From positions 320,001 to 384,000 of the forward strand of contig CAVTUQ010000002.1 in NCBI GenBank assembly GCA_963737905.1: a stretch of DNA of 64,000 nt, in the 5' to 3' direction. Each line of letters starts with the position of its first letter. Within the stretch, counting starts at the first letter, position 1. Below are positions 1 through 64,000 of the stretch, piece by piece. Source of the DNA: an uncultured delta proteobacterium. GTDB taxonomy: Bacteria; Desulfobacterota; Binatia; UBA9968. The notes below the pieces were generated by a model that did no database searches, had not been told where the DNA came from, and saw only the letters and a list, made by a program, of their open reading frames with translations. The position numbers and the translations under genes were made by a program.

Positions 1-591
1 ATTCTTCAGCGAGCCACCGTACTCGTCCGTCCTTCGATTGGAGTGCGGGGATAGGAACTGGCCGATGAGGTAGCCGTGCGCGCCGTGGATGTGAATCATG
101 TCCACCCCGGCCTCGAGACAGCGGTGCACCGCCTTAACAAAGGCTTCGATGACAATCTCAATGTCCTCATGAGTCATCTCACGCGGCACGGAGCCCGGAT
201 CGATGAACGTGCATGGCACGACGGAGGGGGCGATCGGCTGGCGCTGACTGGCCGTGATCGATGCCTGGCGTCCGCCGTGATTGAGTTCCATCGTGAGCTT
301 GGCCCCGTGCTCGTGGATGGCGTCGGCGATCTTGCGGAGCCCCGGAATGACGGCGTCGTCGTGGCAACCGACTTGGAACGGGTTCCCACGCCCTTCGGGT
401 CTCACATAGATCGACTCGAGCTGAATCAGCGCTACGCCGCCTTTCGCCCGCTCCCGGCTGTAATGGATGTAACGCTCGTTTAAGGTGCCATCCAGGTTTG
501 CCATCGCCTTTTCCATGGGCCCGGCGATGAACCGGTTTCGCATCTCCATGCCGTTGATCTTGCCGGGACGAAGAAGGTTTTCGAATGCCAT
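1..591 (-). CDS. NADH:flavin oxidoreductase / Old Yellow Enzyme family (runs off the left edge of the window)
   Basis: Manual translation from the ATG at 591 (RBS GAGGAG): MAFENLLRPGKINGMEMRNRFIAGPME...ERAKGGVALI...HGAHGYLIGQFLSPHSNRRTDEYGGS, the OYE signature. Absent from the ORF track because it has no stop inside the window. Confidence 0.92.
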   Translation of the reverse strand, partial: MAFENLLRPGKINGMEMRNRFIAGPMEKAMANLDGTLNERYIHYSRERAKGGVALIQLESIYVRPEGRGNPFQVGCHDDAVIPGLRKIADAIHEHGAKLTMELNHGGRQASITASQRQPIAPSVVPCTFIDPGSVPREMTHEDIEIVIEAFVKAVHRCLEAGVDMIHIHGAHGYLIGQFLSPHSNRRTDEYGGSLKN

Positions 592-1125
592 AGTCTCCTC
601 CGATCGCAGCTCGAGTGCCGTTGGGTTTCGATTAACATGGGCACTATTGCTTCGATACCCGTTCAGCCCCATCGAGTCAGTTTTGATGACGCACTCTAAG
701 TTACGCGCACGAATGCGCGGTGAGAATGATAGGCATTTGGTGTCCTAAAGTATCAAATTGTATCATCGTCGCTCCTCATGGGTTCGATTAGTTAATATTA
801 ATTTCTATGGAAGAATTACGAATCACATCCTGCACAAAGTTGCCCTGGAACTTTCTCACGACCTCGTTTTCGGTAAAACTCACATGGCTCGACATGTACA
901 TGTGACACTGAGAAGAAGTCAAATGAATTGGATGCCGTTGACCTTCCTCTATCACGACGATCGGCAGCAACTTCCTCAATGATTAACATTTCGATCACCC
1001 AAGACTCCAACCCGAGATTCAGCGATGTGGCGCTGGGCGCCAACGCCAGCGAGTCGTGGAAAGGTGTTGCGGTTGTTGGATTCCGCGCGATTTGATGCGA
1101 TAAAAAAGAACCGCTTGGAAGGAAT

Positions 1126-1416
1126 ATGAAAGCCAGTATTCGCCGCATAGCCGCCATTGCATTTTTTGTACTTGCCGCGCCGCTTGCCAGCGCGGACTCT
1201 TCCGCCCCTTCTCACTCATGTCGCAAACCAACTAAACCCGCTGAGATCAAGACCCAACAGGAAGCAGACAAATTCAACGAGGCTGTAAGCAATTACAAAT
1301 CCTGTATCGAGGACTTTGTCCGACAGCAGCAGGATGCCGCCATGAACCACCAACGTGCGGCGAGTCAGGCGGTCACTGAATGGAATGAATTCGTGACCAA
1401 CGATATGAAACAGTAG
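1126..1416 (+). CDS. small exported hypothetical protein with two Cys
   Basis: RBS GGAAGG; Sec-type signal peptide ending ASA; helical mature part with C...C. Confidence 0.7.
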   Translation: MKASIRRIAAIAFFVLAAPLASADSSAPSHSCRKPTKPAEIKTQQEADKFNEAVSNYKSCIEDFVRQQQDAAMNHQRAASQAVTEWNEFVTNDMKQ

Positions 1417-1496
1417 CCCGATCATCCGGCGCTCGATCCGCGGCCGGACATGGTCGAAGCTTTTAAAAAACTAGGTCTTTTCCGGGAGAGGACATC

Positions 1497-2534
1497 ATGA
1501 ATATGAAACATTTTGGAATGAGCATGCTCGTGCTTGCGCTGTCGGCTGCCGGCGGCGCTGCATGGCCGCAGAACGTCAAAATCACGCCCCTCGGCACGCA
1601 CCCGGGCGAACTGTGCGACCGCGACCGCGCGACCATCTTCGAAGACCCGACCGGCGTGCGTATCCTTTACGATGCCGGGCAGTCGGTAATGGGCGGCGAA
1701 GACCCGCGCCTGGGCACCATCCACGTCGTGCTGCTGAGCCATGCCCATACCGATCACATCGGGGACCGCAAGATCGCCGCGCTCAACGCGGGTTCGTGCG
1801 AGAAACCGGAAACGGTGTCGGCGCTGCCAAATTCTACCACCGCCGAGATTGCGGCGGCGAAGAATGCTTCGCTAATCATGATCCGCAACATGGCGTTCTT
1901 TCTCGGCAAAAAGATCCAGAACATCCGCGGCAAGCCGACCGGGAATTGCGCCGAGACCGGCGGCAGCATTGCCGCGGTGCAGGAGGCGCCCTGCCTCGCG
2001 CCAGTCGAACTCGGTGGCACCAAGAACGTCAAGGCCGCCGGCGGCGCGAGCGGCGTCGAGATCACCACCGTATACGCGGCACACGACAGCACGCTTTCGC
2101 GCGAACTGCTGACCGATGCGCAGAAGAAAATACTCGAGCCGGACAACATCAGCGTAAGCCTCGGAGCGCCAAGCGGCTACGTAATCAAGTTCACCAACGG
2201 GCTGCGTGCTTATCTGTCGGGGGACACCGGGTTGCACTCAGAGATGCGCACGGTCGTGCGCGAGTATTACCGCGTCAATCTGGCGGTCATCAACATGGGT
2301 CTGAACGCGATCCAGCCCGACGCGGCGGCGTACGCGATCAACGAACTGGTCCGCCCCGCATCGGTGATCGTGTCGCATCCGAACGAGGGAGTAACTTCAG
2401 GCGGCGCGCTGCGGCCGAATACGCGCACCAAGACGTTCATCGATCTGGTCAAGGGCCGGCCGGTTTACCTCGCGATCAGCGGGCGCACGCTGGAGTTCGA
2501 CGGCAGCGGAAGTTGTGTGGCCGGCGGCTGTTGA
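1497..2534 (+). CDS. exported metallo-beta-lactamase-fold hydrolase
   Basis: Signal peptide; HAHTDH motif; YLSGDTG; C-terminal SH. Confidence 0.88.
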   Translation: MNMKHFGMSMLVLALSAAGGAAWPQNVKITPLGTHPGELCDRDRATIFEDPTGVRILYDAGQSVMGGEDPRLGTIHVVLLSHAHTDHIGDRKIAALNAGSCEKPETVSALPNSTTAEIAAAKNASLIMIRNMAFFLGKKIQNIRGKPTGNCAETGGSIAAVQEAPCLAPVELGGTKNVKAAGGASGVEITTVYAAHDSTLSRELLTDAQKKILEPDNISVSLGAPSGYVIKFTNGLRAYLSGDTGLHSEMRTVVREYYRVNLAVINMGLNAIQPDAAAYAINELVRPASVIVSHPNEGVTSGGALRPNTRTKTFIDLVKGRPVYLAISGRTLEFDGSGSCVAGGC

Positions 2535-2540
2535 TTGATC

Positions 2541-2600
2541 GCAGTGAGATGGGCTTTCACGTCCGCGAACGCTTCGATCTTCATAATTCAAATGATTGCC
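2541..2600 (-). pseudogene. scar of a RelE/Phd TA junction (toxin end ...FEL* overlapping antitoxin start MKIEAFADVKAHL)
   Basis: 2541-2592 aligns by eye to 5889-5940 with about 5 mismatches. Confidence 0.7.
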
Positions 2601-3529
2601 TTTGTCGCAATCGTCGTCATCCGCTCCTCTCTGAAAAATTTAAGCTCAGGGGCGCTTCCACGTATCCACGTTCGGAGGATCTGTCCCGCGATCTTGTCTG
2701 GATCCGCCCCAGGAATCGGTTCGAACTTCTGCAGCCGGCCCGCGAAGCAATCTGCCAGGTACAGATTACCGAGTTGATTCGTTGTGATCCCGTGTGAACA
2801 ATTTAGCCGACCAGCCTGGCCACCCGGGGCGCCCCAGCCGTACAGAAAATTTCCGTTGAGATCGAACTTGAGGATTCGACTCGTGGGCGCATCGCCGACC
2901 CAGATGAAACCTTTGTCATCGATGAAGTGATTCACCATGAGCGTGGTCTGACTGGCGGGCCAGTGCGGTGATCTTAGCGGCCACATATCGAGAAACTTCC
3001 CGTTCTCGTCGAAAACCTGCATCCGGGCATGTCCGCGGTCGATGATGAAGAGCCGGCGGTCGGCGCTGATCGCGATGCTGTGGACCGTATTCCACTCGTT
3101 TGGTCCCGGGTTCTTCGGGTCCTTGGGCGGCCCGCCCCAGTCCATGATGAAGTTATCGTTCGCGTCGTACTTGACGACACGTGTGCCGCCGTAGCCGTCG
3201 GTTATGAAGTAAGTCCCGTCGGGCAGCCAGGCGATGTCCGTCGGCCGGTCGAACGTGTTGGGCCCGCGACCGCGCACGCCGAGCTGCCCTTTGCTGTGAA
3301 CCAGCTTACCGTCATACGTAAACCGGTAAATCATGTGGAGCTGGTCGTCGATGATCCAGACGTGCTTCTCTTTGTCGTAGGGGCTGATCTTGATCTGGTG
3401 CGGCCCGCGGCCGCAGGGAAGCTTGGAGAATAGCTCGTCGAGATGCGGCCACTCGTCCACGAGGTTGCCCTGACGATCGAACACGATGATCGAGTGCTGG
3501 AACCGGCGCTCCCATCCCCGCTTTTTCAC
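2588..3529 (-). CDS. NHL-repeat beta-propeller, peptidyl-alpha-hydroxyglycine alpha-amidating lyase-like; probably N-terminally truncated
   Basis: NHL repeats (FDRPTDIAW..DG.YFITDGY, VHSIAIS..RRLFIIDR, SHGITT..GNLYLAD); no signal peptide; the tail runs into the TA scar. Confidence 0.75.
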   Translation of the reverse strand: MKKRGWERRFQHSIIVFDRQGNLVDEWPHLDELFSKLPCGRGPHQIKISPYDKEKHVWIIDDQLHMIYRFTYDGKLVHSKGQLGVRGRGPNTFDRPTDIAWLPDGTYFITDGYGGTRVVKYDANDNFIMDWGGPPKDPKNPGPNEWNTVHSIAISADRRLFIIDRGHARMQVFDENGKFLDMWPLRSPHWPASQTTLMVNHFIDDKGFIWVGDAPTSRILKFDLNGNFLYGWGAPGGQAGRLNCSHGITTNQLGNLYLADCFAGRLQKFEPIPGADPDKIAGQILRTWIRGSAPELKFFREERMTTIATKAII

Positions 3530-3651
3530 AGACTCGCACGTTGCCGATAACCCGTCCCATTTACACGTTGTGCATTGTAGAGTAATTCTGAATCCAATTT
3601 GCGGGAGATTTCGAACAACTTCGAAGCTTCGGTACCGGGAGGACCACCAAG

Positions 3652-4380
3652 ATGATCCAAAAACTTTGCCGAACCGGCCTTGCCATTATCGCAGCGCTGG
3701 CCATCGCGAGCAGCGCCGGTCAGGCGTTGGCGCAAGCTGAGCGCTTCGAGATCGCCAGCATCAAAGCCATACGGCCGACGCTGGTCAACACCATCGCCGC
3801 GTTGCAGGCGGGCGATGTCGCGCGTGCAAAGGCTGCCTTCGAGGCCTACGACTCCGCGTGGAACGGCATCGAAGTCTACGTCAACGTCCGCAGCAAGGCG
3901 ATGTACCAAACTCTGGAGCACGAGTACCAGGCGCGGATCGCCAAAGCGCTGGATGCCCCCAATCCGAACATCCCGTCACTGCTCGCGGACGCGCAGGCGA
4001 TGCTGGCCAAATTCGACGAGACCGTCGCCTTGATCTCCCCGATGCCGCCGCTTAATTCATTTTATGACGACATTGCACGGCTGCGCATCGTGCGCGCGCA
4101 CCTGCGCGAAGTACCCCCTGCGTTAAAGGCCGGCGACTTCGCGAAGGCGCGGAGGTCCTTTCAAGCCTTCGACGACAACTGGGATAGCATCGAAGATCTC
4201 ATCAAGGCGCGCAACCCCGACTCCTATGTGGCGATCGAGAAAGGTATGATCGAGATCGAATACGCGCTGAAGCCCGACAAACCCGACGTTGCCCAGGTCA
4301 CCGCCAAGGTCAATGAGGTGATGCGCCTCTACAATGAAGCCCTCGCAGAGGTTGTGAAGGACGCCAGGGCACACCACTAG
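3652..4380 (+). CDS. exported protein with two helical repeats (AGD.A.A...F.A(Y/F)D..W..IE)
   Basis: RBS GGAGG; signal peptide ending ALA; visible internal duplication. Confidence 0.8.
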   Translation: MIQKLCRTGLAIIAALAIASSAGQALAQAERFEIASIKAIRPTLVNTIAALQAGDVARAKAAFEAYDSAWNGIEVYVNVRSKAMYQTLEHEYQARIAKALDAPNPNIPSLLADAQAMLAKFDETVALISPMPPLNSFYDDIARLRIVRAHLREVPPALKAGDFAKARRSFQAFDDNWDSIEDLIKARNPDSYVAIEKGMIEIEYALKPDKPDVAQVTAKVNEVMRLYNEALAEVVKDARAHH

Positions 4381-4459
4381 AGAATCCTTTGGGGATCTGG
4401 AAGTAACCGACCCCGAACAGCGCATCAGAGAGCAGAACACAAGTTCGTTACGCTTGAAT

Positions 4460-4519
4460 TCTTGAACTTTGAACTGTTAAACCGCCGTGTAGCGCGGAGC
4501 GAAGCGATTGAACGATTGG
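4460..4519. repeat. TTGAAC-type REP-like repeat (GAGCGAAGCGATTGAACGATTGG)
   Basis: Similar to 14148-14195 and to the insert in remnant copies 3, 4 and 6. Confidence 0.5.
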
Positions 4520-4546
4520 TACGCCAAGATGTGCAACTCACAGGAA

Positions 4547-4657
4547 TGAGGGTTTGGTGAGCAGCGATCGCAGAGCGATCCGGGAACTGAGCCGAAGATT
4601 CAGAAAATGCTTTCAGCACCTCACCAGGCTAAGTACTTAAGTCAAGATTTGCCTCTA
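4547..4657 (+). repeat. transposase 3'-end remnant, copy 1
   Basis: GGTTTGGTGA...CTCACCAGGCTAAGTACTTAAGTCAAGATTTGCCTCTA. Confidence 0.85.
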
Positions 4658-4811
4658 CGCCTTGCGATGATTTCTGGCCAGACACGTTTCATTTTTAGCA
4701 ATTTCGCTTAGTCCATTTACTTCTCTGTTAATCTGCAGGTCGAATTGTATTCGGGAGTGCAGCGTTGGCGTCGCCGCTTCATCATGTGATAGATTACCAA
4801 GGGAGGCAGTT

Positions 4812-5045
4812 ATGTCCTGGATTGTGTCAGATGCCGATCATCTAGGCGGCAAACCCCGCGTACGGGATACCCGCATCGCGGTTGCGTTGCTTTTGGAGTG
4901 GCTGGCGGCGGGAATGACGATCGAAGAGATCGTCAAGGAGTATCCCAGCCTCACTGAGGAGGCGGTTCGTGGAACGTTGGAAGAATTAGCCCACTCTGAA
5001 TTGTTGGCGCCTAGTGAAAATTCTTCTCGACGAGAACATGCCTGA
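4812..5045 (+). CDS. DUF433 antitoxin (VapB45-like)
   Basis: GGKPRVRDTRI.V..LLE.LAAG.T.EEI..EYP.LT.E.V; RBS GGAGG. Confidence 0.9.
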   Translation: MSWIVSDADHLGGKPRVRDTRIAVALLLEWLAAGMTIEEIVKEYPSLTEEAVRGTLEELAHSELLAPSENSSRREHA

Positions 5046-5358
5046 GTCGTTGGTCGTTGCCCTGGAAGATCTCGGTCACGAGGTTGATTCGGTCAATCAT
5101 CTCAAACTGAAAGGGCTCGATAACGGGACACTCTATCGGCAAGTTGCGGTCCAATATGACCTCTGTTTTACCAGAGATACTGGCTTTGCTCACAATGTTC
5201 GCCAGATGCGAGATCCTTCACAAGTTAAAGTTCTGCGCGTAATAGTTCCCAACAGCGTACCGAATCATTCGTTCCGGCTTTTGTTGATGCTTTTCAAAAG
5301 TCCAATTGGTCGCGCTACTCGAATGGCGACGATTGGCCCTAGCTCCAAGGATACATAA
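5014..5358 (+). CDS. DUF5615 PIN-like toxin (C-terminus probably frameshifted)
   Basis: MKILLDENMP...LEDLGHEV...GLDNG...TRDTGF; coupled to DUF433. Confidence 0.82.
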   Translation: MKILLDENMPESLVVALEDLGHEVDSVNHLKLKGLDNGTLYRQVAVQYDLCFTRDTGFAHNVRQMRDPSQVKVLRVIVPNSVPNHSFRLLLMLFKSPIGRATRMATIGPSSKDT

Positions 5359-5568
5359 AGGTTGGTCGAGACGCAGTGGGAAAGTCTCCTAGCCCAAATG
5401 GTGCTAGGGCACCAAGATTTTGTCGAGAAGCTAAAAGGAATGAAGATCAAGGGTTTGGTAAGGCGCGATCGGAGAGCGATCCGGGAAAAGATCGAGACTG
5501 AAGCGAAGATCCGAAAATGGTTTCAGGATCTCACCAGGCGAAGTACTTAAGTCAAGATTTGCCCACTA
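5349..5568 (+). repeat. transposase 3'-end remnant, copy 2 (internally deleted)
   Basis: Encodes VETQWESLLAQMVLGHQDFVEKLKG fused to GLVRRDRRAIREKIETEAKIRKWFQDLTRRST*, followed by GTCAAGATTTGCCCACTAG. Confidence 0.85.
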
Positions 5569-5617
5569 GCGGCCGTTTCTTTGCGCAGGGAAAAAGTACG
5601 TGACCTATTTGACAGAT

Positions 5618-5932
5618 TTACGAACCCAATTTAGATTTTTTTCGGACTTGCGAAGGGCGTTTGGCTTGATGACGCCGAGCGACAGTCTTCCAGAATTCGT
5701 TGTGTGACACTCCTTTGCCTGCTTTAATGCTTCTTCGTGATTTAGCAAGCAAAGACTGGAACCGGCGCGAGTGGGCTAGCATGAGCCGTTCCAAATCGTC
5801 ACTATCCTTCGGCGCTAGCAATACCGCGGCGGCCTTGCCGTTGCGCGTAATAATGACCGGGCCCTCATTCGCGCATTCATCTACATAAGCACTGAGATGG
5901 GCTTTCACGTCCGCGAGCGCTGCGATCTTCAT
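5618..5932 (-). CDS. Phd/YefM-family antitoxin
   Basis: MKIAALADVKAHLSAYV...GPVIITRNGKAAAVL. Confidence 0.9.
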   Translation of the reverse strand: MKIAALADVKAHLSAYVDECANEGPVIITRNGKAAAVLLAPKDSDDLERLMLAHSRRFQSLLAKSRRSIKAGKGVSHNEFWKTVARRHQAKRPSQVRKKSKLGS

Positions 5933-6252
5933 AGTTCGAACTCCTGTCCGCCAATAAACAACCGATCGCCTTTTTTCACGCCGATCGCCAAGACAGAGAC
6001 AGTCTTTTCCTCATGATTCACGTTGTAAAAAACACGAAACGAGTTGTTTGGCCCAAAACGCAATTCCCAGGTCGCGCCGAACCAGGCCGGCTCTTCAAGC
6101 GGTTTACGGTTTCGAGTCTCCGTCGTGGGCGTGTGGGAAAGCTGCTCTTCGGTGGTCGTCGCGACCAAACGGTGATATTTAAGCTCGATCCAATCCAAAT
6201 GTTTGTACGTCTCTGGCGCATAGCTGATCGCAAATGTGGATCGCCGCGCCAT
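5929..6252 (-). CDS. RelE/ParE-family toxin
   Basis: EEQLSHTP..ETRNRKPL...WELRFG..NSFRVFY.V...V.VLAIGVK; ATGA overlap with the antitoxin; TATAAT 8 nt upstream. Confidence 0.88.
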   Translation of the reverse strand: MARRSTFAISYAPETYKHLDWIELKYHRLVATTTEEQLSHTPTTETRNRKPLEEPAWFGATWELRFGPNNSFRVFYNVNHEEKTVSVLAIGVKKGDRLFIGGQEFEL

Positions 6253-6369
6253 TGACCACAATTATAGTCATCAACCAGTGGAAATCAAATACTCGCAGCG
6301 ATCCGCCGCGTCATATCCGCGCAAATTCATGACCCACACGATTGCAGTGAGCGAGGAAAGAGCAGTGCT

Positions 6370-6737
6370 AAAGATCAGCTTATCGAATCATCCAAAGCAT
6401 CGACGCCGAAGCGCTAATCAAGCAAGCAGGAGATTATTTCCGGCTAAGCGGCAGAGTTTACCAGGAAACGGTGTGGTATTGGCAGGAACGAGCGCTAGTG
6501 ATCATTGCACCAATACAGCGAGCTTAAGGTCTCGGTGGTTTACCGTCTCTCCGACGGCTTGAACGGTTTGAACGGATTGAACTGTTTGAACAAGTAACGG
6601 CTCATTGCCGAGCGGTTTAGGAGGGTTTGGTGAGCCGTGACCGCGGAGCCATCCGGGAAAAGATCGAGACTGAAGCGAAGATCCGAAAATGGTTTCAGGA
6701 TCTCACCAGGCCAAGTACTTGAGTCAAGATTCGACCC
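6370..6737 (+). repeat. transposase 3'-end remnant, copy 3 (longest; carries the TTGAAC insert)
   Basis: YRIIQSIDAEALIKQAGDYFRL...QERALV...ELK[insert]..LIAER..GLVSRD...WFQDLTRPST*, then GTCAAGATTCGACCCTAG. Confidence 0.88.
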
Positions 6738-6835
6738 TAGCGACTTTGCGCTTGTCGTAGCTAATTTCCGCGCAACAAGATTGGCAAGAGCACTAAGAAC
6801 AAGCTGAAGTTGGCGAGCGCGTAAATTGCGCGTGG

Positions 6836-7918
6836 TTACCGAGACGGCCGCGCCGGCAGTGGCGCCGGCCCGGAAAGTCTCTTGAAGAGATCGATGATCT
6901 CGGCTTCCCGCGGCAACTCGCGAAGCTGTGTTTCGAATTCCTCCCAAGTTAGCGGCATGGCTGGCTCCGAGGTGAGTTTCTCGTAAGCTTTGATGTACTC
7001 CGGGTCGGCTAAGGCTTTGCGCATGGCCTCACGCAATATTTTGACTTGCTCCGCCGGCGTGCCCGGCGGCAGCACAAACGGCTGGCCGGTGTCGCGTGCG
7101 CCGCGAAAAAGCTGAATGAGACGGCGGTCTTGATTTGAGCGAGCGAAACTCTCGATCTCGGAAAGTTTGGCGAGCCTGGTATCGGCGTGTTTGAAGCCCT
7201 TGGGGATGTCGATGGTGGCGTGAACATGTACCAGATCTTTATCCAACCACGCTACATTGCGCGTCAGCAAGCTGTCCAGGATGCTTACCCTGGCATCGAT
7301 TTCGTTCCTCTCCAAAGCGAAGTCGATCTCCCGCGGCGTGTAGCCGGTGACAAAACGCGGCTCTTTCATGTCCAGCATGTAGGCGAATAGCCGGGCCATG
7401 GTGTAAAGACTGTGACCGACGGCCGGGGCGCCGATGCGCACACCGCGGGACGCGGTCAAAGTTTCCCGGCTGTTGAAGCCAGCGGCCTTGCGCGTAAGAA
7501 AAGCATAGGGCGCATAGCGGGCATGAGAGCCGAGATAAATGAATTTGTCCAGATCATAGAGCACGTCGGTCTCGCCGAAAATCGTGCCCTGCACCATTCC
7601 CGTGATCATGGCGCCGACGGTCAAACCATCAGGCCGGACTGACTTGTACATGTGATTGGCTGCCTTGCGCCCGCCGGCGCCGGACATGTATTGCATGACG
7701 ATGGCAGGATGGCCGGGGATATGTTTTTTCAAGACCGGAATCACTGCGCGTGTACGTAGATCGCCCGCACCGCCGGCGTCAGTGCCGCTAAGGAGAAGAA
7801 CATTCTTGCCTTCATAGAAAGGCGTCTGGGCCAATGCCGCTGGGGCCAAGACGATCCACTGCGCCAGCAGAAGAAAGACGGTAAACACGACGATCTGCAG
7901 TTTGTGTTCTTTTTCCAT
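6836..7918 (-). CDS. TctC/Bug-like tripartite tricarboxylate transporter substrate-binding protein
   Basis: Signal peptide; FYEGK....G..AGG..D; YMSGAGGRKAAN; PDGLT; ALERNEID; PFVLPPGTP. Confidence 0.88.
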   Translation of the reverse strand: MEKEHKLQIVVFTVFLLLAQWIVLAPAALAQTPFYEGKNVLLLSGTDAGGAGDLRTRAVIPVLKKHIPGHPAIVMQYMSGAGGRKAANHMYKSVRPDGLTVGAMITGMVQGTIFGETDVLYDLDKFIYLGSHARYAPYAFLTRKAAGFNSRETLTASRGVRIGAPAVGHSLYTMARLFAYMLDMKEPRFVTGYTPREIDFALERNEIDARVSILDSLLTRNVAWLDKDLVHVHATIDIPKGFKHADTRLAKLSEIESFARSNQDRRLIQLFRGARDTGQPFVLPPGTPAEQVKILREAMRKALADPEYIKAYEKLTSEPAMPLTWEEFETQLRELPREAEIIDLFKRLSGPAPLPARPSR

Positions 7919-8754
7919 TAGCCGGTTAGCTCCCACCAGTTCTTGTCCAGGTCGCTAAAGATAAAACTGGTTTTGCCGTTGATAGTGTCGAGCTGGCCGA
8001 GCTCGGTGATGCCGGCGGCCTCGCCGTTGGTCGAGAATTCGCGGTGCGCTTGCTCAACTGCCGCGGCTGAATCCATTTGCAAAGTGAATCGGTTCACCGG
8101 TGCTAGATACTGACGCGGGCTGCGCTTCAAGACCACGATGTACCAGGGTGCGGCGGCGTGCTTGACGTATTGGGCGTTGTTGAATCCCGCCAGGATTTCG
8201 AGTCCCAAAACATCGATGTAGAAGCGGCGGCTGCGCTCGATGTCGTCGCACTGGAGCGTGCCGTGGGTGAAAGCCTGCGGCACGTAGCCGCGTTCGGAAA
8301 AGCGCTCGTCGGTGAGCGGCTTATCCCAATGGCCGGCGGTGTGAGCGCGGCCGTGCTGCGCGCCACCGGGATTGTAATATTCGATCTCCAGATGGTTGCC
8401 GCCGGGCTCGCGAAAATAGATCGAGTAAGCGAAGTGCGCGCTCTGCGGTTTGGTGATTTTGCTGAGGTGGTATTTCTCTTTGTTGGCCTCGATGTATTTC
8501 CAGGCGGCTTCGACTTCTTCATGGCGGGCGACGCGAAAGCCGTAGTGATTGTCAAAGCCCTTTTCTGGCGCGTCCGGACCGCCTTCGTGGACGATCAGGC
8601 GCCAGTCGGTATTGGGATGCTTGAGGGTGGCCTCGCCCGCTTTTTGCTCGACGATCTCCATCGCCAATAGATCGGTAAAGACCGGAAGGGTTTCCGACAG
8701 CGACCGGCATTCGTAATGGCCCGCAACGAGGCCGGTGGTGCGCAAAATTGACAT
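7918..8754 (-). CDS. two-domain VOC/glyoxalase family protein
   Basis: HYGF...SIYFREPGGNHLEIE; HGTL...FSDLDKNWWEL; RBS GGGAG. Confidence 0.88.
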   Translation of the reverse strand: MSILRTTGLVAGHYECRSLSETLPVFTDLLAMEIVEQKAGEATLKHPNTDWRLIVHEGGPDAPEKGFDNHYGFRVARHEEVEAAWKYIEANKEKYHLSKITKPQSAHFAYSIYFREPGGNHLEIEYYNPGGAQHGRAHTAGHWDKPLTDERFSERGYVPQAFTHGTLQCDDIERSRRFYIDVLGLEILAGFNNAQYVKHAAAPWYIVVLKRSPRQYLAPVNRFTLQMDSAAAVEQAHREFSTNGEAAGITELGQLDTINGKTSFIFSDLDKNWWELTG

Positions 8755-8952
8755 TGTTTTCTCCCTGAGACCGTAATCCGCGGCTCCGTGCAAAATATCA
8801 GCACGCCAAAGTGGTAGCAATGCTGTCCGACACGGTCTCAGTTCCCGTACAGCGTTTTGAGAAATCCTTCCTTTTCCACCGACCATTAGCATAACGGTGA
8901 AAGCCGGCAAGTTCAGTCAACATTCGATCTCTTTTCGCCCGTTAATGGGTGG

Positions 8953-8981
8953 TTGCGACATGACCTGTATATGACTATAAT
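8953..8981 (+). promoter_or_regulatory. sigma70 promoter, probably giving a leaderless TA transcript
   Basis: TTGCGA-17nt-TATAAT, with the ATG 6 nt downstream and no RBS. Confidence 0.65.
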
Positions 8982-8987
8982 CTGGCC

Positions 8988-9239
8988 ATGAATGTTGTAA
9001 ATGTAGCCATTTTAAAGGAAAAACTCAGTTACTATCTGAGCCTGGTCAAGTTGGGCGAAGAAGTCGTCGTCACCTCGCATCGTCATCAGGTCGCGCGAAT
9101 AGTTCCGGCGGCCGCTCCTTCGGCGGAGATCGTGGAGCCTACTCGCCCGGTCAAAGACTTAAAAAAAGTAAGAGGCATTACGCCCAGACGATCGTCGTCC
9201 GGAGTGAAATCTCTTTTAGACGACCGCCGGCGCCGATGA
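8988..9239 (+). CDS. Phd/YefM-family (VapB) antitoxin
   Basis: VNVAILKEKLSYYLSLVKLGEEVVVT....VARIVP. Confidence 0.88.
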   Translation: MNVVNVAILKEKLSYYLSLVKLGEEVVVTSHRHQVARIVPAAAPSAEIVEPTRPVKDLKKVRGITPRRSSSGVKSLLDDRRRR

Positions 9240-9655
9240 CCGTTTACGTCGACACGTCGATCGTCCTGCGCATACTGTTACGGGAGCCGAACCCGGTAGG
9301 CATTTGGGGTCAATGGAACAAAGCCTACAGCAGCGCCCTGTGGCGCGTCGAAGCGTTGAGAACGGTCGACCGGCTCCGGTTAACTCAAGAAATCTCCGAT
9401 TCCGAAGTCGCGGAGCTCGTGCATGAAATCAAGATTATCAACCAAACCTTCGCGATTCACCCGCTCACAAACCAAATCTTTCAGCGAGCGAGCGAAACTT
9501 TTCCCACTGTGGTCGGAACCCTGGATGCGATTCATTTAGCCACGGCGCTCTCGATACGTGAAATTGAAAATATTGATTACCTGCTGACCCATGATTCGCA
9601 ACTCGGCACCGCTGCTAGAAGCCTTGGATTCGACGTGATGGGAATGGATCAGTAA
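9236..9655 (+). CDS. vapC: VapC PIN-domain toxin
   Basis: VYVDTS...E...GTLDAIHLATAL...LTHDSQL. Confidence 0.9.
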   Translation: MTVYVDTSIVLRILLREPNPVGIWGQWNKAYSSALWRVEALRTVDRLRLTQEISDSEVAELVHEIKIINQTFAIHPLTNQIFQRASETFPTVVGTLDAIHLATALSIREIENIDYLLTHDSQLGTAARSLGFDVMGMDQ

Positions 9656-9689
9656 AAAGATCGGCGCCGAAATGTGGGGGCTGCGAAAT

Positions 9690-9971
9690 ACCGGAGGGAC
9701 TGCGGGCGGTATCGGCAGGAACGAGCGCTCGTGATGGAGCTATTGCATCGATACAGCGAGCTTAAGGTCTCGGTGGTTTACCGTGTCTCCGACGGCTTGA
9801 ACGGTTTGAACGGATTGAACTGTTTGAACGAGCAACGCTCATTGCCGAGCGGTTTAAAGGTTTGGATGAGGATTTGGTGAACCGCGATCGCAGAGTGATC
9901 CGGAAAAGATCGCGACTGAATCGAAGATTCGAAGTGGTTTCAGGATCTCGCGACGGTAATTGCTTGACCCC
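9690..9971 (+). repeat. transposase 3'-end remnant, copy 4 (with the 66-nt insert)
   Basis: GRYRQERALVMELLHRYSELK[VSVVYRVSDGLNGLNGLNCLNE]QR...; ends TTGACCCC. Confidence 0.85.
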
Positions 9972-10091
9972 ATGCCTCAATGAGTCGCTCGACCTCCGGA
10001 TTTTCGAAGATCCTAACGATAACTTTGTCCAACTAGTCAACATGTCCCTATTCTCCATCCGGTTCAGTCAAGCTTATCTCGTCAAGGCCTA

Positions 10092-11301
10092 AATTTCCCT
10101 CGACTTAGCAAATCGGCTTTTATAATGTGAGCTGTGACCGGTTTCGGTGCCTGCTCGATTTTTTGTTTCCAGGAGGAACTGAACAATGAAAAAAATCATC
10201 GTGTCGATGATCTCGCCACTGCTGATCGGCGTGTTGCTGCTTACCGCTCCATCGACGTTCGCCCTAGATAAAGTCAACGTTACTCTGCCATCCAGGTCGT
10301 TTCAGTTCATCATCTTTCCGCTCGCCAAGGAGCAGGGTTATATGAGGGAGGAAGGAATCGATCTTAATATCGTCGTCATGGCGTCCACCCCTAGCCTTCA
10401 AGCCGTGCTGGCCGGAGAAATGGATTTCACCGGTTCCGGGAGCGGCGCTCTAGTCGCTGTCGCTAAAGGTAATGCTCCGTTCAAAACCGTGTTGGCGGTC
10501 ACCGACCAGGTGCTGCAGTGGCTCGTCGTGCGGCCGGAGTACAGTGCTTTCAAAGAACTAAAAAATAAGAAGATCGCCGTGACCGGGGTCGCCACGGTGG
10601 CGCCGTTCATGTTGAAGAGGATCGCTCTAAAATACGGTCTCGACGGCAACAGGGATTTTACGTTTATCGCGCTGCCGCCTGGTCAACGCCTCACGGCGCT
10701 CCAATCGGGAGCCGTGGATGCCGGCCTATTGAGCTCGGAGGAACGCTTTGCTGCTCTCGATCTCGGTATGAAAGAGATCTTGTATCTGGGCAAAGAGGTG
10801 AAAAATTCTTGGGGCACAGTGGCGACCACCGATCAATTTATCAAAGCCAAACCAAAGGTGACGCATGGTTTCATGCGTGCCCTCCTTAAATCCCTGCGCC
10901 TCGTCAAGCAGAACCGCGAGATCGCGATGGACACCATGATGAAATTTTCAGGGTTAACCAAGGAATTGGCGGCGCGGACATACGACGGCATGATCGGAAC
11001 CTTTACAACCAACGGCGTGGTCGACGAAGAGACGCAGAGAAACGATCTCGACATCGTTCGCGAGGTCTTCAATATATCAAAGGAGGTGCCCATCGAGCGG
11101 GCCTACGATTTCAGGTTCGCAAAGAAGGCGGACAGCGAGCTGACACAAGAAGGCTGGAAACCTTAGAAACTTTTTCACGGTCGGACTTGGTCGGACTATC
11201 GAATGATCCAAAGCATCGACGCCGAAGCGCTAATCAAGCAAGCAGCGGATGATCGCCGGGTGGTTTGTAGGTTTGGATGAGGATTTGGTGAACCGCGATC
11301 G
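10092..11301 (+). repeat. 1210-bp near-identical direct repeat, copy 1 (upstream region + SBP gene + 5' part of the remnant)
   Basis: Matches 15617-16826 at a constant offset of 5525; one synonymous difference seen (CTC vs CTG). Confidence 0.92.
10186..11166 (+). CDS. ABC substrate-binding protein, SsuA/NMT1-like
   Basis: Signal peptide; AKEQGY..EEGID; LKNKKIAV; RL.AL.SG.VDAG; RBS AGGAGG. Confidence 0.9.
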   Translation: MKKIIVSMISPLLIGVLLLTAPSTFALDKVNVTLPSRSFQFIIFPLAKEQGYMREEGIDLNIVVMASTPSLQAVLAGEMDFTGSGSGALVAVAKGNAPFKTVLAVTDQVLQWLVVRPEYSAFKELKNKKIAVTGVATVAPFMLKRIALKYGLDGNRDFTFIALPPGQRLTALQSGAVDAGLLSSEERFAALDLGMKEILYLGKEVKNSWGTVATTDQFIKAKPKVTHGFMRALLKSLRLVKQNREIAMDTMMKFSGLTKELAARTYDGMIGTFTTNGVVDEETQRNDLDIVREVFNISKEVPIERAYDFRFAKKADSELTQEGWKP

Positions 11302-11396
11302 TAGAGCGATCCGGGAAAGGATCGAGACCCAACCGAAGTTCGGAAAGTGGTTTCAGGATCTCACCAGGTTAAGTACTTGAGTTACGATTTGACCGC
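11197..11396 (+). repeat. transposase 3'-end remnant, copy 5
   Basis: YRMIQSIDAEALIKQAAD, then a deletion, then GLDEDLVNRDRRAIRERIETQPKFGKWFQDLTRLST*, ending GATTTGACCGCTAG. Confidence 0.85.
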
Positions 11397-11907
11397 TAGC
11401 GATCGCCCTGCACCATTTTTTGCTCCACGGTTCATTAGATGATAGACAGCTCCGGGACACTGGATACGAAGCGGCCGTGGCATAAGACGGTGAGTACCAC
11501 AGATTGTCAACAAAAGATTTGACCACTCTAGGACCTTTTAGAGGAGAGTCCATCTGACCCCCTTTTTCATCCACTTTTTTCATCCAAAAATCGAGCATCT
11601 CCCTTTTCCCTTGCCATCATTGGCCGGGAACCAATGTGGTAACTTTGTGTCAATTCTCTCCGCTATTCTTTCACCCGGCAAAAGATCCAGCGAAATTTTC
11701 TTGTCGGACTGTTCTCGATGGCCTAAAATTCGTCACCATGATCGAAATTCGGATATGGATTTTCCGATCTCGGAGAATCTGACGCAAGAAGCTGATCTGC
11801 TCTCATCAACCTCTTGAGATTGCAAAATTGTCGGCGTGTTCATACGGCTTATATCAAATAAAATATCATGTCTGACCCAGTGTCCAGTGTCTGACCCCGC
11901 TCGCCCA

Positions 11908-12780
11908 ATGCTTCGCTCCAGAAACGTCTTCGCAATTTTTCTGGCACTGCTGACCGGCTGTGCTAACGCGCCGCGGGTGGATCTGGCGGCGCCACTCCCT
12001 CGCATTCGCTACCTGCTAACGTTCGACGACGGTCCAAGCAGTGCGTCGTCGCGTAACTCCACGGCCAGTATCGCAGATACGCTCGTGCAGAACCCGACAC
12101 AAAAGGGAATCAAAGCGATATTTTTCGTGCAAACGCGAGCCCGCACGGCGGGAGGTTCCGATACCGGAAAAAAGTTAATGCAGCGTCTGTTCGCGGAGGG
12201 TCACGTCCTCGGCTTGCATAGCGGTTCGGCCCGCGGCCACGTCAGCCATCGAGCGATGGAATCTTCCGAACTCGTCGTCTCACTCGCGGACGGTATGGCC
12301 GACATTGCCTCTGTCACCGGAGAGCCGCCGTCTTTGGTGCGGCCCCCGTTTTGGGCTTTCAGTTCCGTCACGCTGGACGCGTACCGGCAATCGGGTCTGT
12401 CCATGATACTCACCGATATCTCGAACCGCGACGGCGGGCCGTTCTTGTTTCAGGCGAATCCCACCGACGGCGGCACCATCCGCAATGATTTGGTACGCTT
12501 TCGAGAACGCTTGCGAGCGAGCGAGGTTCCACTCGTGGATGGCATAGCACCGGTGATTGTTACGTTTCACGATACCAATAACTACACAGCCGCGCATTTG
12601 TCTGACTATCTGGCGACGCTTGTCAGCGCTGCAAGTGACGTCCGGCTCGGCATGGCGGATCCACCGTATTATAATGATCGCGCAACCCTGCTCGCGGCCG
12701 CGCAAACAAGAAGCGGTGACACGGCCAGTCGTCGTGATATGGTTCCCTGGCCCTGGAACCTGATTTGGGCCGTACACTAA
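11908..12780 (+). CDS. polysaccharide deacetylase (NodB/CE4) lipoprotein
   Basis: Lipobox LLTGC; LTFDDGP; HS....H; RPPF; TFHD. Confidence 0.88.
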   Translation: MLRSRNVFAIFLALLTGCANAPRVDLAAPLPRIRYLLTFDDGPSSASSRNSTASIADTLVQNPTQKGIKAIFFVQTRARTAGGSDTGKKLMQRLFAEGHVLGLHSGSARGHVSHRAMESSELVVSLADGMADIASVTGEPPSLVRPPFWAFSSVTLDAYRQSGLSMILTDISNRDGGPFLFQANPTDGGTIRNDLVRFRERLRASEVPLVDGIAPVIVTFHDTNNYTAAHLSDYLATLVSAASDVRLGMADPPYYNDRATLLAAAQTRSGDTASRRDMVPWPWNLIWAVH

Positions 12781-12870
12781 TGCAGGCGGGCGGATGCAGT
12801 CGTATTCACCTGCACGCTGGGCAAAGAAGAAATGAGCTAGTCCGGGATGCCGCCAGAAATCCAAAAGATC

Positions 12871-12937
12871 TTGCCTGCCACCCCTCCAACGTCAGCCGGG
12901 CGCTGCAGAGGAGTTAGTAGACTTAGGCAAGTCTGAC
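12871..12937 (+). repeat. second-family transposase-like 3'-end remnant (ACHPSNVSRALQ.S*...GGCAAGTCTGAC), copy A
   Basis: About 67-bp direct repeat with 14017-14083. Confidence 0.75.
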
Positions 12938-12951
12938 GGTATTCAATTTGC

Positions 12952-13209
12952 CTCATCAAGTTTGGTGTAGTGCGTCCGGGCGCCGTTGCCGGAGAGAATT
13001 TCAGCTCCCTGTTCGATGCCTGTGAAGAATTGGCCTTGTCCCAGAAGCTGTCGTGCCTTATCGCGGGAGTGAATACGGCGCGCCAGGAGGCTTACCGCCA
13101 GATGCTTGCGCGCGGCTTTCGCGCCGAACTTTTAGGAGTGGCGATGGAGAAGCCGAACGAAGCGGGTTATAACCGACCGGGTGTTTATCTCATTGACGAT
13201 TGGCGCTAG
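12952..13209 (+). pseudogene. C-terminal fragment of a GNAT-family acetyltransferase
   Basis: IKFGVVRPG...LIAGVNTARQEAYRQML..GFR...GYNRPGVYLIDDWR*; no 5' half, begins just after repeat A. Confidence 0.65.
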
Positions 13210-13419
13210 TGAATGGCGCCTAGCAAAACAGTATGGCAAAAAATAAAGCAAAGCCCGTCCCGCGATTAGAAACACTTCGAACATTTGTTGATCAGCAAGC
13301 CGAAGCAAATCACCGTTCAGGGTACGACTCCAACCCTTCTCGTAAACTGTCGTGATTGTGTGTGAGTTTAGAAAATCGCGCAGAGGCACAGGAGTGCCTT
13401 GATCGAAGAGAACCCGCAT
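13132..13419 (-). pseudogene. truncated DUF5615 PIN-like toxin
   Basis: MRVLFDQGTPVPLR..L..H...T..E.GW....NGDLL..A....FEVFL, after which similarity is lost. Confidence 0.75.
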
Positions 13420-13424
13420 GGTCC

Positions 13425-13649
13425 TCAGTGCGCTTCTGTTTGTAAGCTACGCTGAGCGTGCTCTAGCACTGCTTCAGCCATTTCTCTGGAGACCCCAGGA
13501 AACCAGGAAAGGAAATCGTCGATCCGCGCGCCGCTTTCAAAATTTTCGAACAGCGCTTTAACTGGCACTCGCGTACCACGAAATACCCAGGCACCACTAA
13601 CCCGGTCAGGATCGCGCTCGACAGCAGGGCAAGAAGACCAATCCAGCAT
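13425..13649 (-). CDS. DUF433 antitoxin
   Basis: DWSSCPAVERDP.RVSGAWVFRGTRVPVKALFEN...G..IDDFL.WFPGV. Confidence 0.9.
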   Translation of the reverse strand: MLDWSSCPAVERDPDRVSGAWVFRGTRVPVKALFENFESGARIDDFLSWFPGVSREMAEAVLEHAQRSLQTEAH

Positions 13650-13710
13650 GGTTAAAGGTTAGCCGGATTTCACCCCATCGGCAAGTTCCCGCGGTACCCA
13701 GCTGAAAAGG

Positions 13711-13994
13711 TTACCAGGAAACGGGAGCGGTATCGGCAGGAACGAGCGTTAGTGAGCTATTGTATCGGTACGGCGAGCTTAAGGTCTCGGTGGTTTACCG
13801 TGCCTCCAGACGGCTTGAACGGATTGAACTGTTTGAACGAGCAACGGCTCATTGCCGGGCGATTTGGAGGTTGGACAAGGGTTTGGTGAGCCGCGATCGT
13901 AGAGCGATCCACGGAAAGATCGAGACTGAACCGAAGATCCGAGAGTGGTTTCAGGATCTCACCAGGCTAAGTGCTTAAGTCAAGATTTGACTTC
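13711..13994 (+). repeat. transposase 3'-end remnant, copy 6 (with a shorter TTGAAC insert)
   Basis: ...GLVSRDRRAIHGKIETEPKIREWFQDLTRLSA*, then GTCAAGATTTGACTTCTAG. Confidence 0.87.
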
Positions 13995-14016
13995 TAGCGG
14001 CTCCTGGCCGATTTTT

Positions 14017-14083
14017 TTGCCTGCCACCCGTCCAACGTCAGCCGGGCGCTGCAGAAGAGTTAGTAGATTTAGGCAAGTCTGAC
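14017..14083 (+). repeat. second-family 3'-end remnant, copy B
   Basis: LADFFACHPSNVSRALQKS*...GGCAAGTCTGAC. Confidence 0.75.
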
Positions 14084-14147
14084 ATAGCTATCCCTAGCTA
14101 TCCCTCTTCCGCCCCCTTGATTTTCCGTTCTCTTAATCTTCTGACGT

Positions 14148-14195
14148 CTTGAACGATTTGAACAGAGCGTAGCGGTTAAACGCTTTGAACGCGCT
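14148..14195. repeat. TTGAAC-type REP-like repeat
   Basis: CTTGAACGATTTGAACAGAGCGTAGCGGTTAAACGCTTTGAACG. Confidence 0.5.
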
Positions 14196-14343
14196 CAGTC
14201 CTGAGCACAAGATTTTGTTTCCTCGCCAGCCACTTTTCAGTTTAACAATTCGCTCAGTCAATATAGTTCTCTTGGTGGTGCGTGATTAGTGATCAGAAAC
14301 CCCATGCGACTCTTGCTCGGCATGAAAGACGGTACGGCGTGGA

Positions 14344-14664
14344 TCACGAGACATGCAGAGAGGCGTTGTCTTTTTTGCCTTGATGCGGCTTAACTACGAT
14401 TTCCACATCTTGACCGAGCGCCACCAGGAATCGCAACAAGCGTTCCACCGAGAATTGCCGAAATTCCCCGCGAAGCATCTTTGAAACATCGGGCTGCCGG
14501 ATACCCAACAACGCGGCCACCTCGACTTGTTTGAGACCGCGTTCTTTCATGATCCCATCGATCTTCCAAACGAGTTTCGCCTTAACGAGATGTTCCTCTG
14601 CGTCGGGCAGCCCGAGGTCCTTAAAGACATTTCCGCTGCTTTTTTCGTAGCGCCTGCTGTTCAT
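14344..14664 (-). CDS. higA: HigA-like XRE/HTH_37 antitoxin
   Basis: SSGNVFKDLGLPDAEE...KAKL...RGLKQ.EVA.LLGI.QPDVS....G....FSVERL. Confidence 0.9.
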   Translation of the reverse strand: MNSRRYEKSSGNVFKDLGLPDAEEHLVKAKLVWKIDGIMKERGLKQVEVAALLGIRQPDVSKMLRGEFRQFSVERLLRFLVALGQDVEIVVKPHQGKKDNASLHVS

Positions 14665-15029
14665 GACATCATCTCCTTTGCGATCCGTTCCGCTTCGCGC
14701 AGTCGTTGCCTGATTAACTCGATATCCCGGCGCGGTGTTTCGCGCCCCGTTTTTGATTTCTTTTGAAAGGCATGCAACATAAACAAGACATCTGCATATT
14801 TCAAAGTGTATACGGCGCGGAACGTATCGCCCCGATAGTCTTCAATGATCTCCAGCACCCCCGCTCCACCAAAGCCGCTTAACGCCTTTGCATCACGATG
14901 TTTGCCGCCGGTCTGGGCAATCCACAGGGCATATCCCATGCGATGCTGTACATCCTCGGGAAATTCTCGCAAATCCTTGCGGCTTGATCCAATCCAGATC
15001 AGAGGTTTAGGTGACGGCTCATCAATCAC
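14661..15029 (-). CDS. higB: HigB-like RelE-superfamily (Gp49-like) toxin
   Basis: KPLIWIGSSRKDLREFP..V...MGYAL..AQ.G....AK.L.GFG.AGVLEI...GDTFRAVY...LHAFQKKS. Confidence 0.9.
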   Translation of the reverse strand: MIDEPSPKPLIWIGSSRKDLREFPEDVQHRMGYALWIAQTGGKHRDAKALSGFGGAGVLEIIEDYRGDTFRAVYTLKYADVLFMLHAFQKKSKTGRETPRRDIELIRQRLREAERIAKEMMS

Positions 15030-15037
15030 TTAGTCAC

Positions 15038-15066
15038 AATATAGTGAATTCACCATATTAGGTCAA
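15038..15066 (-). promoter_or_regulatory. higBA promoter with an overlapping palindromic operator
   Basis: Minus strand TTGACC-17nt-TATATT; palindrome AATAT(A)GTGAATTCAC(C)ATATT at 15038-15059; start codon 8 nt downstream. Confidence 0.7.
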
Positions 15067-15185
15067 GATAACCCTAAAAGCATTGCATCGACCGAGCACT
15101 TTGGAACTAGCGGATGATCCCGGATGCCAACGAGAGTGCTGGGCCCGACCGGACCTGCACTACATTGCTAGACCCCATGGTTTTG

Positions 15186-15322
15186 CTCGCAAATCGCTGA
15201 TCGCGATCGACGAAAAAATTATTCCCAGCATCAACCAAATTGCAAAATCGAAAAGAGTTACATCTGCGAAGCTCATCAATCAATGGTTGCGAGAAAAGAT
15301 CGCAACGTCAAAGCGGGCCTGA
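15186..15322 (+). pseudogene. 3' fragment of a CopG/ribbon-helix-helix antitoxin
   Basis: RKSLIAIDEKII..INQIAKSK.VTSAKLINQWLREKI*; no proper start. Confidence 0.55.
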
Positions 15323-15355
15323 TCATTCGGTCAAGCGCGAAGAATGGGATAGGGT

Positions 15356-15489
15356 GCGGTTTAGCGGTTTGGATGGAGCTTTGGTGAGCCGCGACCGCAG
15401 ACCGATCCGGAAAAAATCGAGACTGAACCGAAGATCCGAAAGTGCTTTCAGGATCTCACCAGGCCAAGTACTTGAGTCAATGTTTGGCC
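15356..15489 (+). repeat. transposase 3'-end remnant, copy 7
   Basis: RFSGLDGALVSRDRRPIR...CAGGATCTCACCAGGCCAAGTACTTGAGTCAATGTTTGGCC. Confidence 0.85.
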
Positions 15490-15616
15490 GTTTTGGCTTA
15501 TGTTCGCACTCACAATTAGTAATGTTGGATTGCAACACCTAATGGTAGACCTCAGGTCTGAAATATCCTGCCGAATGCAGATTCTTCCGAATATCAAATC
15601 CCGTCGTCAAGCATTG

Positions 15617-16826
15617 AATTTCCCTCGACTTAGCAAATCGGCTTTTATAATGTGAGCTGTGACCGGTTTCGGTGCCTGCTCGATTTTTTGTTTCCAGGAG
15701 GAACTGAACAATGAAAAAAATCATCGTGTCGATGATCTCGCCACTGCTGATCGGCGTGTTGCTGCTTACCGCTCCATCGACGTTCGCCCTAGATAAAGTC
15801 AACGTTACTCTGCCATCCAGGTCGTTTCAGTTCATCATCTTTCCGCTCGCCAAGGAGCAGGGTTATATGAGGGAGGAAGGAATCGATCTTAATATCGTCG
15901 TCATGGCGTCCACCCCTAGCCTTCAAGCCGTGCTGGCCGGAGAAATGGATTTCACCGGTTCCGGGAGCGGCGCTCTAGTCGCTGTCGCTAAAGGTAATGC
16001 TCCGTTCAAAACCGTGTTGGCGGTCACCGACCAGGTGCTGCAGTGGCTCGTCGTGCGGCCGGAGTACAGTGCTTTCAAAGAACTAAAAAATAAGAAGATC
16101 GCCGTGACCGGGGTCGCCACGGTGGCGCCGTTCATGTTGAAGAGGATCGCTCTAAAATACGGTCTCGACGGCAACAGGGATTTTACGTTTATCGCGCTGC
16201 CGCCTGGTCAACGCCTCACGGCGCTGCAATCGGGAGCCGTGGATGCCGGCCTATTGAGCTCGGAGGAACGCTTTGCTGCTCTCGATCTCGGTATGAAAGA
16301 GATCTTGTATCTGGGCAAAGAGGTGAAAAATTCTTGGGGCACAGTGGCGACCACCGATCAATTTATCAAAGCCAAACCAAAGGTGACGCATGGTTTCATG
16401 CGTGCCCTCCTTAAATCCCTGCGCCTCGTCAAGCAGAACCGCGAGATCGCGATGGACACCATGATGAAATTTTCAGGGTTAACCAAGGAATTGGCGGCGC
16501 GGACATACGACGGCATGATCGGAACCTTTACAACCAACGGCGTGGTCGACGAAGAGACGCAGAGAAACGATCTCGACATCGTTCGCGAGGTCTTCAATAT
16601 ATCAAAGGAGGTGCCCATCGAGCGGGCCTACGATTTCAGGTTCGCAAAGAAGGCGGACAGCGAGCTGACACAAGAAGGCTGGAAACCTTAGAAACTTTTT
16701 CACGGTCGGACTTGGTCGGACTATCGAATGATCCAAAGCATCGACGCCGAAGCGCTAATCAAGCAAGCAGCGGATGATCGCCGGGTGGTTTGTAGGTTTG
16801 GATGAGGATTTGGTGAACCGCGATCG
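15617..16826 (+). repeat. 1210-bp near-identical direct repeat, copy 2
   Basis: Matches 10092-11301. Confidence 0.92.
15711..16691 (+). CDS. ABC substrate-binding protein, SsuA/NMT1-like (same protein as 10186-11166)
   Basis: Identical 326-aa translation. Confidence 0.9.
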   Translation: MKKIIVSMISPLLIGVLLLTAPSTFALDKVNVTLPSRSFQFIIFPLAKEQGYMREEGIDLNIVVMASTPSLQAVLAGEMDFTGSGSGALVAVAKGNAPFKTVLAVTDQVLQWLVVRPEYSAFKELKNKKIAVTGVATVAPFMLKRIALKYGLDGNRDFTFIALPPGQRLTALQSGAVDAGLLSSEERFAALDLGMKEILYLGKEVKNSWGTVATTDQFIKAKPKVTHGFMRALLKSLRLVKQNREIAMDTMMKFSGLTKELAARTYDGMIGTFTTNGVVDEETQRNDLDIVREVFNISKEVPIERAYDFRFAKKADSELTQEGWKP

Positions 16827-16921
16827 CAGAGCGATCCGGGAAAAGATTGAGACTGAACCGAAGATCCGAAAGTAGTTTCAGTATCTCACCAGGCTAAGTA
16901 CTTAAGTCAAGATTTGATCCC
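16722..16921 (+). repeat. transposase 3'-end remnant, copy 8
   Basis: ...CTCACCAGGCTAAGTACTTAAGTCAAGATTTGATCCCTA. Confidence 0.87.
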
Positions 16922-19900
16922 TAACGCTTTTATTGCACAATAACTGCTTGACGGGAAATATAGGATGTCCTCTAGTTTTGTCCTAGCCTGCAAACCACTG
17001 CTCTTTTTCCGCGACTTGCCCAACAGGCACGATTTTCCTCGCAACATTCTCCTTGCACTTGGATTCGGCAGCGGCAACCAAGAAAGCTGGGTACTGATCT
17101 GCATTCTTGACGATTTGAACTGCACGCTCCAAAGGAATCACTCTTTTTTCAGCTCGGGTCATGAATTGCTGATATGCAGAACGCTTTGACACCACGCCCT
17201 TTCTGAAACAACGCGCGATCACTTGCAGCGAATGCTCCCAGTGTTCGTCGCCCGTCCCAAGAAGCAGAACTGCACCGTTCTGGCAAAACTGCAGAATCCG
17301 CTGATCATCAGATGTATAATCGGCCAAATACTTGCGATACAGCGTTAACTGGGTGCTGGGTGGCGTTCGAAGTGCCAGGGCAACACAACTTCGCGGCGAA
17401 ATCGAGTCTGGCAGAGATTTTAGGTTTAGCTCGAGTAGTCGATCGCCCGATTGCGTCAGAGTTAGCGCTATGCCATGTTCAACAGAGTCATAGAATCGCG
17501 TCCAGTCACCGTCCTCAAGCTCAGCCATGACGGACTCAAACTGAGGAAGCGACTGTATAATCGTGTTTTCGCTGGCCCAGGTTAACCACAATTGGCTGAC
17601 CTGAAGTTTCTGTAGGGTACTCTGCGCTGCATGAAACTGTCTCGGCCACCATGCCGCTGTACCCGCGCGAAGACGCGCGTATCTTGATCGCCTGCACAGG
17701 GATTTACTATCCTCGAAGGGATCTGGACAGTCTGTGCACGTCTCAGTCGTTGATTTAATACCACTCCCTACATTGGCCATATGGTAGAAAGCCCATTCAT
17801 TATCCCAGTGTCGTCTTCCTTCTTCTACAACAGTGTCCCAGGGGGACAACTCCGTCGCCCATTCACCTGCTGGTCGGTCCGATTGCTTCTGCACAACGGC
17901 AATAAAAGCAGAGCACGTCCCGGCATTAATGGAGGAGGGTACTGAAGCGGTTGTCGTGCGAAGTTCTGAAAAGGCCTGAGGTTCGGCATGAGTCCAACTC
18001 GTAGAGAGCGGAACATTGTGCGGAAACTTGAACGCAACAGCGTACCGGTTGACATCTAGACAGTGACCAAACAGGTCGAGGATCCCTTGTACGGGCGACG
18101 TCGAAGTCGCCTCGGTCTCCAAACGAAGAATACTCCTTAGCCCGATCGAGAACCGAGCTTCATTCGACTCCAGAAAGTCAAACCGTTTCGCCCGATACAA
18201 AAGATCAACTCTGTCGGAATTCAGTGGCTGCTCTGAAAGAATGTCTTCTAATTGCTCGATGGGGGTATTCGACAGGCAGCCGAGTTGGAGTCCATATCGG
18301 AGCCAATCCGTTCGTGCACTGGATTGAACAGCACGAGCATTGTCTAACCAGACTGGAAACATTTCAGCGGATGAAACGTTCGATTTCAGGAGATCAATTA
18401 CATCAAGTGCGTAGTCTAAAGGTGGGTGCTGACGAAGCAAGGACACGCACCGATCTACGATTTCTTGCTTTCCACAACCCTTGGGGAGCACAACGGGGTT
18501 AGAGCGTCCCCCTCTCCGGCTGTTCGCGGTTAGTACAAACCTAAGCCCCAGTCCATCTAGGATTAAATTCAAGACCTCGCTCACTGACTTTGGATATTGA
18601 GAGAAAACCCAGTCGGAGAGAAGGATCGCCCCCAAAATTCGCGGATGACTAGTAATACCGTAATCAGGATCGTTTGCAAGCTCTTGCAGCCGATCAATTA
18701 ACGACGCCAGTTCACCCTTGCTGTAGCAGCCAGCGTAGAAACGGGTCACGTTAAGCCAATAGAAATCTCGCGCAAGCGCGTCGAATCTGTCTGGCTTGGT
18801 CCCACGCTTTTCGGCACCCGGCGGTGAGTAGGGCGCTGTTTCATATAGAAACCTGGCCGCAAAGTACTCTCGCAATGGCTGGACTTCAAATTCGTACGTA
18901 CCTTGAACGCGCGATACAAGTGCAACTACTCTTTCCACCATTCCCGTGAAGAGGGTCTGCGCTAAATCAGAATTGTGCCCCTCATTTTCCAAGTATTCCT
19001 TCAGAACTTTTGTAAGCCGGTCGGCAGTAATTGCGCCGTTCCTTCTGCTCTGCTCGCGCTCGTTCCCGAGTTCCACTTCGCTATGGAGGAGCCAAGCAAG
19101 ATATCTATGAATATTGATCAGTAGTTCACGGTGATCTCGAACGGTGGGACTCTTCTCTGCTTCTCGGTTAAAAAAAAGCTCGATATAGTTGTCATATAAA
19201 GCCGTCCGTTTATCAGGAAGGGAAGTACCTCGGGTGTGGATTAAACTAAGCAGAATTGCAAGTTGCATGGGATTTCTTGCCAAATCTCGTAGGTGAGGTT
19301 GGGTCAGTTTTTCCTTCAGAATCTTCTTCACCTCATCGCTCTCTCGCTCTTGCAGGCGTCGTGCCTTCAACCATTTTTCCGCGTATTCGTCGATCAACTC
19401 GCGACTCAGGTCGCCAAGTTCAAAGTAGTTGAATTTATCTTCCGGTAGACCCGGAGAATTGGCGAAAGCAGCAGGTCTACTCGTAACAACAACCTGAAGC
19501 GAGGCAGCATTGGCTTCTAGCCGGTCAAGGCCCTTGATGATTTCATCCACAACCTCTCGCCTGCGCTCGATATCGGCTACCTCATCGAGACCGTCAAAGA
19601 CAAGCAATATCGCGCTTAGCTTAGCGACCGCGTGCAAATCCGCTACCTCGAAGTGGATGCCACCAGATTGATATCTTATTAATGCAGATAAGAACGCTTC
19701 AAGAGACTTCGTCCACTCCCCTGCGACGATTTCACCACCCTCTGGCGTAAACGGGTTTCTCCTCGCTAGCCAGCTTGCTAGGTCTCGTAGGTCAACTTTG
19801 ATAGGCAGTCGCAAAGGAACTGTTTTGTATGATTCAGGAAGTTGCTGAATTTCCCCTGAAACCTCCAGAAGTCGCATCCGATGAACCTGGCAAAGAAATT

Positions 19901-20126
19901 GTGTGATAGTCGACTTCCCTTGGCCTGGGGCGCCCTCAAGTACGACGCGAGGAGACACGAATTGTGAACGCGAGCTGAGCAGGTGCGTATTCCGATGAAA
20001 TCGGCACCGATTCCGAAGCAAATCGGCATGCAGTCCGAGCAAATCGGCAATCCGAGGAGTCGGAGCGAAGCGACGCTGGGATTTTGTTCATAACCTAAGG
20101 GTACTGTTGGTTGCAAGTCCGTTAAA

Positions 20127-20855
20127 TCATTTCTTGGTTTTTCTGATCGACTCTCCTTTCAGTTCGATTTTGTAAGCGTGGTGCAGCAAGCGATCCAAGA
20201 TGGCATCGGCGACGGTGGGTTCACCGATGATGGTATGCCAGTCTTTGATCGGGCACTGGCTGGTGATGACAGTGGGATTTTTCTGATAGCGGTCCTCGAT
20301 GATTTCGAGCAGATCGTTACGTTGCGAATCATCGAGTGGAGTCAGAAACAGATCATCGAGGATAAGCAGTTGGACCTTGGCCAAGCGGGTGAGCATTTTG
20401 AGATGGGAGCCGTCGGCTTTGGCTTGAAGGAGCATTTCGAACAGACGCGGAGCGCGCAGATAGAGTACGGTGTAACCGTGGCGCGCAACGAAGTTGCCGA
20501 GCGCGCAGGCGATGTAACTTTTGCCGACGCCCGTGGGGCCGGTCAGGAGCACGGTATGGTGGCGGGTGATCCAGTCCGTAGAGGAGAGTTCCAAGATCGT
20601 CTGTTTGTTTAAGCCTCTGGGATGTTTGTAATCGATGTCTTCGAGACAAGCGGGTTGGGTGAGCTTGGCGTTAAGGAGGAGACGTTTTAAGCGAAGATTA
20701 TCGCGGTAGGTTTTTTCGTCTTGAACGATCAGACCGAAGAACTCCGGGTGGGAGAGATCGGCGGATGCGGGATGAGCGATCTTGTCGCCGAAGCTTCGTG
20801 CCATGCCGAAGAGTTTTAAAGCGTTAAGAGTTTGCAGAGTTTGTTCGTTGAGCAT
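20127..20855 (-). CDS. istB: IS21 helper ATPase IstB
   Basis: GPTGVGKS; LLILDD; ITSQ; DAILDRL.H.A..IELKGES. Confidence 0.96.
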   Translation of the reverse strand: MLNEQTLQTLNALKLFGMARSFGDKIAHPASADLSHPEFFGLIVQDEKTYRDNLRLKRLLLNAKLTQPACLEDIDYKHPRGLNKQTILELSSTDWITRHHTVLLTGPTGVGKSYIACALGNFVARHGYTVLYLRAPRLFEMLLQAKADGSHLKMLTRLAKVQLLILDDLFLTPLDDSQRNDLLEIIEDRYQKNPTVITSQCPIKDWHTIIGEPTVADAILDRLLHHAYKIELKGESIRKTKK

Positions 20856-20983
20856 CGGAGATTTTCCTTTCTCGTTTTGGTTATCGATAAATTGGGGGTG
20901 GTCTACCCCTTCATCCCATTGAGAACGTGCGTCAAGGAGGCTTTAAACGCGTCGTTTTTTTCACGGTCATCTGATTTCTCGGT

Positions 20984-22531
20984 TCAGTGGTAATATTGGC
21001 CACCGCGGATGTTGTCGTGCGCGGGCAGTGTCGCCGTCGAGCCAGAGTCTTTTTCTTCCAATCGATCGAGTCCGTTCTCCAACATTTTGCGCAGCGCTTT
21101 GAGCGAGAGATTGGAGTAGCGCAGCGCCCGAGCGGCGGCGTTTTCCAGACGTTCTTTGGGGTAATGTTTATCGAGGCGCAGGATCCCCAAGCACGAGCGA
21201 TAGCCTTGCTCTGGGTGGGCGCGACTCTCGATGATGGTTTGCACCAGCCGAGCGGTGTGGGGACCGGTCTTCTGCGCCCAGTGGATGAATCGGGCGGGAC
21301 TCCATTCAGAATACTTCTGGTGTGCTGGCGGCATATGTTCCTTGAGGGTGGTGTGTTGATGGGGCACATAGCTTCGGACCTGGCTGGCCACGCGTTCGCC
21401 TTTTCGGAAGGCCTCCACGGTGTGGGCGGTCAACCGAACTTGGAGCTTTTCGCCCTTCAGTTCATGCGGCACGCTGTAGTAGTGATCGTCGACTTCGATG
21501 TGGTAGTCGATGCTGACGGTGGCGATCTTCCACTCGGCGTATTCGTAAGCTTTCTGTGGCAATGGCAAAGCGTTGGGCTGATCGAACAGAACAAAGAGTT
21601 CGCGACGCGATTGTTTGAGTTTGCGCAGCGCTCGGTTATTCAAACGCTCCAGCAATTCACCAATGGCCGTATTGAGATCGGCCAGGGTGTAGAACCTGCG
21701 GTGGCGTAAGACGGATAAGATCCAGCGCTTGGCGATCAGTACGCCGTTTTCGACCTTGGCCTTGTCCCTGGGGCGAGCGGGACGTGCCGGTATAACACAA
21801 ACGCCGTAGTGGCTGGCCATGTCCGCGTAGGTTGGATTTATCTCCGGCTCGTAGCGGCAGGCGCGACTGACGGCGCTCTTGAGGCAATCGGGCACCACAA
21901 CTTTGGAGACACAGCCGAAGTAATCAAACGCTCGGGTGTGCGAGCCAATCCAATCCGGCAGTTGCTGAGTGAGAGAGGCTTCGGCGAAGGTGTAAGTCGA
22001 GGCGCCCCAGACGGCGACGAAGAGCTCGGTTGGGATCAGATCGCCGGTTTGCGGATCGACCAATGGTAGCCCTTCGCCATAGTCGATAAACAGTTTCTCG
22101 CCGCCCTTGTGGTCCTGACGCATCGAGTAATCGAGCTTGGATCGGTAATCGCGATAGAGCTGACAGAACTGCGAGTACTGGTAGCCGTCAGGATGTTGTT
22201 CCCGATACTCGCGCCAGAGCTGATCGAGGGTGAGATTGAACTTCTTGTGGGCTTTGAGCTCGCGGTAGATGTAATCGAAATCCGGCAGCGCTTTGGCTGG
22301 TGCTTCAACAGAGACTGGGGGCGGAAACAGTCTTTGCTCCAACGCCTCTTCGGTTAAGTCTTCGGGCAAAGGCCAGGACAACCCCGCTTTCTGAGCCCGC
22401 TCTTGATAGTTTGTGACGGTGCTGCGGCTTATGTTTAAGCTCAGCGCCACTTGCCGCGTGTTCAGATGAATGTCGTGGGTCAGACGCAGAACATCTTTGA
22501 TCTTACGCATGGATAACCTCGTATTGGCCAT
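20984..22531 (-). CDS. istA: IS21 transposase IstA
   Basis: N-terminal HTH; FIDY; VPDCLKSAV; PRDKAKVE (DDE); YYSVP. Confidence 0.96.
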   Translation of the reverse strand: MANTRLSMRKIKDVLRLTHDIHLNTRQVALSLNISRSTVTNYQERAQKAGLSWPLPEDLTEEALEQRLFPPPVSVEAPAKALPDFDYIYRELKAHKKFNLTLDQLWREYREQHPDGYQYSQFCQLYRDYRSKLDYSMRQDHKGGEKLFIDYGEGLPLVDPQTGDLIPTELFVAVWGASTYTFAEASLTQQLPDWIGSHTRAFDYFGCVSKVVVPDCLKSAVSRACRYEPEINPTYADMASHYGVCVIPARPARPRDKAKVENGVLIAKRWILSVLRHRRFYTLADLNTAIGELLERLNNRALRKLKQSRRELFVLFDQPNALPLPQKAYEYAEWKIATVSIDYHIEVDDHYYSVPHELKGEKLQVRLTAHTVEAFRKGERVASQVRSYVPHQHTTLKEHMPPAHQKYSEWSPARFIHWAQKTGPHTARLVQTIIESRAHPEQGYRSCLGILRLDKHYPKERLENAAARALRYSNLSLKALRKMLENGLDRLEEKDSGSTATLPAHDNIRGGQYYH

Positions 22532-23966
22532 TCAACCTCCTTGGCTTTTTAAGCCAGGGAGGATAACAGCCCGGTTATCCAGCGTCGCTTGCTTGGGTTA
22601 GCTCACCCTAAACAGGGGTGCCGATTTGCATCGGAACAAGTGCCGATTTCGATCGGAACGAGTGTCGTTTTGCCAGCGGAATGGGTGTCGATTTGGGTCG
22701 GAATACGCAAGCAGGAACTCTGCTGCCCCTGCGGAATTGTCACGGGAAAGACGTGAATAATAAACGCGCTCAACGTCCACATACTCGGGCCGTGGGTGTG
22801 CCTCGTATATTTGAACAGGCGATACGTGTGCGAGATGATGGATATAAGCCGACTCGGATAGAACTACTTCCTCGCCAGGTTCGAGAAACACCCGTCGTCC
22901 CTGGTGCATTACAAATTGCCTGCGAAAAACACCCCTCCCTAGAGTGATAGGAACGTCAACAAATAGATCCAAAAGTTTGTTTTGGAGTTCGACCTGCTTA
23001 AACTTCACTTCTTGATCCAGGGAGTACTGATACCTTATGAAGGCTCGCAGAGCGTTGGCGCGTCTTTCCTTGGCTTCAGAGAGGCCATTCTCTATGACAA
23101 ATCGTATCAGGTCAGGGCCAGTCATCAATTCAGGATAAGCCCACTTTAAATCCCACGCGTTGTCCAGCCGCCGACTTAGGTCGTCTCTCCACCAGCAAAC
23201 CGATGGTATTCCGAGCTCTTGTGTTAGCTTCTTGTTGGCTATGTCAATCGATCCGGAGCCAGGATGCGCAGTGCCACGAACGTTGGTGATTAGAACATAC
23301 TGTTTCGCTCCTTCCCGGATTTGCTTCTTAACCTTTGGTGCTTCTTGTTCAATGATGGAAAGTAGCCACTTGTGCGGCTCATCGATCGACTCCAACTCGC
23401 GGACGAACTTAATTTGGAACATCACGAAACCACCCTTTAGCTCAGCAAAACCCCACTGTATCGCATCCCTGCCTCCGTCGGGCTGCGCCACTGGGAAACA
23501 CTGCATGTTTGGAAACTCTTTAGTCAGCAGGGCCTGGCAGAAATGCTGAAACTTTTCAGGGTCGAGGTTTTCAAAAGGATAGCTCATTTCTTGACGCGCA
23601 AAAGTTTTATGGATCTTTACGAACGATAGTGACAATGTCTCTAGCGGTACGAGTCATCGTTCTGCACATGAACGTCCGTGCTGCCCTAGCGAGTCGCGTG
23701 AAGATTTCATCTAATCAAAAGCCCAATAAACCGCCTCTTGCTATCATATGACCTTCCCTCCCTGCAGTCGGTTCGGTTCGTCAATCCAATAGCAATCAAA
23801 AACGGTAGGACATTAGTCCTGGCGGCCAACGTCCTTAGAATAATGCTGGTCTTAGATGTGTGTCAAGAAAAAAAGTCCGACTCGTTTGCTGGGTTTACGT
23901 CTGGCCTGAACCTGACTTTATCGCGTTCAATTTTCGAATAGCCGTAACCGCGGACTAGTTAGACGG

Positions 23967-24340
23967 TAGGGTCAGGTCTTGCAATGCAACAATTAGTCAT
24001 CCTCATGGTCTGGGGTAGGAGCTATTCCTCGGACCCATCCGCATTGACTTATTTTCGCCTGACAAACAGTTGCTGCATCAACTTGTCCCACGCTGCGTAT
24101 TTTTTTTCCGCTTCTTAGTCCCGGCCCGAACTAACCAACTGTATGCGCTACATGGGCCGATCAATCTGCTGCTTGAACTCACGCAACAGCGGCGCGAGTT
24201 CAACTGTCTTCAGCGCACCGACCGCTGCTTCCCAACGCCCCTCCGCACAGAGGCCATGTACACCCGCATCCTCGTAGGCTTGAAGGAGCGCTTCAAGGCA
24301 TGCGTCTCGAATGCGTTTCGCGAGATCTTCCAGTTCCATA
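23967..24340 (-). repeat. about 375-bp duplicated block ending CAAGACCTGACCCTA, copy 1
   Basis: Similar to 26808-27186. Confidence 0.85.
24148..24339 (-). CDS. small conserved hypothetical protein (AYEDAG..GLCAEGRWE.AV)
   Basis: The ORF is retained in both diverged copies. Confidence 0.75.
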   Translation of the reverse strand: MELEDLAKRIRDACLEALLQAYEDAGVHGLCAEGRWEAAVGALKTVELAPLLREFKQQIDRPM

Positions 24341-24511
24341 GCTTGGGTTGATCATGTCAGGCTTTGCTTCTTTGATATTGCTGCGTTTTGTTTCTAGCCC
24401 AAAGGAACGTTTCGTAAGAAGCAAATAAACAAAGCCTGACACGATTTCGTGCCCAACAGATAGTGCGGCAGTTCGCCGACGCATGATCATCGGACGAATG
24501 CGGAATCGAAA

Positions 24512-25540
24512 TCAATTTTCCAACAGCGGCTTCAATTTTTGAATCGTATCCTGCGACGGCACGCCGGCTTCTTTGATCAGCGCGTCGAGCTCATCGCCTG
24601 TCGCTGGCGTGATGTCGAGACCTTTCTTTTTTGCGTCGGCGATCAGCTCGCCGTCGCTCATCATTTTGGTGAAACCATCGCGCAACATTTTCAATCGATC
24701 GCCAGGCATACCCGGAGGGCCGAATAACGGCCGGCCCATGTCGTCGGGGATCAGCAGAATTTTTGCCAAGCGTCGATAAAGCTCACTGCTCTTGTTTTTG
24801 TCGATCAACTCCCACAGCGTCGGAACGTTCGCCATGCGCGGGTCGCGCTTGGCGCCGCCCTGCACGAGCACGCGCACGAAACCGCTCTTGGCCCAAGTCC
24901 GGCCGGGCTCACTGCCAAAGAAAGCCTGCACCGTGCCGCTGAAGCACTGCACTTCGTTTTTCTCGATCGCCAGATTGACATCCGACGCCCCGGGATAGCC
25001 GGGCACGAGCATCAACTTGAGTCCGAACGTGTCCTGCAAAAGGCGGGGGAAATAATACGCCGAGCTGCCGATGCCGGTGGAACCGCATTTGGGCGTTTCC
25101 GCCACCGTGCGCATATCTTCCAAAGTTTTGATTCCCGTATCCGCGCGCGCGTAGAAAATTCGATCCGTTTTCTCGGGCGAGCCGATATAGCTGAACTTGA
25201 ACCAATCGAACTGAACTTCCTTCTTCCCCGTCACCTGATCGATATACATCGCCGGACTAACCACACCGAGCGTCAACCCGTCCGGCTTGGCGACGCTATA
25301 AATATAATTCGCCGCAATCATCGATCCGCCGCCGGTCATATTCTGCACGACAAAGGTCGGGTTGCCAGGCACGAATTTCCCCAAATGATTGGCAATCACC
25401 CGCGCCCAAACATCGAAGGCGCCGCCGGCAGCGAAGCCGACCCGGATCTGCACGGTCTTGCCTTGGTAGAAAGGCGTTTGCGCCGCCGCCGGTGAAATAG
25501 CGAGCAAACTTAAAATTATGAAAAGCAAAGCTGTCTTCAC
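24512..25540 (-). CDS. TctC/Bug-like substrate-binding protein
   Basis: FYQGKTV...GF.AGG.FD; NMTGGGS..AANY; KPDGLT; GRPLFGPPG. Confidence 0.9.
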   Translation of the reverse strand: MKTALLFIILSLLAISPAAAQTPFYQGKTVQIRVGFAAGGAFDVWARVIANHLGKFVPGNPTFVVQNMTGGGSMIAANYIYSVAKPDGLTLGVVSPAMYIDQVTGKKEVQFDWFKFSYIGSPEKTDRIFYARADTGIKTLEDMRTVAETPKCGSTGIGSSAYYFPRLLQDTFGLKLMLVPGYPGASDVNLAIEKNEVQCFSGTVQAFFGSEPGRTWAKSGFVRVLVQGGAKRDPRMANVPTLWELIDKNKSSELYRRLAKILLIPDDMGRPLFGPPGMPGDRLKMLRDGFTKMMSDGELIADAKKKGLDITPATGDELDALIKEAGVPSQDTIQKLKPLLEN

Positions 25541-25887
25541 TCAATACACCTCTCTGTTTATTGCCTGATAGCGAATGATTATCAGCAAAGCACTTGTTAA
25601 CAGACTTTTCGGATTATTTCACGGGCCGCCAAAAACGGGATCGCGTTCGATTCGATTCCCCGCTTTATACATTGATGCAGGCCTAACTTCTTGATTCCGC
25701 TCTCTCCGTTAACGAAGGGCCAGTGCGTCATCTGGCCTGGATCTGGACTTTATCGCGTTCAATTTTCAAATAGCCGCAACTGCATAGTCAACGCCATCCC
25801 CTGCATGTTTGGGCTTTTCAATCTGTTCAAACAGTATTACGGGTCACCTGTCACAGGTCGGACAACGCTAAGTCTCAGCTTCAGTAT

Positions 25888-25972
25888 GCTTCAAATCCCG
25901 TAGAATCGTCTGGGATTGTCGGAAAGAATGTTCCGTTTGACCTGCGGATTGAGGCCCTCCATCGCTTTGAAC
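25888..25972 (-). repeat. orphan copy of the 3' end of amidohydrolase 37315-38406
   Basis: 85 nt matching 37312-37396 with 3 mismatches by eye. Confidence 0.9.
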
Positions 25973-26117
25973 ACACCTAGGAGAAGTCTGTTCCAATGGT
26001 TCCAGTCGTTACAATAGTTCCAATTGTTTCGAGGCCGAAGATCTCTTCAGTACGAAAACACTCCGATAACCTGCCAAGCGCGAATACCATCGCATTGAAA
26101 AAAACAAGAAAAAATCT

Positions 26118-26513
26118 TCACGATGTTTCAACTTCAATCATACCGCTCGCGGTTATGATTTTTGCCTTGAGGCGATAAAGAATATCCATTCCCATAAGCC
26201 CATCGATCGGGCCACCGAACGGAAGCGTGTGAGCTATCACGGCAATTCGACGGAATTGTTTGCCCAATGTGCTTAAGCTTCTAACCGTCACCTTTGGAGC
26301 AATAATGTAACCGCTTCCGGTCGCTATTCTCTCGTGCTCTTTACTCTCGGCTGGGCTAATGCCGATGGATTCCAGAACTTCTACTGGGAGGACCGTGTAG
26401 GTGGAACCTGTGTCGACGAGTACTTTGATGACTTTTGTACCGGCAGGACCTGTCACCGCTGCTCTGGCAACGAAAAGGCTCCCCGTGCGCGTCAAGGAAT
26501 AACGTCGAGGCAA
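26118..26513 (-). CDS. retropepsin-like (clan AA) aspartyl protease
   Basis: LVDTGST motif; IDGLMGMDIL; overlaps the upstream small gene. Confidence 0.85.
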   Translation of the reverse strand: MPRRYSLTRTGSLFVARAAVTGPAGTKVIKVLVDTGSTYTVLPVEVLESIGISPAESKEHERIATGSGYIIAPKVTVRSLSTLGKQFRRIAVIAHTLPFGGPIDGLMGMDILYRLKAKIITASGMIEVETS

Positions 26514-26725
26514 AACATCACCGCCACGTCTTCTTGGATATCGCCGCAATACTCAACCGCCACGTTTTTGCCCAGAGTACCGAGCAAAGCTTTGTAGATG
26601 TCGTCTTTATTCGGAGCGTGCGCGATAACCTTGCCGGCCTTGACGCGAAGATCCTTGTCGAGTTTAGAAAACTCAACTAGCACCCACTCGTTAGGGTACC
26701 TTTTTCTGATCTCATCAAGCCGCAT
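26492..26725 (-). CDS. DUF5678-like small protein
   Basis: EIRKRYPNEWVLV...GKVIAH.P.KDDIY; typical partner of retropepsin-like genes. Confidence 0.72.
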   Translation of the reverse strand: MRLDEIRKRYPNEWVLVEFSKLDKDLRVKAGKVIAHAPNKDDIYKALLGTLGKNVAVEYCGDIQEDVAVMFCLDVIP

Positions 26726-26807
26726 AAGTGAAAACTTCCGCCTTTCTTTATGATGATCTTACGCGACCGGACACGCACTGACAAGGATTGTTGGCGACGT
26801 CAGAGGC

Positions 26808-27186
26808 TAGGGTCTGGTCTTGCAATACAACAATTAGTCATCCTCATGGTCTGGGCGGGAGCTGTTCCTCGGACCCATTCGCAGTGACTTATTTTCGCCT
26901 GACAAACAGTTGCTGCATCAACTTGTGCCACTCGGCGTATTTGTTTTCCGCTTCTTAGTCCGCCCCGAACTAACCAATTGCATGGGCTACATGGGCCGAT
27001 CAATCTGCTGACGGGTGTTTGAACTCACGCAACAGCGGCGCGAGATCAACAGTCTTCAGCGCGCCGACAGCTACTTCCCAACGCCCCTCCGCACAGAGGC
27101 CCTGTACACCCGCATCCTCGTATGCTCGAAGGACCGCTTCAAGGCATGCGTCTCGAATGCGTTTCGCGAGATCTTCCAGCTCCATA
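26808..27186 (-). repeat. about 375-bp duplicated block, copy 2
   Basis: Similar to 23967-24340. Confidence 0.85.
27000..27185 (-). CDS. small conserved hypothetical protein (paralog of 24148-24339)
   Basis: MELEDLAKRIRDACLEAVLRAYEDAGVQGLCAEGRWE; RBS GGGAG. Confidence 0.75.
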   Translation of the reverse strand: MELEDLAKRIRDACLEAVLRAYEDAGVQGLCAEGRWEVAVGALKTVDLAPLLREFKHPSAD

Positions 27187-27400
27187 TAGCTCCCTTAGAC
27201 GAACGTCTAGAGTATATCGCTTATTCGCAAAACTGGAACAATCCAAGCCCGACCCTGGTCCGAGACTGGCGAATGGTAATCGACACCGTGTTTTTCTCAG
27301 CTTTGTTCGACAGCGACTTCATGCCGGGAGGTCGATGGTCGTGGATCCCCGCTGCCATTTTCTGGTGGACGTCGCCGGTTTCGTTGGGTATATTTCGGCT

Positions 27401-28024
27401 ATGGCTGCACATGATCACGATCATAATGAGGGCTCTAACCTTTCCGAGGTGGAGCTGCGGGTACGCGCGCTCGAAACGATATTGGTCGACAAGGGATATA
27501 TCGAACCGGCCGCGCTCGATCGCATCGTCGAGCTTTATGAAACTAAAATCGGCCCGCATATCGGCGCGCAAGTTATCGCCAAGGCGTGGAGCGATCCTGC
27601 CTTTCGGCAGTCGCTCCTGGAGGATGCGAGCAAGGCGGTCAACGCGTTTGCGCAAGTGGGCAGCGTGGGCGAGCACTTGATCGCCGTGGAGAACACGCCG
27701 CAGGTGCACAACATGGTGGTGTGCACGTTGTGCTCGTGCTATCCGACCGACGTGCTCGGCCTCCCGCCGGCATGGTACAAGTCCTTCGCCTACCGCTCGC
27801 GGGCAGTGAAGGAACCCCGCGCGGTGCTCGCGGATTTCGGCGTCGCGCTGGCGGCCGAGACCGAGATCCGGGTTTGGGATTCGACGGCCGAGACGCGATA
27901 TGTGGTCGTGCCGATGCGTCCGGCCGGAACCGAGGGCTGGAGCGAGGCCCAGCTTGCCAAATTGATCACGCGCGACAGCATGATCGGCGCCGGTTTGCCG
28001 AAAAAGCCAAGTGAGGTGGCCTGA
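27401..28024 (+). CDS. nthA: Co-type nitrile hydratase alpha subunit
   Basis: VCTLCSCY cobalt motif; His-rich N-terminus; WDSTAETRY..P.RP.GTEG. Confidence 0.95.
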   Translation: MAAHDHDHNEGSNLSEVELRVRALETILVDKGYIEPAALDRIVELYETKIGPHIGAQVIAKAWSDPAFRQSLLEDASKAVNAFAQVGSVGEHLIAVENTPQVHNMVVCTLCSCYPTDVLGLPPAWYKSFAYRSRAVKEPRAVLADFGVALAAETEIRVWDSTAETRYVVVPMRPAGTEGWSEAQLAKLITRDSMIGAGLPKKPSEVA

Positions 28025-28684
28025 TGGACGGCGTGCACGATATGGGCGGCATGGACGGTTTCGGCAAGGTCGAGCCCGAGCCAGACGAGCCGGTTTTTCA
28101 TCATCGCTGGGAGGGGCGCGTGCTGGCGATGAGCCGCGCCATCGGCGTCTTCCGCGCCTGGACCATCGATACCAGCCGTCATGCAATCGAATTGATGGCG
28201 CCGTCGATCTATTTGACCCGCCCTTATTACGAAAAATGGTTTCTGCGCAACCAACAGTTGCTCATCGAACGCGGCCTTATCGACTCTGACGAGGTCGCCG
28301 CCGGACGCGCCCTGCGGCCCGCGAAAAACATGAAGCGCGGCCCGTTCACACTGGCCGATGTCGAAAAAGTCACGCGCCGCGGTTCGTATGGACGACCAGC
28401 GCCGGCGCCGGCACAGCTTCAAAGTGGGCGACCGCGTGCGCGCGAAAAACATTCACCCAGCGACGCATACGCGCTTGCCCCGTTATGCGCGTGGACACGA
28501 GGGAGTGGTGGAGCGCCTGCATGGCGCGCATGTCTTTCCCGATGCAGCGGCTGCCGGCAAAGGGGAAGATCCGCAGTGGCTTTATACCGTGCGCTTCGAT
28601 GCCCAGGAGCTTTGGGGCGCGGACGCGGAACCAAAGTTGAAAGTCTCCATCGAAGCATTTGAGCCTTATCTCGAACATGTCTGA
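28024..28684 (+). CDS. nthB: nitrile hydratase beta subunit (frameshift near 28415)
   Basis: MDGVHDMGGMDGFG...WEGRV; continues in another frame as FKVGDRV...HTRLPRYARG...YTVRF..QELWG. Confidence 0.92.
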
Positions 28685-29075
28685 ATCTTCATTCATTGAA
28701 CCGCAAGCCGCCCGGCGCGCAGCGGAAGCGCTTCCGGGCGTTCCGCGCGACGCGAATGGCCCAGTCTTCCGCGCACCCTGGGAAGCCCATGCGTTTGCGA
28801 TGGCGCTGGCGCTCCACGAAAAAGGTCTCTTTGCCTGGACCGAGTGGTCCGCGATGCTTGGTGAGGAGATCAAGAAGGCGCAGGCGGCTGGCGATCCCGA
28901 CACCGGAGAAACCTACTACCGCCATTGGCTCGCGACGCTCGAACGCATGGTCGCGGCAAAAGGCGCGACCTCGGCGCAAGCGCTTGAGCATCATTACCAA
29001 GCCTGGGAACGCGCGATGCAGAGAACGCCTCATGGCAAACCCATTGAGTTACGAGCGGAAGACTTTCGTAGGTGA
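28677..29075 (+). CDS. nitrile hydratase accessory/activator protein (P14K-like)
   Basis: GPVFRAPWEAHAFAMAL.LHE.G.F.W.EW...YYRHWLATLE...TPHGKPIEL. Confidence 0.92.
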   Translation: MSESSFIEPQAARRAAEALPGVPRDANGPVFRAPWEAHAFAMALALHEKGLFAWTEWSAMLGEEIKKAQAAGDPDTGETYYRHWLATLERMVAAKGATSAQALEHHYQAWERAMQRTPHGKPIELRAEDFRR

Positions 29076-29171
29076 TGGTCTGCGTTGACGGCGTCTTCTC
29101 GTAGATGATGGAAGTCTATCGAAGGGGGTTCCATCGGTCTAAAATTGGGCCTGCCCTTGCCATCGACAGTG

Positions 29172-29573
29172 TCACAGCTTTGCTACGCGAAAAGATATCA
29201 GTCGGCGCATCGCCTCGAAATGACTGTCGGTGGTGACGAACAAGGCCCCTGTGTGTCGAGCCGTCAACGCCAGGAGAAGGTCGTTCTGGAGCCGACTCAG
29301 GCCTATCTCTTCGTGGTCCCGAAATATCTCGGGCAAAAGTCTCCCCGCATCATACCAGCATTCCCGCCACGACGGCGGTTCGATGGGCATCAATTGTCTG
29401 ACAAGCCGTTCAATGACGCTTCGTGACCGCTTCGACACACCCCGTAAGAGTTCGCTCGCCACTACCGGCGAAAGTCGGACCGGAACGCTACCCATTTGTT
29501 GAACGACTTGGTCAAACGAAAGCGCGCCGGTCAACAGATCGATATGGATACAGGTGTCAAAGAAGGCGATCAT
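29172..29573 (-). CDS. vapC: VapC PIN-domain toxin
   Basis: FFDTCIHID; VASELLRG; NDLLLALTA; VTTD.HF. Confidence 0.88.
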   Translation of the reverse strand: MIAFFDTCIHIDLLTGALSFDQVVQQMGSVPVRLSPVVASELLRGVSKRSRSVIERLVRQLMPIEPPSWRECWYDAGRLLPEIFRDHEEIGLSRLQNDLLLALTARHTGALFVTTDSHFEAMRRLISFRVAKL

Positions 29574-29757
29574 TCACTTGCGTTCGCTTCAACCTTCCTT
29601 CCGTTTCCCGCAGTATGCCATGCGACTTCAGTCGTTCTTCTTCCTCTGCCAGAAGAGTGTTGATTAGTTCAGACTGAGACTTGCAATGTCTGGCGCGCAT
29701 GAGGTTTCGAAGGCGAGGCTGAAGTATCCGAACGGTGACCGCCTTTCGTCCTGCCAT
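29557..29757 (-). CDS. putative VapB antitoxin (ribbon-helix-helix-like)
   Basis: Small basic ORF with RBS GGAGGG, overlapping vapC. Confidence 0.72.
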   Translation of the reverse strand: MAGRKAVTVRILQPRLRNLMRARHCKSQSELINTLLAEEEERLKSHGILRETEGRLKRTQVNDRLL

Positions 29758-29769
29758 AAGCCCTCCATG

Positions 29770-29807
29770 ATGACAATGATGATAGATTGTCATACACGTG
29801 TTTGCAA
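29770..29807 (-). promoter_or_regulatory. vapBC promoter with an inverted-repeat operator
   Basis: TTGCAA-17nt-TATCAT; ATGACAAT-N8-ATTGTCAT at 29770-29793. Confidence 0.65.
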
Positions 29808-29966
29808 CCTACCTTGTTACCCCACCAGCGTCGGGCATCTGGCGTCGCGCGGCGCGGGTCGGTACCGGGCTAAGGCTGAGCAGCTAAGGCAAATTTCTGC
29901 CACAGGATCGTGTCGTCCGGCCTTAGCGCCGCTCCCAAAAGAATAATGTTTTGGGCAGACTATGAT

Positions 29967-30018
29967 GCTTCAAATCCCGTAGAATCGCCTGGGATTGTCG
30001 GAAAGAATTTCCGTTTGA
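29967..30018 (-). repeat. second orphan copy of the amidohydrolase 3' end
   Basis: GCTTCAAATCCCGTAGAATCGCCTGGGATTGTCGGAAAGAATTT.CCGTTTGA matches from 37312 onward. Confidence 0.88.
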
Positions 30019-30073
30019 GCTAGAAAAGTGTGGAGAGTAGGGGTAGCGTTTTTCAACCTTATAATATCACAGG

Positions 30074-30841
30074 CTACACTCTTTCATCGATTCCGGGCTT
30101 CGTCCCCTTTGCAACAGGCTCGACGATGATTCCGCCTGGAGCGAGGAATTTGAAAAGCCTTCCATTGCCGGTAATAACTTCGCAGCCGTACTTATCCGCC
30201 TCAGTCGCACACTCGGCCACGTCATCCACCTCGATACCAAAGTGATCGCACTTTCCGTTGTACTCCTTTGTCCCGACGTCGGCCTTGTTTATCGCGATGT
30301 GTACGGTTCCGTCAGTCACATAGCGCACGGTCTCTCTTAATGCCGGGACTTTGACCTGAGTGAAGCCAAACACTTGGGTTAAGAAATCGCTGGTTCTATC
30401 TATGCCATCGACTCTCATCGCTAGATGAACGATACGCCCCTTAGTGCTCTTCTCTGGATCACGCTTTTTTTGGTATCTGCCCATCGGCACGATCTCCGCT
30501 AGCGGACCTCCTGGAACGCGGAATTTCACCGGTGGCGTTGTGGAATCACCCAGGATTTCACAGCCGAACTCGCGAACCGCCGCGACGTATTTATCGAGAT
30601 CGTCCACCTCAATGGCGAAGTGGTGAATGCACGGTCCGTCACCGGCAGCCTGGGCCATAGGGGATTTATCATCATCGTATTTGAGAAAGGTGAGATCGAT
30701 TTCACCGTCACTTAGACGATTCCTGGACCGGTCGTCCGCTCTGGATTTACCTACCGGAGACAAGCCAAACACTTTTTCATAAAACTCCGCAGCCTTGTCT
30801 AAGTCTTCCACTTTAACTGCAATATGGGCGATGCGCGGCAT
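30074..30841 (-). CDS. two-domain VOC/glyoxalase family protein
   Basis: RIAHIAVKVEDL.KAA.FY..VFGL; IHHFAIEVDD; second repeat HLAMRV...HFGIEVDD. Confidence 0.88.
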   Translation of the reverse strand: MPRIAHIAVKVEDLDKAAEFYEKVFGLSPVGKSRADDRSRNRLSDGEIDLTFLKYDDDKSPMAQAAGDGPCIHHFAIEVDDLDKYVAAVREFGCEILGDSTTPPVKFRVPGGPLAEIVPMGRYQKKRDPEKSTKGRIVHLAMRVDGIDRTSDFLTQVFGFTQVKVPALRETVRYVTDGTVHIAINKADVGTKEYNGKCDHFGIEVDDVAECATEADKYGCEVITGNGRLFKFLAPGGIIVEPVAKGTKPGIDERV

Positions 30842-31001
30842 GTTTTTCCTCCTTGGTCATTTGTTCTCGCAAGGAATATGAATTGTCGGTTCTGCTCGAC
30901 TCCTGGACGCTGAGCAAACATTTTGTTGCAAACCCAACCCTGGCCGACGTTATTGTAAGGCCAAATCTTTGTCAATCATCTTTTAGTTTGGTGACGGTTT
31001 C

Positions 31002-32183
31002 CTATTCGTTGGCCCGCACCGCGATCCAACCAGCGAGCAGGGCTCCCGCCACTGCGGCGAACTGCACCGCCGCCATCGGCACCCACGTACCGTCCGCGAG
31101 CATCCCGGTGAGCTGCTGCAGCGCGGCGGGCCAGAAGAACTGCGAGAACACCACCGCCCCCGCGGCAGAGCCGGCAAGCTCGGTGTCGACCGCCATCGCG
31201 GCGGCCTGGGCGTAGGGCATGGAGAGACCTTGGGCCAGGCTGACCAAGGTTCCCGGGATGTAGAGCGCAGCCATCGAGACGCCGCCGAAATAGAGCCAGC
31301 CGGCGAGCAGCGCCCCGCTGGCGACCCCAATCACGCTGCCCAGGGTGGTCATGAATTCGATCGAACGGCTGGCGCCGATGCGGCCCGAGATGAAACTCCC
31401 GGACATGAACCCGATCGGGAAGGCGAAAAACCACAGGCCAATCCGGGCGGCATCGGCGCCGAGAAGTTCGGCGGCGAGGAACGATGCCGCCGTCGCCTGG
31501 GTGTAGAAAGCGCCCGACATCAGTCCGGGTTGCAGCATGAAGCCGACGAAGCGCCGGCGCCGCAACAGCGACCTGTAGCCGGCGAATACACCATGCGGTA
31601 CGGCGGCGTTTCGAGCGCGGGTTTCCGGAACCGCGAAGGCCACCGCGAAGATTACCAGCAGCCCGACGGCCGACGCGAGCACGAACAGCGCGCGCCAACC
31701 GAAGAGGGCTGTGAGCTGGCCTCCGATGGGCGGTGCCACCATCGGCCCCAGCACATAGGCGGCGGTGAGATAGGCGATGACCTGGGCAACCCGGTCCTGG
31801 CCATAGACGTCGCGGGCAATGGCGCGTGCCAGCACGACGCCGCAACCCGCCCCCGCTCCCTGCAGAATACGCCCCGCGAGCAGCATCGGCATATTGGCGG
31901 CGGCCATGCAGCTGGCAGCCCCGCAGGTGAACAGCACCAGCCCGCCGAGCAGCACGCGCTTGCGCCCGAACTGGTCGGACAAGCCGCCATAGGCCACCGT
32001 GAAAAAGGCCATCGACAACATCGCGAGCGACAGCGTGAGCTGCGCCACGCCGGTCGAGACCCCGAACGCCTCCTTCACGGCCGGCATGGCCGGGATGAAC
32101 AGATGGATCGAGAGCGGCCCGATGAAGGTGATGGAGACCAGCGCGATGAAGAAATACCAGCGCGGCCGGAAGGGTATCGTCAT
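31002..32183 (-). CDS. Bcr/CflA-family MFS drug efflux transporter
   Basis: FIPAMP; GGLSDQFGRKRV; GRILQG; ARAIARD; APPIGG; PET. Confidence 0.9.
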   Translation of the reverse strand: MTIPFRPRWYFFIALVSITFIGPLSIHLFIPAMPAVKEAFGVSTGVAQLTLSLAMLSMAFFTVAYGGLSDQFGRKRVLLGGLVLFTCGAASCMAAANMPMLLAGRILQGAGAGCGVVLARAIARDVYGQDRVAQVIAYLTAAYVLGPMVAPPIGGQLTALFGWRALFVLASAVGLLVIFAVAFAVPETRARNAAVPHGVFAGYRSLLRRRRFVGFMLQPGLMSGAFYTQATAASFLAAELLGADAARIGLWFFAFPIGFMSGSFISGRIGASRSIEFMTTLGSVIGVASGALLAGWLYFGGVSMAALYIPGTLVSLAQGLSMPYAQAAAMAVDTELAGSAAGAVVFSQFFWPAALQQLTGMLADGTWVPMAAVQFAAVAGALLAGWIAVRANE

Positions 32184-32428
32184 GCTATATAGAAAACTTA
32201 GACAGATTTTTTTTCTGACGGGATATATCGCCGTACCGGCGAGCGCGTCAATCGCAAACGCGTAGCAAACGCGGAGCCTCTACATTCAAGTCTTTTACTT
32301 TTGGCAATCATCGGCCGCCTCACAATAACCTGACTCGCTTTCCGCATCGCGCCGGCCAAAGTCGTGCGATTGATCACTCGGCGGTACAGAAATATTGGAT
32401 TCTTGGCAGCGAAAAATCGGAAAAGGGT

Positions 32429-33409
32429 TCATGATCCGCGCACGCTTTCCCAGAAAAGTTCCTCTACGGCTACCCGATCCCGAATCAGTCCGTCCTTGAG
32501 TAGTTGCTCAACGGTCAACAAGAGCATGGCGCGGTTTTTTGAAAGTCCTGACACATAGGGATCCGCGCCAAACACCGATTCGCCCGGCTCCAGGCCGGCT
32601 TCCTTCCGAAAAATAAGCCTGGCAGCGGGGTCGCGCCGGTAGGCCTCCTGCTTCGAGCGCTCGAAGGCGTCGAACAGGGCTTCGGGGAGCCAGGGATTCT
32701 CCTCCACCACACGCCGCTGAATCCCGACAAGGTGATTGACGGGGGTGAACCCCGCGGTCCGGTAAAATTCTTCCATGAAGCCTCGCCCGCCATCGGGGAA
32801 CAGGGGTCTGACATTGGGCGATTTGGTGTCAATGGGGATGTTGGTGGCATTGGCTGCATCGAGCTCGCCGGACTGTAGCATCTCGTTCGTCTCGTCCTCG
32901 CGAGTCAAGAAGGTGATGGAAACCCCTGGCGGGGGATCGTCCTTCAAACCGAGCAGCACCGAATGGCTTTCATTCCCTATCCGGCCATTATACCAGGCGA
33001 TATCCCGGCTCTGGATTCCGTATAATCGGTCAATCATGGTTCGAAACCAAACAAAGGCGGTCTGCGTGTAATCCGCGACGGCCAGACGCTTTCCTTTAAT
33101 GTCGCCCGCACCCGTGATGCCCGACTGCACGTTCACCCAGGTGTTCAGCTGTAGCAATGCCCGGCTAAGAAAGATGGGGATGGCTGTCCATTGCCAACGG
33201 GCGGAAGGCCTGGAGCGAACGTTCACATAGTCTGAAATGGAAAACTCGAATACGTCAAAAGCATTGTCCCTGAGCTGCGCCGCGAATAACTCGCCGGGGT
33301 TTTTAAAGGTCGTCTCCCAGTGGATGTCGACGCCCTTCACTTGCACAGCACCATCGACCAACGGCGCCGACCTAGGGTTCCTAGAAAACGCGCCCTTCAA
33401 TGTAAGCAT
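32429..33409 (-). CDS. 4,5-dihydroxyphthalate decarboxylase-like (binding-protein fold) protein
   Basis: L.DG.V...G; FDVFEFSIS; IPIFLSR; DYTQTA.VW; PVNHLV; D(P)Y..GL..NR. Confidence 0.75.
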   Translation of the reverse strand: MLTLKGAFSRNPRSAPLVDGAVQVKGVDIHWETTFKNPGELFAAQLRDNAFDVFEFSISDYVNVRSRPSARWQWTAIPIFLSRALLQLNTWVNVQSGITGAGDIKGKRLAVADYTQTAFVWFRTMIDRLYGIQSRDIAWYNGRIGNESHSVLLGLKDDPPPGVSITFLTREDETNEMLQSGELDAANATNIPIDTKSPNVRPLFPDGGRGFMEEFYRTAGFTPVNHLVGIQRRVVEENPWLPEALFDAFERSKQEAYRRDPAARLIFRKEAGLEPGESVFGADPYVSGLSKNRAMLLLTVEQLLKDGLIRDRVAVEELFWESVRGS

Positions 33410-33439
33410 CGGTATCCTCCCTGACTAAGCGACATTGAG

Positions 33440-33481
33440 TGTTCAAATGGTTCAAGCCGTTCAAATCGTTCAAACCGTTGA
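33440..33481. repeat. 9-nt-period GTTCAAA/TTGAAC tandem repeat
   Basis: GTTCAAATG GTTCAAGCC GTTCAAATC GTTCAAACC GTTGA. Confidence 0.6.
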
Positions 33482-33799
33482 GATCAAAACCCTCGCTGAC
33501 ACGAACAGAGGTTCTCGCGTCCAACCGGCTCGCGATGACCTTTCTTGGCTCGTCGCCCACAGTTGGCCGACTGTGGGGCATAAAGGGCCCAAGTCGGCTT
33601 TTAGCTTATAAGTGACTTTGACTCAATGTGTCGAACCTCTGACGAGCGATCCGTCCTCGGAAATTCTCGCTTTCACACCACGATTGTATTGCAAAAACTC
33701 GTGCGCTTGACGACTCGCCGGTTGGACGATAGGGTATTAAGGATTTGCTATAATATAAACGGCACAAGACTAAACGGCATAAGATCAGGAGATACAATC

Positions 33800-34396
33800 A
33801 TGGCAACTACAACGGAGCGCCCTCTCGCTGATGCGCTCACCGCAATCAAGACGCGCCGCTCGGTGAAGGAGTACGTTTCCACCGAGATTCCTCGGGAGTG
33901 GATCGAGGAGCTACTCGACGCCGCCCACTGGGCGCCCAACCACAAATTGACCCATCCCTGGCGTTTTCACGTGTTTTCCGGAGAGGGGCGCGAGCGATTG
34001 GTCGGAGCCCGACAGGCGGCGGTACGTTGGGCTGCAGAGAAAAAGGGTCAGCAGGCGAGCGAAGAGGCTCTCGGCTTCGCGCGGGCTAAGTGTTATTCGT
34101 CCTCAGTCATTATTGTCGTTTCCATGGTGGGCGATGAGAACAAAATCGTTGACCAGGAGAACTTCGCGGCCTGCTGGTGCGCGATTGAGAACCTGCTGGT
34201 CGCCGCGAGCGCGCGAGGCCTGGGCAGCTATCCCAGCACGGGCGCCTGGATCGACCAAAACTTCGTTGGCCCAGTTCTCGGACTCACAGAGAAAGAGCGG
34301 CCGGTGGCGTGCATTTTCCTGGGGTACTCCGAGCAGCAGACTATGGCCAAGCGCCTGCCCGTGGAGCGCCATACCACCTGGTACACGGAGGCCTGA
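33800..34396 (+). CDS. nitroreductase family protein (YdjA-like)
   Basis: IKTRRSVK; AAHWAPNH...PWRF; AIENLL.AA.A.GLGS; IFLGY. Confidence 0.9.
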   Translation: MATTTERPLADALTAIKTRRSVKEYVSTEIPREWIEELLDAAHWAPNHKLTHPWRFHVFSGEGRERLVGARQAAVRWAAEKKGQQASEEALGFARAKCYSSSVIIVVSMVGDENKIVDQENFAACWCAIENLLVAASARGLGSYPSTGAWIDQNFVGPVLGLTEKERPVACIFLGYSEQQTMAKRLPVERHTTWYTEA

Positions 34397-34531
34397 AAGC
34401 TCAGAAGGGTTCACGTTAGCTTATCGGGCGAACGACTATCTCGCGCCGTGATTGCCACGGCGGCCATCGAGGTCACGGTCGAGCTTCGGTAAATAGGGTT
34501 GCTAGTCAATATAGATACAGGGAGATATACA

Positions 34532-35077
34532 ATGACACGCATTTCCATTATGACGCCCGACCAGATGAACGATGAACAGCGCGCCGTGATCGACGCATCC
34601 AAGGCCAACGGCAAGCCGCATGGCGGGCCATTCTGGGCCTATATTCGGAATCCCAAACTGATGCAGAACATCCAGAACATGGGAGCCTGTATCGCCGACA
34701 GCACCCTGTCCGCCCGCGAACAGCAGATCGTCATCTTGACCGTGGCGCGGTTCTGGGGCGCCAAATACCCGTGGGCCGTTCAGTGCCGCAACGCTCTTAA
34801 AGTTGGACTCACGCAGGAAGAGATCGACGCCATCAACGCCCGCGGCGCGCTGCCGACCGATGACAAGCGCGAATTGCTCGCGCATCAGATCGCCAACGAA
34901 CTGCTCGCCAACAAGGGACTACGCGACACCACCTATGCATCCGCCGAAGCAACCTTTAGCACTGAGGAGCTGGTAGCTCTGGTTGCCCGGATCGGCTCAT
35001 TCTCGATGACGTGTTGCACCGCCAACGCGTTCGATATCACGCCGCCTGATGACGCACCTGCCCGCCTTGAAGCATAA
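34532..35077 (+). CDS. carboxymuconolactone decarboxylase (CMD/AhpD-like) family protein
   Basis: GGPF..YIRNP; LSARE..I.IL..AR.W...Y.W. Confidence 0.8.
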   Translation: MTRISIMTPDQMNDEQRAVIDASKANGKPHGGPFWAYIRNPKLMQNIQNMGACIADSTLSAREQQIVILTVARFWGAKYPWAVQCRNALKVGLTQEEIDAINARGALPTDDKRELLAHQIANELLANKGLRDTTYASAEATFSTEELVALVARIGSFSMTCCTANAFDITPPDDAPARLEA

Positions 35078-35302
35078 AAACCGTGTTGCTCAATATAGAA
35101 TTGGATAGGGTCGTGCTTTGATTTCTTGACTATCCATTAGCTCGCCGTCCGCATCTCGCTTGCCAAAACTCCAAACGCTTACAGGCAAGAAGGTCTTAGC
35201 TAAATTGACATAACATTGTCCTTGAAGTATGTGGTCGGCATGGCAGCCGGCACTAAAGCTAGCCAACCCTATTTAAGATTTGCGGAATCGGAAGAAGAAA
35301 AC

Positions 35303-35432
35303 TCCCGCAAAGGCCCTAGGCATGTCCTGAGCGGCGTCGAAGGGGGCGCCAAGTTTCGGAAAATAAGTAAATTTCTTTCTTTGCGTGCTTGGCGTCCCTT
35401 CGACGTTGCTGCTCAGGACATGCTTGGCGGGA
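35303..35432. repeat. nested palindromic REPIN-like element
   Basis: GCATGTCCTGAGC..CGTCGAAGGG / CCCTTCGACG...GCTCAGGACATGC inside CCCGCAAAGG..CGCCAAG / CTTTGCG..CTTGGCG arms. Confidence 0.7.
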
Positions 35433-35493
35433 AAATTTCTTGAAGTCGTTTTGTCAAATATTTCAAAGAACCTAAAACATGGACGGAGGTAAA

Positions 35494-36537
35494 ATGAAAC
35501 TTTTTTACTTTTGGCCTTGCTCGATTTTCATCCTGGTATTTCTCTTCGCGAAGGACGGTGTCTGCCAGTCGCCTTATTATCAAGGCAAAACGATCACATT
35601 CATGCAAGGACGCGATCCCGGCGGCGTGGGAGACTTGAGAAATAAAGTGATTTTTCCCTTCATGCAAAAATACATTCCCGGGCATCCAACCATCATTTCA
35701 GAATACATGCCTGGAGGAGGCGGCAGAAAGGTTGCGAACCACGTCTATCATAATGTAAAGGGCGATGGGCTCACGATCGGCGCCAGCTCGCCGGGCATTC
35801 TTGCGAGCGCAGTGTTGGGAATGGCCGGCGTTAATTTTGATCCCGCCAAGTTTATCTATCTCGGATCGCCATTCAGCGAGAACAACAATATCTTTGTAAC
35901 CCGGAAAGCTCTCGGCATTAACAGCCTGGAAAAGCTGCGCGAGCGCGTCGGGCTCAGAGTCGGCGGCCAATCGGTGGGCCATGTGCAGTTCATCCGCAGC
36001 AGGCTCTTCGCCTGGCTTTTGGGCATCAAAGAACCGAGATTCGTCGTTGGCTATGCGGGCGCTGAATTGGATCTGGCCTTGGAGCGCGGTGAAATCGACA
36101 GCAGAGCTTCCGCGGTCGATAAGGACACGATGTCGGAGGAATACAAGAAGATCGCCGATTTTCACGCCATACTCGAGATTCCCAAAGGAAGTCGTCCGCC
36201 GGTATTTGCCGTTTTGCCAGAGGTCGGGACTTTCACTCGCACCCAGCTGGAAAGGGACGTTCTGGCGATGTCGCGGACTTTCTGGGGGGCCGGCACACTG
36301 ATCTTTCTACCGCCAAACACGCCGGAGAATTTGGTTCAGACAGTCAGGCAAGCAATTCGTAGGTCCTTCGAAGATCGAGAGTTTCATGAAGCGTACAAAA
36401 AACTACTCGGAGTGGAGCCGACGCCGTTGATGCCCGAGGATCAGCAGAAACTTGTGGCGGATCTTCCGCGGGATCCTGAGGTGGCTAAAGCTTTTGCAGC
36501 GATCGCTGATATCGGTCCTCTGCCGCCGCGCAAATAA
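35494..36537 (+). CDS. TctC/Bug-like substrate-binding protein
   Basis: YYQGKTI; GG.GD; YMPGGGGRK.AN; DGLTIG; ALERGEID; LPPNTP. Confidence 0.88.
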   Translation: MKLFYFWPCSIFILVFLFAKDGVCQSPYYQGKTITFMQGRDPGGVGDLRNKVIFPFMQKYIPGHPTIISEYMPGGGGRKVANHVYHNVKGDGLTIGASSPGILASAVLGMAGVNFDPAKFIYLGSPFSENNNIFVTRKALGINSLEKLRERVGLRVGGQSVGHVQFIRSRLFAWLLGIKEPRFVVGYAGAELDLALERGEIDSRASAVDKDTMSEEYKKIADFHAILEIPKGSRPPVFAVLPEVGTFTRTQLERDVLAMSRTFWGAGTLIFLPPNTPENLVQTVRQAIRRSFEDREFHEAYKKLLGVEPTPLMPEDQQKLVADLPRDPEVAKAFAAIADIGPLPPRK

Positions 36538-36655
36538 ACGGAAATTATCATCGCATGACACGCTCTACAGTCTTTTCGAGTTTATGCTCAGTCACGCGTT
36601 CTTCCAGCCGTCCAGCTTGATGTGTGAGCAGAAATCTTCCGAGGAAACTCCGCGT

Positions 36656-37204
36656 TTAACGCTTGAGGTGCGACGGCGCGTCCGTCGGCGGTTCGGCGCC
36701 AACAACATTTGCCATCATCGCAGTCGTAGAAAAATGGCCGATCACGCCTACCACGTCGGCGAGGCGTTGATAGCCAATCGTCGATTCAGCGGCCTTGAAG
36801 ATGTCGTCTGCTAACGATCCGGTTGCCAGCAGTTCACGCGCCACGGCGTGCACCATCTCGTCGGCGCTGTCCGTGAATTTCGGCTGTTCCCTCGCGTTGA
36901 TGGCCTCGATCACGGCCCGGTCAACGCCTGCGGCCAGCGCCATCGCAGCTTGCGCGCTCCAGGGGTATGCGGCGTTCCAGTGTTGCGCCGTCATCAGCGA
37001 CACGATCCGCACCTGCTCAGACGTCAACGAACAGTCAAGGAGATGCGCACTCGATGCGTTGTGGACCTGCCAGAGGCCCGGCGAATACGCATAGCCGACC
37101 GATGGCCCTCTGCCGACCCGCCCGGTCGTTGCCACGGTCGCGTCGTAAACCTTCTGCTGTTCCGCGGCCATCTCGTCTCGGCTCAACACGGGTATTCTCG
37201 TCAT
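36656..37204 (-). CDS. CMD/AhpD-like family protein
   Basis: Paralog-like to 34532-35077 (MTRI.....M..EQ; W...YPW..Q...AL..G). Confidence 0.8.
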   Translation of the reverse strand: MTRIPVLSRDEMAAEQQKVYDATVATTGRVGRGPSVGYAYSPGLWQVHNASSAHLLDCSLTSEQVRIVSLMTAQHWNAAYPWSAQAAMALAAGVDRAVIEAINAREQPKFTDSADEMVHAVARELLATGSLADDIFKAAESTIGYQRLADVVGVIGHFSTTAMMANVVGAEPPTDAPSHLKR

Positions 37205-37259
37205 GTTTCCACTCCTGATTGCTTATTGGCCAAGGCTGGCGGTAGCGAACCTGGCCGAT

Positions 37260-37300
37260 GGGGCGCAAATCTTGACTTGAGCACTTGTGAGATCCTGAAA
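37260..37300 (-). repeat. short transposase 3'-end remnant, copy 9 (opposite strand)
   Basis: Reverse complement reads TTTCAGGATCTCAC-AAGTGCTCAAGTCAAGATTTGCGCCCC. Confidence 0.75.
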
Positions 37301-37314
37301 TGACATTCCAAGCT

Positions 37315-38406
37315 TCAAATCCCGTAGAATCGTCTGGGATTGTCGGAAAGAATTTTTCGTTTGACCTGCGGATCGAGGCCCTCCATCGCTTTGAACCGGG
37401 AAATCGCGTTGAGCTCGCTTGAGGTATCGCCATGGCCGTAGTCGGTACCGATCACGAGATTTTCCTCGCCCGCGTAAGAGATCACATAAGAAAAATCGTC
37501 ATCGGTCTGGGTTGAAACATAGATCCCGTAGTCACGGAAGCAGTTCATCGAGACCGGGTGTTTACCTCCCAGGGAGCGCCGCACGGCTTCGTGAACGACC
37601 CAGGGCACCCATTGGCTCGACGTCTCGATGAAACCCCAGCGCAGCTTCGCGAAGACCCGCGGTATCTCGCTCATGATCAGCGCGTAGCATGCGGTGACTG
37701 TCGGGACTCGAAATGTCGAGAAACCGCCACCGGCTTCGTTGTTCAGCAAATTGAACAGCTCGGGGTTGCCGTTGGCAATGTGCACGGTCACCGGAATGTC
37801 GAGTCGCTCGGCCTCGTCATAGATTGGATAATAAAATGGGTCCGTCATCAGCTTACCCCTTTCGAAGGGGCGCATGCAGACGCCGACGGCGCCATGTTCC
37901 TTGGCGAAGCGCATTTGCGGCGCGGCTTCGGTCGGGGTCAACGCCGGAACGACACAGGTCCAGCGCAAGCGGTTTGCACCGAGCTTCCAGACATCCGCCA
38001 GCCAGCGGTTCCAGCTCCAACAGAGCGCGATCTCCACTTCGGGGCGGCGCGTGAGCGGCCGGAGCCAGAGCGAGTTGTAGAGCACTTGCACATCGATCCC
38101 CAAGGCGTCCATGTGTCTCAGCCGTTGGGTCACATCGCTGAGCTCCCGGGCTTGCACTGAGGTTCCCACTTCCCGGCCGAATCGTTTGACATGCTCTTCA
38201 GACTGCTTGTCGTTGGGGGAGGGAAACTTGGGGCCGAGATCCTCGCCGTCGAGAACCCAATGCTGGCGCTCGGGATTGTCCGGCTCGGCCACTAACGTAG
38301 GGCGATATTTTTCTTCGCCGGCTTCGAGATAATCCCATACGCGCTCGTTCTCTACCACATGCGCGTCCGCGTCAATCACGTCGGTTTTTACATTTGCCGT
38401 TGACAT
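37315..38406 (-). CDS. amidohydrolase_2 family protein
   Basis: IDADAHV; MD..GIDVQVLY; VHI; GFIE; GTDYGH.D; ILSDNPRRFY. Confidence 0.9.
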   Translation of the reverse strand: MSTANVKTDVIDADAHVVENERVWDYLEAGEEKYRPTLVAEPDNPERQHWVLDGEDLGPKFPSPNDKQSEEHVKRFGREVGTSVQARELSDVTQRLRHMDALGIDVQVLYNSLWLRPLTRRPEVEIALCWSWNRWLADVWKLGANRLRWTCVVPALTPTEAAPQMRFAKEHGAVGVCMRPFERGKLMTDPFYYPIYDEAERLDIPVTVHIANGNPELFNLLNNEAGGGFSTFRVPTVTACYALIMSEIPRVFAKLRWGFIETSSQWVPWVVHEAVRRSLGGKHPVSMNCFRDYGIYVSTQTDDDFSYVISYAGEENLVIGTDYGHGDTSSELNAISRFKAMEGLDPQVKRKILSDNPRRFYGI

Positions 38407-38515
38407 CGGATCTCCGTCGTCAAAAGGATTACCCCAACATCGGCTTCGCTGTCTAGAGGTCTGTATTGGGCCAGCATGAATTCCACAGTTTGCGACTTTC
38501 TGATCCCCGATTTTG

Positions 38516-39575
38516 TTAGCTCGCTTCTCCAAGAGTCACGGCCACGTCGTCCTGGCTCACCTCGAACTGTGTGCCAAAGCGGGCGGAGATCTGCTGTATA
38601 TCCTTGACGATCTGTGGAGCCTGGGACGGCTGAAAGAAGTCGGGAGGGCCGTTCCCCTTGTACAGTCCAGGGACAAAGGAGAGACGTTGGAGTTTGCCAT
38701 CGTGAATACGGCAGCGCACCAGCATGGCCAAGAGTATTAGGTTGGGGCGCTTCTGGTAGTGAAGGTCGTGGACAAAGTTGCCCAGCGAGTAGAGTATGGG
38801 CTTGCCCTTATACACCTCAATGGCCTGGAGAACGTGAGAATGATGGCCGGCCACCATGTCTGCGCCGGCGTCGATCGCGAAATGGCCCATCTCTGTCTGG
38901 TATTCCGTAAGCTCGCCGGTTCCACCTGTAGCGGGTGACACACCCCAGTGCCAGGACACAATCACTACGTCCGCTTCTTTTCGTGCTTTGCGAATATCCT
39001 CTTCCAGAGCGGCGCGGTCCGCGCCGCGATCAGGAACAGTGTGGATGATCGGTGGAGAGCCTGGCACATGGTGCACCCGAAGCCGGGGCTCGTAAAAAGT
39101 CTGGACGGAATAGTAGGCAATGCCGCCCCTGTCTTCTGTAGCGGGCGCCGTGATCGGGTCGCACACCGACGCGCGGCAGACGAAAGCGACCTTGGTACCG
39201 TTGCGCTCGATGATGGCGGGCTTTCGTGCTTCGGCGAGATTGCGGCCGCCGCCCCCGCGCACGATGCCAGCCTTATCCAGGACGTCCAGGCAACGCAAAA
39301 AAGGATCTAGGCCGTGCCATGTGCTTGGATTGTTGGCGAGGTTCATGACATTGAAGCCTGCCCGGACGTAGGAGTCGAACATCCACTCATCGGTTCGAGG
39401 GTGGTGGTCGTGGTCATAGGGGCGCGAGATACTTGGCATCAGCCACCACGGTTTCCAGGTTGCAGAAGGCGATGTCTGCGTCTTTGAGCAGATGCCGGGA
39501 AGTAGCGAAGGCGGAATCGGGATCGGGGCGACCCACGAAGGTATCGCCCACCAGCACGATATTGACGTTACTCAC
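38516..39575 (-). CDS. CapA / poly-gamma-glutamate synthesis family metallophosphatase (frameshift near 39420)
   Basis: IVLVGD...FCNLET, then a frame change; NLANN; VSWHWG; IDAGAD.V.GHHSHV; YSLGNF. Confidence 0.87.
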
Positions 39576-39913
39576 AGTGAGCCTCAGTCTTTAGAGCCGT
39601 GCTCTGTATTGCTGCCTTGGGCGTAAACACTATGCGGTCACAGGCTATGGTGTCAATCTGACAAGAATACGCGAACAGGAAAGAGAACTGGGAACTCTGT
39701 CGACTACCTGGACAATTTTTGATCAGAAGCTTTACGGAACCGGCGAAAACTCTTACACGGGTCGGCGGCGCCGTCGATCAAGCGGGACACGGGAAAGGGG
39801 ACTTTCCTAATTTCTTGCCACCGGTTAGAACGAGCTGCTATGGTGCCGCTTGCCACCCTTCAGCCGAGGGGACAGAAAAAACGATCTGGAACCGACACGA
39901 ACCGGTAAAACTC

Positions 39914-40306
39914 ATGCTTGACGCCGTCATCGCCGTGATCACAAAAGGAGGAAAGGTTCTGTTCATTCAGAGGGCGCCGGGCATCCGAGGCGGAGGGCAT
40001 TGGGCGCCAGTCAGCGGCGAAGTCGAGCCTGGAGAGAGTCAGGAAGCGGCGGTGGCGAGAGAGGCGATGGAAGAAGTAGGCTTGACCGTGCGGCCGATTC
40101 GGAAGGTTTGGGAGAACGTCTCGACGCGGGGAACTTTTAGACTGCACTGGTGGATCGCGGAGTACGTCGGCGGTGAATTGGCGCTCAATGCAGCAGAAGT
40201 AAGCGACGCCCGCTGGCTCACGGTTGACGAGATTTGCCGTCTGGACGGCACGTTCGAAGGCGACTGGGAATTTTATCAGAAGATCCTTCCCTCTCTCGCT
40301 CACTAA
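39914..40306 (+). CDS. NUDIX hydrolase
   Basis: Nudix box GEVEPGESQEAAVAREAMEEVGL. Confidence 0.9.
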   Translation: MLDAVIAVITKGGKVLFIQRAPGIRGGGHWAPVSGEVEPGESQEAAVAREAMEEVGLTVRPIRKVWENVSTRGTFRLHWWIAEYVGGELALNAAEVSDARWLTVDEICRLDGTFEGDWEFYQKILPSLAH

Positions 40307-40398
40307 AGCACTGATTCACCTACGTCCCACTCATCGCTTGATAAGACGACGGGACTAGGATATTCGAGCGGTTACGGTCAATTGCTGGCGAAGATGCC

Positions 40399-41451
40399 AT
40401 GATGGTCAGTTCAATGTTCCACGTTCAAGGTTCAAGGTTGGTTGCAAAGGTTTCAACTAGACTACTCGCGACGTTGTTCGCGCTTTGGCTCTGCGCTGGT
40501 ATTGCATATCCAGTAAGCGCGCAGGATGTGAGAGCGAAGGCGGAGGCCGAAGGCAAGCTGATGATGTACGCGACCTTCACCGCCGCGGACTCGAAAACGT
40601 TGCTGGACGCGTTCAAGCAGGTCTATCCGAAAATCGATGCGGTGTACTATCGCAGCAATGACGCGGCCCTGATGGAGCGATTCGTCAACGAAAACCGCGC
40701 CGGGCAAAATCTTTGCGATGTGATCGTAACGACGAGTTTCTACGGTCAGAACATCAAAAAACGCGGACTGTTCGCGCCCTATGATTCCCCGGAGCGCAAA
40801 TTTTTCCGCGAAGGCTACAAAGACCCGCAGGCGCACTGGACGTCCACATACACGAATTATGGCGCGTTCGGCTACAACAACCGCGCGGTGCCAAAGACCA
40901 GCGTGCCGAAGTCTTTCGATGATTTGCTGAAGCCCGAGTGGAAGGGGCAGATCACCATGGAAGGCCGCGCCTATGAGTGGTTTGGCACGACACTCAAAGC
41001 GATGGGCGAAGAAAAAGGGCTGGCGTATATGCGCGAGCTGGCCAAACAGACGGAGCTGCGCACCGGTCGCAATTTGCTCGCTCAGCTCGTCGCTGCAGGA
41101 GAGTTCAAAGGCGCGCTCAGCGGCTACTCGCAAACCTTCGAGGTTTTGAAGCCCGCCGGCGCGCCGGTGGATTGGGTATATCTAAATCCGGTCTTTGCCA
41201 ATATTCATCCCACCGGTATCGCCGCCAAGGCGCCGCATCCCAACGCGGCGCGCTTGTTCATCGACTTCGTGCTTTCCAAGCGCGGCCAGGAAGTGATTCG
41301 TGGCATGAATCGCATTCCGGACCGGATTGACACGCCGCCGGACCAAGCGCGGCTCATCGAAAACATCAAGCCCGCCTTCGCTCCAGCGGAGGTCCTGGAC
41401 AATTTCGAGCGCTACGCCAAATTGTTCCACGAGATCTTCGGCGGGCGATAA
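40399..41451 (+). CDS. ABC extracellular solute-binding protein (Fe/thiamine/polyamine-like fold)
   Basis: A.AEGKL..Y; DLLKPEWKG; KAPHPNAARLFIDF.LSK.GQ. Confidence 0.88.
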   Translation: MMVSSMFHVQGSRLVAKVSTRLLATLFALWLCAGIAYPVSAQDVRAKAEAEGKLMMYATFTAADSKTLLDAFKQVYPKIDAVYYRSNDAALMERFVNENRAGQNLCDVIVTTSFYGQNIKKRGLFAPYDSPERKFFREGYKDPQAHWTSTYTNYGAFGYNNRAVPKTSVPKSFDDLLKPEWKGQITMEGRAYEWFGTTLKAMGEEKGLAYMRELAKQTELRTGRNLLAQLVAAGEFKGALSGYSQTFEVLKPAGAPVDWVYLNPVFANIHPTGIAAKAPHPNAARLFIDFVLSKRGQEVIRGMNRIPDRIDTPPDQARLIENIKPAFAPAEVLDNFERYAKLFHEIFGGR

Positions 41452-41474
41452 CGCGCGAAGCGTTGCCAAACTCC

Positions 41475-42621
41475 TTAGCCCTTTGCCGGATGCCAGTTAT
41501 AGCTTTTCACTGTATAGGCGTCTTGTGGCATTAAGGTGGTAAGTCCTCCCTTTGCCAGTTCGCCTTCGAATTTCTCCCGAATCCACGGATCTTCATCGAC
41601 ATATTCAATCATATCCTTGGCGCGGTCTTCGATCTTTTCCGCATGGCCGCGAAACTGCCGCGGCGGATGAAGCGCGAGATAGCGAGCGGGCGTGGCGCCG
41701 ACGTTGAAGTGCTGATGAAACCACTTGTTGGGCGGCACGAACATGCTGCCTTCGTGCCAAGGCGCCACAATCTTCTCTTTGCCTTCTTCCCACAGGACCG
41801 AGTAGCCTTCACCGGCCGGGATCACGATGACCCGCCCCGGGCCATGACGATGTGCTTTTTTATAAGTACGCGTGGGAAAGACCGACATGTGGCATGACAT
41901 CTCTGAATTGGGAAACATGATCGTCACACTCATCCCGCCGCGTCGATTGGTCGTAAGCTTATCCCAAGCGGCCATGTCGGAGAAAAAATTGCCGAACCAG
42001 TAGACGCGATTTCCACCCCAGGCGAGGGAAGGATCGCCGTTTTCGATCAGCTTGGCCTCGGAATAGGCATCCATTTCTTGTTTTGAACTGTCTGCTTTCT
42101 GAAACGGATTATTGAAGTAAAAGCTCGCCTCGGTGACCAGCGAAGTCGCCAGCGGGAGATAGCTATAGCGGAGCAGGCGGGCCGGCCGATCGCCGCGCAT
42201 GTTCCCCAGCTGCAGGTAAGAGTTGGAGCCGATTTGAAACAAGCTGCGGTCTTGCCACTCAAAGGTTTTTTTCGGCGCGCCGTCGGCGGTCCAAACCGTG
42301 CTAACGCCCCTGCCCTGCAGCACATAGATCAGCTCGTCGAGAGCGAACTTCACCGGTGGCAACGTTTTGCCCGGCAGCGATCTCCATGACGATGGCAGAA
42401 GTGATTCCCTCCTGCCCCATAAGCTGAATGAACGCCGCGTTGCATTGACGCTCATCCCACCAGCCCAGCTCCACCGTGCGGAGATCTTCGATGAAAAAGC
42501 CGCGATGAATGGGAATCCCGACGGACTCCATCCAGCGGTCATAGGTATACGCCTTTACTTCAACAGCCGCTTGACTGGATTGATACGGGTTTGCGGTCAG
42601 TTCCGCGCTTTGAGTTGCCAT
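41475..42621 (-). CDS. bicupin protein (frameshift near 42400)
   Basis: Y..WME..GIP..RG...EDL; ELIYVLQGRG; AHRHGPG; WFHQHFN. Confidence 0.82.
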
Positions 42622-42711
42622 CGTCACGTCTCCTCCTTAAGTTTTTGCATCAATTAATTTATTCTCAACCGCCAGGGTACAGTAAACTTCACTTACATTG
42701 GTTGCTTATGC

Positions 42712-43825
42712 TCATTTTTGCTCCTGCGCTTTGACGATTTCCTTTGCAAGCTTCAGCACCGGAGTCATGTCGGTAAACTCGTGGCGTGCTACGTCTAGAT
42801 ACTTTCTTCCTTCGACCAAACGGTTTTCAGCGGGAAGCACATCTTTGGGAATGTCTATTCTGCGAGAGTTTGGCGGCAACTCGCCATAAAGATCATTGGA
42901 CTTTTGCATGGCGGTCTGTCCCTTGCGCGAGAGAAACCAGTTGATAAACACGCGGGCCGCGTTGGGATGGGGGGCGCCCTTGATCAGGCTGATCGAACCG
43001 CCGCCGGTGCTCAGCGGTTGCCCTTCTTTCCAGTCTCCGGTTTCGAAATCTTCCACCGGTAATCCTTGACCGGAGGCTTTCTCAATTTGCCGGCAGCCGT
43101 GGCAGATCGCGAACTTCCCCGCCCCCAGCCAGTCCGTGATCGCGCGCCGATCGCCGAACGTGATGTCCATCCCGCCCAAGGCGCGCCTAATAAACTCCGG
43201 TCCGAGCTCGGGCTGGTAGTAATAGAACTGCAAGTTAACGCTGAGCCCGGTCTCGGTGGGCCGTTGCGAGGTGGTTCTTCCCTTTCCATTTTGGATTGGT
43301 CAGATCCCAATAAGATTTAAATTCTTTCGCGTTGACGAGATTGGAATTATAAGACAGGCCGCGGACGCCGGGCAACGCGATGTAGACAAAGATGAATTGG
43401 TCCTCGCTGTCCGTGAAGACATGCTTGCCACCGTACCATTTGGACTCGTCGAGCACTTCGGGAAGTAGGAAGGCGGACTTGATCGAGTCGAGAATCTTGC
43501 CGCGGTAAAGCAAGCTATAACTAGAATTCGGCCCGCCGCTGTAGATGTCCGCGATGGTTTTTCCGGCACGAACCTCCGCCGTTATTCTGGTGGCGAGCTG
43601 ATCTCCGGTGCCGTTAACCGAAACGATTTTGATCTCCGGGTAGTCCTTTTTGAACTCGTCGAGCAGCGCCGCTTGGCCGTACCGGCCGACGTAGAGATTC
43701 AACCGCCCCTCTTTCTTGGCCGCCGTAACGGTTTGTTCCCAATCGCTTTTCCAGTCGGCGTACAAGTTAGCAGTCCAAAAAATGATTGCTACCAGAAGCA
43801 GGTTGATGGCGATGCGGGTTTTCAT
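42712..43825 (-). CDS. ABC extracellular solute-binding protein (frameshift near 43265)
   Basis: WEQTV.AAKKEG; DL.NPKWKG in one ORF, then APHPNAARVFINWFLSRKGQ in the next frame. Confidence 0.85.
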
Positions 43826-43857
43826 AACTTGATCTCCTCAAAGTCAATGTTTTTTGA

Positions 43858-44616
43858 TTACCCCGCCCGCATCTTCAGTAGCGTCGGAATATCTATTTTC
43901 TCCTGATACGGTCGCAGTTCTTCTTCTCTGCGCTGGACGCCGAGCATGGCCATGCGGTCGGCGAGCTCGTTGCCTTCGGTGCCGACGTGGCCGGCGACGT
44001 GGGTGAGTTTCAGTTCTTCTTCAATGCGCCGGTAGATCGCGTAGCAGTCCTGGATGATTTCCAGGTTCCTGATCTCGCCGCCGGGTTTTTTCCAGCCTTT
44101 CCTTTCCCAGTTGGGTGCCCAACTGCGAATGCAGTTGATGGAGTACGCCGAGTCGCTGCGCACCTCGACGGTGTTGCCAGTCCTGATTTCCGCTTCGGCC
44201 ATGCGCAGTGCGTGATAGAGCGCGTTCAGTTCGGCGGTGTTGTTCGTCCCCATGGGGTTGTAGAGGCCATACCACAGCTCAGCGAGTTTGCCGGCTCGAT
44301 ACACCACGATACCGGAGCCGGCATGGCCAGGGTTGGGGTCACAGGCACCATCGCAATAAATGCTGACATCTAACTGTTGAGAGGGCTGGGCGCCACGGCG
44401 TTCACTGTCCCGCGTGCCGGCTTTTTGTCTACCGGCTTTTTTGGACGGAAGGCTTGCGTAGCCGCCGCGACCAAAGGCTTGCTCGGCTTGTGCACGGGTC
44501 GGGAAGGACTTGAATCGCGCTCCGGCATACTTGTCCACGACCCGCTGAGTGGTCGCCCAATCCGAGAATACACCGGTCTGCCGTCCCGCCCACACCACGT
44601 AAAATTTCCGAGCCAT
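43858..44616 (-). CDS. rnhA: ribonuclease HI with an N-terminal viroplasmin (hybrid-binding) domain
   Basis: KFYVVW.GR.TGVF..W; YCDGAC..NPG; TNNTAEL; SDSAY; HV.GH.G..GNE.AD. Confidence 0.92.
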   Translation of the reverse strand: MARKFYVVWAGRQTGVFSDWATTQRVVDKYAGARFKSFPTRAQAEQAFGRGGYASLPSKKAGRQKAGTRDSERRGAQPSQQLDVSIYCDGACDPNPGHAGSGIVVYRAGKLAELWYGLYNPMGTNNTAELNALYHALRMAEAEIRTGNTVEVRSDSAYSINCIRSWAPNWERKGWKKPGGEIRNLEIIQDCYAIYRRIEEELKLTHVAGHVGTEGNELADRMAMLGVQRREEELRPYQEKIDIPTLLKMRAG

Positions 44617-44677
44617 GATGAGTCAAATGCCTTTTGGTAGAAACTGGTTTTCCGGGTTTCGTATGAAGAAAGTTCTA

Positions 44678-44756
44678 CCACCGAGGCACAGAGTTCCTAG
44701 CGCGGAGTAATGATTAAAAAACTCTTTACTCCGCGTTCTCAGCGCCTCCAGGGTGC
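44678..44756. repeat. imperfect palindromic REP-like element
   Basis: CACCGAGGCACAGAG..GCGCGGAGTAA / TTACTCCGCGTTCTCAGCGCCTC..GGTG. Confidence 0.55.
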
Positions 44757-44779
44757 AATCTCCGATCTGCGAGAGCCTC

Positions 44780-44803
44780 TGACAGCGTCCCCCGGACGCG
44801 TCA
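44780..44803 (-). promoter_or_regulatory. candidate bacterial SECIS hairpin
   Basis: UGAC-GCGUCC-GGG-GGACGC-U-GUCA starting 10 nt after the in-frame UGA; G-rich apical loop; no U-tail. Confidence 0.55.
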
Positions 44804-44804
44804 C

Positions 44805-46301
44805 TCAGGTACCTCAGAAAGTTTGGTAGCGCTCTTGTCCTTCCGGTGCAGGTTCGGCAAAGGCGGCAAACTCCGGTTGATCGTCGAACGGGCGCGATAG
44901 AATCTTGAGCAAGGTCGCAAAGGGCACGTAATCTTCGCGTTCCACTGCAGCGCTCAAGGCTTCCTCGACGCGATGGTTGCGCGGGATGAACGTGGGATTG
45001 GCGCGCCGCATCGCCTGCGCCCGCGCCAAAGGCGCTACCGCCTCGCGCGCAAGCCGCGCCCGCCAGTGTCCACTCCAGAGATCGTAAGCCGACGGATCGG
45101 CGAACAGCGCGCGAATCGGTTCCTCCTGGCCTAAGGCCGCATCGGCGAGGTGACGGAAAGCCAACGTGTAGTCAACACTCTTGCCCTCCATCGCGGTAAG
45201 CAACCCCGTGGCAAGGTTGAGATCGGCCTCGTCCTCACTGACCAGTCCGAGCTTCGCGCGCATGCCTTCTAGCCAGTGGCGTTCGTATTGTTCCGGAAAA
45301 GCATGGACCACCTGAGTGGCGCGTGCGATGGCGCGAGTTTCATCGGCATCGATCAAGGGTAAAAGCGTCTCCGCCAGCCGCGCCAGATTCCACTGCGCGA
45401 TCTTGGGTTGATTGCCGTAAGCATAGCGGCCGTGGGTATCGATGGAGCTGAAGACCGTTGCCGGATCGTAGTGATCCATGAAGGCGCACGGGCCGTAGTC
45501 GATCGTCTCGCCCGAGATCGCCATATTGTCGGTGTTCATCACGCCATGGATGAAGCCCACGTGCATCCAGCTGGCAATGAGCGCCGCTTGTTTGTCGCAC
45601 ACGCGCTCGAGCAATCCCAGGTAGGGATTCCCATGGTCCTTCAGCTCCCGGTAGTGGCGATCGATAACGTAATCGGCCAGGCGACGCACCTTGGTCTGCT
45701 CGCCGCGGGCCGCAAAAAATTGAAAGGTACCCACGCGAACATGGCTGGCGGCAACGCGCGTCAAAACCGCGCCTGGCAGTGCGCTCTCGCGAAAAACGGG
45801 CTCACCCGTAAGAACCGCGGCAAGCGCCCGGGTCGTCGGAATACCAAGCGCGTGCATCGCTTCGCCGATCAAGTATTCACGCAACACGGGCCCGAGGGCC
45901 GCCCGGCCGTCGCCGGCGCGCGAAAAGGGAGTGGGACCCGACCCTTTGAGCTGAATATCGCGACGATGGCCGTTGCGGTCGATCACTTCTCCCAAAAGCA
46001 GGGCCCGCCCGTCGCCAAGTTGGGGCACGAAGCCGCCGAACTGGTGGCCGGCGTACGCTTGGGCCAGCGGCGCCGCTCCTTCGGGTGTCTCGTTGCCGGC
46101 AAAGATCCACGCGCCTTCCTCGGAATCGAGAGCGCTGGCATCCAGCCCCAATTCTTTCGCCAATTCACGGTTAAGCTTAACCAACCTAGGCCGCGCCGCT
46201 TGAGCCGCCTTCCAGGGTCGGTAGAAGCCCTCAAGTTCGCGCGCATAGGTATTGTCGAAGGCGAAGCGCGCGATAGCAGGGCTGTTAAGGGCGTGCGTCA
46301 T
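44805..46301 (-). CDS. selO: protein adenylyltransferase SelO/YdiU; C-terminus YQTF-TGA-GT* (candidate Sec)
   Basis: YAGHQFG..QLGDGR; QLKG.G.TPFSR..DGRA; HGVMNTDN; IDYGP; NP..IPRNH. Confidence 0.93.
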
Positions 46302-46399
46302 CGTGTAACTTTCTTGATCGCGAGGATTGATGATCCTCGACTATCATTGTTCTCCATATCGATAGAAATATCTACACCTGCAACGGCACCTGCCGGCGC

Positions 46400-47479
46400 T
46401 TAGACCGGACTTGGAATCGGCATGTCGTAAAGTCGCGCGACGTTTTCCCGCACCAGTTTGGCGCGCAACCCAGCGGGTAGATCGCCTAGGTCCCGGGCTA
46501 CGATCTGGCGGGAATGGGGCCAGGTCGAGTTGCCGTGGGGGAAGTCGTTGGACCACATGCAGTTGTCGGCGCCCCACCACGACAGTATGTGGCCGCCGAC
46601 AGCGTCATTAAAGAAAGTGGCATAGACCTGGCCGTGAAAATATTCACTTGGAAGTTTCTTTATGGCGAGACCTTCGCGGTTGATTCCATGGCGCTTGAAG
46701 TAGTAGTCCCACTGTTCGAGTAAAAACGGAATCCAGCCGATCTCGTTTTCGACCAAGACGAGCTTAAGCCGCGGATATCGCTCCAACACGCCGGAGAAGA
46801 TGAGCTCGTAGAGGCTGTTGATGGACTGGAACAATTTCATGTTGACGCTGTTGCTCTCCTGCGTGAGACCGCCTTCGGCAGCAGGGTTAACGCCGAAGCT
46901 GCGGGTACGGCTGTAGCCGTGGCCGCTCAAAATGTGCAGGTTGACAGGCATATCGAGGTCCTGAGCCGATGCCCAGAACTTGTCATAGTGCGCAGAGGCG
47001 AAGGGCAGTTCGGGCGGCGGGACTTGCCATATCACGGAGCCGTGCAGGCCGGCCTTGCGACAGCGCTCCTGCTCTTTGACGGCGCCGTCGATATCGTACA
47101 TAGACAGCATTGCGATGCCGATGAGACGGTCGGGGGCGGCCTGGCAGTAGTCGATCAGCCAATCGTTGTAAACGCGGGCGCAGGCCGCCTCCAGCCCGGG
47201 ATCGTCCAGGCTCAGCGCCTTTAACCCGTGAGTGGGATAGAGAACTTCCGCGCTGACGCCGTCGGCTGCCATTTCAGCGACGCGCTTGGTCTTATCCATG
47301 GCACCGGGCGAATCGGTGGGTCTTTGCCCGCCAAATCCAGGGGCGCGATCCTGAAATGCTTTAGGGAGTTGTTTTTTCCAAAGACCCTCCGGCTCAATGA
47401 CGTGCGAGTCCGACGAGATCAAAACTTCGTCGATGACGACGTTGCTCTCTTTCCCATAGGTTCGTTCAATAATGGCCAT
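46400..47479 (-). CDS. amidohydrolase_2 family protein
   Basis: ISSDSHV; DGV.AEVLYPT; NLHI; VENEIGW; WSNDFPH. Confidence 0.9.
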   Translation of the reverse strand: MAIIERTYGKESNVVIDEVLISSDSHVIEPEGLWKKQLPKAFQDRAPGFGGQRPTDSPGAMDKTKRVAEMAADGVSAEVLYPTHGLKALSLDDPGLEAACARVYNDWLIDYCQAAPDRLIGIAMLSMYDIDGAVKEQERCRKAGLHGSVIWQVPPPELPFASAHYDKFWASAQDLDMPVNLHILSGHGYSRTRSFGVNPAAEGGLTQESNSVNMKLFQSINSLYELIFSGVLERYPRLKLVLVENEIGWIPFLLEQWDYYFKRHGINREGLAIKKLPSEYFHGQVYATFFNDAVGGHILSWWGADNCMWSNDFPHGNSTWPHSRQIVARDLGDLPAGLRAKLVRENVARLYDMPIPSPV

Positions 47480-47533
47480 TGTTTTGGCTCCTTTGTAAGT
47501 TGTGTGAAAACGGCGCGAGCTTTAGTTTCAACC

Positions 47534-48286
47534 TCACAGATACTTTGTCGGACGCCGGATCGTGCGCCACATGTGGGAGGTTGGGCTGTTGTCGAAGCCC
47601 AAGCCCTCAGGCGGCTGTCTGAAGTTACGCCCGACGATGTCGATGAAGGGTTCCCAGCTCACCACCGCGTTGGGGTCGAAGGAGTAGATGTCGTGGACGG
47701 TAATCATGCGCGCTGTCATATACCACTTGTGATCGCGGGCGCGCTTGTACGCTTCTTTGATGTAGTCGTCAGGCTCGTAGTCCGCCCCGAAATGCTTGAC
47801 GTACATTTCCGGATACGAGTAGCCCACCGACTCGTCTGGGAAGAAACGCAGCGCCTGGTGCGCGCGGATCGCCCAGCTTACCTCCTCGTCGACGTAGGGC
47901 TCGACCAGTTGCGCGCCCAGTAACCGTGGTCGCTCTTGATGAAGATTGCATTGGCGATATCGTGCAGCAAGCAGGCGAGAATCGTTTTCTGGGGCATGGA
48001 AGCCTTCAGCGCATGGGTCGCGCTTTGCAGCAGATGATTGATCCCCTTAGCGCGATAATTGAAAAAATCGGCGAGCGTCGGCTTTGCAGGCATTTTCGGC
48101 AGCCGTGGATCGTCGTCCATCAGTTGATACTTGCGGTTTTTGGGGTCGGAACCTCATGTTGGACGCGCCGAGCTTGCCGTCCGCCATATTGAACAGCGCC
48201 GATTTCGAAATGAGTACATCGAGCTCGTCGCTCATTTTTCGCTCGACGGCATCCGCGCGCTCGTCCAGCGATATACTTTTGGCCAT
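47534..48286 (-). CDS. HD-domain protein (frameshifts near 48135 and 47915)
   Basis: Three frames join: NHLLQSA...ACLLHDI...DHGYW(G)AQL.EPYVDEEV.WAIR.HQ...D.YSFDP. Confidence 0.8.
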
Positions 48287-48761
48287 GGCTTGATCCTCCT
48301 AAAAGAGTCGCCCGACTATCGAGCTTTGCGAAGACTCTACTCCGGCACGGATCGCAGTGCAACACATAAACTCGTCCGGGGAGGACGAGCGCCTCGCGCT
48401 GGAGAAAAATTCGTTTTAAAGAAACATGCCGTTATGTATACGCGAAATAAGCGTCTCCTGCCAAATTAGATTGTACTGGCTTCCATTCCTGATTCGCCTT
48501 AGGTGGATCGCGTTGGTGCGTCAGCAAGTGAGACGTGGAGAGGGAGCTTTTCCTGGATCTGGAGCAAAGGTGAGGTGGCTCGACTAAACCCGAGGCACAT
48601 CAACCTGAGCTCCTCTCCTACCGAAGAGAATATTGCCGAGGTGATTGACAAATAACTTACAATTCAGGCCCAGTCTCTACAACTGAGGTTGAGAGCCGGC
48701 CAGGAATGCCACCACGTCGGCGTCTCGAGGTCGGGAGCGCATCAGAGCTTGACAGGACATT

Positions 48762-51700
48762 TTAGGATGCCGCCTCAGTGGAACCTTCGGCAGGTAAAAA
48801 GCAAGGCAACGAAAATTCAATGCCGGTTTCTTCCGCGTGGCTAAATCCAAATCTTTTCAGGATCGGGGCGTCCGAACCGATGTCACGCTTGAATTCGAAG
48901 TTTAAGCGATAAATTCCATCACCCAATTCACTGAATTCGGCATCTCCGGTTCTGACGAAAATGAACGCTCTGGTACCGTCCTGACTTCTAATAATATTTG
49001 AATCCAGTTCATTGAACCCCGCATTCGAGAAGATCAGTCGCGTGTGCAAGGTTTCATCAGCCGCATCTTTAAGCCTTATCACGGTTCCGGCGGCATCGAG
49101 CGTCCTGGTTTGGTGATCGGCATAAAGATTGACATGCTCATTTTCGTCAGAAGACGTTGGCTCAGAGCCGTTATAAATCCTGATGAGGGTGCCGGCGAGA
49201 TACACGCTGTTTTCAGGGAACCGGTAATACTCTTGGTAAGTTTTCTCTTCACCAGCGGATATCGGTAGATACTCGACCGTGTATCCCGAAAGATCGGTCG
49301 TCACCAGAACTAGAATATCGATCCACTGGTTATTATAAGAAATGTTAATTTCGCGCGGAATGCCAATGTTTTCAACGCTGCCATCGATGATTTTCACGAC
49401 GTGATCAACTTCTTCTATGGCATCACCGCGATTGTCAAACAAGATTTTCAGCTCGGTTCTACTCCAATCCAAAGGCTCGGGGCTTTCCAACAGTAAGCCG
49501 TAGGACTGATGCCGATCATTCATTAAGGCGACCTCGATCCGCTCCGGCAGGGGTCTGGGATTGAGGTCGAACAGCGACATGAGCTGTTCAAATTTAACCG
49601 ATTCGTCCTCCGAATTGGTTAATATTTGCTGCAAAACGTCTGCATCAATTTCGTAATCAGGGTTTTGGATCAGACTAAAATGATTCCAGATTGCGTCCTG
49701 AAACGAGTGGATATGATGCAAAAAGTTCGAATATCTGGAGGTCAAGAACGCAAACTCGTACACGGCGGTATCTCCTGCCATAACATGAGCTCGGTACTGA
49801 GCACGCGGGTTTAGCAACAGGTCCCTTGAAAAAGCAAGGGTCTCTTTGTTTGTCTCAGTTGAGACGCCGGTCATAGTAACGCACCAGCTGTCGTTGAGTA
49901 TGTCCTCGTAACGCGTTTCTTCTCTGGTCAGTGAACGTTCAGGGTTATCGCCCCAGAGGTTAAAAAATTGCAACTCATCACCTGCGGCGTTCAAGACAAG
50001 CAGATTATTGTTATCCAATAGCTTGATGCTGATCGGGAGATCCGCCATCTGATACATCTGATCTATATAGGAATCGTTGTAAACCACCCCAATGTCGTAT
50101 GAACGGTAAATGTAAGACTGTGCCTCATCGGCCGTGGCACCGGCTGGGATGGTGTAGTCGACGTACGCGCCCAGGTCGCTTAACGGCCCATCCAGATCAT
50201 AGCGGGCGATATCGTCTACTTCGGTTTGCGTTGATGCAGGAGGTCCGGGAGGATTGCCGGTCTTGAAGAACATGTATTCGATAAATTCCTGTTCTTGCCA
50301 ACCGCCGCCATTTTTGCGCCTGCTGGCAGCTGTTTTGATCTCTAACCGGTAATACTTGTTCGGCGTAAGAATCTGTGCAGTATGCTTACCCCAATTCTCT
50401 TCCAGACTGTCTTGTAAATGAGTATTCAAGCCGCTGTTGTATTCATAGGTGTCCTGCGCTTCTTCGGTTACTCCACAAACACGGATAATATTAAACCGGC
50501 CCAGCAACAGAAACGAGCGGAAGGGTTCGCCACCGAAACTGAGCGTTACGGGACGAACTTCGTTATCCGGCAGGTCATCCGGTATATCAAATTCGATTTG
50601 CTGGATTTCGGTGTTTTCCCGGTCATACAAGTAGATGCTTCCCTGCGAATTCTTCGACAGATGTACGTCTGCTTTCACTACGTCTTCCGGCATGGTTACC
50701 AAAATATTGGTGGTACCGACCGCGTGATGTACGGGATAGCAGATCTCAATGATTCGAATACCCTGCCCTAGAATTCCTATCTTTCTGATGGGCTCGATGG
50801 CAGATTCCAGCTTATAAACAACGGCACCATTGACTTTACGGCCTTCGGTTGACAGCGCCCGATCTACTACATTGCCATCTTCGTCAAAAGCGTAAAGAAA
50901 TGGATCGGGCGGATCATTCACTATACAGGTAATCCAAACCTGGTGCGGTATGCCTTCAAATGACGCCTTCGGGAAATGGATAAAGACGGGAATAATCCCG
51001 TTATTGAGGTCAAGCGATGATTGATTAATAAACAGTTCAATATTTCTCTTTGAATATTCGTCGGTAAACTTGAGATAGGAGTTATAACCGATACCTGCGG
51101 TGATCAAAACCTCATTGATCACCTTCAGATTAATCTCTCCGGTAATCTCCTGCGCTTTTATGTTCAAGCATTCGATGGTTTGGTAACCATCCGCGTTATT
51201 CAATCCTTTTCGCGTGCCTAACCACGGTGCCAGGTATCCATGGACGACCATGGGGAAAGGAGAAGTAAAAATAAACTCATCCTGCACCAGCGTGGCGTAA
51301 TATTCTCCGATCTCACGGTCTTCAAAGTCTGCACAAATCTCCTCTTCGATGATTTCTCCGGTACAGGGGTAATTGGGATGATAAACGTCCAACAATGCAA
51401 ACCATATGTCATTTTTCTTCCAGCAGCCTGGAGATCTCGAAAGGAGTGGATGCATTCAGAACCAGTTTTGTGTTGACGATTCCGTCCGTATTCGGGACCG
51501 CCTGCCAGCAACCGGTCAGAGCATAATCACCTTGATTGTTTTCCGGCAAATAGTTTTCCCAAGCTCCGTCGTCGACATTTTCGTTCCAAGCGTCACGATA
51601 TTGCAGCGTCACGGTCTTCAGTTCGTACTTGAAGTCGTACTCACCCACACTTTCATAGTCAGTTATGATGGAAGGGTTAGCTCCGACTAGGTTACTATCA

Positions 51701-54370
51701 ATGACCGGCTTGTCGAAATTTAATACAAGGTACACATCCGGGGTTACAACCGGGACCTTCGGAATAGCGGTAGGAACTTCTGCTCCTGAATAGAGTCCGT
51801 CAACATCAATGACGTATTTACTGTATTTGGGTATGTCCCAGTTTTTGGTTACCTTGCGGTGTTCGATACCGAGAGAGAACGAAAGGGGAACCGGGAAACG
51901 TGGCTCATCCGTTTTCTCCCACTTCAATCTAATTGTCGCCTTGGGCTTACCAAGGGGCGTTTTGAGTTGAACTTGTAGATAAGCAAAAATATAGAGCGGC
52001 TTCGGCACTTCGACGGTAACGTTGGCTTCGACAGAAATCCCCAGGCTGACAATGCTCGCGCTGAGTTCCGCATTTCCATAGAGTGTCACGGAACCTCTCG
52101 CCTGAAACGGCATAGCGCTCACTCCCAGTTCGCCACCCATCCAGGCCTCGAGAACGACGCGCAAGATGCCGTACTTCTTATCCAGTCCGTAGCCGATCCA
52201 GGCGCCCATCAGCAGACCTTTGTTGTCCAGCATCAGGTAGGTCTGGGCTGTAAAAAAATTGAGGATATCTGCCCGGATCCTTTTTGATTCCGGTCTGTTC
52301 TCACCCAGGTAGAGATGCCAGCTACTGGGATCGGCGGCGCTAAAATAGGCCTCGGCAGCACCGGCAACATCCAGCAATTCACCGCTATCTTTGGGGAATC
52401 TATAGGATGCAGAGATGTTCATCAGGAATGTTCCGGCTCGGGGGTCAAAGACCGCCAATACCCGCAGGAGAAAATTCTCACTGACCGAAAGGATACCGGC
52501 ATGACCTTCGATCAAGAGCACAGGGCCTGGGATGAGTATGACAAACAACGCTTTGGCTTTTACTGCAAACTTCACATCGGGAAGGGTTCCCACGGTGAGT
52601 CCCGCGCCGAATGCCATGGCGTCTTTTTGTTTGATCGACTTGCCGGTAGAGGCTGGCATCAGTTAGATCGGGTCGATTGGCTGCATCCTCATAGTCAATG
52701 AGCGCCTGATAGTCGAGAGTCATATTCTGACCGTATAAACCGGCCAAACCATATAGTCCGAGAACGGGCGGCCCCAGCGGGATGCCGACGGGAAGGTCGA
52801 GGCCAACAGCGATGTAGAAGTAATTAAAATCGGGCTGTTTACCGGTTATGAACTGAGCATCCACTCCCAAATTGACCGGGATCAGATTCAGGTTTACGCC
52901 ACCACGGAATTCCTTGATGTATTCGGGTTCTTCTTCGTCAATGAAATAAACCGATCCGTCAAAAGTGAGCACATTTTTGATCTCGAACTGGAGATAAACG
53001 CCGCCAATCTTAAGCTTGAACTCCCCATCCCCAGCCCACATGATCTTGAGTCCTTCCACACCACCGCGTAAAGGAAGCGATTCGATAATCTGAATCCCGC
53101 CTGAGAAACCAATCCATTTGAACAGCTTGCCCTCCAGCTCGTCGCTGCCGAATCCCAACTTGGCGATCTCCACTTTAAAGCCATGGAAGTCCAGAGCTTT
53201 CTGGTCAGGTAACTCTATCCACCCCCCCTCGACTCTAACTGTTCCATCCGAACCGATTGTTAATCCTTTCAATTCGAAAGACGGCCAGTCGAGTCCGGCA
53301 AGCAAGGGTGTTACTTTGCCCGTAAGCTTGAACGCATACTCATTTCCTTCCTTGATGAATTCGACGCTGCTAACTTCGATGGAGACGACATTGTCTTTTT
53401 CCAGTACCAGCAATCCGTCGTTTGAAGCGAGAGTGACGGTAAAGTTGCCGTCGTTAATCAATCCAACTTCGACTTCCAGCGCTTCTTCGAAGAATGGCAG
53501 CTGGAGGAAGCCGGCGATGTTTCCCAAGACGATTGTGTTTTGTTTCAATTCGATCCCAACGCTTGTGGTTCGGAATTGAAATCCAAAAATATCGCCGGAC
53601 TTCTCATCGAAGGGGTTTTCGGGATCATCCGGCGTCCAATTGCCCGTAACCCTGCCGCAGAAGCCCCCGGAGCCGATGAAGAAATCTTCGAGCGTCACAT
53701 CGTCGGGCACAATACCCTTTAGCCCCTCGGGAAAGTGGATGATGCCATGCTCACGAAACTCGGCGGGCCAATCGGACGAAAAACCCTGGCAGTGCTCGCT
53801 CTTCTCGCAGAAAGGATTAGCTTAAGAGCAGTCACTTCATATAATGATACCGGTATCGCCTATCATGAACGGTTGAATCGTCAACGCAGGCGCGCCATCC
53901 GCAAACGTGAAAGCAAACTCGCCGTCGGAATTGAAACTTACCTCCGCGCCGTTAATGGCAATTTCGATAGGTGGCGGCTCTCCCGTGACAGGATCCGGTG
54001 GTGCTTCCACATAGTTGCCATCAAGCTTCTCCATCCGTTCGAACAACTCAGTTGAGACTCGCAACGCGACAGACAGGTTGCTAAGGGTAACGTCGAACCG
54101 GTCTCCGAAGTAACCAAATTCGAATTGAAACTCGGTATAATCGCCAGTGCTCAGCCAAGCCAATGACAGACCCGTTATCAATGGGAGATCAAATTCAATA
54201 CTCTCGAGTATCTGGAGGGTACCCTTTGCGACAAGGAGCTCGGAGCCCAAGGCAGTCGTTTCAAACTCTGGTAGTCCGATCGAATCGATTTGAGCTGGGA
54301 CGCCTAAGACGTTGCTCGGCCAGCCGGGCAGGAGAAATTTGACAGGCACAAAGTGGATCAGATCAGCCAC
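48762..54370 (-). CDS. giant (~1870 aa) protein with a beta-rich N-terminal half (DUF6603-like), split by several indels
   Basis: Consecutive ORFs 53837-54370, 52478-53710, 51409-52659 and 48762-51455 abut or overlap in shifting frames; motifs GIPLG...GLYGLAGLYG, FGAGLTVGTLPD, PGPVLLIEG, WHLYLG. Confidence 0.65.
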
Positions 54371-54479
54371 TGACGTATCCTATTTTCAAGAACCCCATAA
54401 ACTTCTGCGTCGATACTACCGCTTGTCAAGAATTGCCAGCCATCCCAGATGAATCCTGTTCGAATAATCGGAGTTCATG

Positions 54480-56411
54480 TTAACGCACCTGGTCGGCATA
54501 ACGATTGTAGATTCTCGCCTGTTCCACGGAAATCAGTCTTCCTCGGTTAGGGGATTTCCCAGGAGCCATCAGATTGCCGCATAGTCGGTGATCGCCGTTG
54601 GTGCAGGTATCATGGGCGAAGTGCTCGGCGCCGCCAGTACAAAAAAAATCTCGTGCATCGCCGATGAAACTCAGACTTATCCAATGTCCCAACTCATGCA
54701 CCACCGTTTCCGCAACCGAAAAAAGATCCCCCTCATAGGAAGGATCAACCGCGGCGACGTTTACAAAATTGACTCGCCATAACTGGCCTAAGTCAGGCTT
54801 GGGATGAAAGGATTCACCCAACAATGTTCCTTCCTCCCGCAATTCCCAGCTAAAGACGAAATTACAATCTCCATACTCCGGAGTATCCGTAATATGCTTA
54901 TGCACTTTGTCCAATCCATAGCTCCAGACAGTGCCGGCTTCAAGCACCTCTCCCAGGTCGTCTTCGAAGGGGAGCGGATGCAGGACAACACCGTTTTCTT
55001 CAACTGGAGCGATATATACGTTGGCTTGCCTTCCAAGGATGTAATTGGCTATTTCAACCACTTGGCGAAGCTGAGCGTCGTTGATATTCGCCGTCCGAAA
55101 GTTGTCTGACAGTTGATGAAATCGGATCGGAATCTGCTTGAATTCCAAGAAGACCAGATTGAGTCTCATAATATCAATTGAAGCCCCAGTGTCCGGGTCG
55201 AGTGTGGTGACCGTTACGATGAGCTCATCCGGACTCATCGGTGTTGCCTGAAAGCTAATAAGTTCCTCCGTATCTGACAAGGACATCTGCTCAACTAGCA
55301 CGTGAGCAGAGTCAAAACCTGCCACCGTTAGAGGCGTGGGTAGGGGCTTTAGCAATCGCAAACCCGTGATCCCATAATCCACCGGAAGTGCGGTACCATT
55401 GACGTCGGAGGACGGAAGCTTTTGAATGACAAGCGCAGCTGGATGCTGGTCCGGATCAATCGCAATCGAGTGATAAGGAGGAGTTTCGCTAAACGGAAAG
55501 GGCAGCTGTTGTAACTGCAATTTGTATCGTCCCGAAAACGGTGACCCTTCTAGAAAGACATAGTCTACATAGGTAGCCTCCACGGGAAAACCAGTAAGAA
55601 GAGAAATCATGGGATGACCCTCATGATCTGGCAATCGTGTTCGATAGGTAAAAAAAGTCTTGACAGCTTCTTCGTTTTCAGCCCAACCGTCGAGGTCAAA
55701 AAATAGGCTCAGTCTCTGTGGTGCCGTAACGTTGGACGTGTCAGCCCTGGTCGTACCCAGGACTGCGCCACCCTGTACAATAATAGTGGCTTCTGGGTAC
55801 TCCAGAAATAAATCGTCATAATACGCATCCGTCCAAGACTTGGAGCCCGTGTACGTGTGTCCGGTGACTGATTTGTGAAGATCATCAAAGAAATTAACAT
55901 CATGAAAGGTTTCGATCTGTGTTTTCAGTGATGCTTGGTCAAGATCGAGGTTCAGATAGACGGCTTTTGTTAAAAAGGGTGCGAACTCAGGGTGAAAACT
56001 TCGCCAATAACTACGCGAGGATGGCAATGGCTCAAGGACGATTATGTCTTCATCCGGTACCGCAGAACCAAGTAAGTAGGGATAAGACTGGCCGCGTCTA
56101 AGGTAATACAGATAACCGCTGGTAAGCGCATAAACCGTCTGAGGTTGGTCTGTAGAGACCGTAAATCGGTATTCCGTAAAGGTATCGCTACCGAATAGAC
56201 GAGGCACGACCGTTAATTGCATCTGCTCGAGTTTCGACTTGTAGTAAGCCGAGGTGACTGAGTAATAGTTGTTGCTGTTGGCGGTCGAATCGGGTTCCAC
56301 CATCGGCATCGTATCGTAGCCACGTCGATCGCCGGAAGCTTCTTGCCTCAAAGGAGGGTATGCTAGTCGATTATCGTCAGATACAAGAAAAAGTAAGAAA
56401 GGTAGCGACAT
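54480..56411 (-). CDS. 643-aa protein with a C-terminal metzincin-like zinc protease domain
   Basis: VVHELGH motif, downstream His residues and NLMAP Met-turn; RBS GAGGA; no clear signal peptide. Confidence 0.72.
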   Translation of the reverse strand: MSLPFLLFLVSDDNRLAYPPLRQEASGDRRGYDTMPMVEPDSTANSNNYYSVTSAYYKSKLEQMQLTVVPRLFGSDTFTEYRFTVSTDQPQTVYALTSGYLYYLRRGQSYPYLLGSAVPDEDIIVLEPLPSSRSYWRSFHPEFAPFLTKAVYLNLDLDQASLKTQIETFHDVNFFDDLHKSVTGHTYTGSKSWTDAYYDDLFLEYPEATIIVQGGAVLGTTRADTSNVTAPQRLSLFFDLDGWAENEEAVKTFFTYRTRLPDHEGHPMISLLTGFPVEATYVDYVFLEGSPFSGRYKLQLQQLPFPFSETPPYHSIAIDPDQHPAALVIQKLPSSDVNGTALPVDYGITGLRLLKPLPTPLTVAGFDSAHVLVEQMSLSDTEELISFQATPMSPDELIVTVTTLDPDTGASIDIMRLNLVFLEFKQIPIRFHQLSDNFRTANINDAQLRQVVEIANYILGRQANVYIAPVEENGVVLHPLPFEDDLGEVLEAGTVWSYGLDKVHKHITDTPEYGDCNFVFSWELREEGTLLGESFHPKPDLGQLWRVNFVNVAAVDPSYEGDLFSVAETVVHELGHWISLSFIGDARDFFCTGGAEHFAHDTCTNGDHRLCGNLMAPGKSPNRGRLISVEQARIYNRYADQVR

Positions 56412-56425
56412 TGTCTTTCCTCTAT

Positions 56426-59400
56426 TTATTGGGCAGGACCAATGACAATCGAAGAGTCTGTTTTCGAAGTAAGTCCGCTATAGGATTTCGATTTTGCCGT
56501 GTACGTGTAAGTGCGATTTTGAAGCAGCGTTGGATCGAGAAAATACCTTTTATCTTCAACGTCGAGCGGTGAGCCCGATATCCAATCGCCACCGCGGGAC
56601 GAGATGATCAACCCGGCGAGCTTCAGAAGTGTTCTACCAGATAACTGGCTAGCCATACAAGCCTTATGGCTGGTAGCGGATTAGTCGCTCCTGTCAGGTC
56701 CGCATCCCACTCATATACCGTACCGTCGTCGTCCACATAGACCCACCCCGAATTTTCTTCATCCCACACCGGCGGTTCCGGCGGCGTGCAGATCATAGCT
56801 GCGATGGTGCCCGGCTGAATCTCGACCCGAGTTGCTTGCCGTGCATCCAGCCCTGCCGCGCCCAATCCGTAATAGTACGGTAGCCTTGGTAGGACGATGT
56901 TATCGATGAATTCAAACTGCTTCTGAGGCAAGGGGTCTGTAACTTCTACGGTATAAGTATCTATATCATTAGCCTTAAGTAGCTCCATCCGGCGCCAGTC
57001 TTTGGCTTTCTTCTTGTCCGGCGATCGAAAAGCAATAACTCGATATCCCGCCCGGGATTCTTCGCCCACTTGATCGTAATCCGGTTTTCTCTCCTGAAAT
57101 AGAGGTGATGACCGGTTCGGGTGGCACTGCGGTTTTCGGAATCTCAACCGGAGGCGTCGACAAACTTAAGACGCTTTGCAAGCCGTTCGTGTCCACCGCT
57201 TTTATTGCATAGAAATAGCGGTTGCTGCTTTGTCCATTCAGAGTTTGATCAACATATAACAATATGTTCGCGGGGTCAGGCGTATAGACCGGTCCCCGCA
57301 CCGGGTCGGGAATCTCAGTAATTCGGTCTTCATATAGAGGATCTTCTTCCTGTATGGCCTCTTCGTTTATCTTGGTGAACGCATTTACGTTGTCCGGCAG
57401 GCTGGCCAGTATTTGCAATTGACCGGGATCAAGCGCTGCGTAATGCGAAGCGATTAGTTTTGGATCTGTTTCATACGGAATATCCTCGATCACATCGACA
57501 TCTGCCGGATCAAAGTTCGAGTAGTTGTTTTTGAACTGCTCGTAGACGGTGAGATTCCGGATCGGCCGTAATGCGTTGTCTACACGAAACAAGGTCTCAT
57601 CTAATGCGCGGAAGACGTGGTACGTCACGCCGGTATTTGTTTTTCTCCAGCGGAGAGCAAATGATGACTTGCCGTGAACATTGGCTCGCGTGGCTTTTAA
57701 GGTTTGAATCGGTGTATCCGGCAATGGCGCAAAAACCGCGGGAGCAGCAGGCTTTTCGCGGTAAACCGCCATAATCGTCGAGGCTGTGGAAACACTGCCG
57801 AGCACATCACCGACAAAAGAGTTGACGCCGATCTGGGCATATCTCACTTTGTTGACGTCAGTGGCCTCTATGACCGGATTCGGAAAATCCGGATCTTCGA
57901 TGTAGACGCTATAGTTATCTCTGGAATCTTTCGGCTCTTGATGAGTGATGCGATTATCCGTCCAGCGCTCCGGGTTTTTGTAGTTGATGAAAAATTCTTT
58001 GTCGGGAGTAACAGCGATGCCGAAGCCTTTGCCTTTCAAAGGAACATCGGCCAGTTTCAATACCCAAAGCGAGGGCTCTGACTCACCGTCGTTTTTCAGA
58101 ATCAAAAAGCTGTGATTTCCCTGGGTGATCCAGCACAAGCGGAAAGCGTTTTAAGAAGGATGTCTCTTTCTCTATTTCCTCTCGTTATGGGAATCGGTTC
58201 ATGCAACGGAGGCGGATATACGTCCAGCGAAATCCGGTATCTATAAACCGGAATATCTTCGGGCGTTTCCTCAAGTAGCGCATACTTCTCAAGTTCTCTC
58301 CGGCTGAGGTTCAGGCTCGTTTTTGTCAGAACTCTTTCGACCGGCTCAGTCACAATCATGCCGGTATAGGTATTTAACCATCCCTGCTTGAAGTAAACAT
58401 TGAAACCTTCCACGTCGGGGGCCTGGAGCCGTAAATTTTCCGGCCATTTCCAACGGACGACAATGGCATTTTTTCTGTTCGCTCGAAGCCAGGCTTTGTC
58501 AACGTTGTTAATCGTAGAGTCGGCACACGAGTCTTCCGAAGGATTATATGTGCCATACTCGAGGAATTGAGCCGCAACATCGATAGGGGGAGGCGGTCTA
58601 GGAGGGGTCAACTCATACGTTTCAAACTCGTTGAACTCACTTTGCCGGCCAAAAAGGTCAATGGCAGCAATTCGGTACTGGTTCACGGTTCCTATTGTAA
58701 TCGCATCCGTATAATACTGCCGCTCATTGGGCCATCCGATGGGAATGTTGCGCTCGCTACTTTCTGTGACCGTAGGGTCGACAAAGCCCGTGAATGTTGT
58801 GCCGCAACAGCTGCCGGCGTTACCTGTTTGCGCTCGATGTGATATAAAATCGGTGCTATAGAAATCAGCTCCTTCTCCGGGTCTTCGTTCACATCCCATC
58901 TTAATCCGGCAAGATAGGGGTTTTCGGTAACATTTCCATCCTGATCCGTAACCGTGCCGCCGGCGAGAAACGATGCTGTTAACCCGGTAGGCGGTGTGAG
59001 GGGCAAGTGTGTATGTTTAAATACGCCGCATATTATGTAGTCTTGCAGTCCCACCGGATAGGGATCGAAATCGTAATGGATGCGGCAAAGAATTGCATGG
59101 GATGCATGGATGTTGATGTAGTCAATTTGCTCCGCCCGCAGGCGCAACATACCCCGTTCCAGGGATAGAACTTGCCGATCCACCCAAGCTGAAAAAAGAT
59201 GTTTGTAGGCTTCTACGACAACTTGGTTCCCCGCCGTGAAATCGGGGTTTACCATTACCAGTTGCACCTCTGTGACCGGTTTTAAGAAATTGATGACGAC
59301 GGGTAGGTTTTCCGTTGTGACGTCCAAGCCCAGCTCGGTTCTGAAAAGCGGATAGGCTGATTCGACGATCTGGGGTTGTCTTGGGGCATAAAGAACAACG

Positions 59401-60492
59401 TGGTCGTCCAGCTTGCTTATGAGAAAGAAGGTCTGCCCGATTTCGTAATCATCGAATGTGATTTCATGATCGAGCCTTCGTTTGTTCCATTCAGGCCAAT
59501 CTGAGGTTATCTTGTAATCATAATAAGCATCGTTATCCGTATCCTTGTCCACGAAATACAAATCCAGCACTCTGGCAAAAAATACGTGTAAACTCTGAGC
59601 CAGAAGAAAATCGTACTTGGAGAGCTCCATCGTTTCATCGCTAGCCTCATCATCGTTGGGGAACAGCGTCCAGCCAACGGGCACACAGTGCCACCATTGT
59701 CCATGTAACCAAAGACGCTTTCAGTTCGAGGAACCCTGCCGCCGTTATGGGGCTATTCGCCACCCTCAGATAGCCCAGCCTGCACAGAGCGGTTGCCAGA
59801 TCTCTGCCTATGATTGATGGATAAACATCGTTTACATAATCCGTTCCTTCCTGATTGACGGGTAAACCGCATCCGCAAAGCTGGTTGATCCGCTCCCAAG
59901 GTCCCTTCTCTACACAAGTCCAACCTGCGAGGTGTACCAGCTTAATAGCGGCTCCGCGCAGCACGATTCCGGTTGCATTTGGGGCGTCAAACGAAATGTT
60001 TTGTAAGCCTGTGACAGTACCCTGAACATCATAGGGGTAAAAGGCGGCGTCTTCCGAAAGCGCCTTGATTTTGAATTCGGAGTTCCGTTCAAGTAAGAAT
60101 CTCAGTTCTATCCTTGAAACAGCCTTTGAAAAAAGGAAGGTAATTTCTCCGTCTATAGGAATGACTCCAACCGTAGAACCATCCTCCAGGGTCTCGTACT
60201 GAAGCCCAATTGAATCAACCTCCTGTTCATCAATTTTTGCCGAAACAATCTTGAATTCGAAAACCGTATTCTGATGTAGTTGAAACGTATAAGGGATAGG
60301 CAGCACTTGCACACCTGCCCTGGCGACCGGGAAGACATATTTGTTGTTGAGATCGCTCTCCCGCCGATAAAGCTTGAAGCAATCGGGAAAGCCGAGTTTA
60401 TCATTGAACGACCAGCGCAGATGGATTCCTTCTTCAACTCCATCCAATCCTTTCGTACCAAAACCAATCATTTTCAGATATTGCATTTTCAT
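56426..60492 (-). CDS. giant (~1350 aa) fibronectin-III/Ig-like multidomain protein, split by several indels
   Basis: Six overlapping ORFs; FN3-like motifs PPTGLTA...LRW, YRIAAIDLFGRQS, YHVFRA, YFYAIKAVDTNG..S..S, YTYTAK....G..S. Confidence 0.62.
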
Positions 60493-61156
60493 TGATCGCG
60501 CCTACTCCGATTCACGACTTGCCGACACTTCTGTACTTTGTCTATGTAAGGCGTTTGTATCCTCAAAGCTTGCAACCAATCAAGGGAATGTATCTATATT
60601 CCTGCTTGAATCTTGTGTACTTTGCCGCGGCTAGTTCCTAGCTGAGGATTTTTTATTTTGGCACTGTTCACTTCTTCTGGACGAGATGAGTATACGAGTA
60701 GTGGAACAGGTTGGACCAACCGTAACGGCGGCACAGACAATTTTTAAGTGCCACCGCCTCGGCGCGTGCCGATAGGTCGGCACACTCTCTTTCGTCACGA
60801 CATCCTCAATCCCAAATCGATCTAGTCGCCTTCTTGAACCCTACTCCTTGCAGTCACTCTTTCAACGTCGATATCCTGGCATCAGTCGTGGGCTTACAGG
60901 ATTAGAAATTAGAGAGGAATCCAATAAAGATCAGAATTTTAGGGTTAGCAGTGTCGGTTTTGACGTGAACAATGCCCCGCCCCTGTGGGGGCATCAAATG
61001 TAAAGAAGCGTTAGAACCACGCGCTCCAGTCCCCGCCTCCTGTTGGCTCACGCCAGGTAGATCCGCGTATCCCGCGAATTGCCGGTTTGGTGTTTGTGCC
61101 GTGGTCGCCATCATCGCACACGTTTCTCCTTTCTCAATCCTCCCGCCCCGCCGTCA

Positions 61157-61924
61157 CTAATTAACCTTCGTCGGCCGATAAAACTCGATCGCGTTTTTGT
61201 AGAAAACATTGGCTGCCTGTTCTTCTCCCAATGTCTCCAGAACCAGCGTGTAATCGTCATCTTGATAGGGCCTCGGCGCCCGGGTGGACGGTAGGTCGGT
61301 ACCGAACATGAGCGCCCGCGAATTGGCCGCGTAGAGGTCAGTCAGCGCGGAGCGGACGTCAAAGTCTACTCGTCCAAAGCCGGTGGCTTTGACCCGTACA
61401 CCCTTTGCCGCGAGTTTGAGCAGCGTTGGGAAACCCGCTTTGGATAGACCGAGATGGTCGATGCTGACTGCCGGCAACGACACCAGGGTCTCATAGAGAT
61501 CGGCCAGCTCCGCCGAATCCACATACAACTCGGTGTGCCAGCCGACCAGTTCATGAACGCGCCGCGCCATGCTTTCCAGATGATGAATCTCTTCCGAGCC
61601 GCCGCGCTTGACGTTGAAACGGACGGCGCGAACCCCTGCGCTGTTGAGTACTTTCAACTCTTGATCCGAAACGGTCTGCGGCACCTGGGTGACACCGACA
61701 AAGGTCGGCCCAAGCACTTTCAAAGCATGGAATAGATAAGACTGATCGAAAGCCTGAAAAGAGCCGGACACCACAGCCCCACCGCATAGATCGACCACTT
61801 TCAAGCGCTCTAAATAATCCTCGCAAGTAAACGGATCGGGCATGAATCCTTGATTGGGCACGACGGGAAAGTTCTTGTCGATGATATGAAAATGGCAATC
61901 AAAATATTTGGCTTTCTGTTTCAA
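61157..61924 (-). CDS. amidohydrolase, 2-pyrone-4,6-dicarboxylate hydrolase-like
   Basis: FDCHFHI; GVRAVRFN; IDHLG; FGTDLP. Confidence 0.87.
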   Translation of the reverse strand: MKQKAKYFDCHFHIIDKNFPVVPNQGFMPDPFTCEDYLERLKVVDLCGGAVVSGSFQAFDQSYLFHALKVLGPTFVGVTQVPQTVSDQELKVLNSAGVRAVRFNVKRGGSEEIHHLESMARRVHELVGWHTELYVDSAELADLYETLVSLPAVSIDHLGLSKAGFPTLLKLAAKGVRVKATGFGRVDFDVRSALTDLYAANSRALMFGTDLPSTRAPRPYQDDDYTLVLETLGEEQAANVFYKNAIEFYRPTKVN

Positions 61925-61961
61925 CGAATTCTCCTCTCAAAGTGCGCCCAGGGCGTAGTCT

Positions 61962-63128
61962 TTACGGCCACAGTTCCTTCGTCGCCAGTTCCGCCCCCTC
62001 CGCCAACGCCTTGAGCTTCGCCCACTGGATCGACGGATGAACCTTGGCGCTGAAGGGGCCTTGGGAAAAGCCGCAGTCGGTGCCGGCAAGCACGTTTTCC
62101 CGCCCGACGAGTTTGGCAAGCCGCACGATGCGCTGCGCCACCAGCTCGGGATGCTCGATCAAATTGGTCGCATGGGTGACAACGCCGGGGATGAGCACCG
62201 TTCCCTCCGGCAGCTTGACGTCCTGCCACACCTTCCATTCATGCTCATGCCGCACGTTCGCCGCTTCGAACAGATAGGCACCCGCCTTGACCTTCAGGAA
62301 TAGTGACTGGATATGTTTGATGGGGATATCCGTGCTATGCGGCCCATGCCAGCTGCCCCAGCAGATATGGTAGCGGATGCGATCTCGCGGAATGTCCGCC
62401 AGCGCATAATTGGTCGCTTCGATCCGCGTTTCACAAAATTTCTGAAATTCTTTCAGATCGATGTCGGGCAACCATTGGTCCCAACGCGCGGTAATCCACG
62501 GATCGTCCAATTGGACCAGAAAGCCGGCGTCGACAATCGCCCTATACTCCTGCTTGAGCGCGTCGGCAATGGCGTAAAGATACGCTTCCTGACTCGGGTA
62601 GTATTCGTTGCGGCGGTCCGTCTCCACGGTAATCGGCGCGGCCACCGGCATGAACGCTTCTGCCACGCTTACGCCCGCGAGCGCCGCCTTGAAATTATCG
62701 ATATCGGTCTGGAGAAGAGTCGGATCGTAGGTGATCGGTCCCGTGCACACCCATTTCACGCTCACCGGGCGATGGGATCGCGTAAGGCGGTCATACTCTC
62801 GATAGAAGTCGGCGAAGTCCCTGCGGTCCTTGCCCCTCGATACGCCGGACTCGCCGGGATTGCCCGGGCGGCGTTCAAATCCGGTAAGCCGTTCATTAAT
62901 ATAAACCGCGAAGCCCGACTTGCCGAACTCTCCGTCGCTGACGACGTCGATGCCAACTTCGGCCTGCCTCTGCACGACCTCCGCTACACCTTTCCGTAAG
63001 CTCTCAGCAAAGCTTTCCCGGTCGTAGGTCTCTTGGTTTACCCTGGCTCGCATGGCATCGATAATTTCCACCGGACGCGTCAGGCTGCCGACGTGGGTCG
63101 TGAGAATTCTTTCCACGCTGCGCTTCAT
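61962..63128 (-). CDS. cobalamin-independent methionine synthase II (MetE C-terminal-like) family protein
   Basis: ILTTHVGSL.RP; SDGEF; VQLDDP; HICWG; EAANVRHEHE; AGTDCGF. Confidence 0.9.
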   Translation of the reverse strand: MKRSVERILTTHVGSLTRPVEIIDAMRARVNQETYDRESFAESLRKGVAEVVQRQAEVGIDVVSDGEFGKSGFAVYINERLTGFERRPGNPGESGVSRGKDRRDFADFYREYDRLTRSHRPVSVKWVCTGPITYDPTLLQTDIDNFKAALAGVSVAEAFMPVAAPITVETDRRNEYYPSQEAYLYAIADALKQEYRAIVDAGFLVQLDDPWITARWDQWLPDIDLKEFQKFCETRIEATNYALADIPRDRIRYHICWGSWHGPHSTDIPIKHIQSLFLKVKAGAYLFEAANVRHEHEWKVWQDVKLPEGTVLIPGVVTHATNLIEHPELVAQRIVRLAKLVGRENVLAGTDCGFSQGPFSAKVHPSIQWAKLKALAEGAELATKELWP

Positions 63129-63157
63129 AGCTATACGTTCCCTGCCGCTCAAAGTTT

Positions 63158-64000
63158 CTAAGGTTTCCAGCCCGCTTGGGTCAGCTCGCTATCCGCTCTC
63201 TTGGCAAAGCTGAAATCGTAGGCCCGCTCGATGGGCACTTCCTTGGTGACGTTGAGGACCTCGCGAACGATGTCGAGATCGTTTTTCTGCGTTTCTTCGT
63301 CGACCACGCCATTGGTCGTAAAACTACCAATCATGCCATCGTAAGTGCGCGCGGCCAAGTCCCTGTTTAACTCAGAAAATTTCATCATTGTATCCATCGC
63401 GACTTCGCGGTTTTGCTTGACCAGGCGCAGGGCTTTGAGCAAAGCACGCATGAATCCATGCATCAACTTCGGCTTATCTTTGATGAATTGGTCGTTGGTT
63501 GCCACCGTGCCCCAGGAGTTCTTCACTTCTTTACCCAGATACAAGATCTCTTTCATGCCTTGATCGAGGGCGGCAAAGCGTTCCTCCGAGCTCAGTAGTC
63601 CCCCATCCACGGTGCCCGACACCAGCGCGCCGAGACGCTGGCCCGGCGGCAGCGCGAGAAAAGTCAAATCTTTATTGGCATCGAGTCCATACTTGGGGGC
63701 GACCTTTTTCAACATGAACGTCGCCACCGCGGCGACGCCGGTCACCGCGACTTTCTTGCCTTTTAGTTCTTTGAAGCTGCTGTATTGGGGCCGGACCATA
63801 AGCCACTGCAGCACCTGGTCGTTGACGGCCAGCACCGTCTTGAGCGGTGCATTGCCTTTGGTGACGGCGACCAGGGCGCTGCTCCCGGACCCGGTGAAAT
63901 CCATTTCACCCGCGAGCACGGCTTGAAGGCCGGGAGTGGATGCCATGACGACGATATCGAGATCGATCCCTTCCTCCTTCATATAGCCCCGCTCCTTGGC
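63158..64000 (-). CDS. SsuA/NMT1-like substrate-binding protein (5' end outside the window), paralog of 10186 and 15711
   Basis: Highly similar translation (EEGIDL..VVMASTP.LQAVLAGEMDFTGSG...GWKP). Confidence 0.9.
   Translation of the reverse strand, partial: AKERGYMKEEGIDLDIVVMASTPGLQAVLAGEMDFTGSGSSALVAVTKGNAPLKTVLAVNDQVLQWLMVRPQYSSFKELKGKKVAVTGVAAVATFMLKKVAPKYGLDANKDLTFLALPPGQRLGALVSGTVDGGLLSSEERFAALDQGMKEILYLGKEVKNSWGTVATNDQFIKDKPKLMHGFMRALLKALRLVKQNREVAMDTMMKFSELNRDLAARTYDGMIGSFTTNGVVDEETQKNDLDIVREVLNVTKEVPIERAYDFSFAKRADSELTQAGWKP

What the first reader, a model, noticed from the sequence alone, without database searches (positions are those of the whole stretch)
4547..16921. Integron-like cassette array punctuated by co-oriented 3' ends of a RAYT/Y1-like transposase
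Seen: eight direct-orientation copies (4547, 5349, 6370, 9690, 11197, 13711, 15356, 16722) share a fixed 3' terminus, consensus stop-GTCAAGATTTGACCCCTAG. Their 5' extents vary from about 110 to 370 bp. Together they translate to one protein tail: WESLLAQMVLG..DFVEKL...YRMIQSIDAEALIKQAADYF...QERALVMELLHRYSELKQRLIAER.GGLDEGLVSRDRRAIREKIETEPKIRKWFQDLTRLST*. Between copies lie self-contained cargo blocks in either orientation: TA pairs, binding proteins, VOC, a deacetylase and gene fragments. A NACHT defence gene follows the last copy. Knowledge (from memory, not a search): this tail resembles the HTH-containing C-terminus of REP-associated HUH Y1 transposases (RAYT/TnpA-REP), which act on ssDNA. 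Inference: a fixed 3' end with a ragged 5' end suggests repeated one-ended capture or insertion at the transposase 3' terminus, building an expanding gene array with no integron integrase or attC sites. I do not know of this being described.
Basis: partly seen in the sequence, partly recalled or inferred. Interest (0 to 1): 0.9.

Follow-up and report, generated by a model that had tools for sequence, protein, structure and literature searches.

The report
Transposon right-end relics punctuating a gene-cassette array
Eight same-direction, broken copies of the right end of a known kind of transposon separate toxin-antitoxin and accessory gene blocks in an uncultured soil bacterium, and related genomes carry the same blocks in other orders, so the relics seem to serve as handles for reshuffling genes.

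Summary
Eight co-oriented fragments (window 4544-16929) share the last ~130 nt of one gene plus a hairpin just after its stop. They are the only strong copies in the 6.7-Mb assembly.

The parent is a known family: a ~324-aa RAYT-like Y1 HUH transposase with a DnaA_C-like HTH, flanked by terminal inverted repeats (TIRYT/TIRtron). The "fixed 3' terminus" is the right inverted repeat. The assembly holds no close full-length gene, and the fragments evolve almost as non-coding DNA.

The same kind of array recurs in metagenome and genome loci: 33 loci hold 2 or more copies, 29 of them all co-oriented, and no metagenome locus holds a full-length gene. Window cassettes recur at 89-96% identity in other orders. 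Gain and loss events have breakpoints inside the repeat at two or more incompatible positions, not at the terminus.

Best reading (0.5): relic right ends act as portable direct repeats for homologous-recombination shuffling, an integron-like outcome without a dedicated enzyme.

Unexplained: the right boundary is sharp against about 70 different flanks, while the 5' breakpoints are spread over ~330 nt and never reach further into the gene. This keeps a one-ended HUH mechanism alive (about 0.2).

The parent family is known. I found no description of the array habit. Interest is moderate to high.

The parts
4544..4659 (+). c1: right-end relic. It covers the core only (parent aa ~295-324 plus the hairpin), and TTGAAC-type repeats lie just upstream.
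   Evidence: (nhmmer E 1e-30)
5350..5573 (+). c2: relic reaching parent aa ~193 (WESLLAQMVLG). An internal deletion joins ..KGMKIKG to LVRRDRR.
6345..6742 (+). c3: the longest relic (parent aa ~222-324), frameshifted, carrying the TTGAAC insertion at 6529-6594.
9690..9979 (+). c4: relic (parent aa ~255-324) with the TTGAAC insertion at 9767-9832. Its terminus lacks ~12 nt of the hairpin.
11197..11403 (+). c5: relic (YRMIQSIDAEALIKQAAD, then an internal deletion, then the core). Its 5' part is identical to c8 up to 11301.
13711..14001 (+). c6: relic (parent aa ~255-324) with the TTGAAC insertion at 13784-13841.
15348..15498 (+). c7: relic (parent aa ~286-324) with a divergent terminus.
16722..16929 (+). 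c8: relic, a duplicate of c5 in its 5' part. Its last ~100 nt are only ~85% like c5.
37255..37320 (-). Isolated inverted remnant of the terminal ~65 nt, just after an amidohydrolase gene.
   Evidence: (E 1.7e-6)
4660..5349 (.). Cassette A: DUF433 (4812-5045 +) and DUF5615/PIN-like (5014-5358 +). It ends in GGCCCTAG.
5574..6344 (.). Cassette B: Phd antitoxin (5618-5932 -) and a ParE/Gp49-like toxin (5929-6261 -).
6743..9689 (.). Cassette C: TctC-like (6836-7936 -), VOC (7918-8910 -), Phd (8988-9239 +) and PIN (9236-9655 +).
9980..11196 (.). Cassette D: NMT1-type binding protein (10186-11166 +). The block 10092-11301 is duplicated as G.
11404..13710 (.). Cassette E: polysaccharide deacetylase (11836-12780 +), a 67-nt repeat (12871-12937), a gene fragment, an unnamed ORF (13132-13419 -) and DUF433 (13425-13649 -).
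14002..15347 (.). Cassette F: the 67-nt repeat (14017-14083), HTH_37 antitoxin (14344-14664 -), Gp49/HigB-like toxin (14661-15029 -) and a small ORF.
15499..16721 (.). Cassette G: the second copy of the NMT1 block (15617-16826 matches 10092-11301).

Best explanation
The array is a flexible-genome island of an uncultured Binatia bacterium. Relics of the right end of a TIRtron separate toxin-antitoxin modules and accessory genes. A TIRtron is a ~1.1-kb unit made of a TIRYT gene (a RAYT-like Y1 HUH transposase with a DnaA_C-like HTH) between ~26-bp terminal inverted repeats.

The relics are dead. They are frameshifted pseudogene tails that evolve almost neutrally, and no close intact gene is assembled in this genome.

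Their present role is passive. As 130-400-nt direct repeats at 80-90% identity, they are substrates for ordinary homologous recombination. Such recombination deletes or duplicates the block between two relics. Through excised circles or incoming DNA it can also re-insert a block at any other relic. The result behaves like an integron cassette array without an integrase.

What is shown:
- the identity of the parent and of its inverted repeat;
- clustering and co-orientation of the copies;
- recurrence of such arrays elsewhere;
- the same cassettes in other orders in relatives;
- breakpoints inside the repeat at different positions.

What is inferred:
- that recombination is RecA-type;
- that circles are intermediates;
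- that the relics arose from transposase-made insertions later truncated from the 5' side by deletion or illegitimate joins.
For: - Parent identity: the c2 ORF hit 56 proteins at E <= 0.01 among 76 candidates. Most hits of ~300-330 aa carry PF01797 and two carry PF08299. P0001 scores 52.6 bits on Y1_Tnp at aa 11-121; Bac_DnaA_C is sub-threshold at aa 239-299.
- Inverted repeat: about 45 nt upstream of the ATG, 8 of the 12 genes aligned (L001, L002, L003, L007, L010, L020, L033, L039) carry GGTCAAATCTTGAC, 7 of them with one or more further G in front. This is the reverse complement of the array terminus. It is close to the GGGGWSAS motif of TIRYT TIRs (passages of PMC3733652 and PMC6006769).
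- No close full-length gene in G000. There is only an aa 1-140 fragment at 70% identity and paralogues at 35% or less.
- Near-neutral decay: variability by codon position 1/2/3 is 0.064/0.060/0.087, and 0.144 after the stop codon.
- Recurrence: 33 multi-copy loci, 29 co-oriented and 4 mixed. No metagenome locus holds a full-length gene; the only full-length-like rows are L001/L056, L002/L060, L003 and the 274-nt L047.
- Shuffling: window cassettes occur at 89-96% identity in other contigs in other orders. L182 has B-copy-F, lacking C, D and E.
- Gain or loss: L116 has a 5.5-kb sensor-kinase cassette between two copies, where L117, L149 and L166 have one hybrid copy.
- Breakpoints: c5/c8 at or before core column 29. 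L098 vs L143/L179 after column 55. L121 vs L154 after column 92. L116/L117 between about column 10 and column 101.
- L169 looks like a circle closed by a 3-nt microhomology and re-inserted through the repeat.
- Contigs of 4 other runs from 3 studies show joints such as 5555->14119, 13991->5609 and 10096->15692.
- Tyrosine-recombinase-like sequence occurs in 3 of 185 pooled loci, none of them a multi-copy array.
Against: - Homologous recombination does not explain how the relics arose.
- It also does not explain why the right boundary is sharp. In 71 distinct copies homology stops within about 0-10 nt after the hairpin arm, against unrelated flanks.
- In contrast, 83-87 distinct 5' junctions are spread over parent nt 659-980 and none reaches further into the gene.
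- Cassette A ends at the same GGCCCTAG in the window and in L069 but is followed at once by two different truncation points.
- Assemblies of short reads can mis-join at repeats, so some order differences could be artefacts. The G000 bin itself has 6.7% contamination.
- Many metagenome loci are redundant samples of related strains, so the counts are not independent events.
- The two clearly incompatible breakpoint intervals (at or before column 29, and after column 55) rest on few informative sites.
Confidence: 0.5

Rival explanations
1. HUH-serviced cassette platform. A TIRYT supplied in trans cuts single-stranded DNA just 3' of the right-end hairpin. The segment between two successive right ends, or a right end plus adjacent DNA, is excised and re-inserted next to another right end. 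The relics would then act like attC sites and the array would grow by one-ended events.
For: - The right boundary is sharp and is joined to about 70 unrelated flanks, whereas the 5' side is ragged and always short.
- Copies are strictly co-oriented in 29 of 33 multi-copy loci, as expected for strand-specific HUH chemistry.
- Two different truncated copies start directly after the same terminus-like GGCCCTAG.
- Terminus-like 11-mers lie within 60 nt upstream of 4 of 83 5' junctions, against 222 of 20000 control windows.
- Tandem short copies occur in L182.
- Full-length elements with both TIRs exist in relatives.
- A MITE-like IRL-IRR derivative exists in L047.
Against: - Every mapped gain, loss or duplication breaks inside the repeat, and the terminal ~30 nt travel with the downstream flank.
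- The hairpin and terminus form the most variable part of the repeat.
- The spacer between the terminus and the first cargo gene differs among contexts for cassettes B and F.
- No close intact TIRYT is found in G000 or in 5 of 5 further fragment-bearing relatives.
- No left end (IRL) lies in the array.
- ssDNA folds of the core are weak, with z-scores from -0.8 to -2.6.
Confidence: 0.2
2. Abortive one-ended insertions without capture. The short right-end fragments are 5'-truncated products of TIRtron transposition (premature termination, as with IS91-type one-ended events). They landed repeatedly between pre-existing genes of a permissive island. The cargo was never mobilised by them, and later reshuffling is by homologous recombination.
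For: - The pattern is a fixed right end, random 5' breakpoints and short lengths.
- Left-end fragments of similar size (aa 1-27 to 1-140) occur in other genomes and on C25 of this one.
- The fragments outnumber full-length genes.
Against: - No empty site (both flanks adjacent without a copy) was found among the 147 copies tested against the pooled loci. However, those loci were chosen for having copies.
- All 10 copies in the genome lie within 40 kb of one contig, with no dispersed copies, which a free transposition process would not predict.
- TIRYT is a Y1 enzyme, and rolling-circle one-ended transposition is established for Y2 enzymes (recalled, not tested).
Confidence: 0.17
3. Tandem accretion of integrative elements (tycheposon-like or genomic-island-like). 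These would target the 3' end of the TIRYT gene with a site-specific recombinase, each leaving a copy of the target's 3' end.
For: Co-oriented 3' gene ends punctuating cargo are the signature of tandem integration at one att site (recalled from tRNA-targeting islands).
Against: - The array has no recombinase gene or remnant.
- Tyrosine-recombinase-like sequence occurs in 3 of 185 loci, none of them an array.
- The cassettes are 0.7-3 kb.
- The repeat lengths are ragged rather than set by one crossover site.
- No intact target gene stands at either end of the array.
Confidence: 0.05
4. Integron remnant (CALIN). The blocks would be integron cassettes and the relics would sit at or replace attC sites used by the genome's own integron integrase.
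For: - The genome encodes a true integron integrase at C7:226498-227442 (456 bits against a cut-off of 265).
- The cassettes are rich in TA modules, like sedentary integrons.
Against: - The integrase is on another contig.
- The core does not occur near it.
- Neither the relics nor their flanks show an R''/R' pair or a long imperfect palindrome. My crude scan found none, but it also found none beside intI, so it had no positive control.
- Cargo genes point both ways.
- Breakpoints are not at one site.
Confidence: 0.03

Closest known systems
TIRtron / TIRYT (TIR-associated tyrosine transposase; Di Nocera et al. 2013, PMC3733652; subclass 2.1 of TnpA-REP-like Y1 proteins, whose subgroup 2.1.2 includes members with a Bac_DnaA_C-like C-terminus, Quentin et al. 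2018, PMC6006769)
   Same: The parent of the fragments has a Y1_Tnp domain and a DnaA_C-like HTH. It also has ~26-bp terminal inverted repeats beginning GGGGTCAA, close to the published GGGGWSAS motif.
   Different: The window holds only 5'-truncated right ends, all in one direction, with cargo between them. In the passages I read, those papers describe single genes and dispersed or clustered TIR repeats, not cargo arrays.
IS26 translocatable units and IS26 arrays (recalled; not read here)
   Same: Direct-oriented copies of one element alternate with cargo. A unit of one copy plus cargo can leave as a circle and enter at another copy, by the element's enzyme or by RecA.
   Different: IS26 copies are full length and encode a DDE transposase. 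Here only dead fragments of a Y1 element remain, and no enzyme is linked.
Integrons and CALINs
   Same: An array of small, self-contained cassettes rich in TA modules, separated by ~130-nt repeats, with gain, loss and reordering between strains.
   Different: There is no adjacent IntI and no attC structure, cargo lies in both orientations, and breakpoints fall at several positions.
IS91/ISCR one-ended rolling-circle transposition (recalled)
   Same: One element end is fixed next to variable DNA. Truncated copies keep the end that lies downstream of the transposase gene.
   Different: Those enzymes are Y2 HUH Rep-like proteins. ISCR arrays keep whole or large parts of the gene. The mechanism is untested for Y1 TIRYTs.
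REP/BIME clusters and REPINs served by RAYTs
   Same: Short hairpin repeats derived from the flanks of a Y1 gene.
   Different: REPs are 20-40-nt extragenic palindromes dispersed genome-wide. Here the repeat includes 100-390 nt of coding sequence and occurs at a single locus.

Membership tests
TIRYT/TIRtron (parent element) | Y1 HUH transposase domain (PF01797) with the catalytic tyrosine | tested here: met
   P0001, P0014 and the L001 gene score 49-53 bits at aa 11-121, against a cut-off of 23. None of the window fragments contains this domain.
TIRYT/TIRtron (parent element) | Gene flanked by terminal inverted repeats, many with the motif GGGGWSAS | tested here: met
   The IRL GGGGTCAAATCTTGACTT.AGTACTT lies upstream of the full-length genes and is the reverse complement of the 3' terminus. 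The first 8 nt fit 7 of the 8 motif positions.
TIRYT subclass 2.1 (subgroup 2.1.2) | C-terminal Bac_DnaA_C / HTH-like domain | tested here: inconclusive
   PF08299 scores 25.2 and 22.0 bits, below the 31.5 cut-off, at aa 239-299. It is listed as precomputed for P0014 and P0036.
TIRYT/TIRtron | An intact, potentially active copy in the same genome | tested here: not met
   tblastn and PF01797 searches of G000 found only an aa 1-140 fragment (70% identity) and paralogues at 35% identity or less. The assembly is 87% complete.
Integron / CALIN | IntI next to the array; attC sites with R''/L''-L'/R' palindrome; one crossover point | tested here: not met
   No integrase lies in or beside the array; IntI is on contig C7. 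There is no attC-like fold or box pair, though the scan lacked a positive control. Breakpoints fall at 2 or more positions.
IS200/IS605 | Y1 transposase with subterminal hairpins and no terminal inverted repeats; both ends needed | tested here: not met
   The parent has TIRs, and the array has right ends only.
IS91/ISCR | Y2 HUH Rep-like transposase with oriIS/terIS | tested here: not met
   The parent matches the Y1_Tnp family PF01797 and shows no Rep-like domain. Rolling-circle activity cannot be tested here.
REP/RAYT system | Hundreds of dispersed extragenic REP copies matching the flanks of the gene | tested here: not met
   An 18-nt right-end motif with 2 or fewer mismatches occurs 4 times, all at C2:325-357 kb. 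With 3 or fewer mismatches it occurs 15 times.

The most novel reading that the evidence does not exclude
The right-end relics are live recombination sites for a TIRYT acting in trans on single-stranded DNA. This would be an integrase-free, HUH-driven cassette platform in which a transposon end plays the part of attC, and it would build TA- and defence-rich arrays in Binatia.
Probability: 0.18. Interest if true: 0.85.

Novelty: new variant of a known kind. Interest (0 to 1): 0.6.

Why it matters
If the best reading holds, dead transposon ends can organise a cassette-exchange island that behaves like an integron without any dedicated recombinase. That would be a simple route to flexible gene content in a little-studied soil phylum. 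It would also warn against calling every cassette array "integron-like machinery".

If the minority reading holds, TIRYTs would gain a function. They are a large group of RAYT-like genes with no known role. HUH enzymes would join tyrosine recombinases as builders of gene-cassette arrays.

Either way, the asymmetry between sharp right ends and short ragged 5' ends, seen in about 70 independent contexts, is a concrete and testable clue to how TIRYT elements move.

Tried and rejected
- Pfam on the fragment ORFs themselves gave nothing useful. The parent was found only with the 'longer' protein search.
- Rfam (E <= 0.1) and tRNA scans of the window found nothing. The repeat is therefore not a known RNA and no tRNA target is nearby.
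- ssDNA folds of three copies on both strands gave weak z-scores (-0.8 to -2.6). Only two small local hairpins and a 6-7-bp long-range pair appeared. I did not pursue covariation.
- My crude attC regex scan found 0 sites in the array. It also found 0 beside the true intI and 4 in 2.6 Mb of background, so it has no positive control and proves nothing.
- The empty-site search over 147 copies found none. The loci were selected for having copies, so this is weak.
- The automated U/D flank comparison was noisy, because long copies share gene-derived upstream sequence. I kept only pairs whose mismatches were one-sided and dropped the rest of the 263 rows.
- Of the 119 metagenome loci with the exact 18-mer, 77 gave a core hit at E <= 1e-3. 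The other 42 were not studied further.
- The genome search could not read the metagenome records behind L083, L116, L182 and L140. I could therefore not see whole arrays or check for a linked full-length gene.
- Literature searches for the array habit found nothing relevant: listings only; TIRYT: 3 papers hold the term, 2 listed; Binatia + integron: 0 papers. Supplements are closed, and the TIRYT alignments and REPtron lists in them may bear on family assignment.
- Read laying used Logan contigs only. Parts without cover and small word shares are not evidence.
- I did not use structure prediction, complex prediction, the protein-atlas search or the search of protein representatives. The parent family was clear without them.

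Full report
**The observation.** The window holds eight direct copies of a ~130-nt core with longer, unequal 5' extensions, at 4544-4659, ~5350-5573, ~6345-6742, ~9690-9979, 11197-11403, ~13711-14001, ~15348-15498 and 16722-16929. Four copies match it with 3 or fewer mismatches, against 0.01 expected by chance. Copies c4, c7 and c1 have damaged termini. Translation gives the stated tail but shows that the copies are broken. Copies c3, c4 and c6 are frameshifted and carry a 58-66-nt insertion, and c2, c5 and c8 have internal deletions. A profile of the core searched over the whole 6.7-Mb assembly returns these eight at E <= 1e-30. It returns two remnants, at C2:317401-317450 (+), just upstream of the window, and at window 37255-37320 (-). 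Nothing else scores below E 0.3. Pfam confirms the cargo: five TA-like pairs, two NMT1 and one TctC-like binding proteins, a VOC protein and a polysaccharide deacetylase. NACHT follows the array and IS21 istAB comes next. Cassette D (10092-11301) recurs as G (15617-16826) with 1 mismatch in 1210 nt.

**What the repeat is.** The c2 ORF finds 56 proteins at E <= 0.01 among 76 candidates. Most of the ~300-330-aa hits carry PF01797, and several are named RayT by their sources. P0001 (324 aa) ends exactly with the array consensus. Y1_Tnp covers aa 11-121. A DnaA_C-like HTH scores below the cut-off at aa 239-299. The fragments are therefore the HTH region plus the tail.

Of 12 genes aligned from other genomes, 8 carry GGTCAAATCTTGAC (GGGGTCAAATCTTGACTT.AGTACTT in its fullest form) about 45 nt upstream of the ATG. 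This is the reverse complement of the array terminus. The parent is thus a unit bounded by terminal inverted repeats.

Passages of Di Nocera et al. 2013 (PMC3733652) and Quentin et al. 2018 (PMC6006769) describe exactly this: TIRYT genes in TIRtrons. Their TIRs often fit GGGGWSAS. Twenty of the 26 examples belong to subclass 2.1, and all carry one of three HTH domains.

**State in this genome.** No close full-length gene is assembled. C25 holds an aa 1-140 fragment at 70% identity with its own IRL. C32 holds an intact 35% paralogue with a different TIR. Among 84 distinct cores, variability by codon position is 0.064/0.060/0.087. This is nearly flat, as for non-coding DNA. The post-stop hairpin is the most variable part, at 0.144. 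The TIR is not dispersed as a REP-like family. The assembly is 87% complete, so absence is not proven.

**Recurrence elsewhere.** The core occurs in 8 of 63 sampled genomes of the same family and in none of the other 337 class genomes searched. An exact 18-mer of the core found 119 metagenome loci, and 77 of them gave a core hit. By number of copies they split as 48 loci with one, 20 with two, 6 with three, 2 with four and 1 with five.

Pooled with the genome loci and the window, 102 loci hold 155 copies. Of the 33 multi-copy loci, 29 are wholly co-oriented. None of the metagenome loci has a full-length gene. The 5' reach of 147 chained copies lies between parent aa 195 and 327. Cargo in other arrays is of the same kind. 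It includes HigB, Phd, BrnT/CopG and Gp49/HTH pairs, a GmrSD nuclease, an NMT1 protein with a Rieske oxygenase, and a sensor kinase with two receivers. Many loci are redundant samples of related strains, so these are not independent counts.

**Reshuffling.** Window cassettes recur at 89-96% identity in other contigs in other orders.
- In L083 the order is: the 242-aa ORF, 1.1 kb of other DNA, a copy, F, a copy, then the region that in G000 follows the upstream remnant, and later a c2-like copy with B.
- L182 has B, a copy, then F, without C, D and E.
- L116 has a 5.5-kb cassette between two copies where L117, L149 and L166 have one copy.
- L169 reads copy, F, a junction at a 3-nt microhomology, the tail of cassette E, then a c6-like copy. 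This is the structure expected if a circle closed by an illegitimate join re-entered through the repeat.
- Logan contigs of four runs from three studies show joints such as 5555->14119, 13991->5609, 8820/8878->5603 and 10096->15692.

**Where the breaks lie.** The hybrid copy of L117 carries the 5' diagnostic sites of L116 copy 1 and the last ~30 nt of copy 2. Copies c5 and c8 are identical up to core column 28 and then differ at 16 sites. L098 and L143/L179 share the downstream flank and differ only at columns 10-55. L121 and L154 share the downstream flank and differ at columns 11-92. At least two intervals (at or before column 29, and after column 55) cannot be one site. In every case the terminus goes with the downstream flank. 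This fits homologous recombination or gene conversion, not cleavage at the GACCCC/TAG junction.

**What homologous recombination does not explain.** In 71 distinct copies with a recognisable hairpin arm, homology ends within about 0-10 nt after GATTTGACCC(C), against unrelated flanks. A nested minority keeps more of the tail: 19 keep TAG, 13 TAGC, 7 TAGCG and 3 TAGCGAC. By contrast, 83-87 distinct 5' junctions are scattered over parent nt 659-980 with no common motif. Cassette A ends at the same GGCCCTAG in the window and in L069, yet is followed at once by copies truncated at aa ~193 and aa 276. Terminus-like 11-mers lie just upstream of 4 of 83 5' junctions, against 222 of 20000 control windows. 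Three of those four are one junction type.

A sharp end joined to many flanks is the mark of transposase-made junctions. The uniformly short 5' reach suggests one of three things: abortive one-ended events, a single truncated founder that was later whittled, or loss of longer copies.

**Other rivals.** There is no recombinase in the array. Tyrosine-recombinase-like sequence occurs in 3 of 185 pooled loci, none of them an array. The genome has a true integron integrase (456 bits against a cut-off of 265), but it lies on contig C7, away from any copy. The core shows no attC-like fold. Five of five further fragment-bearing relatives lack a close full-length gene.

**Verdict.** The array is real and recurrent. 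Its repeat is the right end of a known element family. My best account of its present behaviour is passive recombination between relics (0.5). A HUH-driven cassette mechanism is not excluded (about 0.2), and neither is origin by abortive one-ended insertion (about 0.17). I found no description of such arrays in the searches named.

Noticed in passing
window 6529-6594, 9767-9832, 13784-13841; also 4440-4530, 14130-14190, 33449 (-); genome-wide: A genome-wide family of short tandem repeats with a 9-bp period (TTGAACNNN). There are 103 sites with 3 or more exact units and 68 with 4 or more, on many contigs, in intergenic DNA and even inside ORFs. One copy sits at the same codon boundary (K|Q of the HTH) in c3, c4 and c6, but is absent from the orthologous copies in L182 and L169. 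The 9-bp period recalls DnaA-box spacing, and the genome encodes several DnaA_C-like TIRYT paralogues. This link is pure speculation.
   Followed up: partly
G000 contig C7:226498-227442 (+): A bona fide integron integrase (TIGR02249, 456 bits against a cut-off of 265) in a Binatia genome. Its neighbours include an ImuA/ImuB-like block and small HTH genes. No attC sites were identified with my crude scan.
   Followed up: partly
window 12871-12937 and 14017-14083: A 67-nt direct repeat at 96% identity. One copy starts 18 nt after the c6 terminus. The other lies inside cassette E with no relic in front, which suggests a lost relic or a composite cassette.
   Followed up: no
G000 contig C25:85729-86202: A left-end relic of a related TIRtron: the IRL GGGGTCAAATCTTTATTCTTGAC plus aa 1-140 (70% identity), stopping just after the catalytic core. 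Contigs L007 and L033 also end at aa 147, and paralogue fragments ending near aa 138-147 abut copy termini in L135, L106 and L147.
   Followed up: partly
L116:3980-4531 (-), L135:4937-5038 (-), L147:6333-6437 (+): Fragments of a different Y1_Tnp paralogue lie convergent to, and right after, the terminus of some array copies.
   Followed up: no
proteins P0034, P0043, P0045, P0052, P0055 (113-128 aa) and P0002 (162 aa): Public gene calls turn some of these 3' fragments into stand-alone ORFs that are annotated as DnaA. This is probably a mis-annotation of relics, though an HTH-only product is possible.
   Followed up: no
window 16983-22531: A 1019-aa NACHT/STAND NTPase gene is followed by an IS21 pair (IstB 20127-20855, IstA 20984-22531) immediately downstream of the array.
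   Followed up: no
L047:912-1185: A 274-nt MITE-like derivative with both the IRL and the right end, in a genome that also has full-length copies.
   Followed up: no

Follow-up and report, generated by a model that had tools for sequence, protein, structure and literature searches.

The window, by which we mean the whole stretch of DNA analysed, comprises 64,000 nt of the forward strand (positions 320,001-384,000 of contig CAVTUQ010000002.1, assembly GCA_963737905.1) and derives from an uncultured soil bacterium classified as a delta proteobacterium (Desulfobacterota; Binatia; UBA9968). An intact amidohydrolase gene is located on the minus strand at 37315-38532, where an open reading frame (ORF) matching Pfam Amidohydro_2 ends in a TGA stop codon at 37315-37317. 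Since relatives align only from residue 34-43 onward, a shorter start at 38406 is plausible. Sequence comparison bore out a preliminary description of this region, which had reported that the gene's 3' end, stop codon included, recurs twice downstream. The end of the intact gene together with the following 3 nt (copy A, 37312-37396, minus strand, 85 nt) served as the reference for these repeats. Copy C (25888-25972, minus strand) matches it at 96.5% over its full 85 nt (E 2.7e-33). Copy B (29967-30021, minus strand, 52-55 nt) is 92.9% identical to 37312-37367 in an alignment of 56 columns with a 1-nt deletion (E 2.2e-15), four of these positions being different from the gene tail. All three copies share one orientation and a common 3' boundary 3 nt past the TGA stop, while the 5' extents of the two displaced tails are unequal (85 nt for copy C, 52-55 nt for copy B), in agreement with the fixed 3' end and variable 5' length described previously.

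The repeats at 37312-37367 and 29967-30021 (93% identity) directly flank a block of 7.3 kb. This consists of a short transposase remnant adjoining the gene and 7.2 kb of further DNA (30022-37252) encoding a CMD-like protein of 182 aa, a TctC-like binding protein, a 75-aa ORF, a CMD-family protein, a nitroreductase, a 326-aa binding-protein-like ORF, an MFS efflux pump and a glyoxalase-family protein. Searches with Pfam and NCBIfam detected no recombinase among these eight genes. Contiguous with copy B on its other side is a hairpin-forming flank of 39 nt (29928-29966, minus strand), followed by a module of a VapC (PIN) toxin gene and a small upstream ORF (29172-29793, minus strand) and by nitrile hydratase alpha, beta and accessory genes (27122-29075, plus strand), which are convergent with the amidohydrolase gene. 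Copy C lies in different surroundings. It is contained, together with a 77-aa ORF, an aspartyl protease gene and a four-fold TTGGAAC repeat, in a nested insertion of 1,015 nt (25784-26798, minus strand) that splits the second copy of another repeat unit into 25731-25783 and 26799-27186; the same unit is unbroken at 23900-24340. The downstream flank of copy C is unlike those of copies A and B, and its first ~12 nt resemble the flank class of two related loci (L001 and L021). Because copy C occupies this separate insertion, copies B and C do not represent two serial insertions at one site, and the earlier proposal of serial att-like insertions was not supported.

The preliminary description had also found no integrase in the window. 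This holds for the scanned set of 128 ORFs (55 + 24 + 49, with all ORFs of at least 110 aa included), none of which could be assigned to a family of integrases or resolvases. Transposition genes among the scanned ORFs were limited to istA and istB of an IS21 element (20127-22531), and no tRNA or tmRNA was found in the window.

Related loci contain an empty site

We compared the region with 42 Candidatus Binatia-type loci, of which 23 hold the 3' end of the amidohydrolase gene; 12 close loci were used for analysis of the flanks. Among these 12 we distinguished at least three classes of downstream flank, all of them diverging no more than 3 nt past the stop codon. The amidohydrolase gene thus forms the conserved margin of a region that is hypervariable in Candidatus Binatia genomes. 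What had been described as a fixed site is the place where this conserved gene meets a variable flank, and it is a breakpoint in many relatives.

The flank of copy B directly follows the intact gene in six of the 12 close loci, with a match of ~40 nt in two (L002 and L026) and a partial match in four (L003, L005, L007 and L008). In three of these (L003, L005 and L008) the intact gene is followed by the accessory, beta and alpha genes of nitrile hydratase in the order and orientation seen in the window (61-94% identity in aa; 85-89% in nt over 1.7 kb), and the 7.2-kb block, or 7.3 kb with the remnant, is missing from between them. The VapC module is missing at that place as well. The check for empty sites that had been suggested earlier was therefore positive for copy B, and the 7.3 kb separating copy B from the gene represent an insertion that lacks an integrase. 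The same comparison contradicts the earlier view that the interval between copies B and C had been inserted, since its genes are ancestral and collinear in relatives. Copy B is, as judged from these alignments, most probably the original tail of the gene, still attached to its ancestral flank and nitrile hydratase neighbours. Part of the inserted block was also found in a relative (L004), where a segment corresponding to 34422-36547 is collinear (90% in nt) and directly adjoins the amidohydrolase gene, with homologues of 35479-36537 (94% aa), 35216-35443 and 34499-35077 (88% aa) immediately after it.

One nucleotide site within copy B is informative. At 46 nt from the boundary the gene carries a rare base that it shares with only one of the 12 readable relatives (L028), which is also the sole relative with a transposase remnant at its stop codon; copies B and C and the other 11 readable relatives carry the other base. 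This single site suggests that copy B and the tail now present on the gene belong to different alleles, in which case the insert would have come with a gene tail of its own, and copy B would be the leftover of the resident. The previously suggested re-copying of a variable stretch at each insertion is then not needed. Differences from the 12 relatives are evenly spread along the gene, and no recombination breakpoint was visible within it. A second copy of the gene 3' end was found in none of the 23 related loci that hold that end, which argues that the process is infrequent at the amidohydrolase gene. Likewise, no relative carried tandem full-length copies within 10 kb at >60% identity. One metagenome-assembled genome contains two copies of the gene with nitrile hydratase genes, on separate contigs (L003 and L008), and in the former a PGA_cap gene lies upstream, together with the amidohydrolase and nitrile hydratase genes. 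On the upstream side, homology of the gene stops close to a CTAG in 12 of the 15 loci compared.

Transposase remnants lie behind the gene and within a cassette array

The ~60-nt remnant joined to the gene (37253-37311, minus strand) was detected both by blastn, in which 37300-37253 matched 5521-5574 at 78% (E 1.6e-4) in inverted orientation relative to the array repeat described below, and by nhmmer (37317-37248, E 1.1e-8). Gene and remnant meet at a common GAAG, in the window and in L028. The short repeat copy that had been noted behind the stop codon is thus real; the gap of ~14 nt that had been placed before it is not, as the alignment begins in the stop region at this GAAG. TIR remnants directly behind the gene were observed in L003 and L008 as well as in these two loci.

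TIRtrons are RAYT-like Y1 tyrosine transposase genes (TIRYT) flanked by terminal inverted repeats (TIRs) (Di Nocera 2013, PMC3733652). Members of TIRYT subclass 2.1 have a DnaA-like C-terminal domain (Quentin 2018, PMC6006769), and the TIRs, with the 8-nt consensus GGGGWSAS, occur single, paired or grouped, according to the available text of both papers (PMC3733652, PMC6006769). The peptide encoded by our repeat retrieved 62 proteins, the full-length members of which (~324 aa, range ~303-331 aa) carry Y1_Tnp (PF01797), two of the matched proteins also having Bac_DnaA_C (PF08299). The start of the repeat, GGGGTCAA, fits the first seven positions of GGGGWSAS and deviates at the eighth, with A in place of the C or G allowed by the consensus. 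It also occurs upstream of a degenerate transposase gene in L021, and a unit ends with its complement at 9960-9970. By these criteria, what had been called a transposase-end repeat is predicted to be the 3' end plus TIR of a RAYT-like Y1 tyrosine transposase of the TIRYT/TIRtron type. A tblastn search of the window with P0002 yielded fragments and no intact transposase gene; the traces consist of 3' remnants and one 5' fragment.

The remnant behind the amidohydrolase gene belongs to the family that makes up an array at 4521-16930 (plus strand). There, eight transposase 3'-end remnants, each with its TIR, form a repeat of ~130 nt in one orientation and separate cassettes of 0.8-3 kb that are rich in toxin-antitoxin pairs, often contain several genes and include no mobility gene. 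CTAGCG follows four of the eight units, and a variant differing at one position follows two more. The 5' ends of the array units did not show the TTTGA/CTAG signature described below, nor was covariation detected in the consensus fold of the repeats. The nitrile hydratase block of L003 and L008 has a long TIR with CTAG at one border and, at the other, a sequence that agrees with the opposite form of the TIR at 11 of 12 positions. We also considered the amidohydrolase fragments as copies of the element itself. This was rejected: they are 93-96% identical to the gene, and only 5-9 border nt resemble the TIR core. An nhmmer search with the TIR profile did not find them.

Each of the three breakpoints that delimit the gene fragments falls on a TIR-core look-alike, and one of these look-alikes is spelled by the last codons of the gene (Ile-stop). 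The 5' junction of copy B reads TTTGA-G-CTAG (plus strand, 30014) and that of copy C TTTGA-N6-CTAG (plus strand, 25966), both on the same strand as the array ends. At the equivalent two places the intact gene has the look-alikes without CTAG. The joints lie at TTTGA(C), common to the gene and the TIR ends; the data end at the joint on the donor side. CTAG is rare (78 occurrences in 64 kb), and TTTGA-N(1-6)-CTAG occurs five times in the two strands of the window taken together, namely at three true TIR ends and at the 5' junctions of the two displaced tails. Simulations gave an expectation of 1.9 strict motifs per window with a maximum of 6, so that the number of motifs is not decisive by itself, whereas their placement is; as the motif was noticed after looking, its significance is inflated. 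The geometry reported earlier is that of displaced target-gene ends, and the likeness to the array is real, although of another kind, in that the breakpoints fall on TIR-core look-alikes.

Discussion

The insertion, the ancestral state of the flank and neighbours of copy B, the lack of an integrase and the motif at the junctions are shown by the data; from these observations we infer an order of events, an anchoring by homology and a possible part for a transposase. The best explanation, to which we assign a probability of roughly 45%, is a sequential displacement that was anchored by homology on one side and joined at TIR-like cores without homology on the other. The ancestor would have had the gene, the short hairpin flank and the convergent nitrile hydratase operon, as relatives do. 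Incoming DNA from a relative, carrying the gene, the transposase remnant and then the TctC, CMD, nitroreductase and further genes, would have paired with the resident gene on one side and been joined illegitimately on the other, 52-55 nt before the resident stop codon. The gene would thereby be rebuilt with the incoming tail, and the last 52-55 nt of the resident (copy B) moved 7.3 kb downstream with the old flank and neighbours attached. Copy C would be a similar relic from another copy or allele, carried in with the nested 1-kb insertion. The joints do not fall at random: given that the junctions lie on TIR-core look-alikes with CTAG at both 5' joints, TIR ends, or breaks at them, may have supplied the partner for the illegitimate joint. 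No integrase would be required.

The empty site in six of 12 close loci, three of them with the nitrile hydratase operon, is consistent with this displacement, as are the block adjoining an intact gene in L004, the base shared only with L028, the GAAG microhomology in both loci, and the lack of tRNA genes and of site-specific recombinases (0/128 ORFs). The TTTGA-N(1-6)-CTAG junctions, confined in the window to TIR ends and copies B and C, also fit. There is precedent at cdi and T6SS loci, where gene remnants pile up 5' to 3' behind an intact gene by homology-facilitated illegitimate recombination (PMC6336857, as far as the available text describes it). However, comparison with 12 relatives shows no recombination breakpoint inside the gene; the allele argument is a single nucleotide; and a second copy was absent from all 23 related loci that hold the gene 3' end. 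Moreover, two independent joints on look-alikes that both gain CTAG show more order than microhomology joining predicts and hint at an enzyme. Displacement also offers no simple explanation of the eight-unit array, as no intact transposase gene stands at its head in the window, and the 5' ends of its units lack the TTTGA/CTAG signature.

That order could instead reflect a transposase-driven cassette system, a bolder alternative that we think unlikely, in which a TIRYT encoded elsewhere nicks TIR ends and their look-alikes and joins CTAG-led blocks. The outcome would be either paired nicks on opposite strands, giving long target duplications of variable length, or cassette exchange between TIR-type ends. 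With three look-alikes in its tail (a sense-strand one at the stop and two on the opposite strand, 52 and 85 nt upstream), the gene end could act as a pseudo-element end. The breakpoints all fall on these look-alikes, the 5' junctions carry the motif on the strand of the array ends, and CTAGCG or its variant follows six array units. The TIR remnants right behind the gene in four loci, the bordered nitrile hydratase blocks of two, the precision of the stop as a breakpoint in several relatives (divergence within 3 nt) and the end of upstream homology near CTAG in 12 of 15 loci point the same way. Yet fill-in duplication predicts copies that start out identical, whereas copy B departs from the gene tail at four of 56 positions, the L028-type base among them. 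The window holds transposase fragments only, the array units have no signature at their 5' ends, and the available text of PMC3733652 and PMC6006769 contains no TIRYT biochemistry. The motif was recognised post hoc, which inflates its significance, and with a simulated expectation of 1.9 and a maximum of 6 its count is not decisive apart from its placement. We regard as unlikely a Binatia cassette system on TIRtron ends, whose transposase would cut the TTTGAC-CTAG core and chance look-alikes, the Ile-stop end of the amidohydrolase gene among them, and join blocks of genes.

One or two integrase islands with an attachment site in the gene 3' end, which would have restored the tail and left attL and attR, seem improbable. 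Direct 3'-end repeats, an empty site and a tail of a different allele are all expected products of such islands, and in a window of only 64 kb the integrase may have been lost or act in trans from elsewhere. Even so, two specificities would be needed for crossovers at 52 and 85 nt, identity between the repeats is incomplete (93% and 96.5%), what lies between copies B and C is ancestral neighbourhood, neither the 128 ORFs nor the eight block genes include an integrase or resolvase, and a second copy was seen at none of 23 related loci. Decay of tandem paralogues, in which deletions left the last 52 and 85 nt of two out of two or three full-length genes in a row, agrees with the varied neighbours of the gene, the genome with two gene and nitrile hydratase copies, the occurrence of each tail's flank class behind some full-length gene and the 4-nt microhomology typical of deletions, but is likewise improbable, as the ancestral unit includes PGA_cap upstream (L003), which would have to be duplicated and then exactly deleted, both independent deletions would have to end on TIR-core look-alikes beside CTAG, and no relative has tandem full-length copies within 10 kb at >60% identity.

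To our knowledge, displaced gene tails are mostly attributed to past integrase activity, and the TIRYT/RAYT-like transposases are a little-studied family whose activity has never been shown. At the present locus such tails arose at a metabolic gene of an uncultured soil phylum, with no integrase in the window, and the breakpoints point to the ends of this transposase family. If the transposase were the agent, this would constitute a second, independent route to bacterial cassette arrays and give TIRtrons a testable function: TIRYT would be a gene-shuffling enzyme acting in trans, yielding both integron-like arrays such as the eight units at 4.5-17 kb and displaced gene tails of variable length. 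If it were not, the locus would still be a clean natural case of additive, homology-anchored gene acquisition, whose relics allow the acquisitions to be dated and ordered.

Comparison with known systems

Integrase islands at the 3' ends of protein or tRNA genes are bounded by attL and attR repeats with a common 3' limit, restore the gene with incoming DNA, may occur in tandem and carry the recombinase gene inside, usually beside one repeat. The amidohydrolase locus resembles them in its direct 3'-end repeats with a common 3' limit, the restored gene and the empty site in relatives, and differs in having no integrase in the block or window, imperfect repeats of two lengths and a second interval that is ancestral. 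The 'peel and paste' elements of the IS200/IS605 family (Y1 HUH) insert beside a short specific motif and make no classical short target duplication; they have subterminal hairpins instead of TIRs and do not duplicate tens of target nt. TIRYT belongs to the same enzyme superfamily, and motif-adjacent insertion would fit breakpoints beside TTTGA. The array at 4.5-17 kb is similar to chromosomal integrons in its 0.8-3 kb cassettes, many of them toxin-antitoxin, and its ~130-nt repeat in one orientation. Unlike integrons, it has no integron integrase in the window (no Phage_integrase match among 128 ORFs), its repeat is explained as a transposase remnant plus TIR rather than attC, and its cassettes are often multi-gene. 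As in TIRtrons, the repeat encodes the C-terminus of ~324-aa Y1_Tnp proteins and GGGGTCAA fits the first seven positions of the consensus, though with A at position eight; arrays of 5'-truncated remnants that split cassettes, and gene tails resembling element ends, are not described in the available text of PMC3733652 and PMC6006769. In the orphan remnants of cdi, rhs and T6SS effector/immunity loci, to the extent covered by the available text of PMC6336857, an intact head gene is likewise accompanied by 5'-truncated remnants in the same orientation on former downstream partners, with no integrase. In contrast to those, the gene here is a metabolic amidohydrolase whose cargo is made up of ordinary genes for metabolism and transport, the remnants, at 52-85 nt, are very short, just one of the pair stands in series at the locus, and the non-homologous joints lie on look-alikes of transposon ends.

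Results

The amidohydrolase gene, recognized by a Pfam family match (Amidohydro_2), is an open reading frame on the minus strand at 37315-38532, and its own 3' end (copy A, minus strand, 37312-37396) served as the reference for the direct repeats. Two further tails lie in the same orientation as the gene: copy C at 25888-25972 (85 nt, 96.5% identity, E 2.7e-33) and copy B at 29967-30021 (52-55 nt with a 1-nt deletion, 92.9% identity, E 2.2e-15). Alignment in gene orientation revealed that the likeness of the three copies ends 3 nt past the TGA stop in each, while its 5' start differs among them. The preliminary description had proposed direct copies of the gene's 3' end with a fixed 3' end and a variable 5' length, and the aligned 85 nt and 52-55 nt show these to be real. 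An assembly artefact is an unlikely source of the copies, because substitutions and an indel distinguish them and because their upstream neighbors share no sequence with the gene. The gene stop is followed by a short inverted copy of the repeat from the 4.5-17 kb array, and alignment to the array units revealed that this copy starts at a GAAG common to them and to the stop region. The short transposase-end repeat reported earlier after the stop is thus present, but the gap of approximately 14 nt ascribed to it is not.

The first feature away from the gene stop is a transposase-end remnant of approximately 60 nt (37311-37253). It is followed by an eight-gene block consisting of a CMD-like gene, a TctC-like gene, a small ORF, and genes or ORFs for a CMD protein, a nitroreductase, a binding-protein-like product, an MFS efflux pump and a glyoxalase-family protein. 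After copy B come, in order, a PIN/VapC pair and the nitrile hydratase alpha and beta genes with accessory genes, convergent with the amidohydrolase gene, and then a small conserved ORF, an aspartyl protease gene, copy C and a TctC gene. None of the 128 ORFs scanned in the window, which included every ORF of at least 110 aa, matched an integrase or resolvase, and the absence of an integrase asserted previously therefore holds; IS21 istA and istB (20127-22531) are the sole transposition genes among the window ORFs. No tRNA or tmRNA target lies within the window, no known RNA family matched at the Rfam gathering score, and a promoter and terminator scan of 25.7-38.6 kb returned no more sites than shuffled sequence. 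Unnamed ORFs scanned in or near the region had no match in PHROGs, and nine of ten ORFs had none in PADLOC, the tenth matching weakly (22598-23635, E 6.4e-4). The stretch that separates the two repeat-bearing regions (16983-23635) contains the gene for a 1,019-aa NACHT NTPase and the IS21 pair istA and istB, together with an ORF of 345 aa that weakly matches a defence-system nuclease-TIR model (E 6e-4). Eight large minus-strand ORFs (177-897 aa) occupy a stretch of lower G+C (45-52%) at 48762-60492; none had a Pfam match at or above the curated cut-off or any match in PHROGs or PADLOC, and one gave a weak DUF6603 hit. A segment of approximately 140 nt (33591-33731) that spans the start of the nitroreductase gene, from its upstream region into its first codons, is found again at 77-81% in two relatives (L004 3762-3871, L008 3241-3372), each time upstream of a different gene.

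A single protein scan of species-representative genomes yielded 42 related loci, mostly from metagenome-assembled Candidatus Binatia. The gene's 3' end was present in 23 of these, exactly once per locus, and a second tail copy was found in none of the 23, 19 of which carry at least 3 kb of downstream sequence. Twelve loci match the 3' end at 90% identity or more, and the flanks that follow their stop fall into three classes, which split within 3 nt of one another directly behind it. Six loci (L002, L003, L005, L007, L008, L026) continue with the sequence that stands behind copy B in the window, four (L001, L006, L021, L028) have another flank in common, and the remaining two (L004, L031) have different flanks again. 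A similar flank follows a more distant orthologue (L009, 82%), so the copy B flank is ancestral. In three relatives (L003, L005, L008) the accessory, beta and alpha nitrile hydratase genes lie 20-170 nt after the intact gene, in the order and orientation seen behind copy B (61-94% aa identity, and 85-89% nt identity over 1.7 kb), and the upstream PGA_cap gene is present in L003 as in the window. An empty site behind the gene, as envisaged in the preliminary description, is accordingly seen in these three, where the nitrile hydratase operon directly follows the intact gene. Behind the intact gene of L004 lie homologues of 35479-36537 (94% aa), 35216-35443 and 34499-35077 (88% aa), a segment collinear with the window's inserted block at 90% nt identity over 2.1 kb. 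The gene has two alternative natural neighborhoods, and both are present in series in the window: copy B, its flank and the nitrile hydratase operon are the old arrangement, and the 7.3 kb between copy B and the gene is an insertion. When the 25 loci with a length of 8 kb or more were scanned for self-repeats, L019, L028 and L029 gave repeats; the L028 repeat, which was inspected (123 nt), is intergenic and is not a gene tail.

These related loci are metagenome assemblies, and the assignment of L002, L004 and L031 to other phyla may reflect binning. In these three and in L015, the gene and its upstream gene are 92-94% identical in nucleotide sequence to the window, in genomes labelled Acidobacteriota, Thermodesulfobacteriota and Verrucomicrobiia, which indicates either binning or labelling errors or movement of the gene between lineages. 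Identity of the gene among 12 species-level genomes is 90-96%. L003 and L008 are two contigs of one metagenome-assembled genome, each with an amidohydrolase, an inverted-repeat arm and a nitrile hydratase operon, so that either the genome has two copies or its bin combines two strains.

Only one allele-separating site lies inside copy B, 46 nt from the boundary. The gene's base at this site was seen elsewhere only in L028, the sole relative with a transposase remnant at the gene stop, while the other base is carried by copies B and C and by 11 of the 12 readable relatives. This pattern suggests that the present gene tail came with the insert and that copy B is the resident's, an assignment that rests on one nucleotide. 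No recombination breakpoint is visible inside the gene.

Copy C has a different setting. A 440-nt unit (23900-24340, a 63-aa ORF with downstream DNA) is present twice at 90% identity, and the second unit is split into 25731-25783 and 26799-27186 by 1,015 nt that contain the protease gene and copy C. Copy C therefore arrived inside a nested insertion, and the DNA between copies B and C is largely the ancestral neighborhood, so the two serial duplications at one site that had been proposed are not upheld. The first 12 nt or so of the flank downstream of copy C resemble the flank class of L001 and L021. We also considered copy C as an internally deleted second gene and rejected this, as the upstream piece in common with L022 is a four-fold TTGGAAC repeat that is not gene-specific. 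The ORF of the 440-nt unit is conserved (61-63 aa) with no family match; the unit's end resembles an inverted-repeat end (GACCCTAG), and the 1-kb insertion with copy C sits 8 nt beyond it.

The array (4521-16930, + strand) contains eight remnants of the 3' part of a RAYT-like transposase gene, and each remnant has an inverted-repeat arm. Each unit reads as the C-terminus of one protein, and a peptide search among longer proteins gave 62 hits; the full-length ones (approximately 303-331 aa) carry Y1_Tnp (PF01797), Bac_DnaA_C is present in two hits as well, and the source records of several give the name REP-associated tyrosine transposase. By tblastn with one of these proteins, the units begin at residues 193-291 and all reach the last residue, 324. 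Those at 6378, 11197 and 16722 are the only ones with a common start position, and neither CTAG nor TCAAA was found at the 5' ends of the eight units. The inverted-repeat arm follows the transposase gene end, and its partner arm, located upstream of a degenerate transposase gene in L021, begins GGGGTCAA. It agrees with the 8-nt GGGGWSAS at positions one to seven, and at the eighth it has A where the consensus has C or G. GGGGWSAS is the consensus of the 'TIRtrons' described by Di Nocera et al. (PMC3733652), and the transposase family matches the subclass 2.1 defined by Quentin et al. (PMC6006769), which has a DnaA-like domain. A consensus fold of the array units has a plausible three-helix shape and is unsupported, with a double-sided change in just one of 32 pairs.

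The array cassettes (0.8-3 kb) encode DUF433/PIN, Phd-YefM/toxin, PIN, a HigB-like/HTH pair, glyoxalase, TctC-like, NMT1-like and polysaccharide deacetylase products, and no intact transposase gene stands at either array end. Directly behind the fifth unit is an inverted 5' transposase fragment (11424-11540, approximately the first 20 codons) with its own repeat arm, the one 5' remnant in the array as against eight 3' remnants. The NMT1-like binding-protein cassette occurs twice within the array (10079-11401 and 15604-16926, 98.4% over 1,323 nt); a third, diverged copy (63151-64000, 83%) belongs to an ordinary operon at the window end, and homology to it ends 7 nt past the stop codon. A repeat of approximately 75 nt with four spaced TTGAAC motifs is found at 6540-6610, 9778-9848, 13790-13860, 14124-14207 and 33440-33478, and in relatives at L001 11136-11211, L021 717-790, L026 1179-1248 and L031 16758-16839. 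It sits at one identical place within three transposase remnants and just behind the amidohydrolase stop in L001, L006 and L021; a TTGGAAC variant is found at 25983-26052, 17 nt upstream of copy C, and in L022 upstream of the gene. Because the TTGAAC motif resembles the inverted-repeat core, we would guess that the DnaA-like domain of the transposase may bind at these repeats.

On the + strand, the true repeat ends read TTTGAC, 1-5 nt, CTAG; CTAGCG follows four of the eight array units, and two more are one base off. The pattern TTTGA-N(1-6)-CTAG occurs five times in the window with both strands counted. Three occurrences are true repeat ends (11388, 11518, 13986), and the other two fall exactly on 5' junctions, that of copy C at 25966 and that of copy B at 30014. 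With 78 occurrences in 64 kb, CTAG is rare, and the 1.9 patterns per window expected from first-order simulation is probably an overestimate since the simulation does not model this shortage; the motif was found by inspection, and it is its placement that counts, not its number. In the intact gene, both 5' junction places are repeat-core look-alikes that lack CTAG, from which it follows that TTTGA is the gene's own antisense sequence and that CTAG comes from neighboring DNA. At the common 3' boundary, the Ile-stop codons form a third look-alike. Behind the gene, the joint with the transposase remnant lies at the 4-nt GAAG microhomology, in L028 as well as in the window. The nitrile hydratase block of L003 and L008 is separated from the gene by a long repeat arm with CTAG, and on its far side has an 11-of-12 match to the opposite arm. 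Of 15 loci, 12 have a CTAG no more than approximately 60 nt from the point where the gene's upstream homology to relatives ends, and the remaining three share the upstream gene; the gene itself is thus a shuffled module.

Discussion

Sequential displacement is the simplest account of the locus. Incoming DNA from a relative would pair with the resident gene, its non-homologous far end would be joined slightly upstream of the homology end, and the resident gene tail would stay behind after the joint. Sequential displacement has been put forward to account for orphan remnants behind cdi and T6SS genes (PMC6336857). On this account, the 3' end is fixed because homology between alleles ends there, and the 5' end varies because the joint position varies; the absence of an integrase and the allele difference are explained as well. 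Left unexplained by displacement is the position of both joints and of the recurrent stop break on end look-alikes of one transposon, each 5' joint carrying the CTAG of that end. Our view is accordingly that the joint had as its partner a repeat end or a break made at such an end. The main rival is that the Y1 transposase catalyzed the whole process. It is favored by the 4.5-17 kb array and by the repeat arms that flank the nitrile hydratase block in relatives, but in its fill-in-duplication form it conflicts with the allele difference between the gene tail and copy B. Reading the arrays as integrons fails, as they have no integrase and their repeat is a transposase gene remnant.

The geometry of the window locus is already known from displacement arrays and also from the att repeats of integrative islands, and the transposase family and its repeats are likewise known. 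An array of transposase remnants separating toxin-antitoxin cassettes is not described in the available portions of the TIRtron literature (PMC3733652, PMC6006769). What is new here is that the breakpoints coincide with sequences resembling the repeat core.
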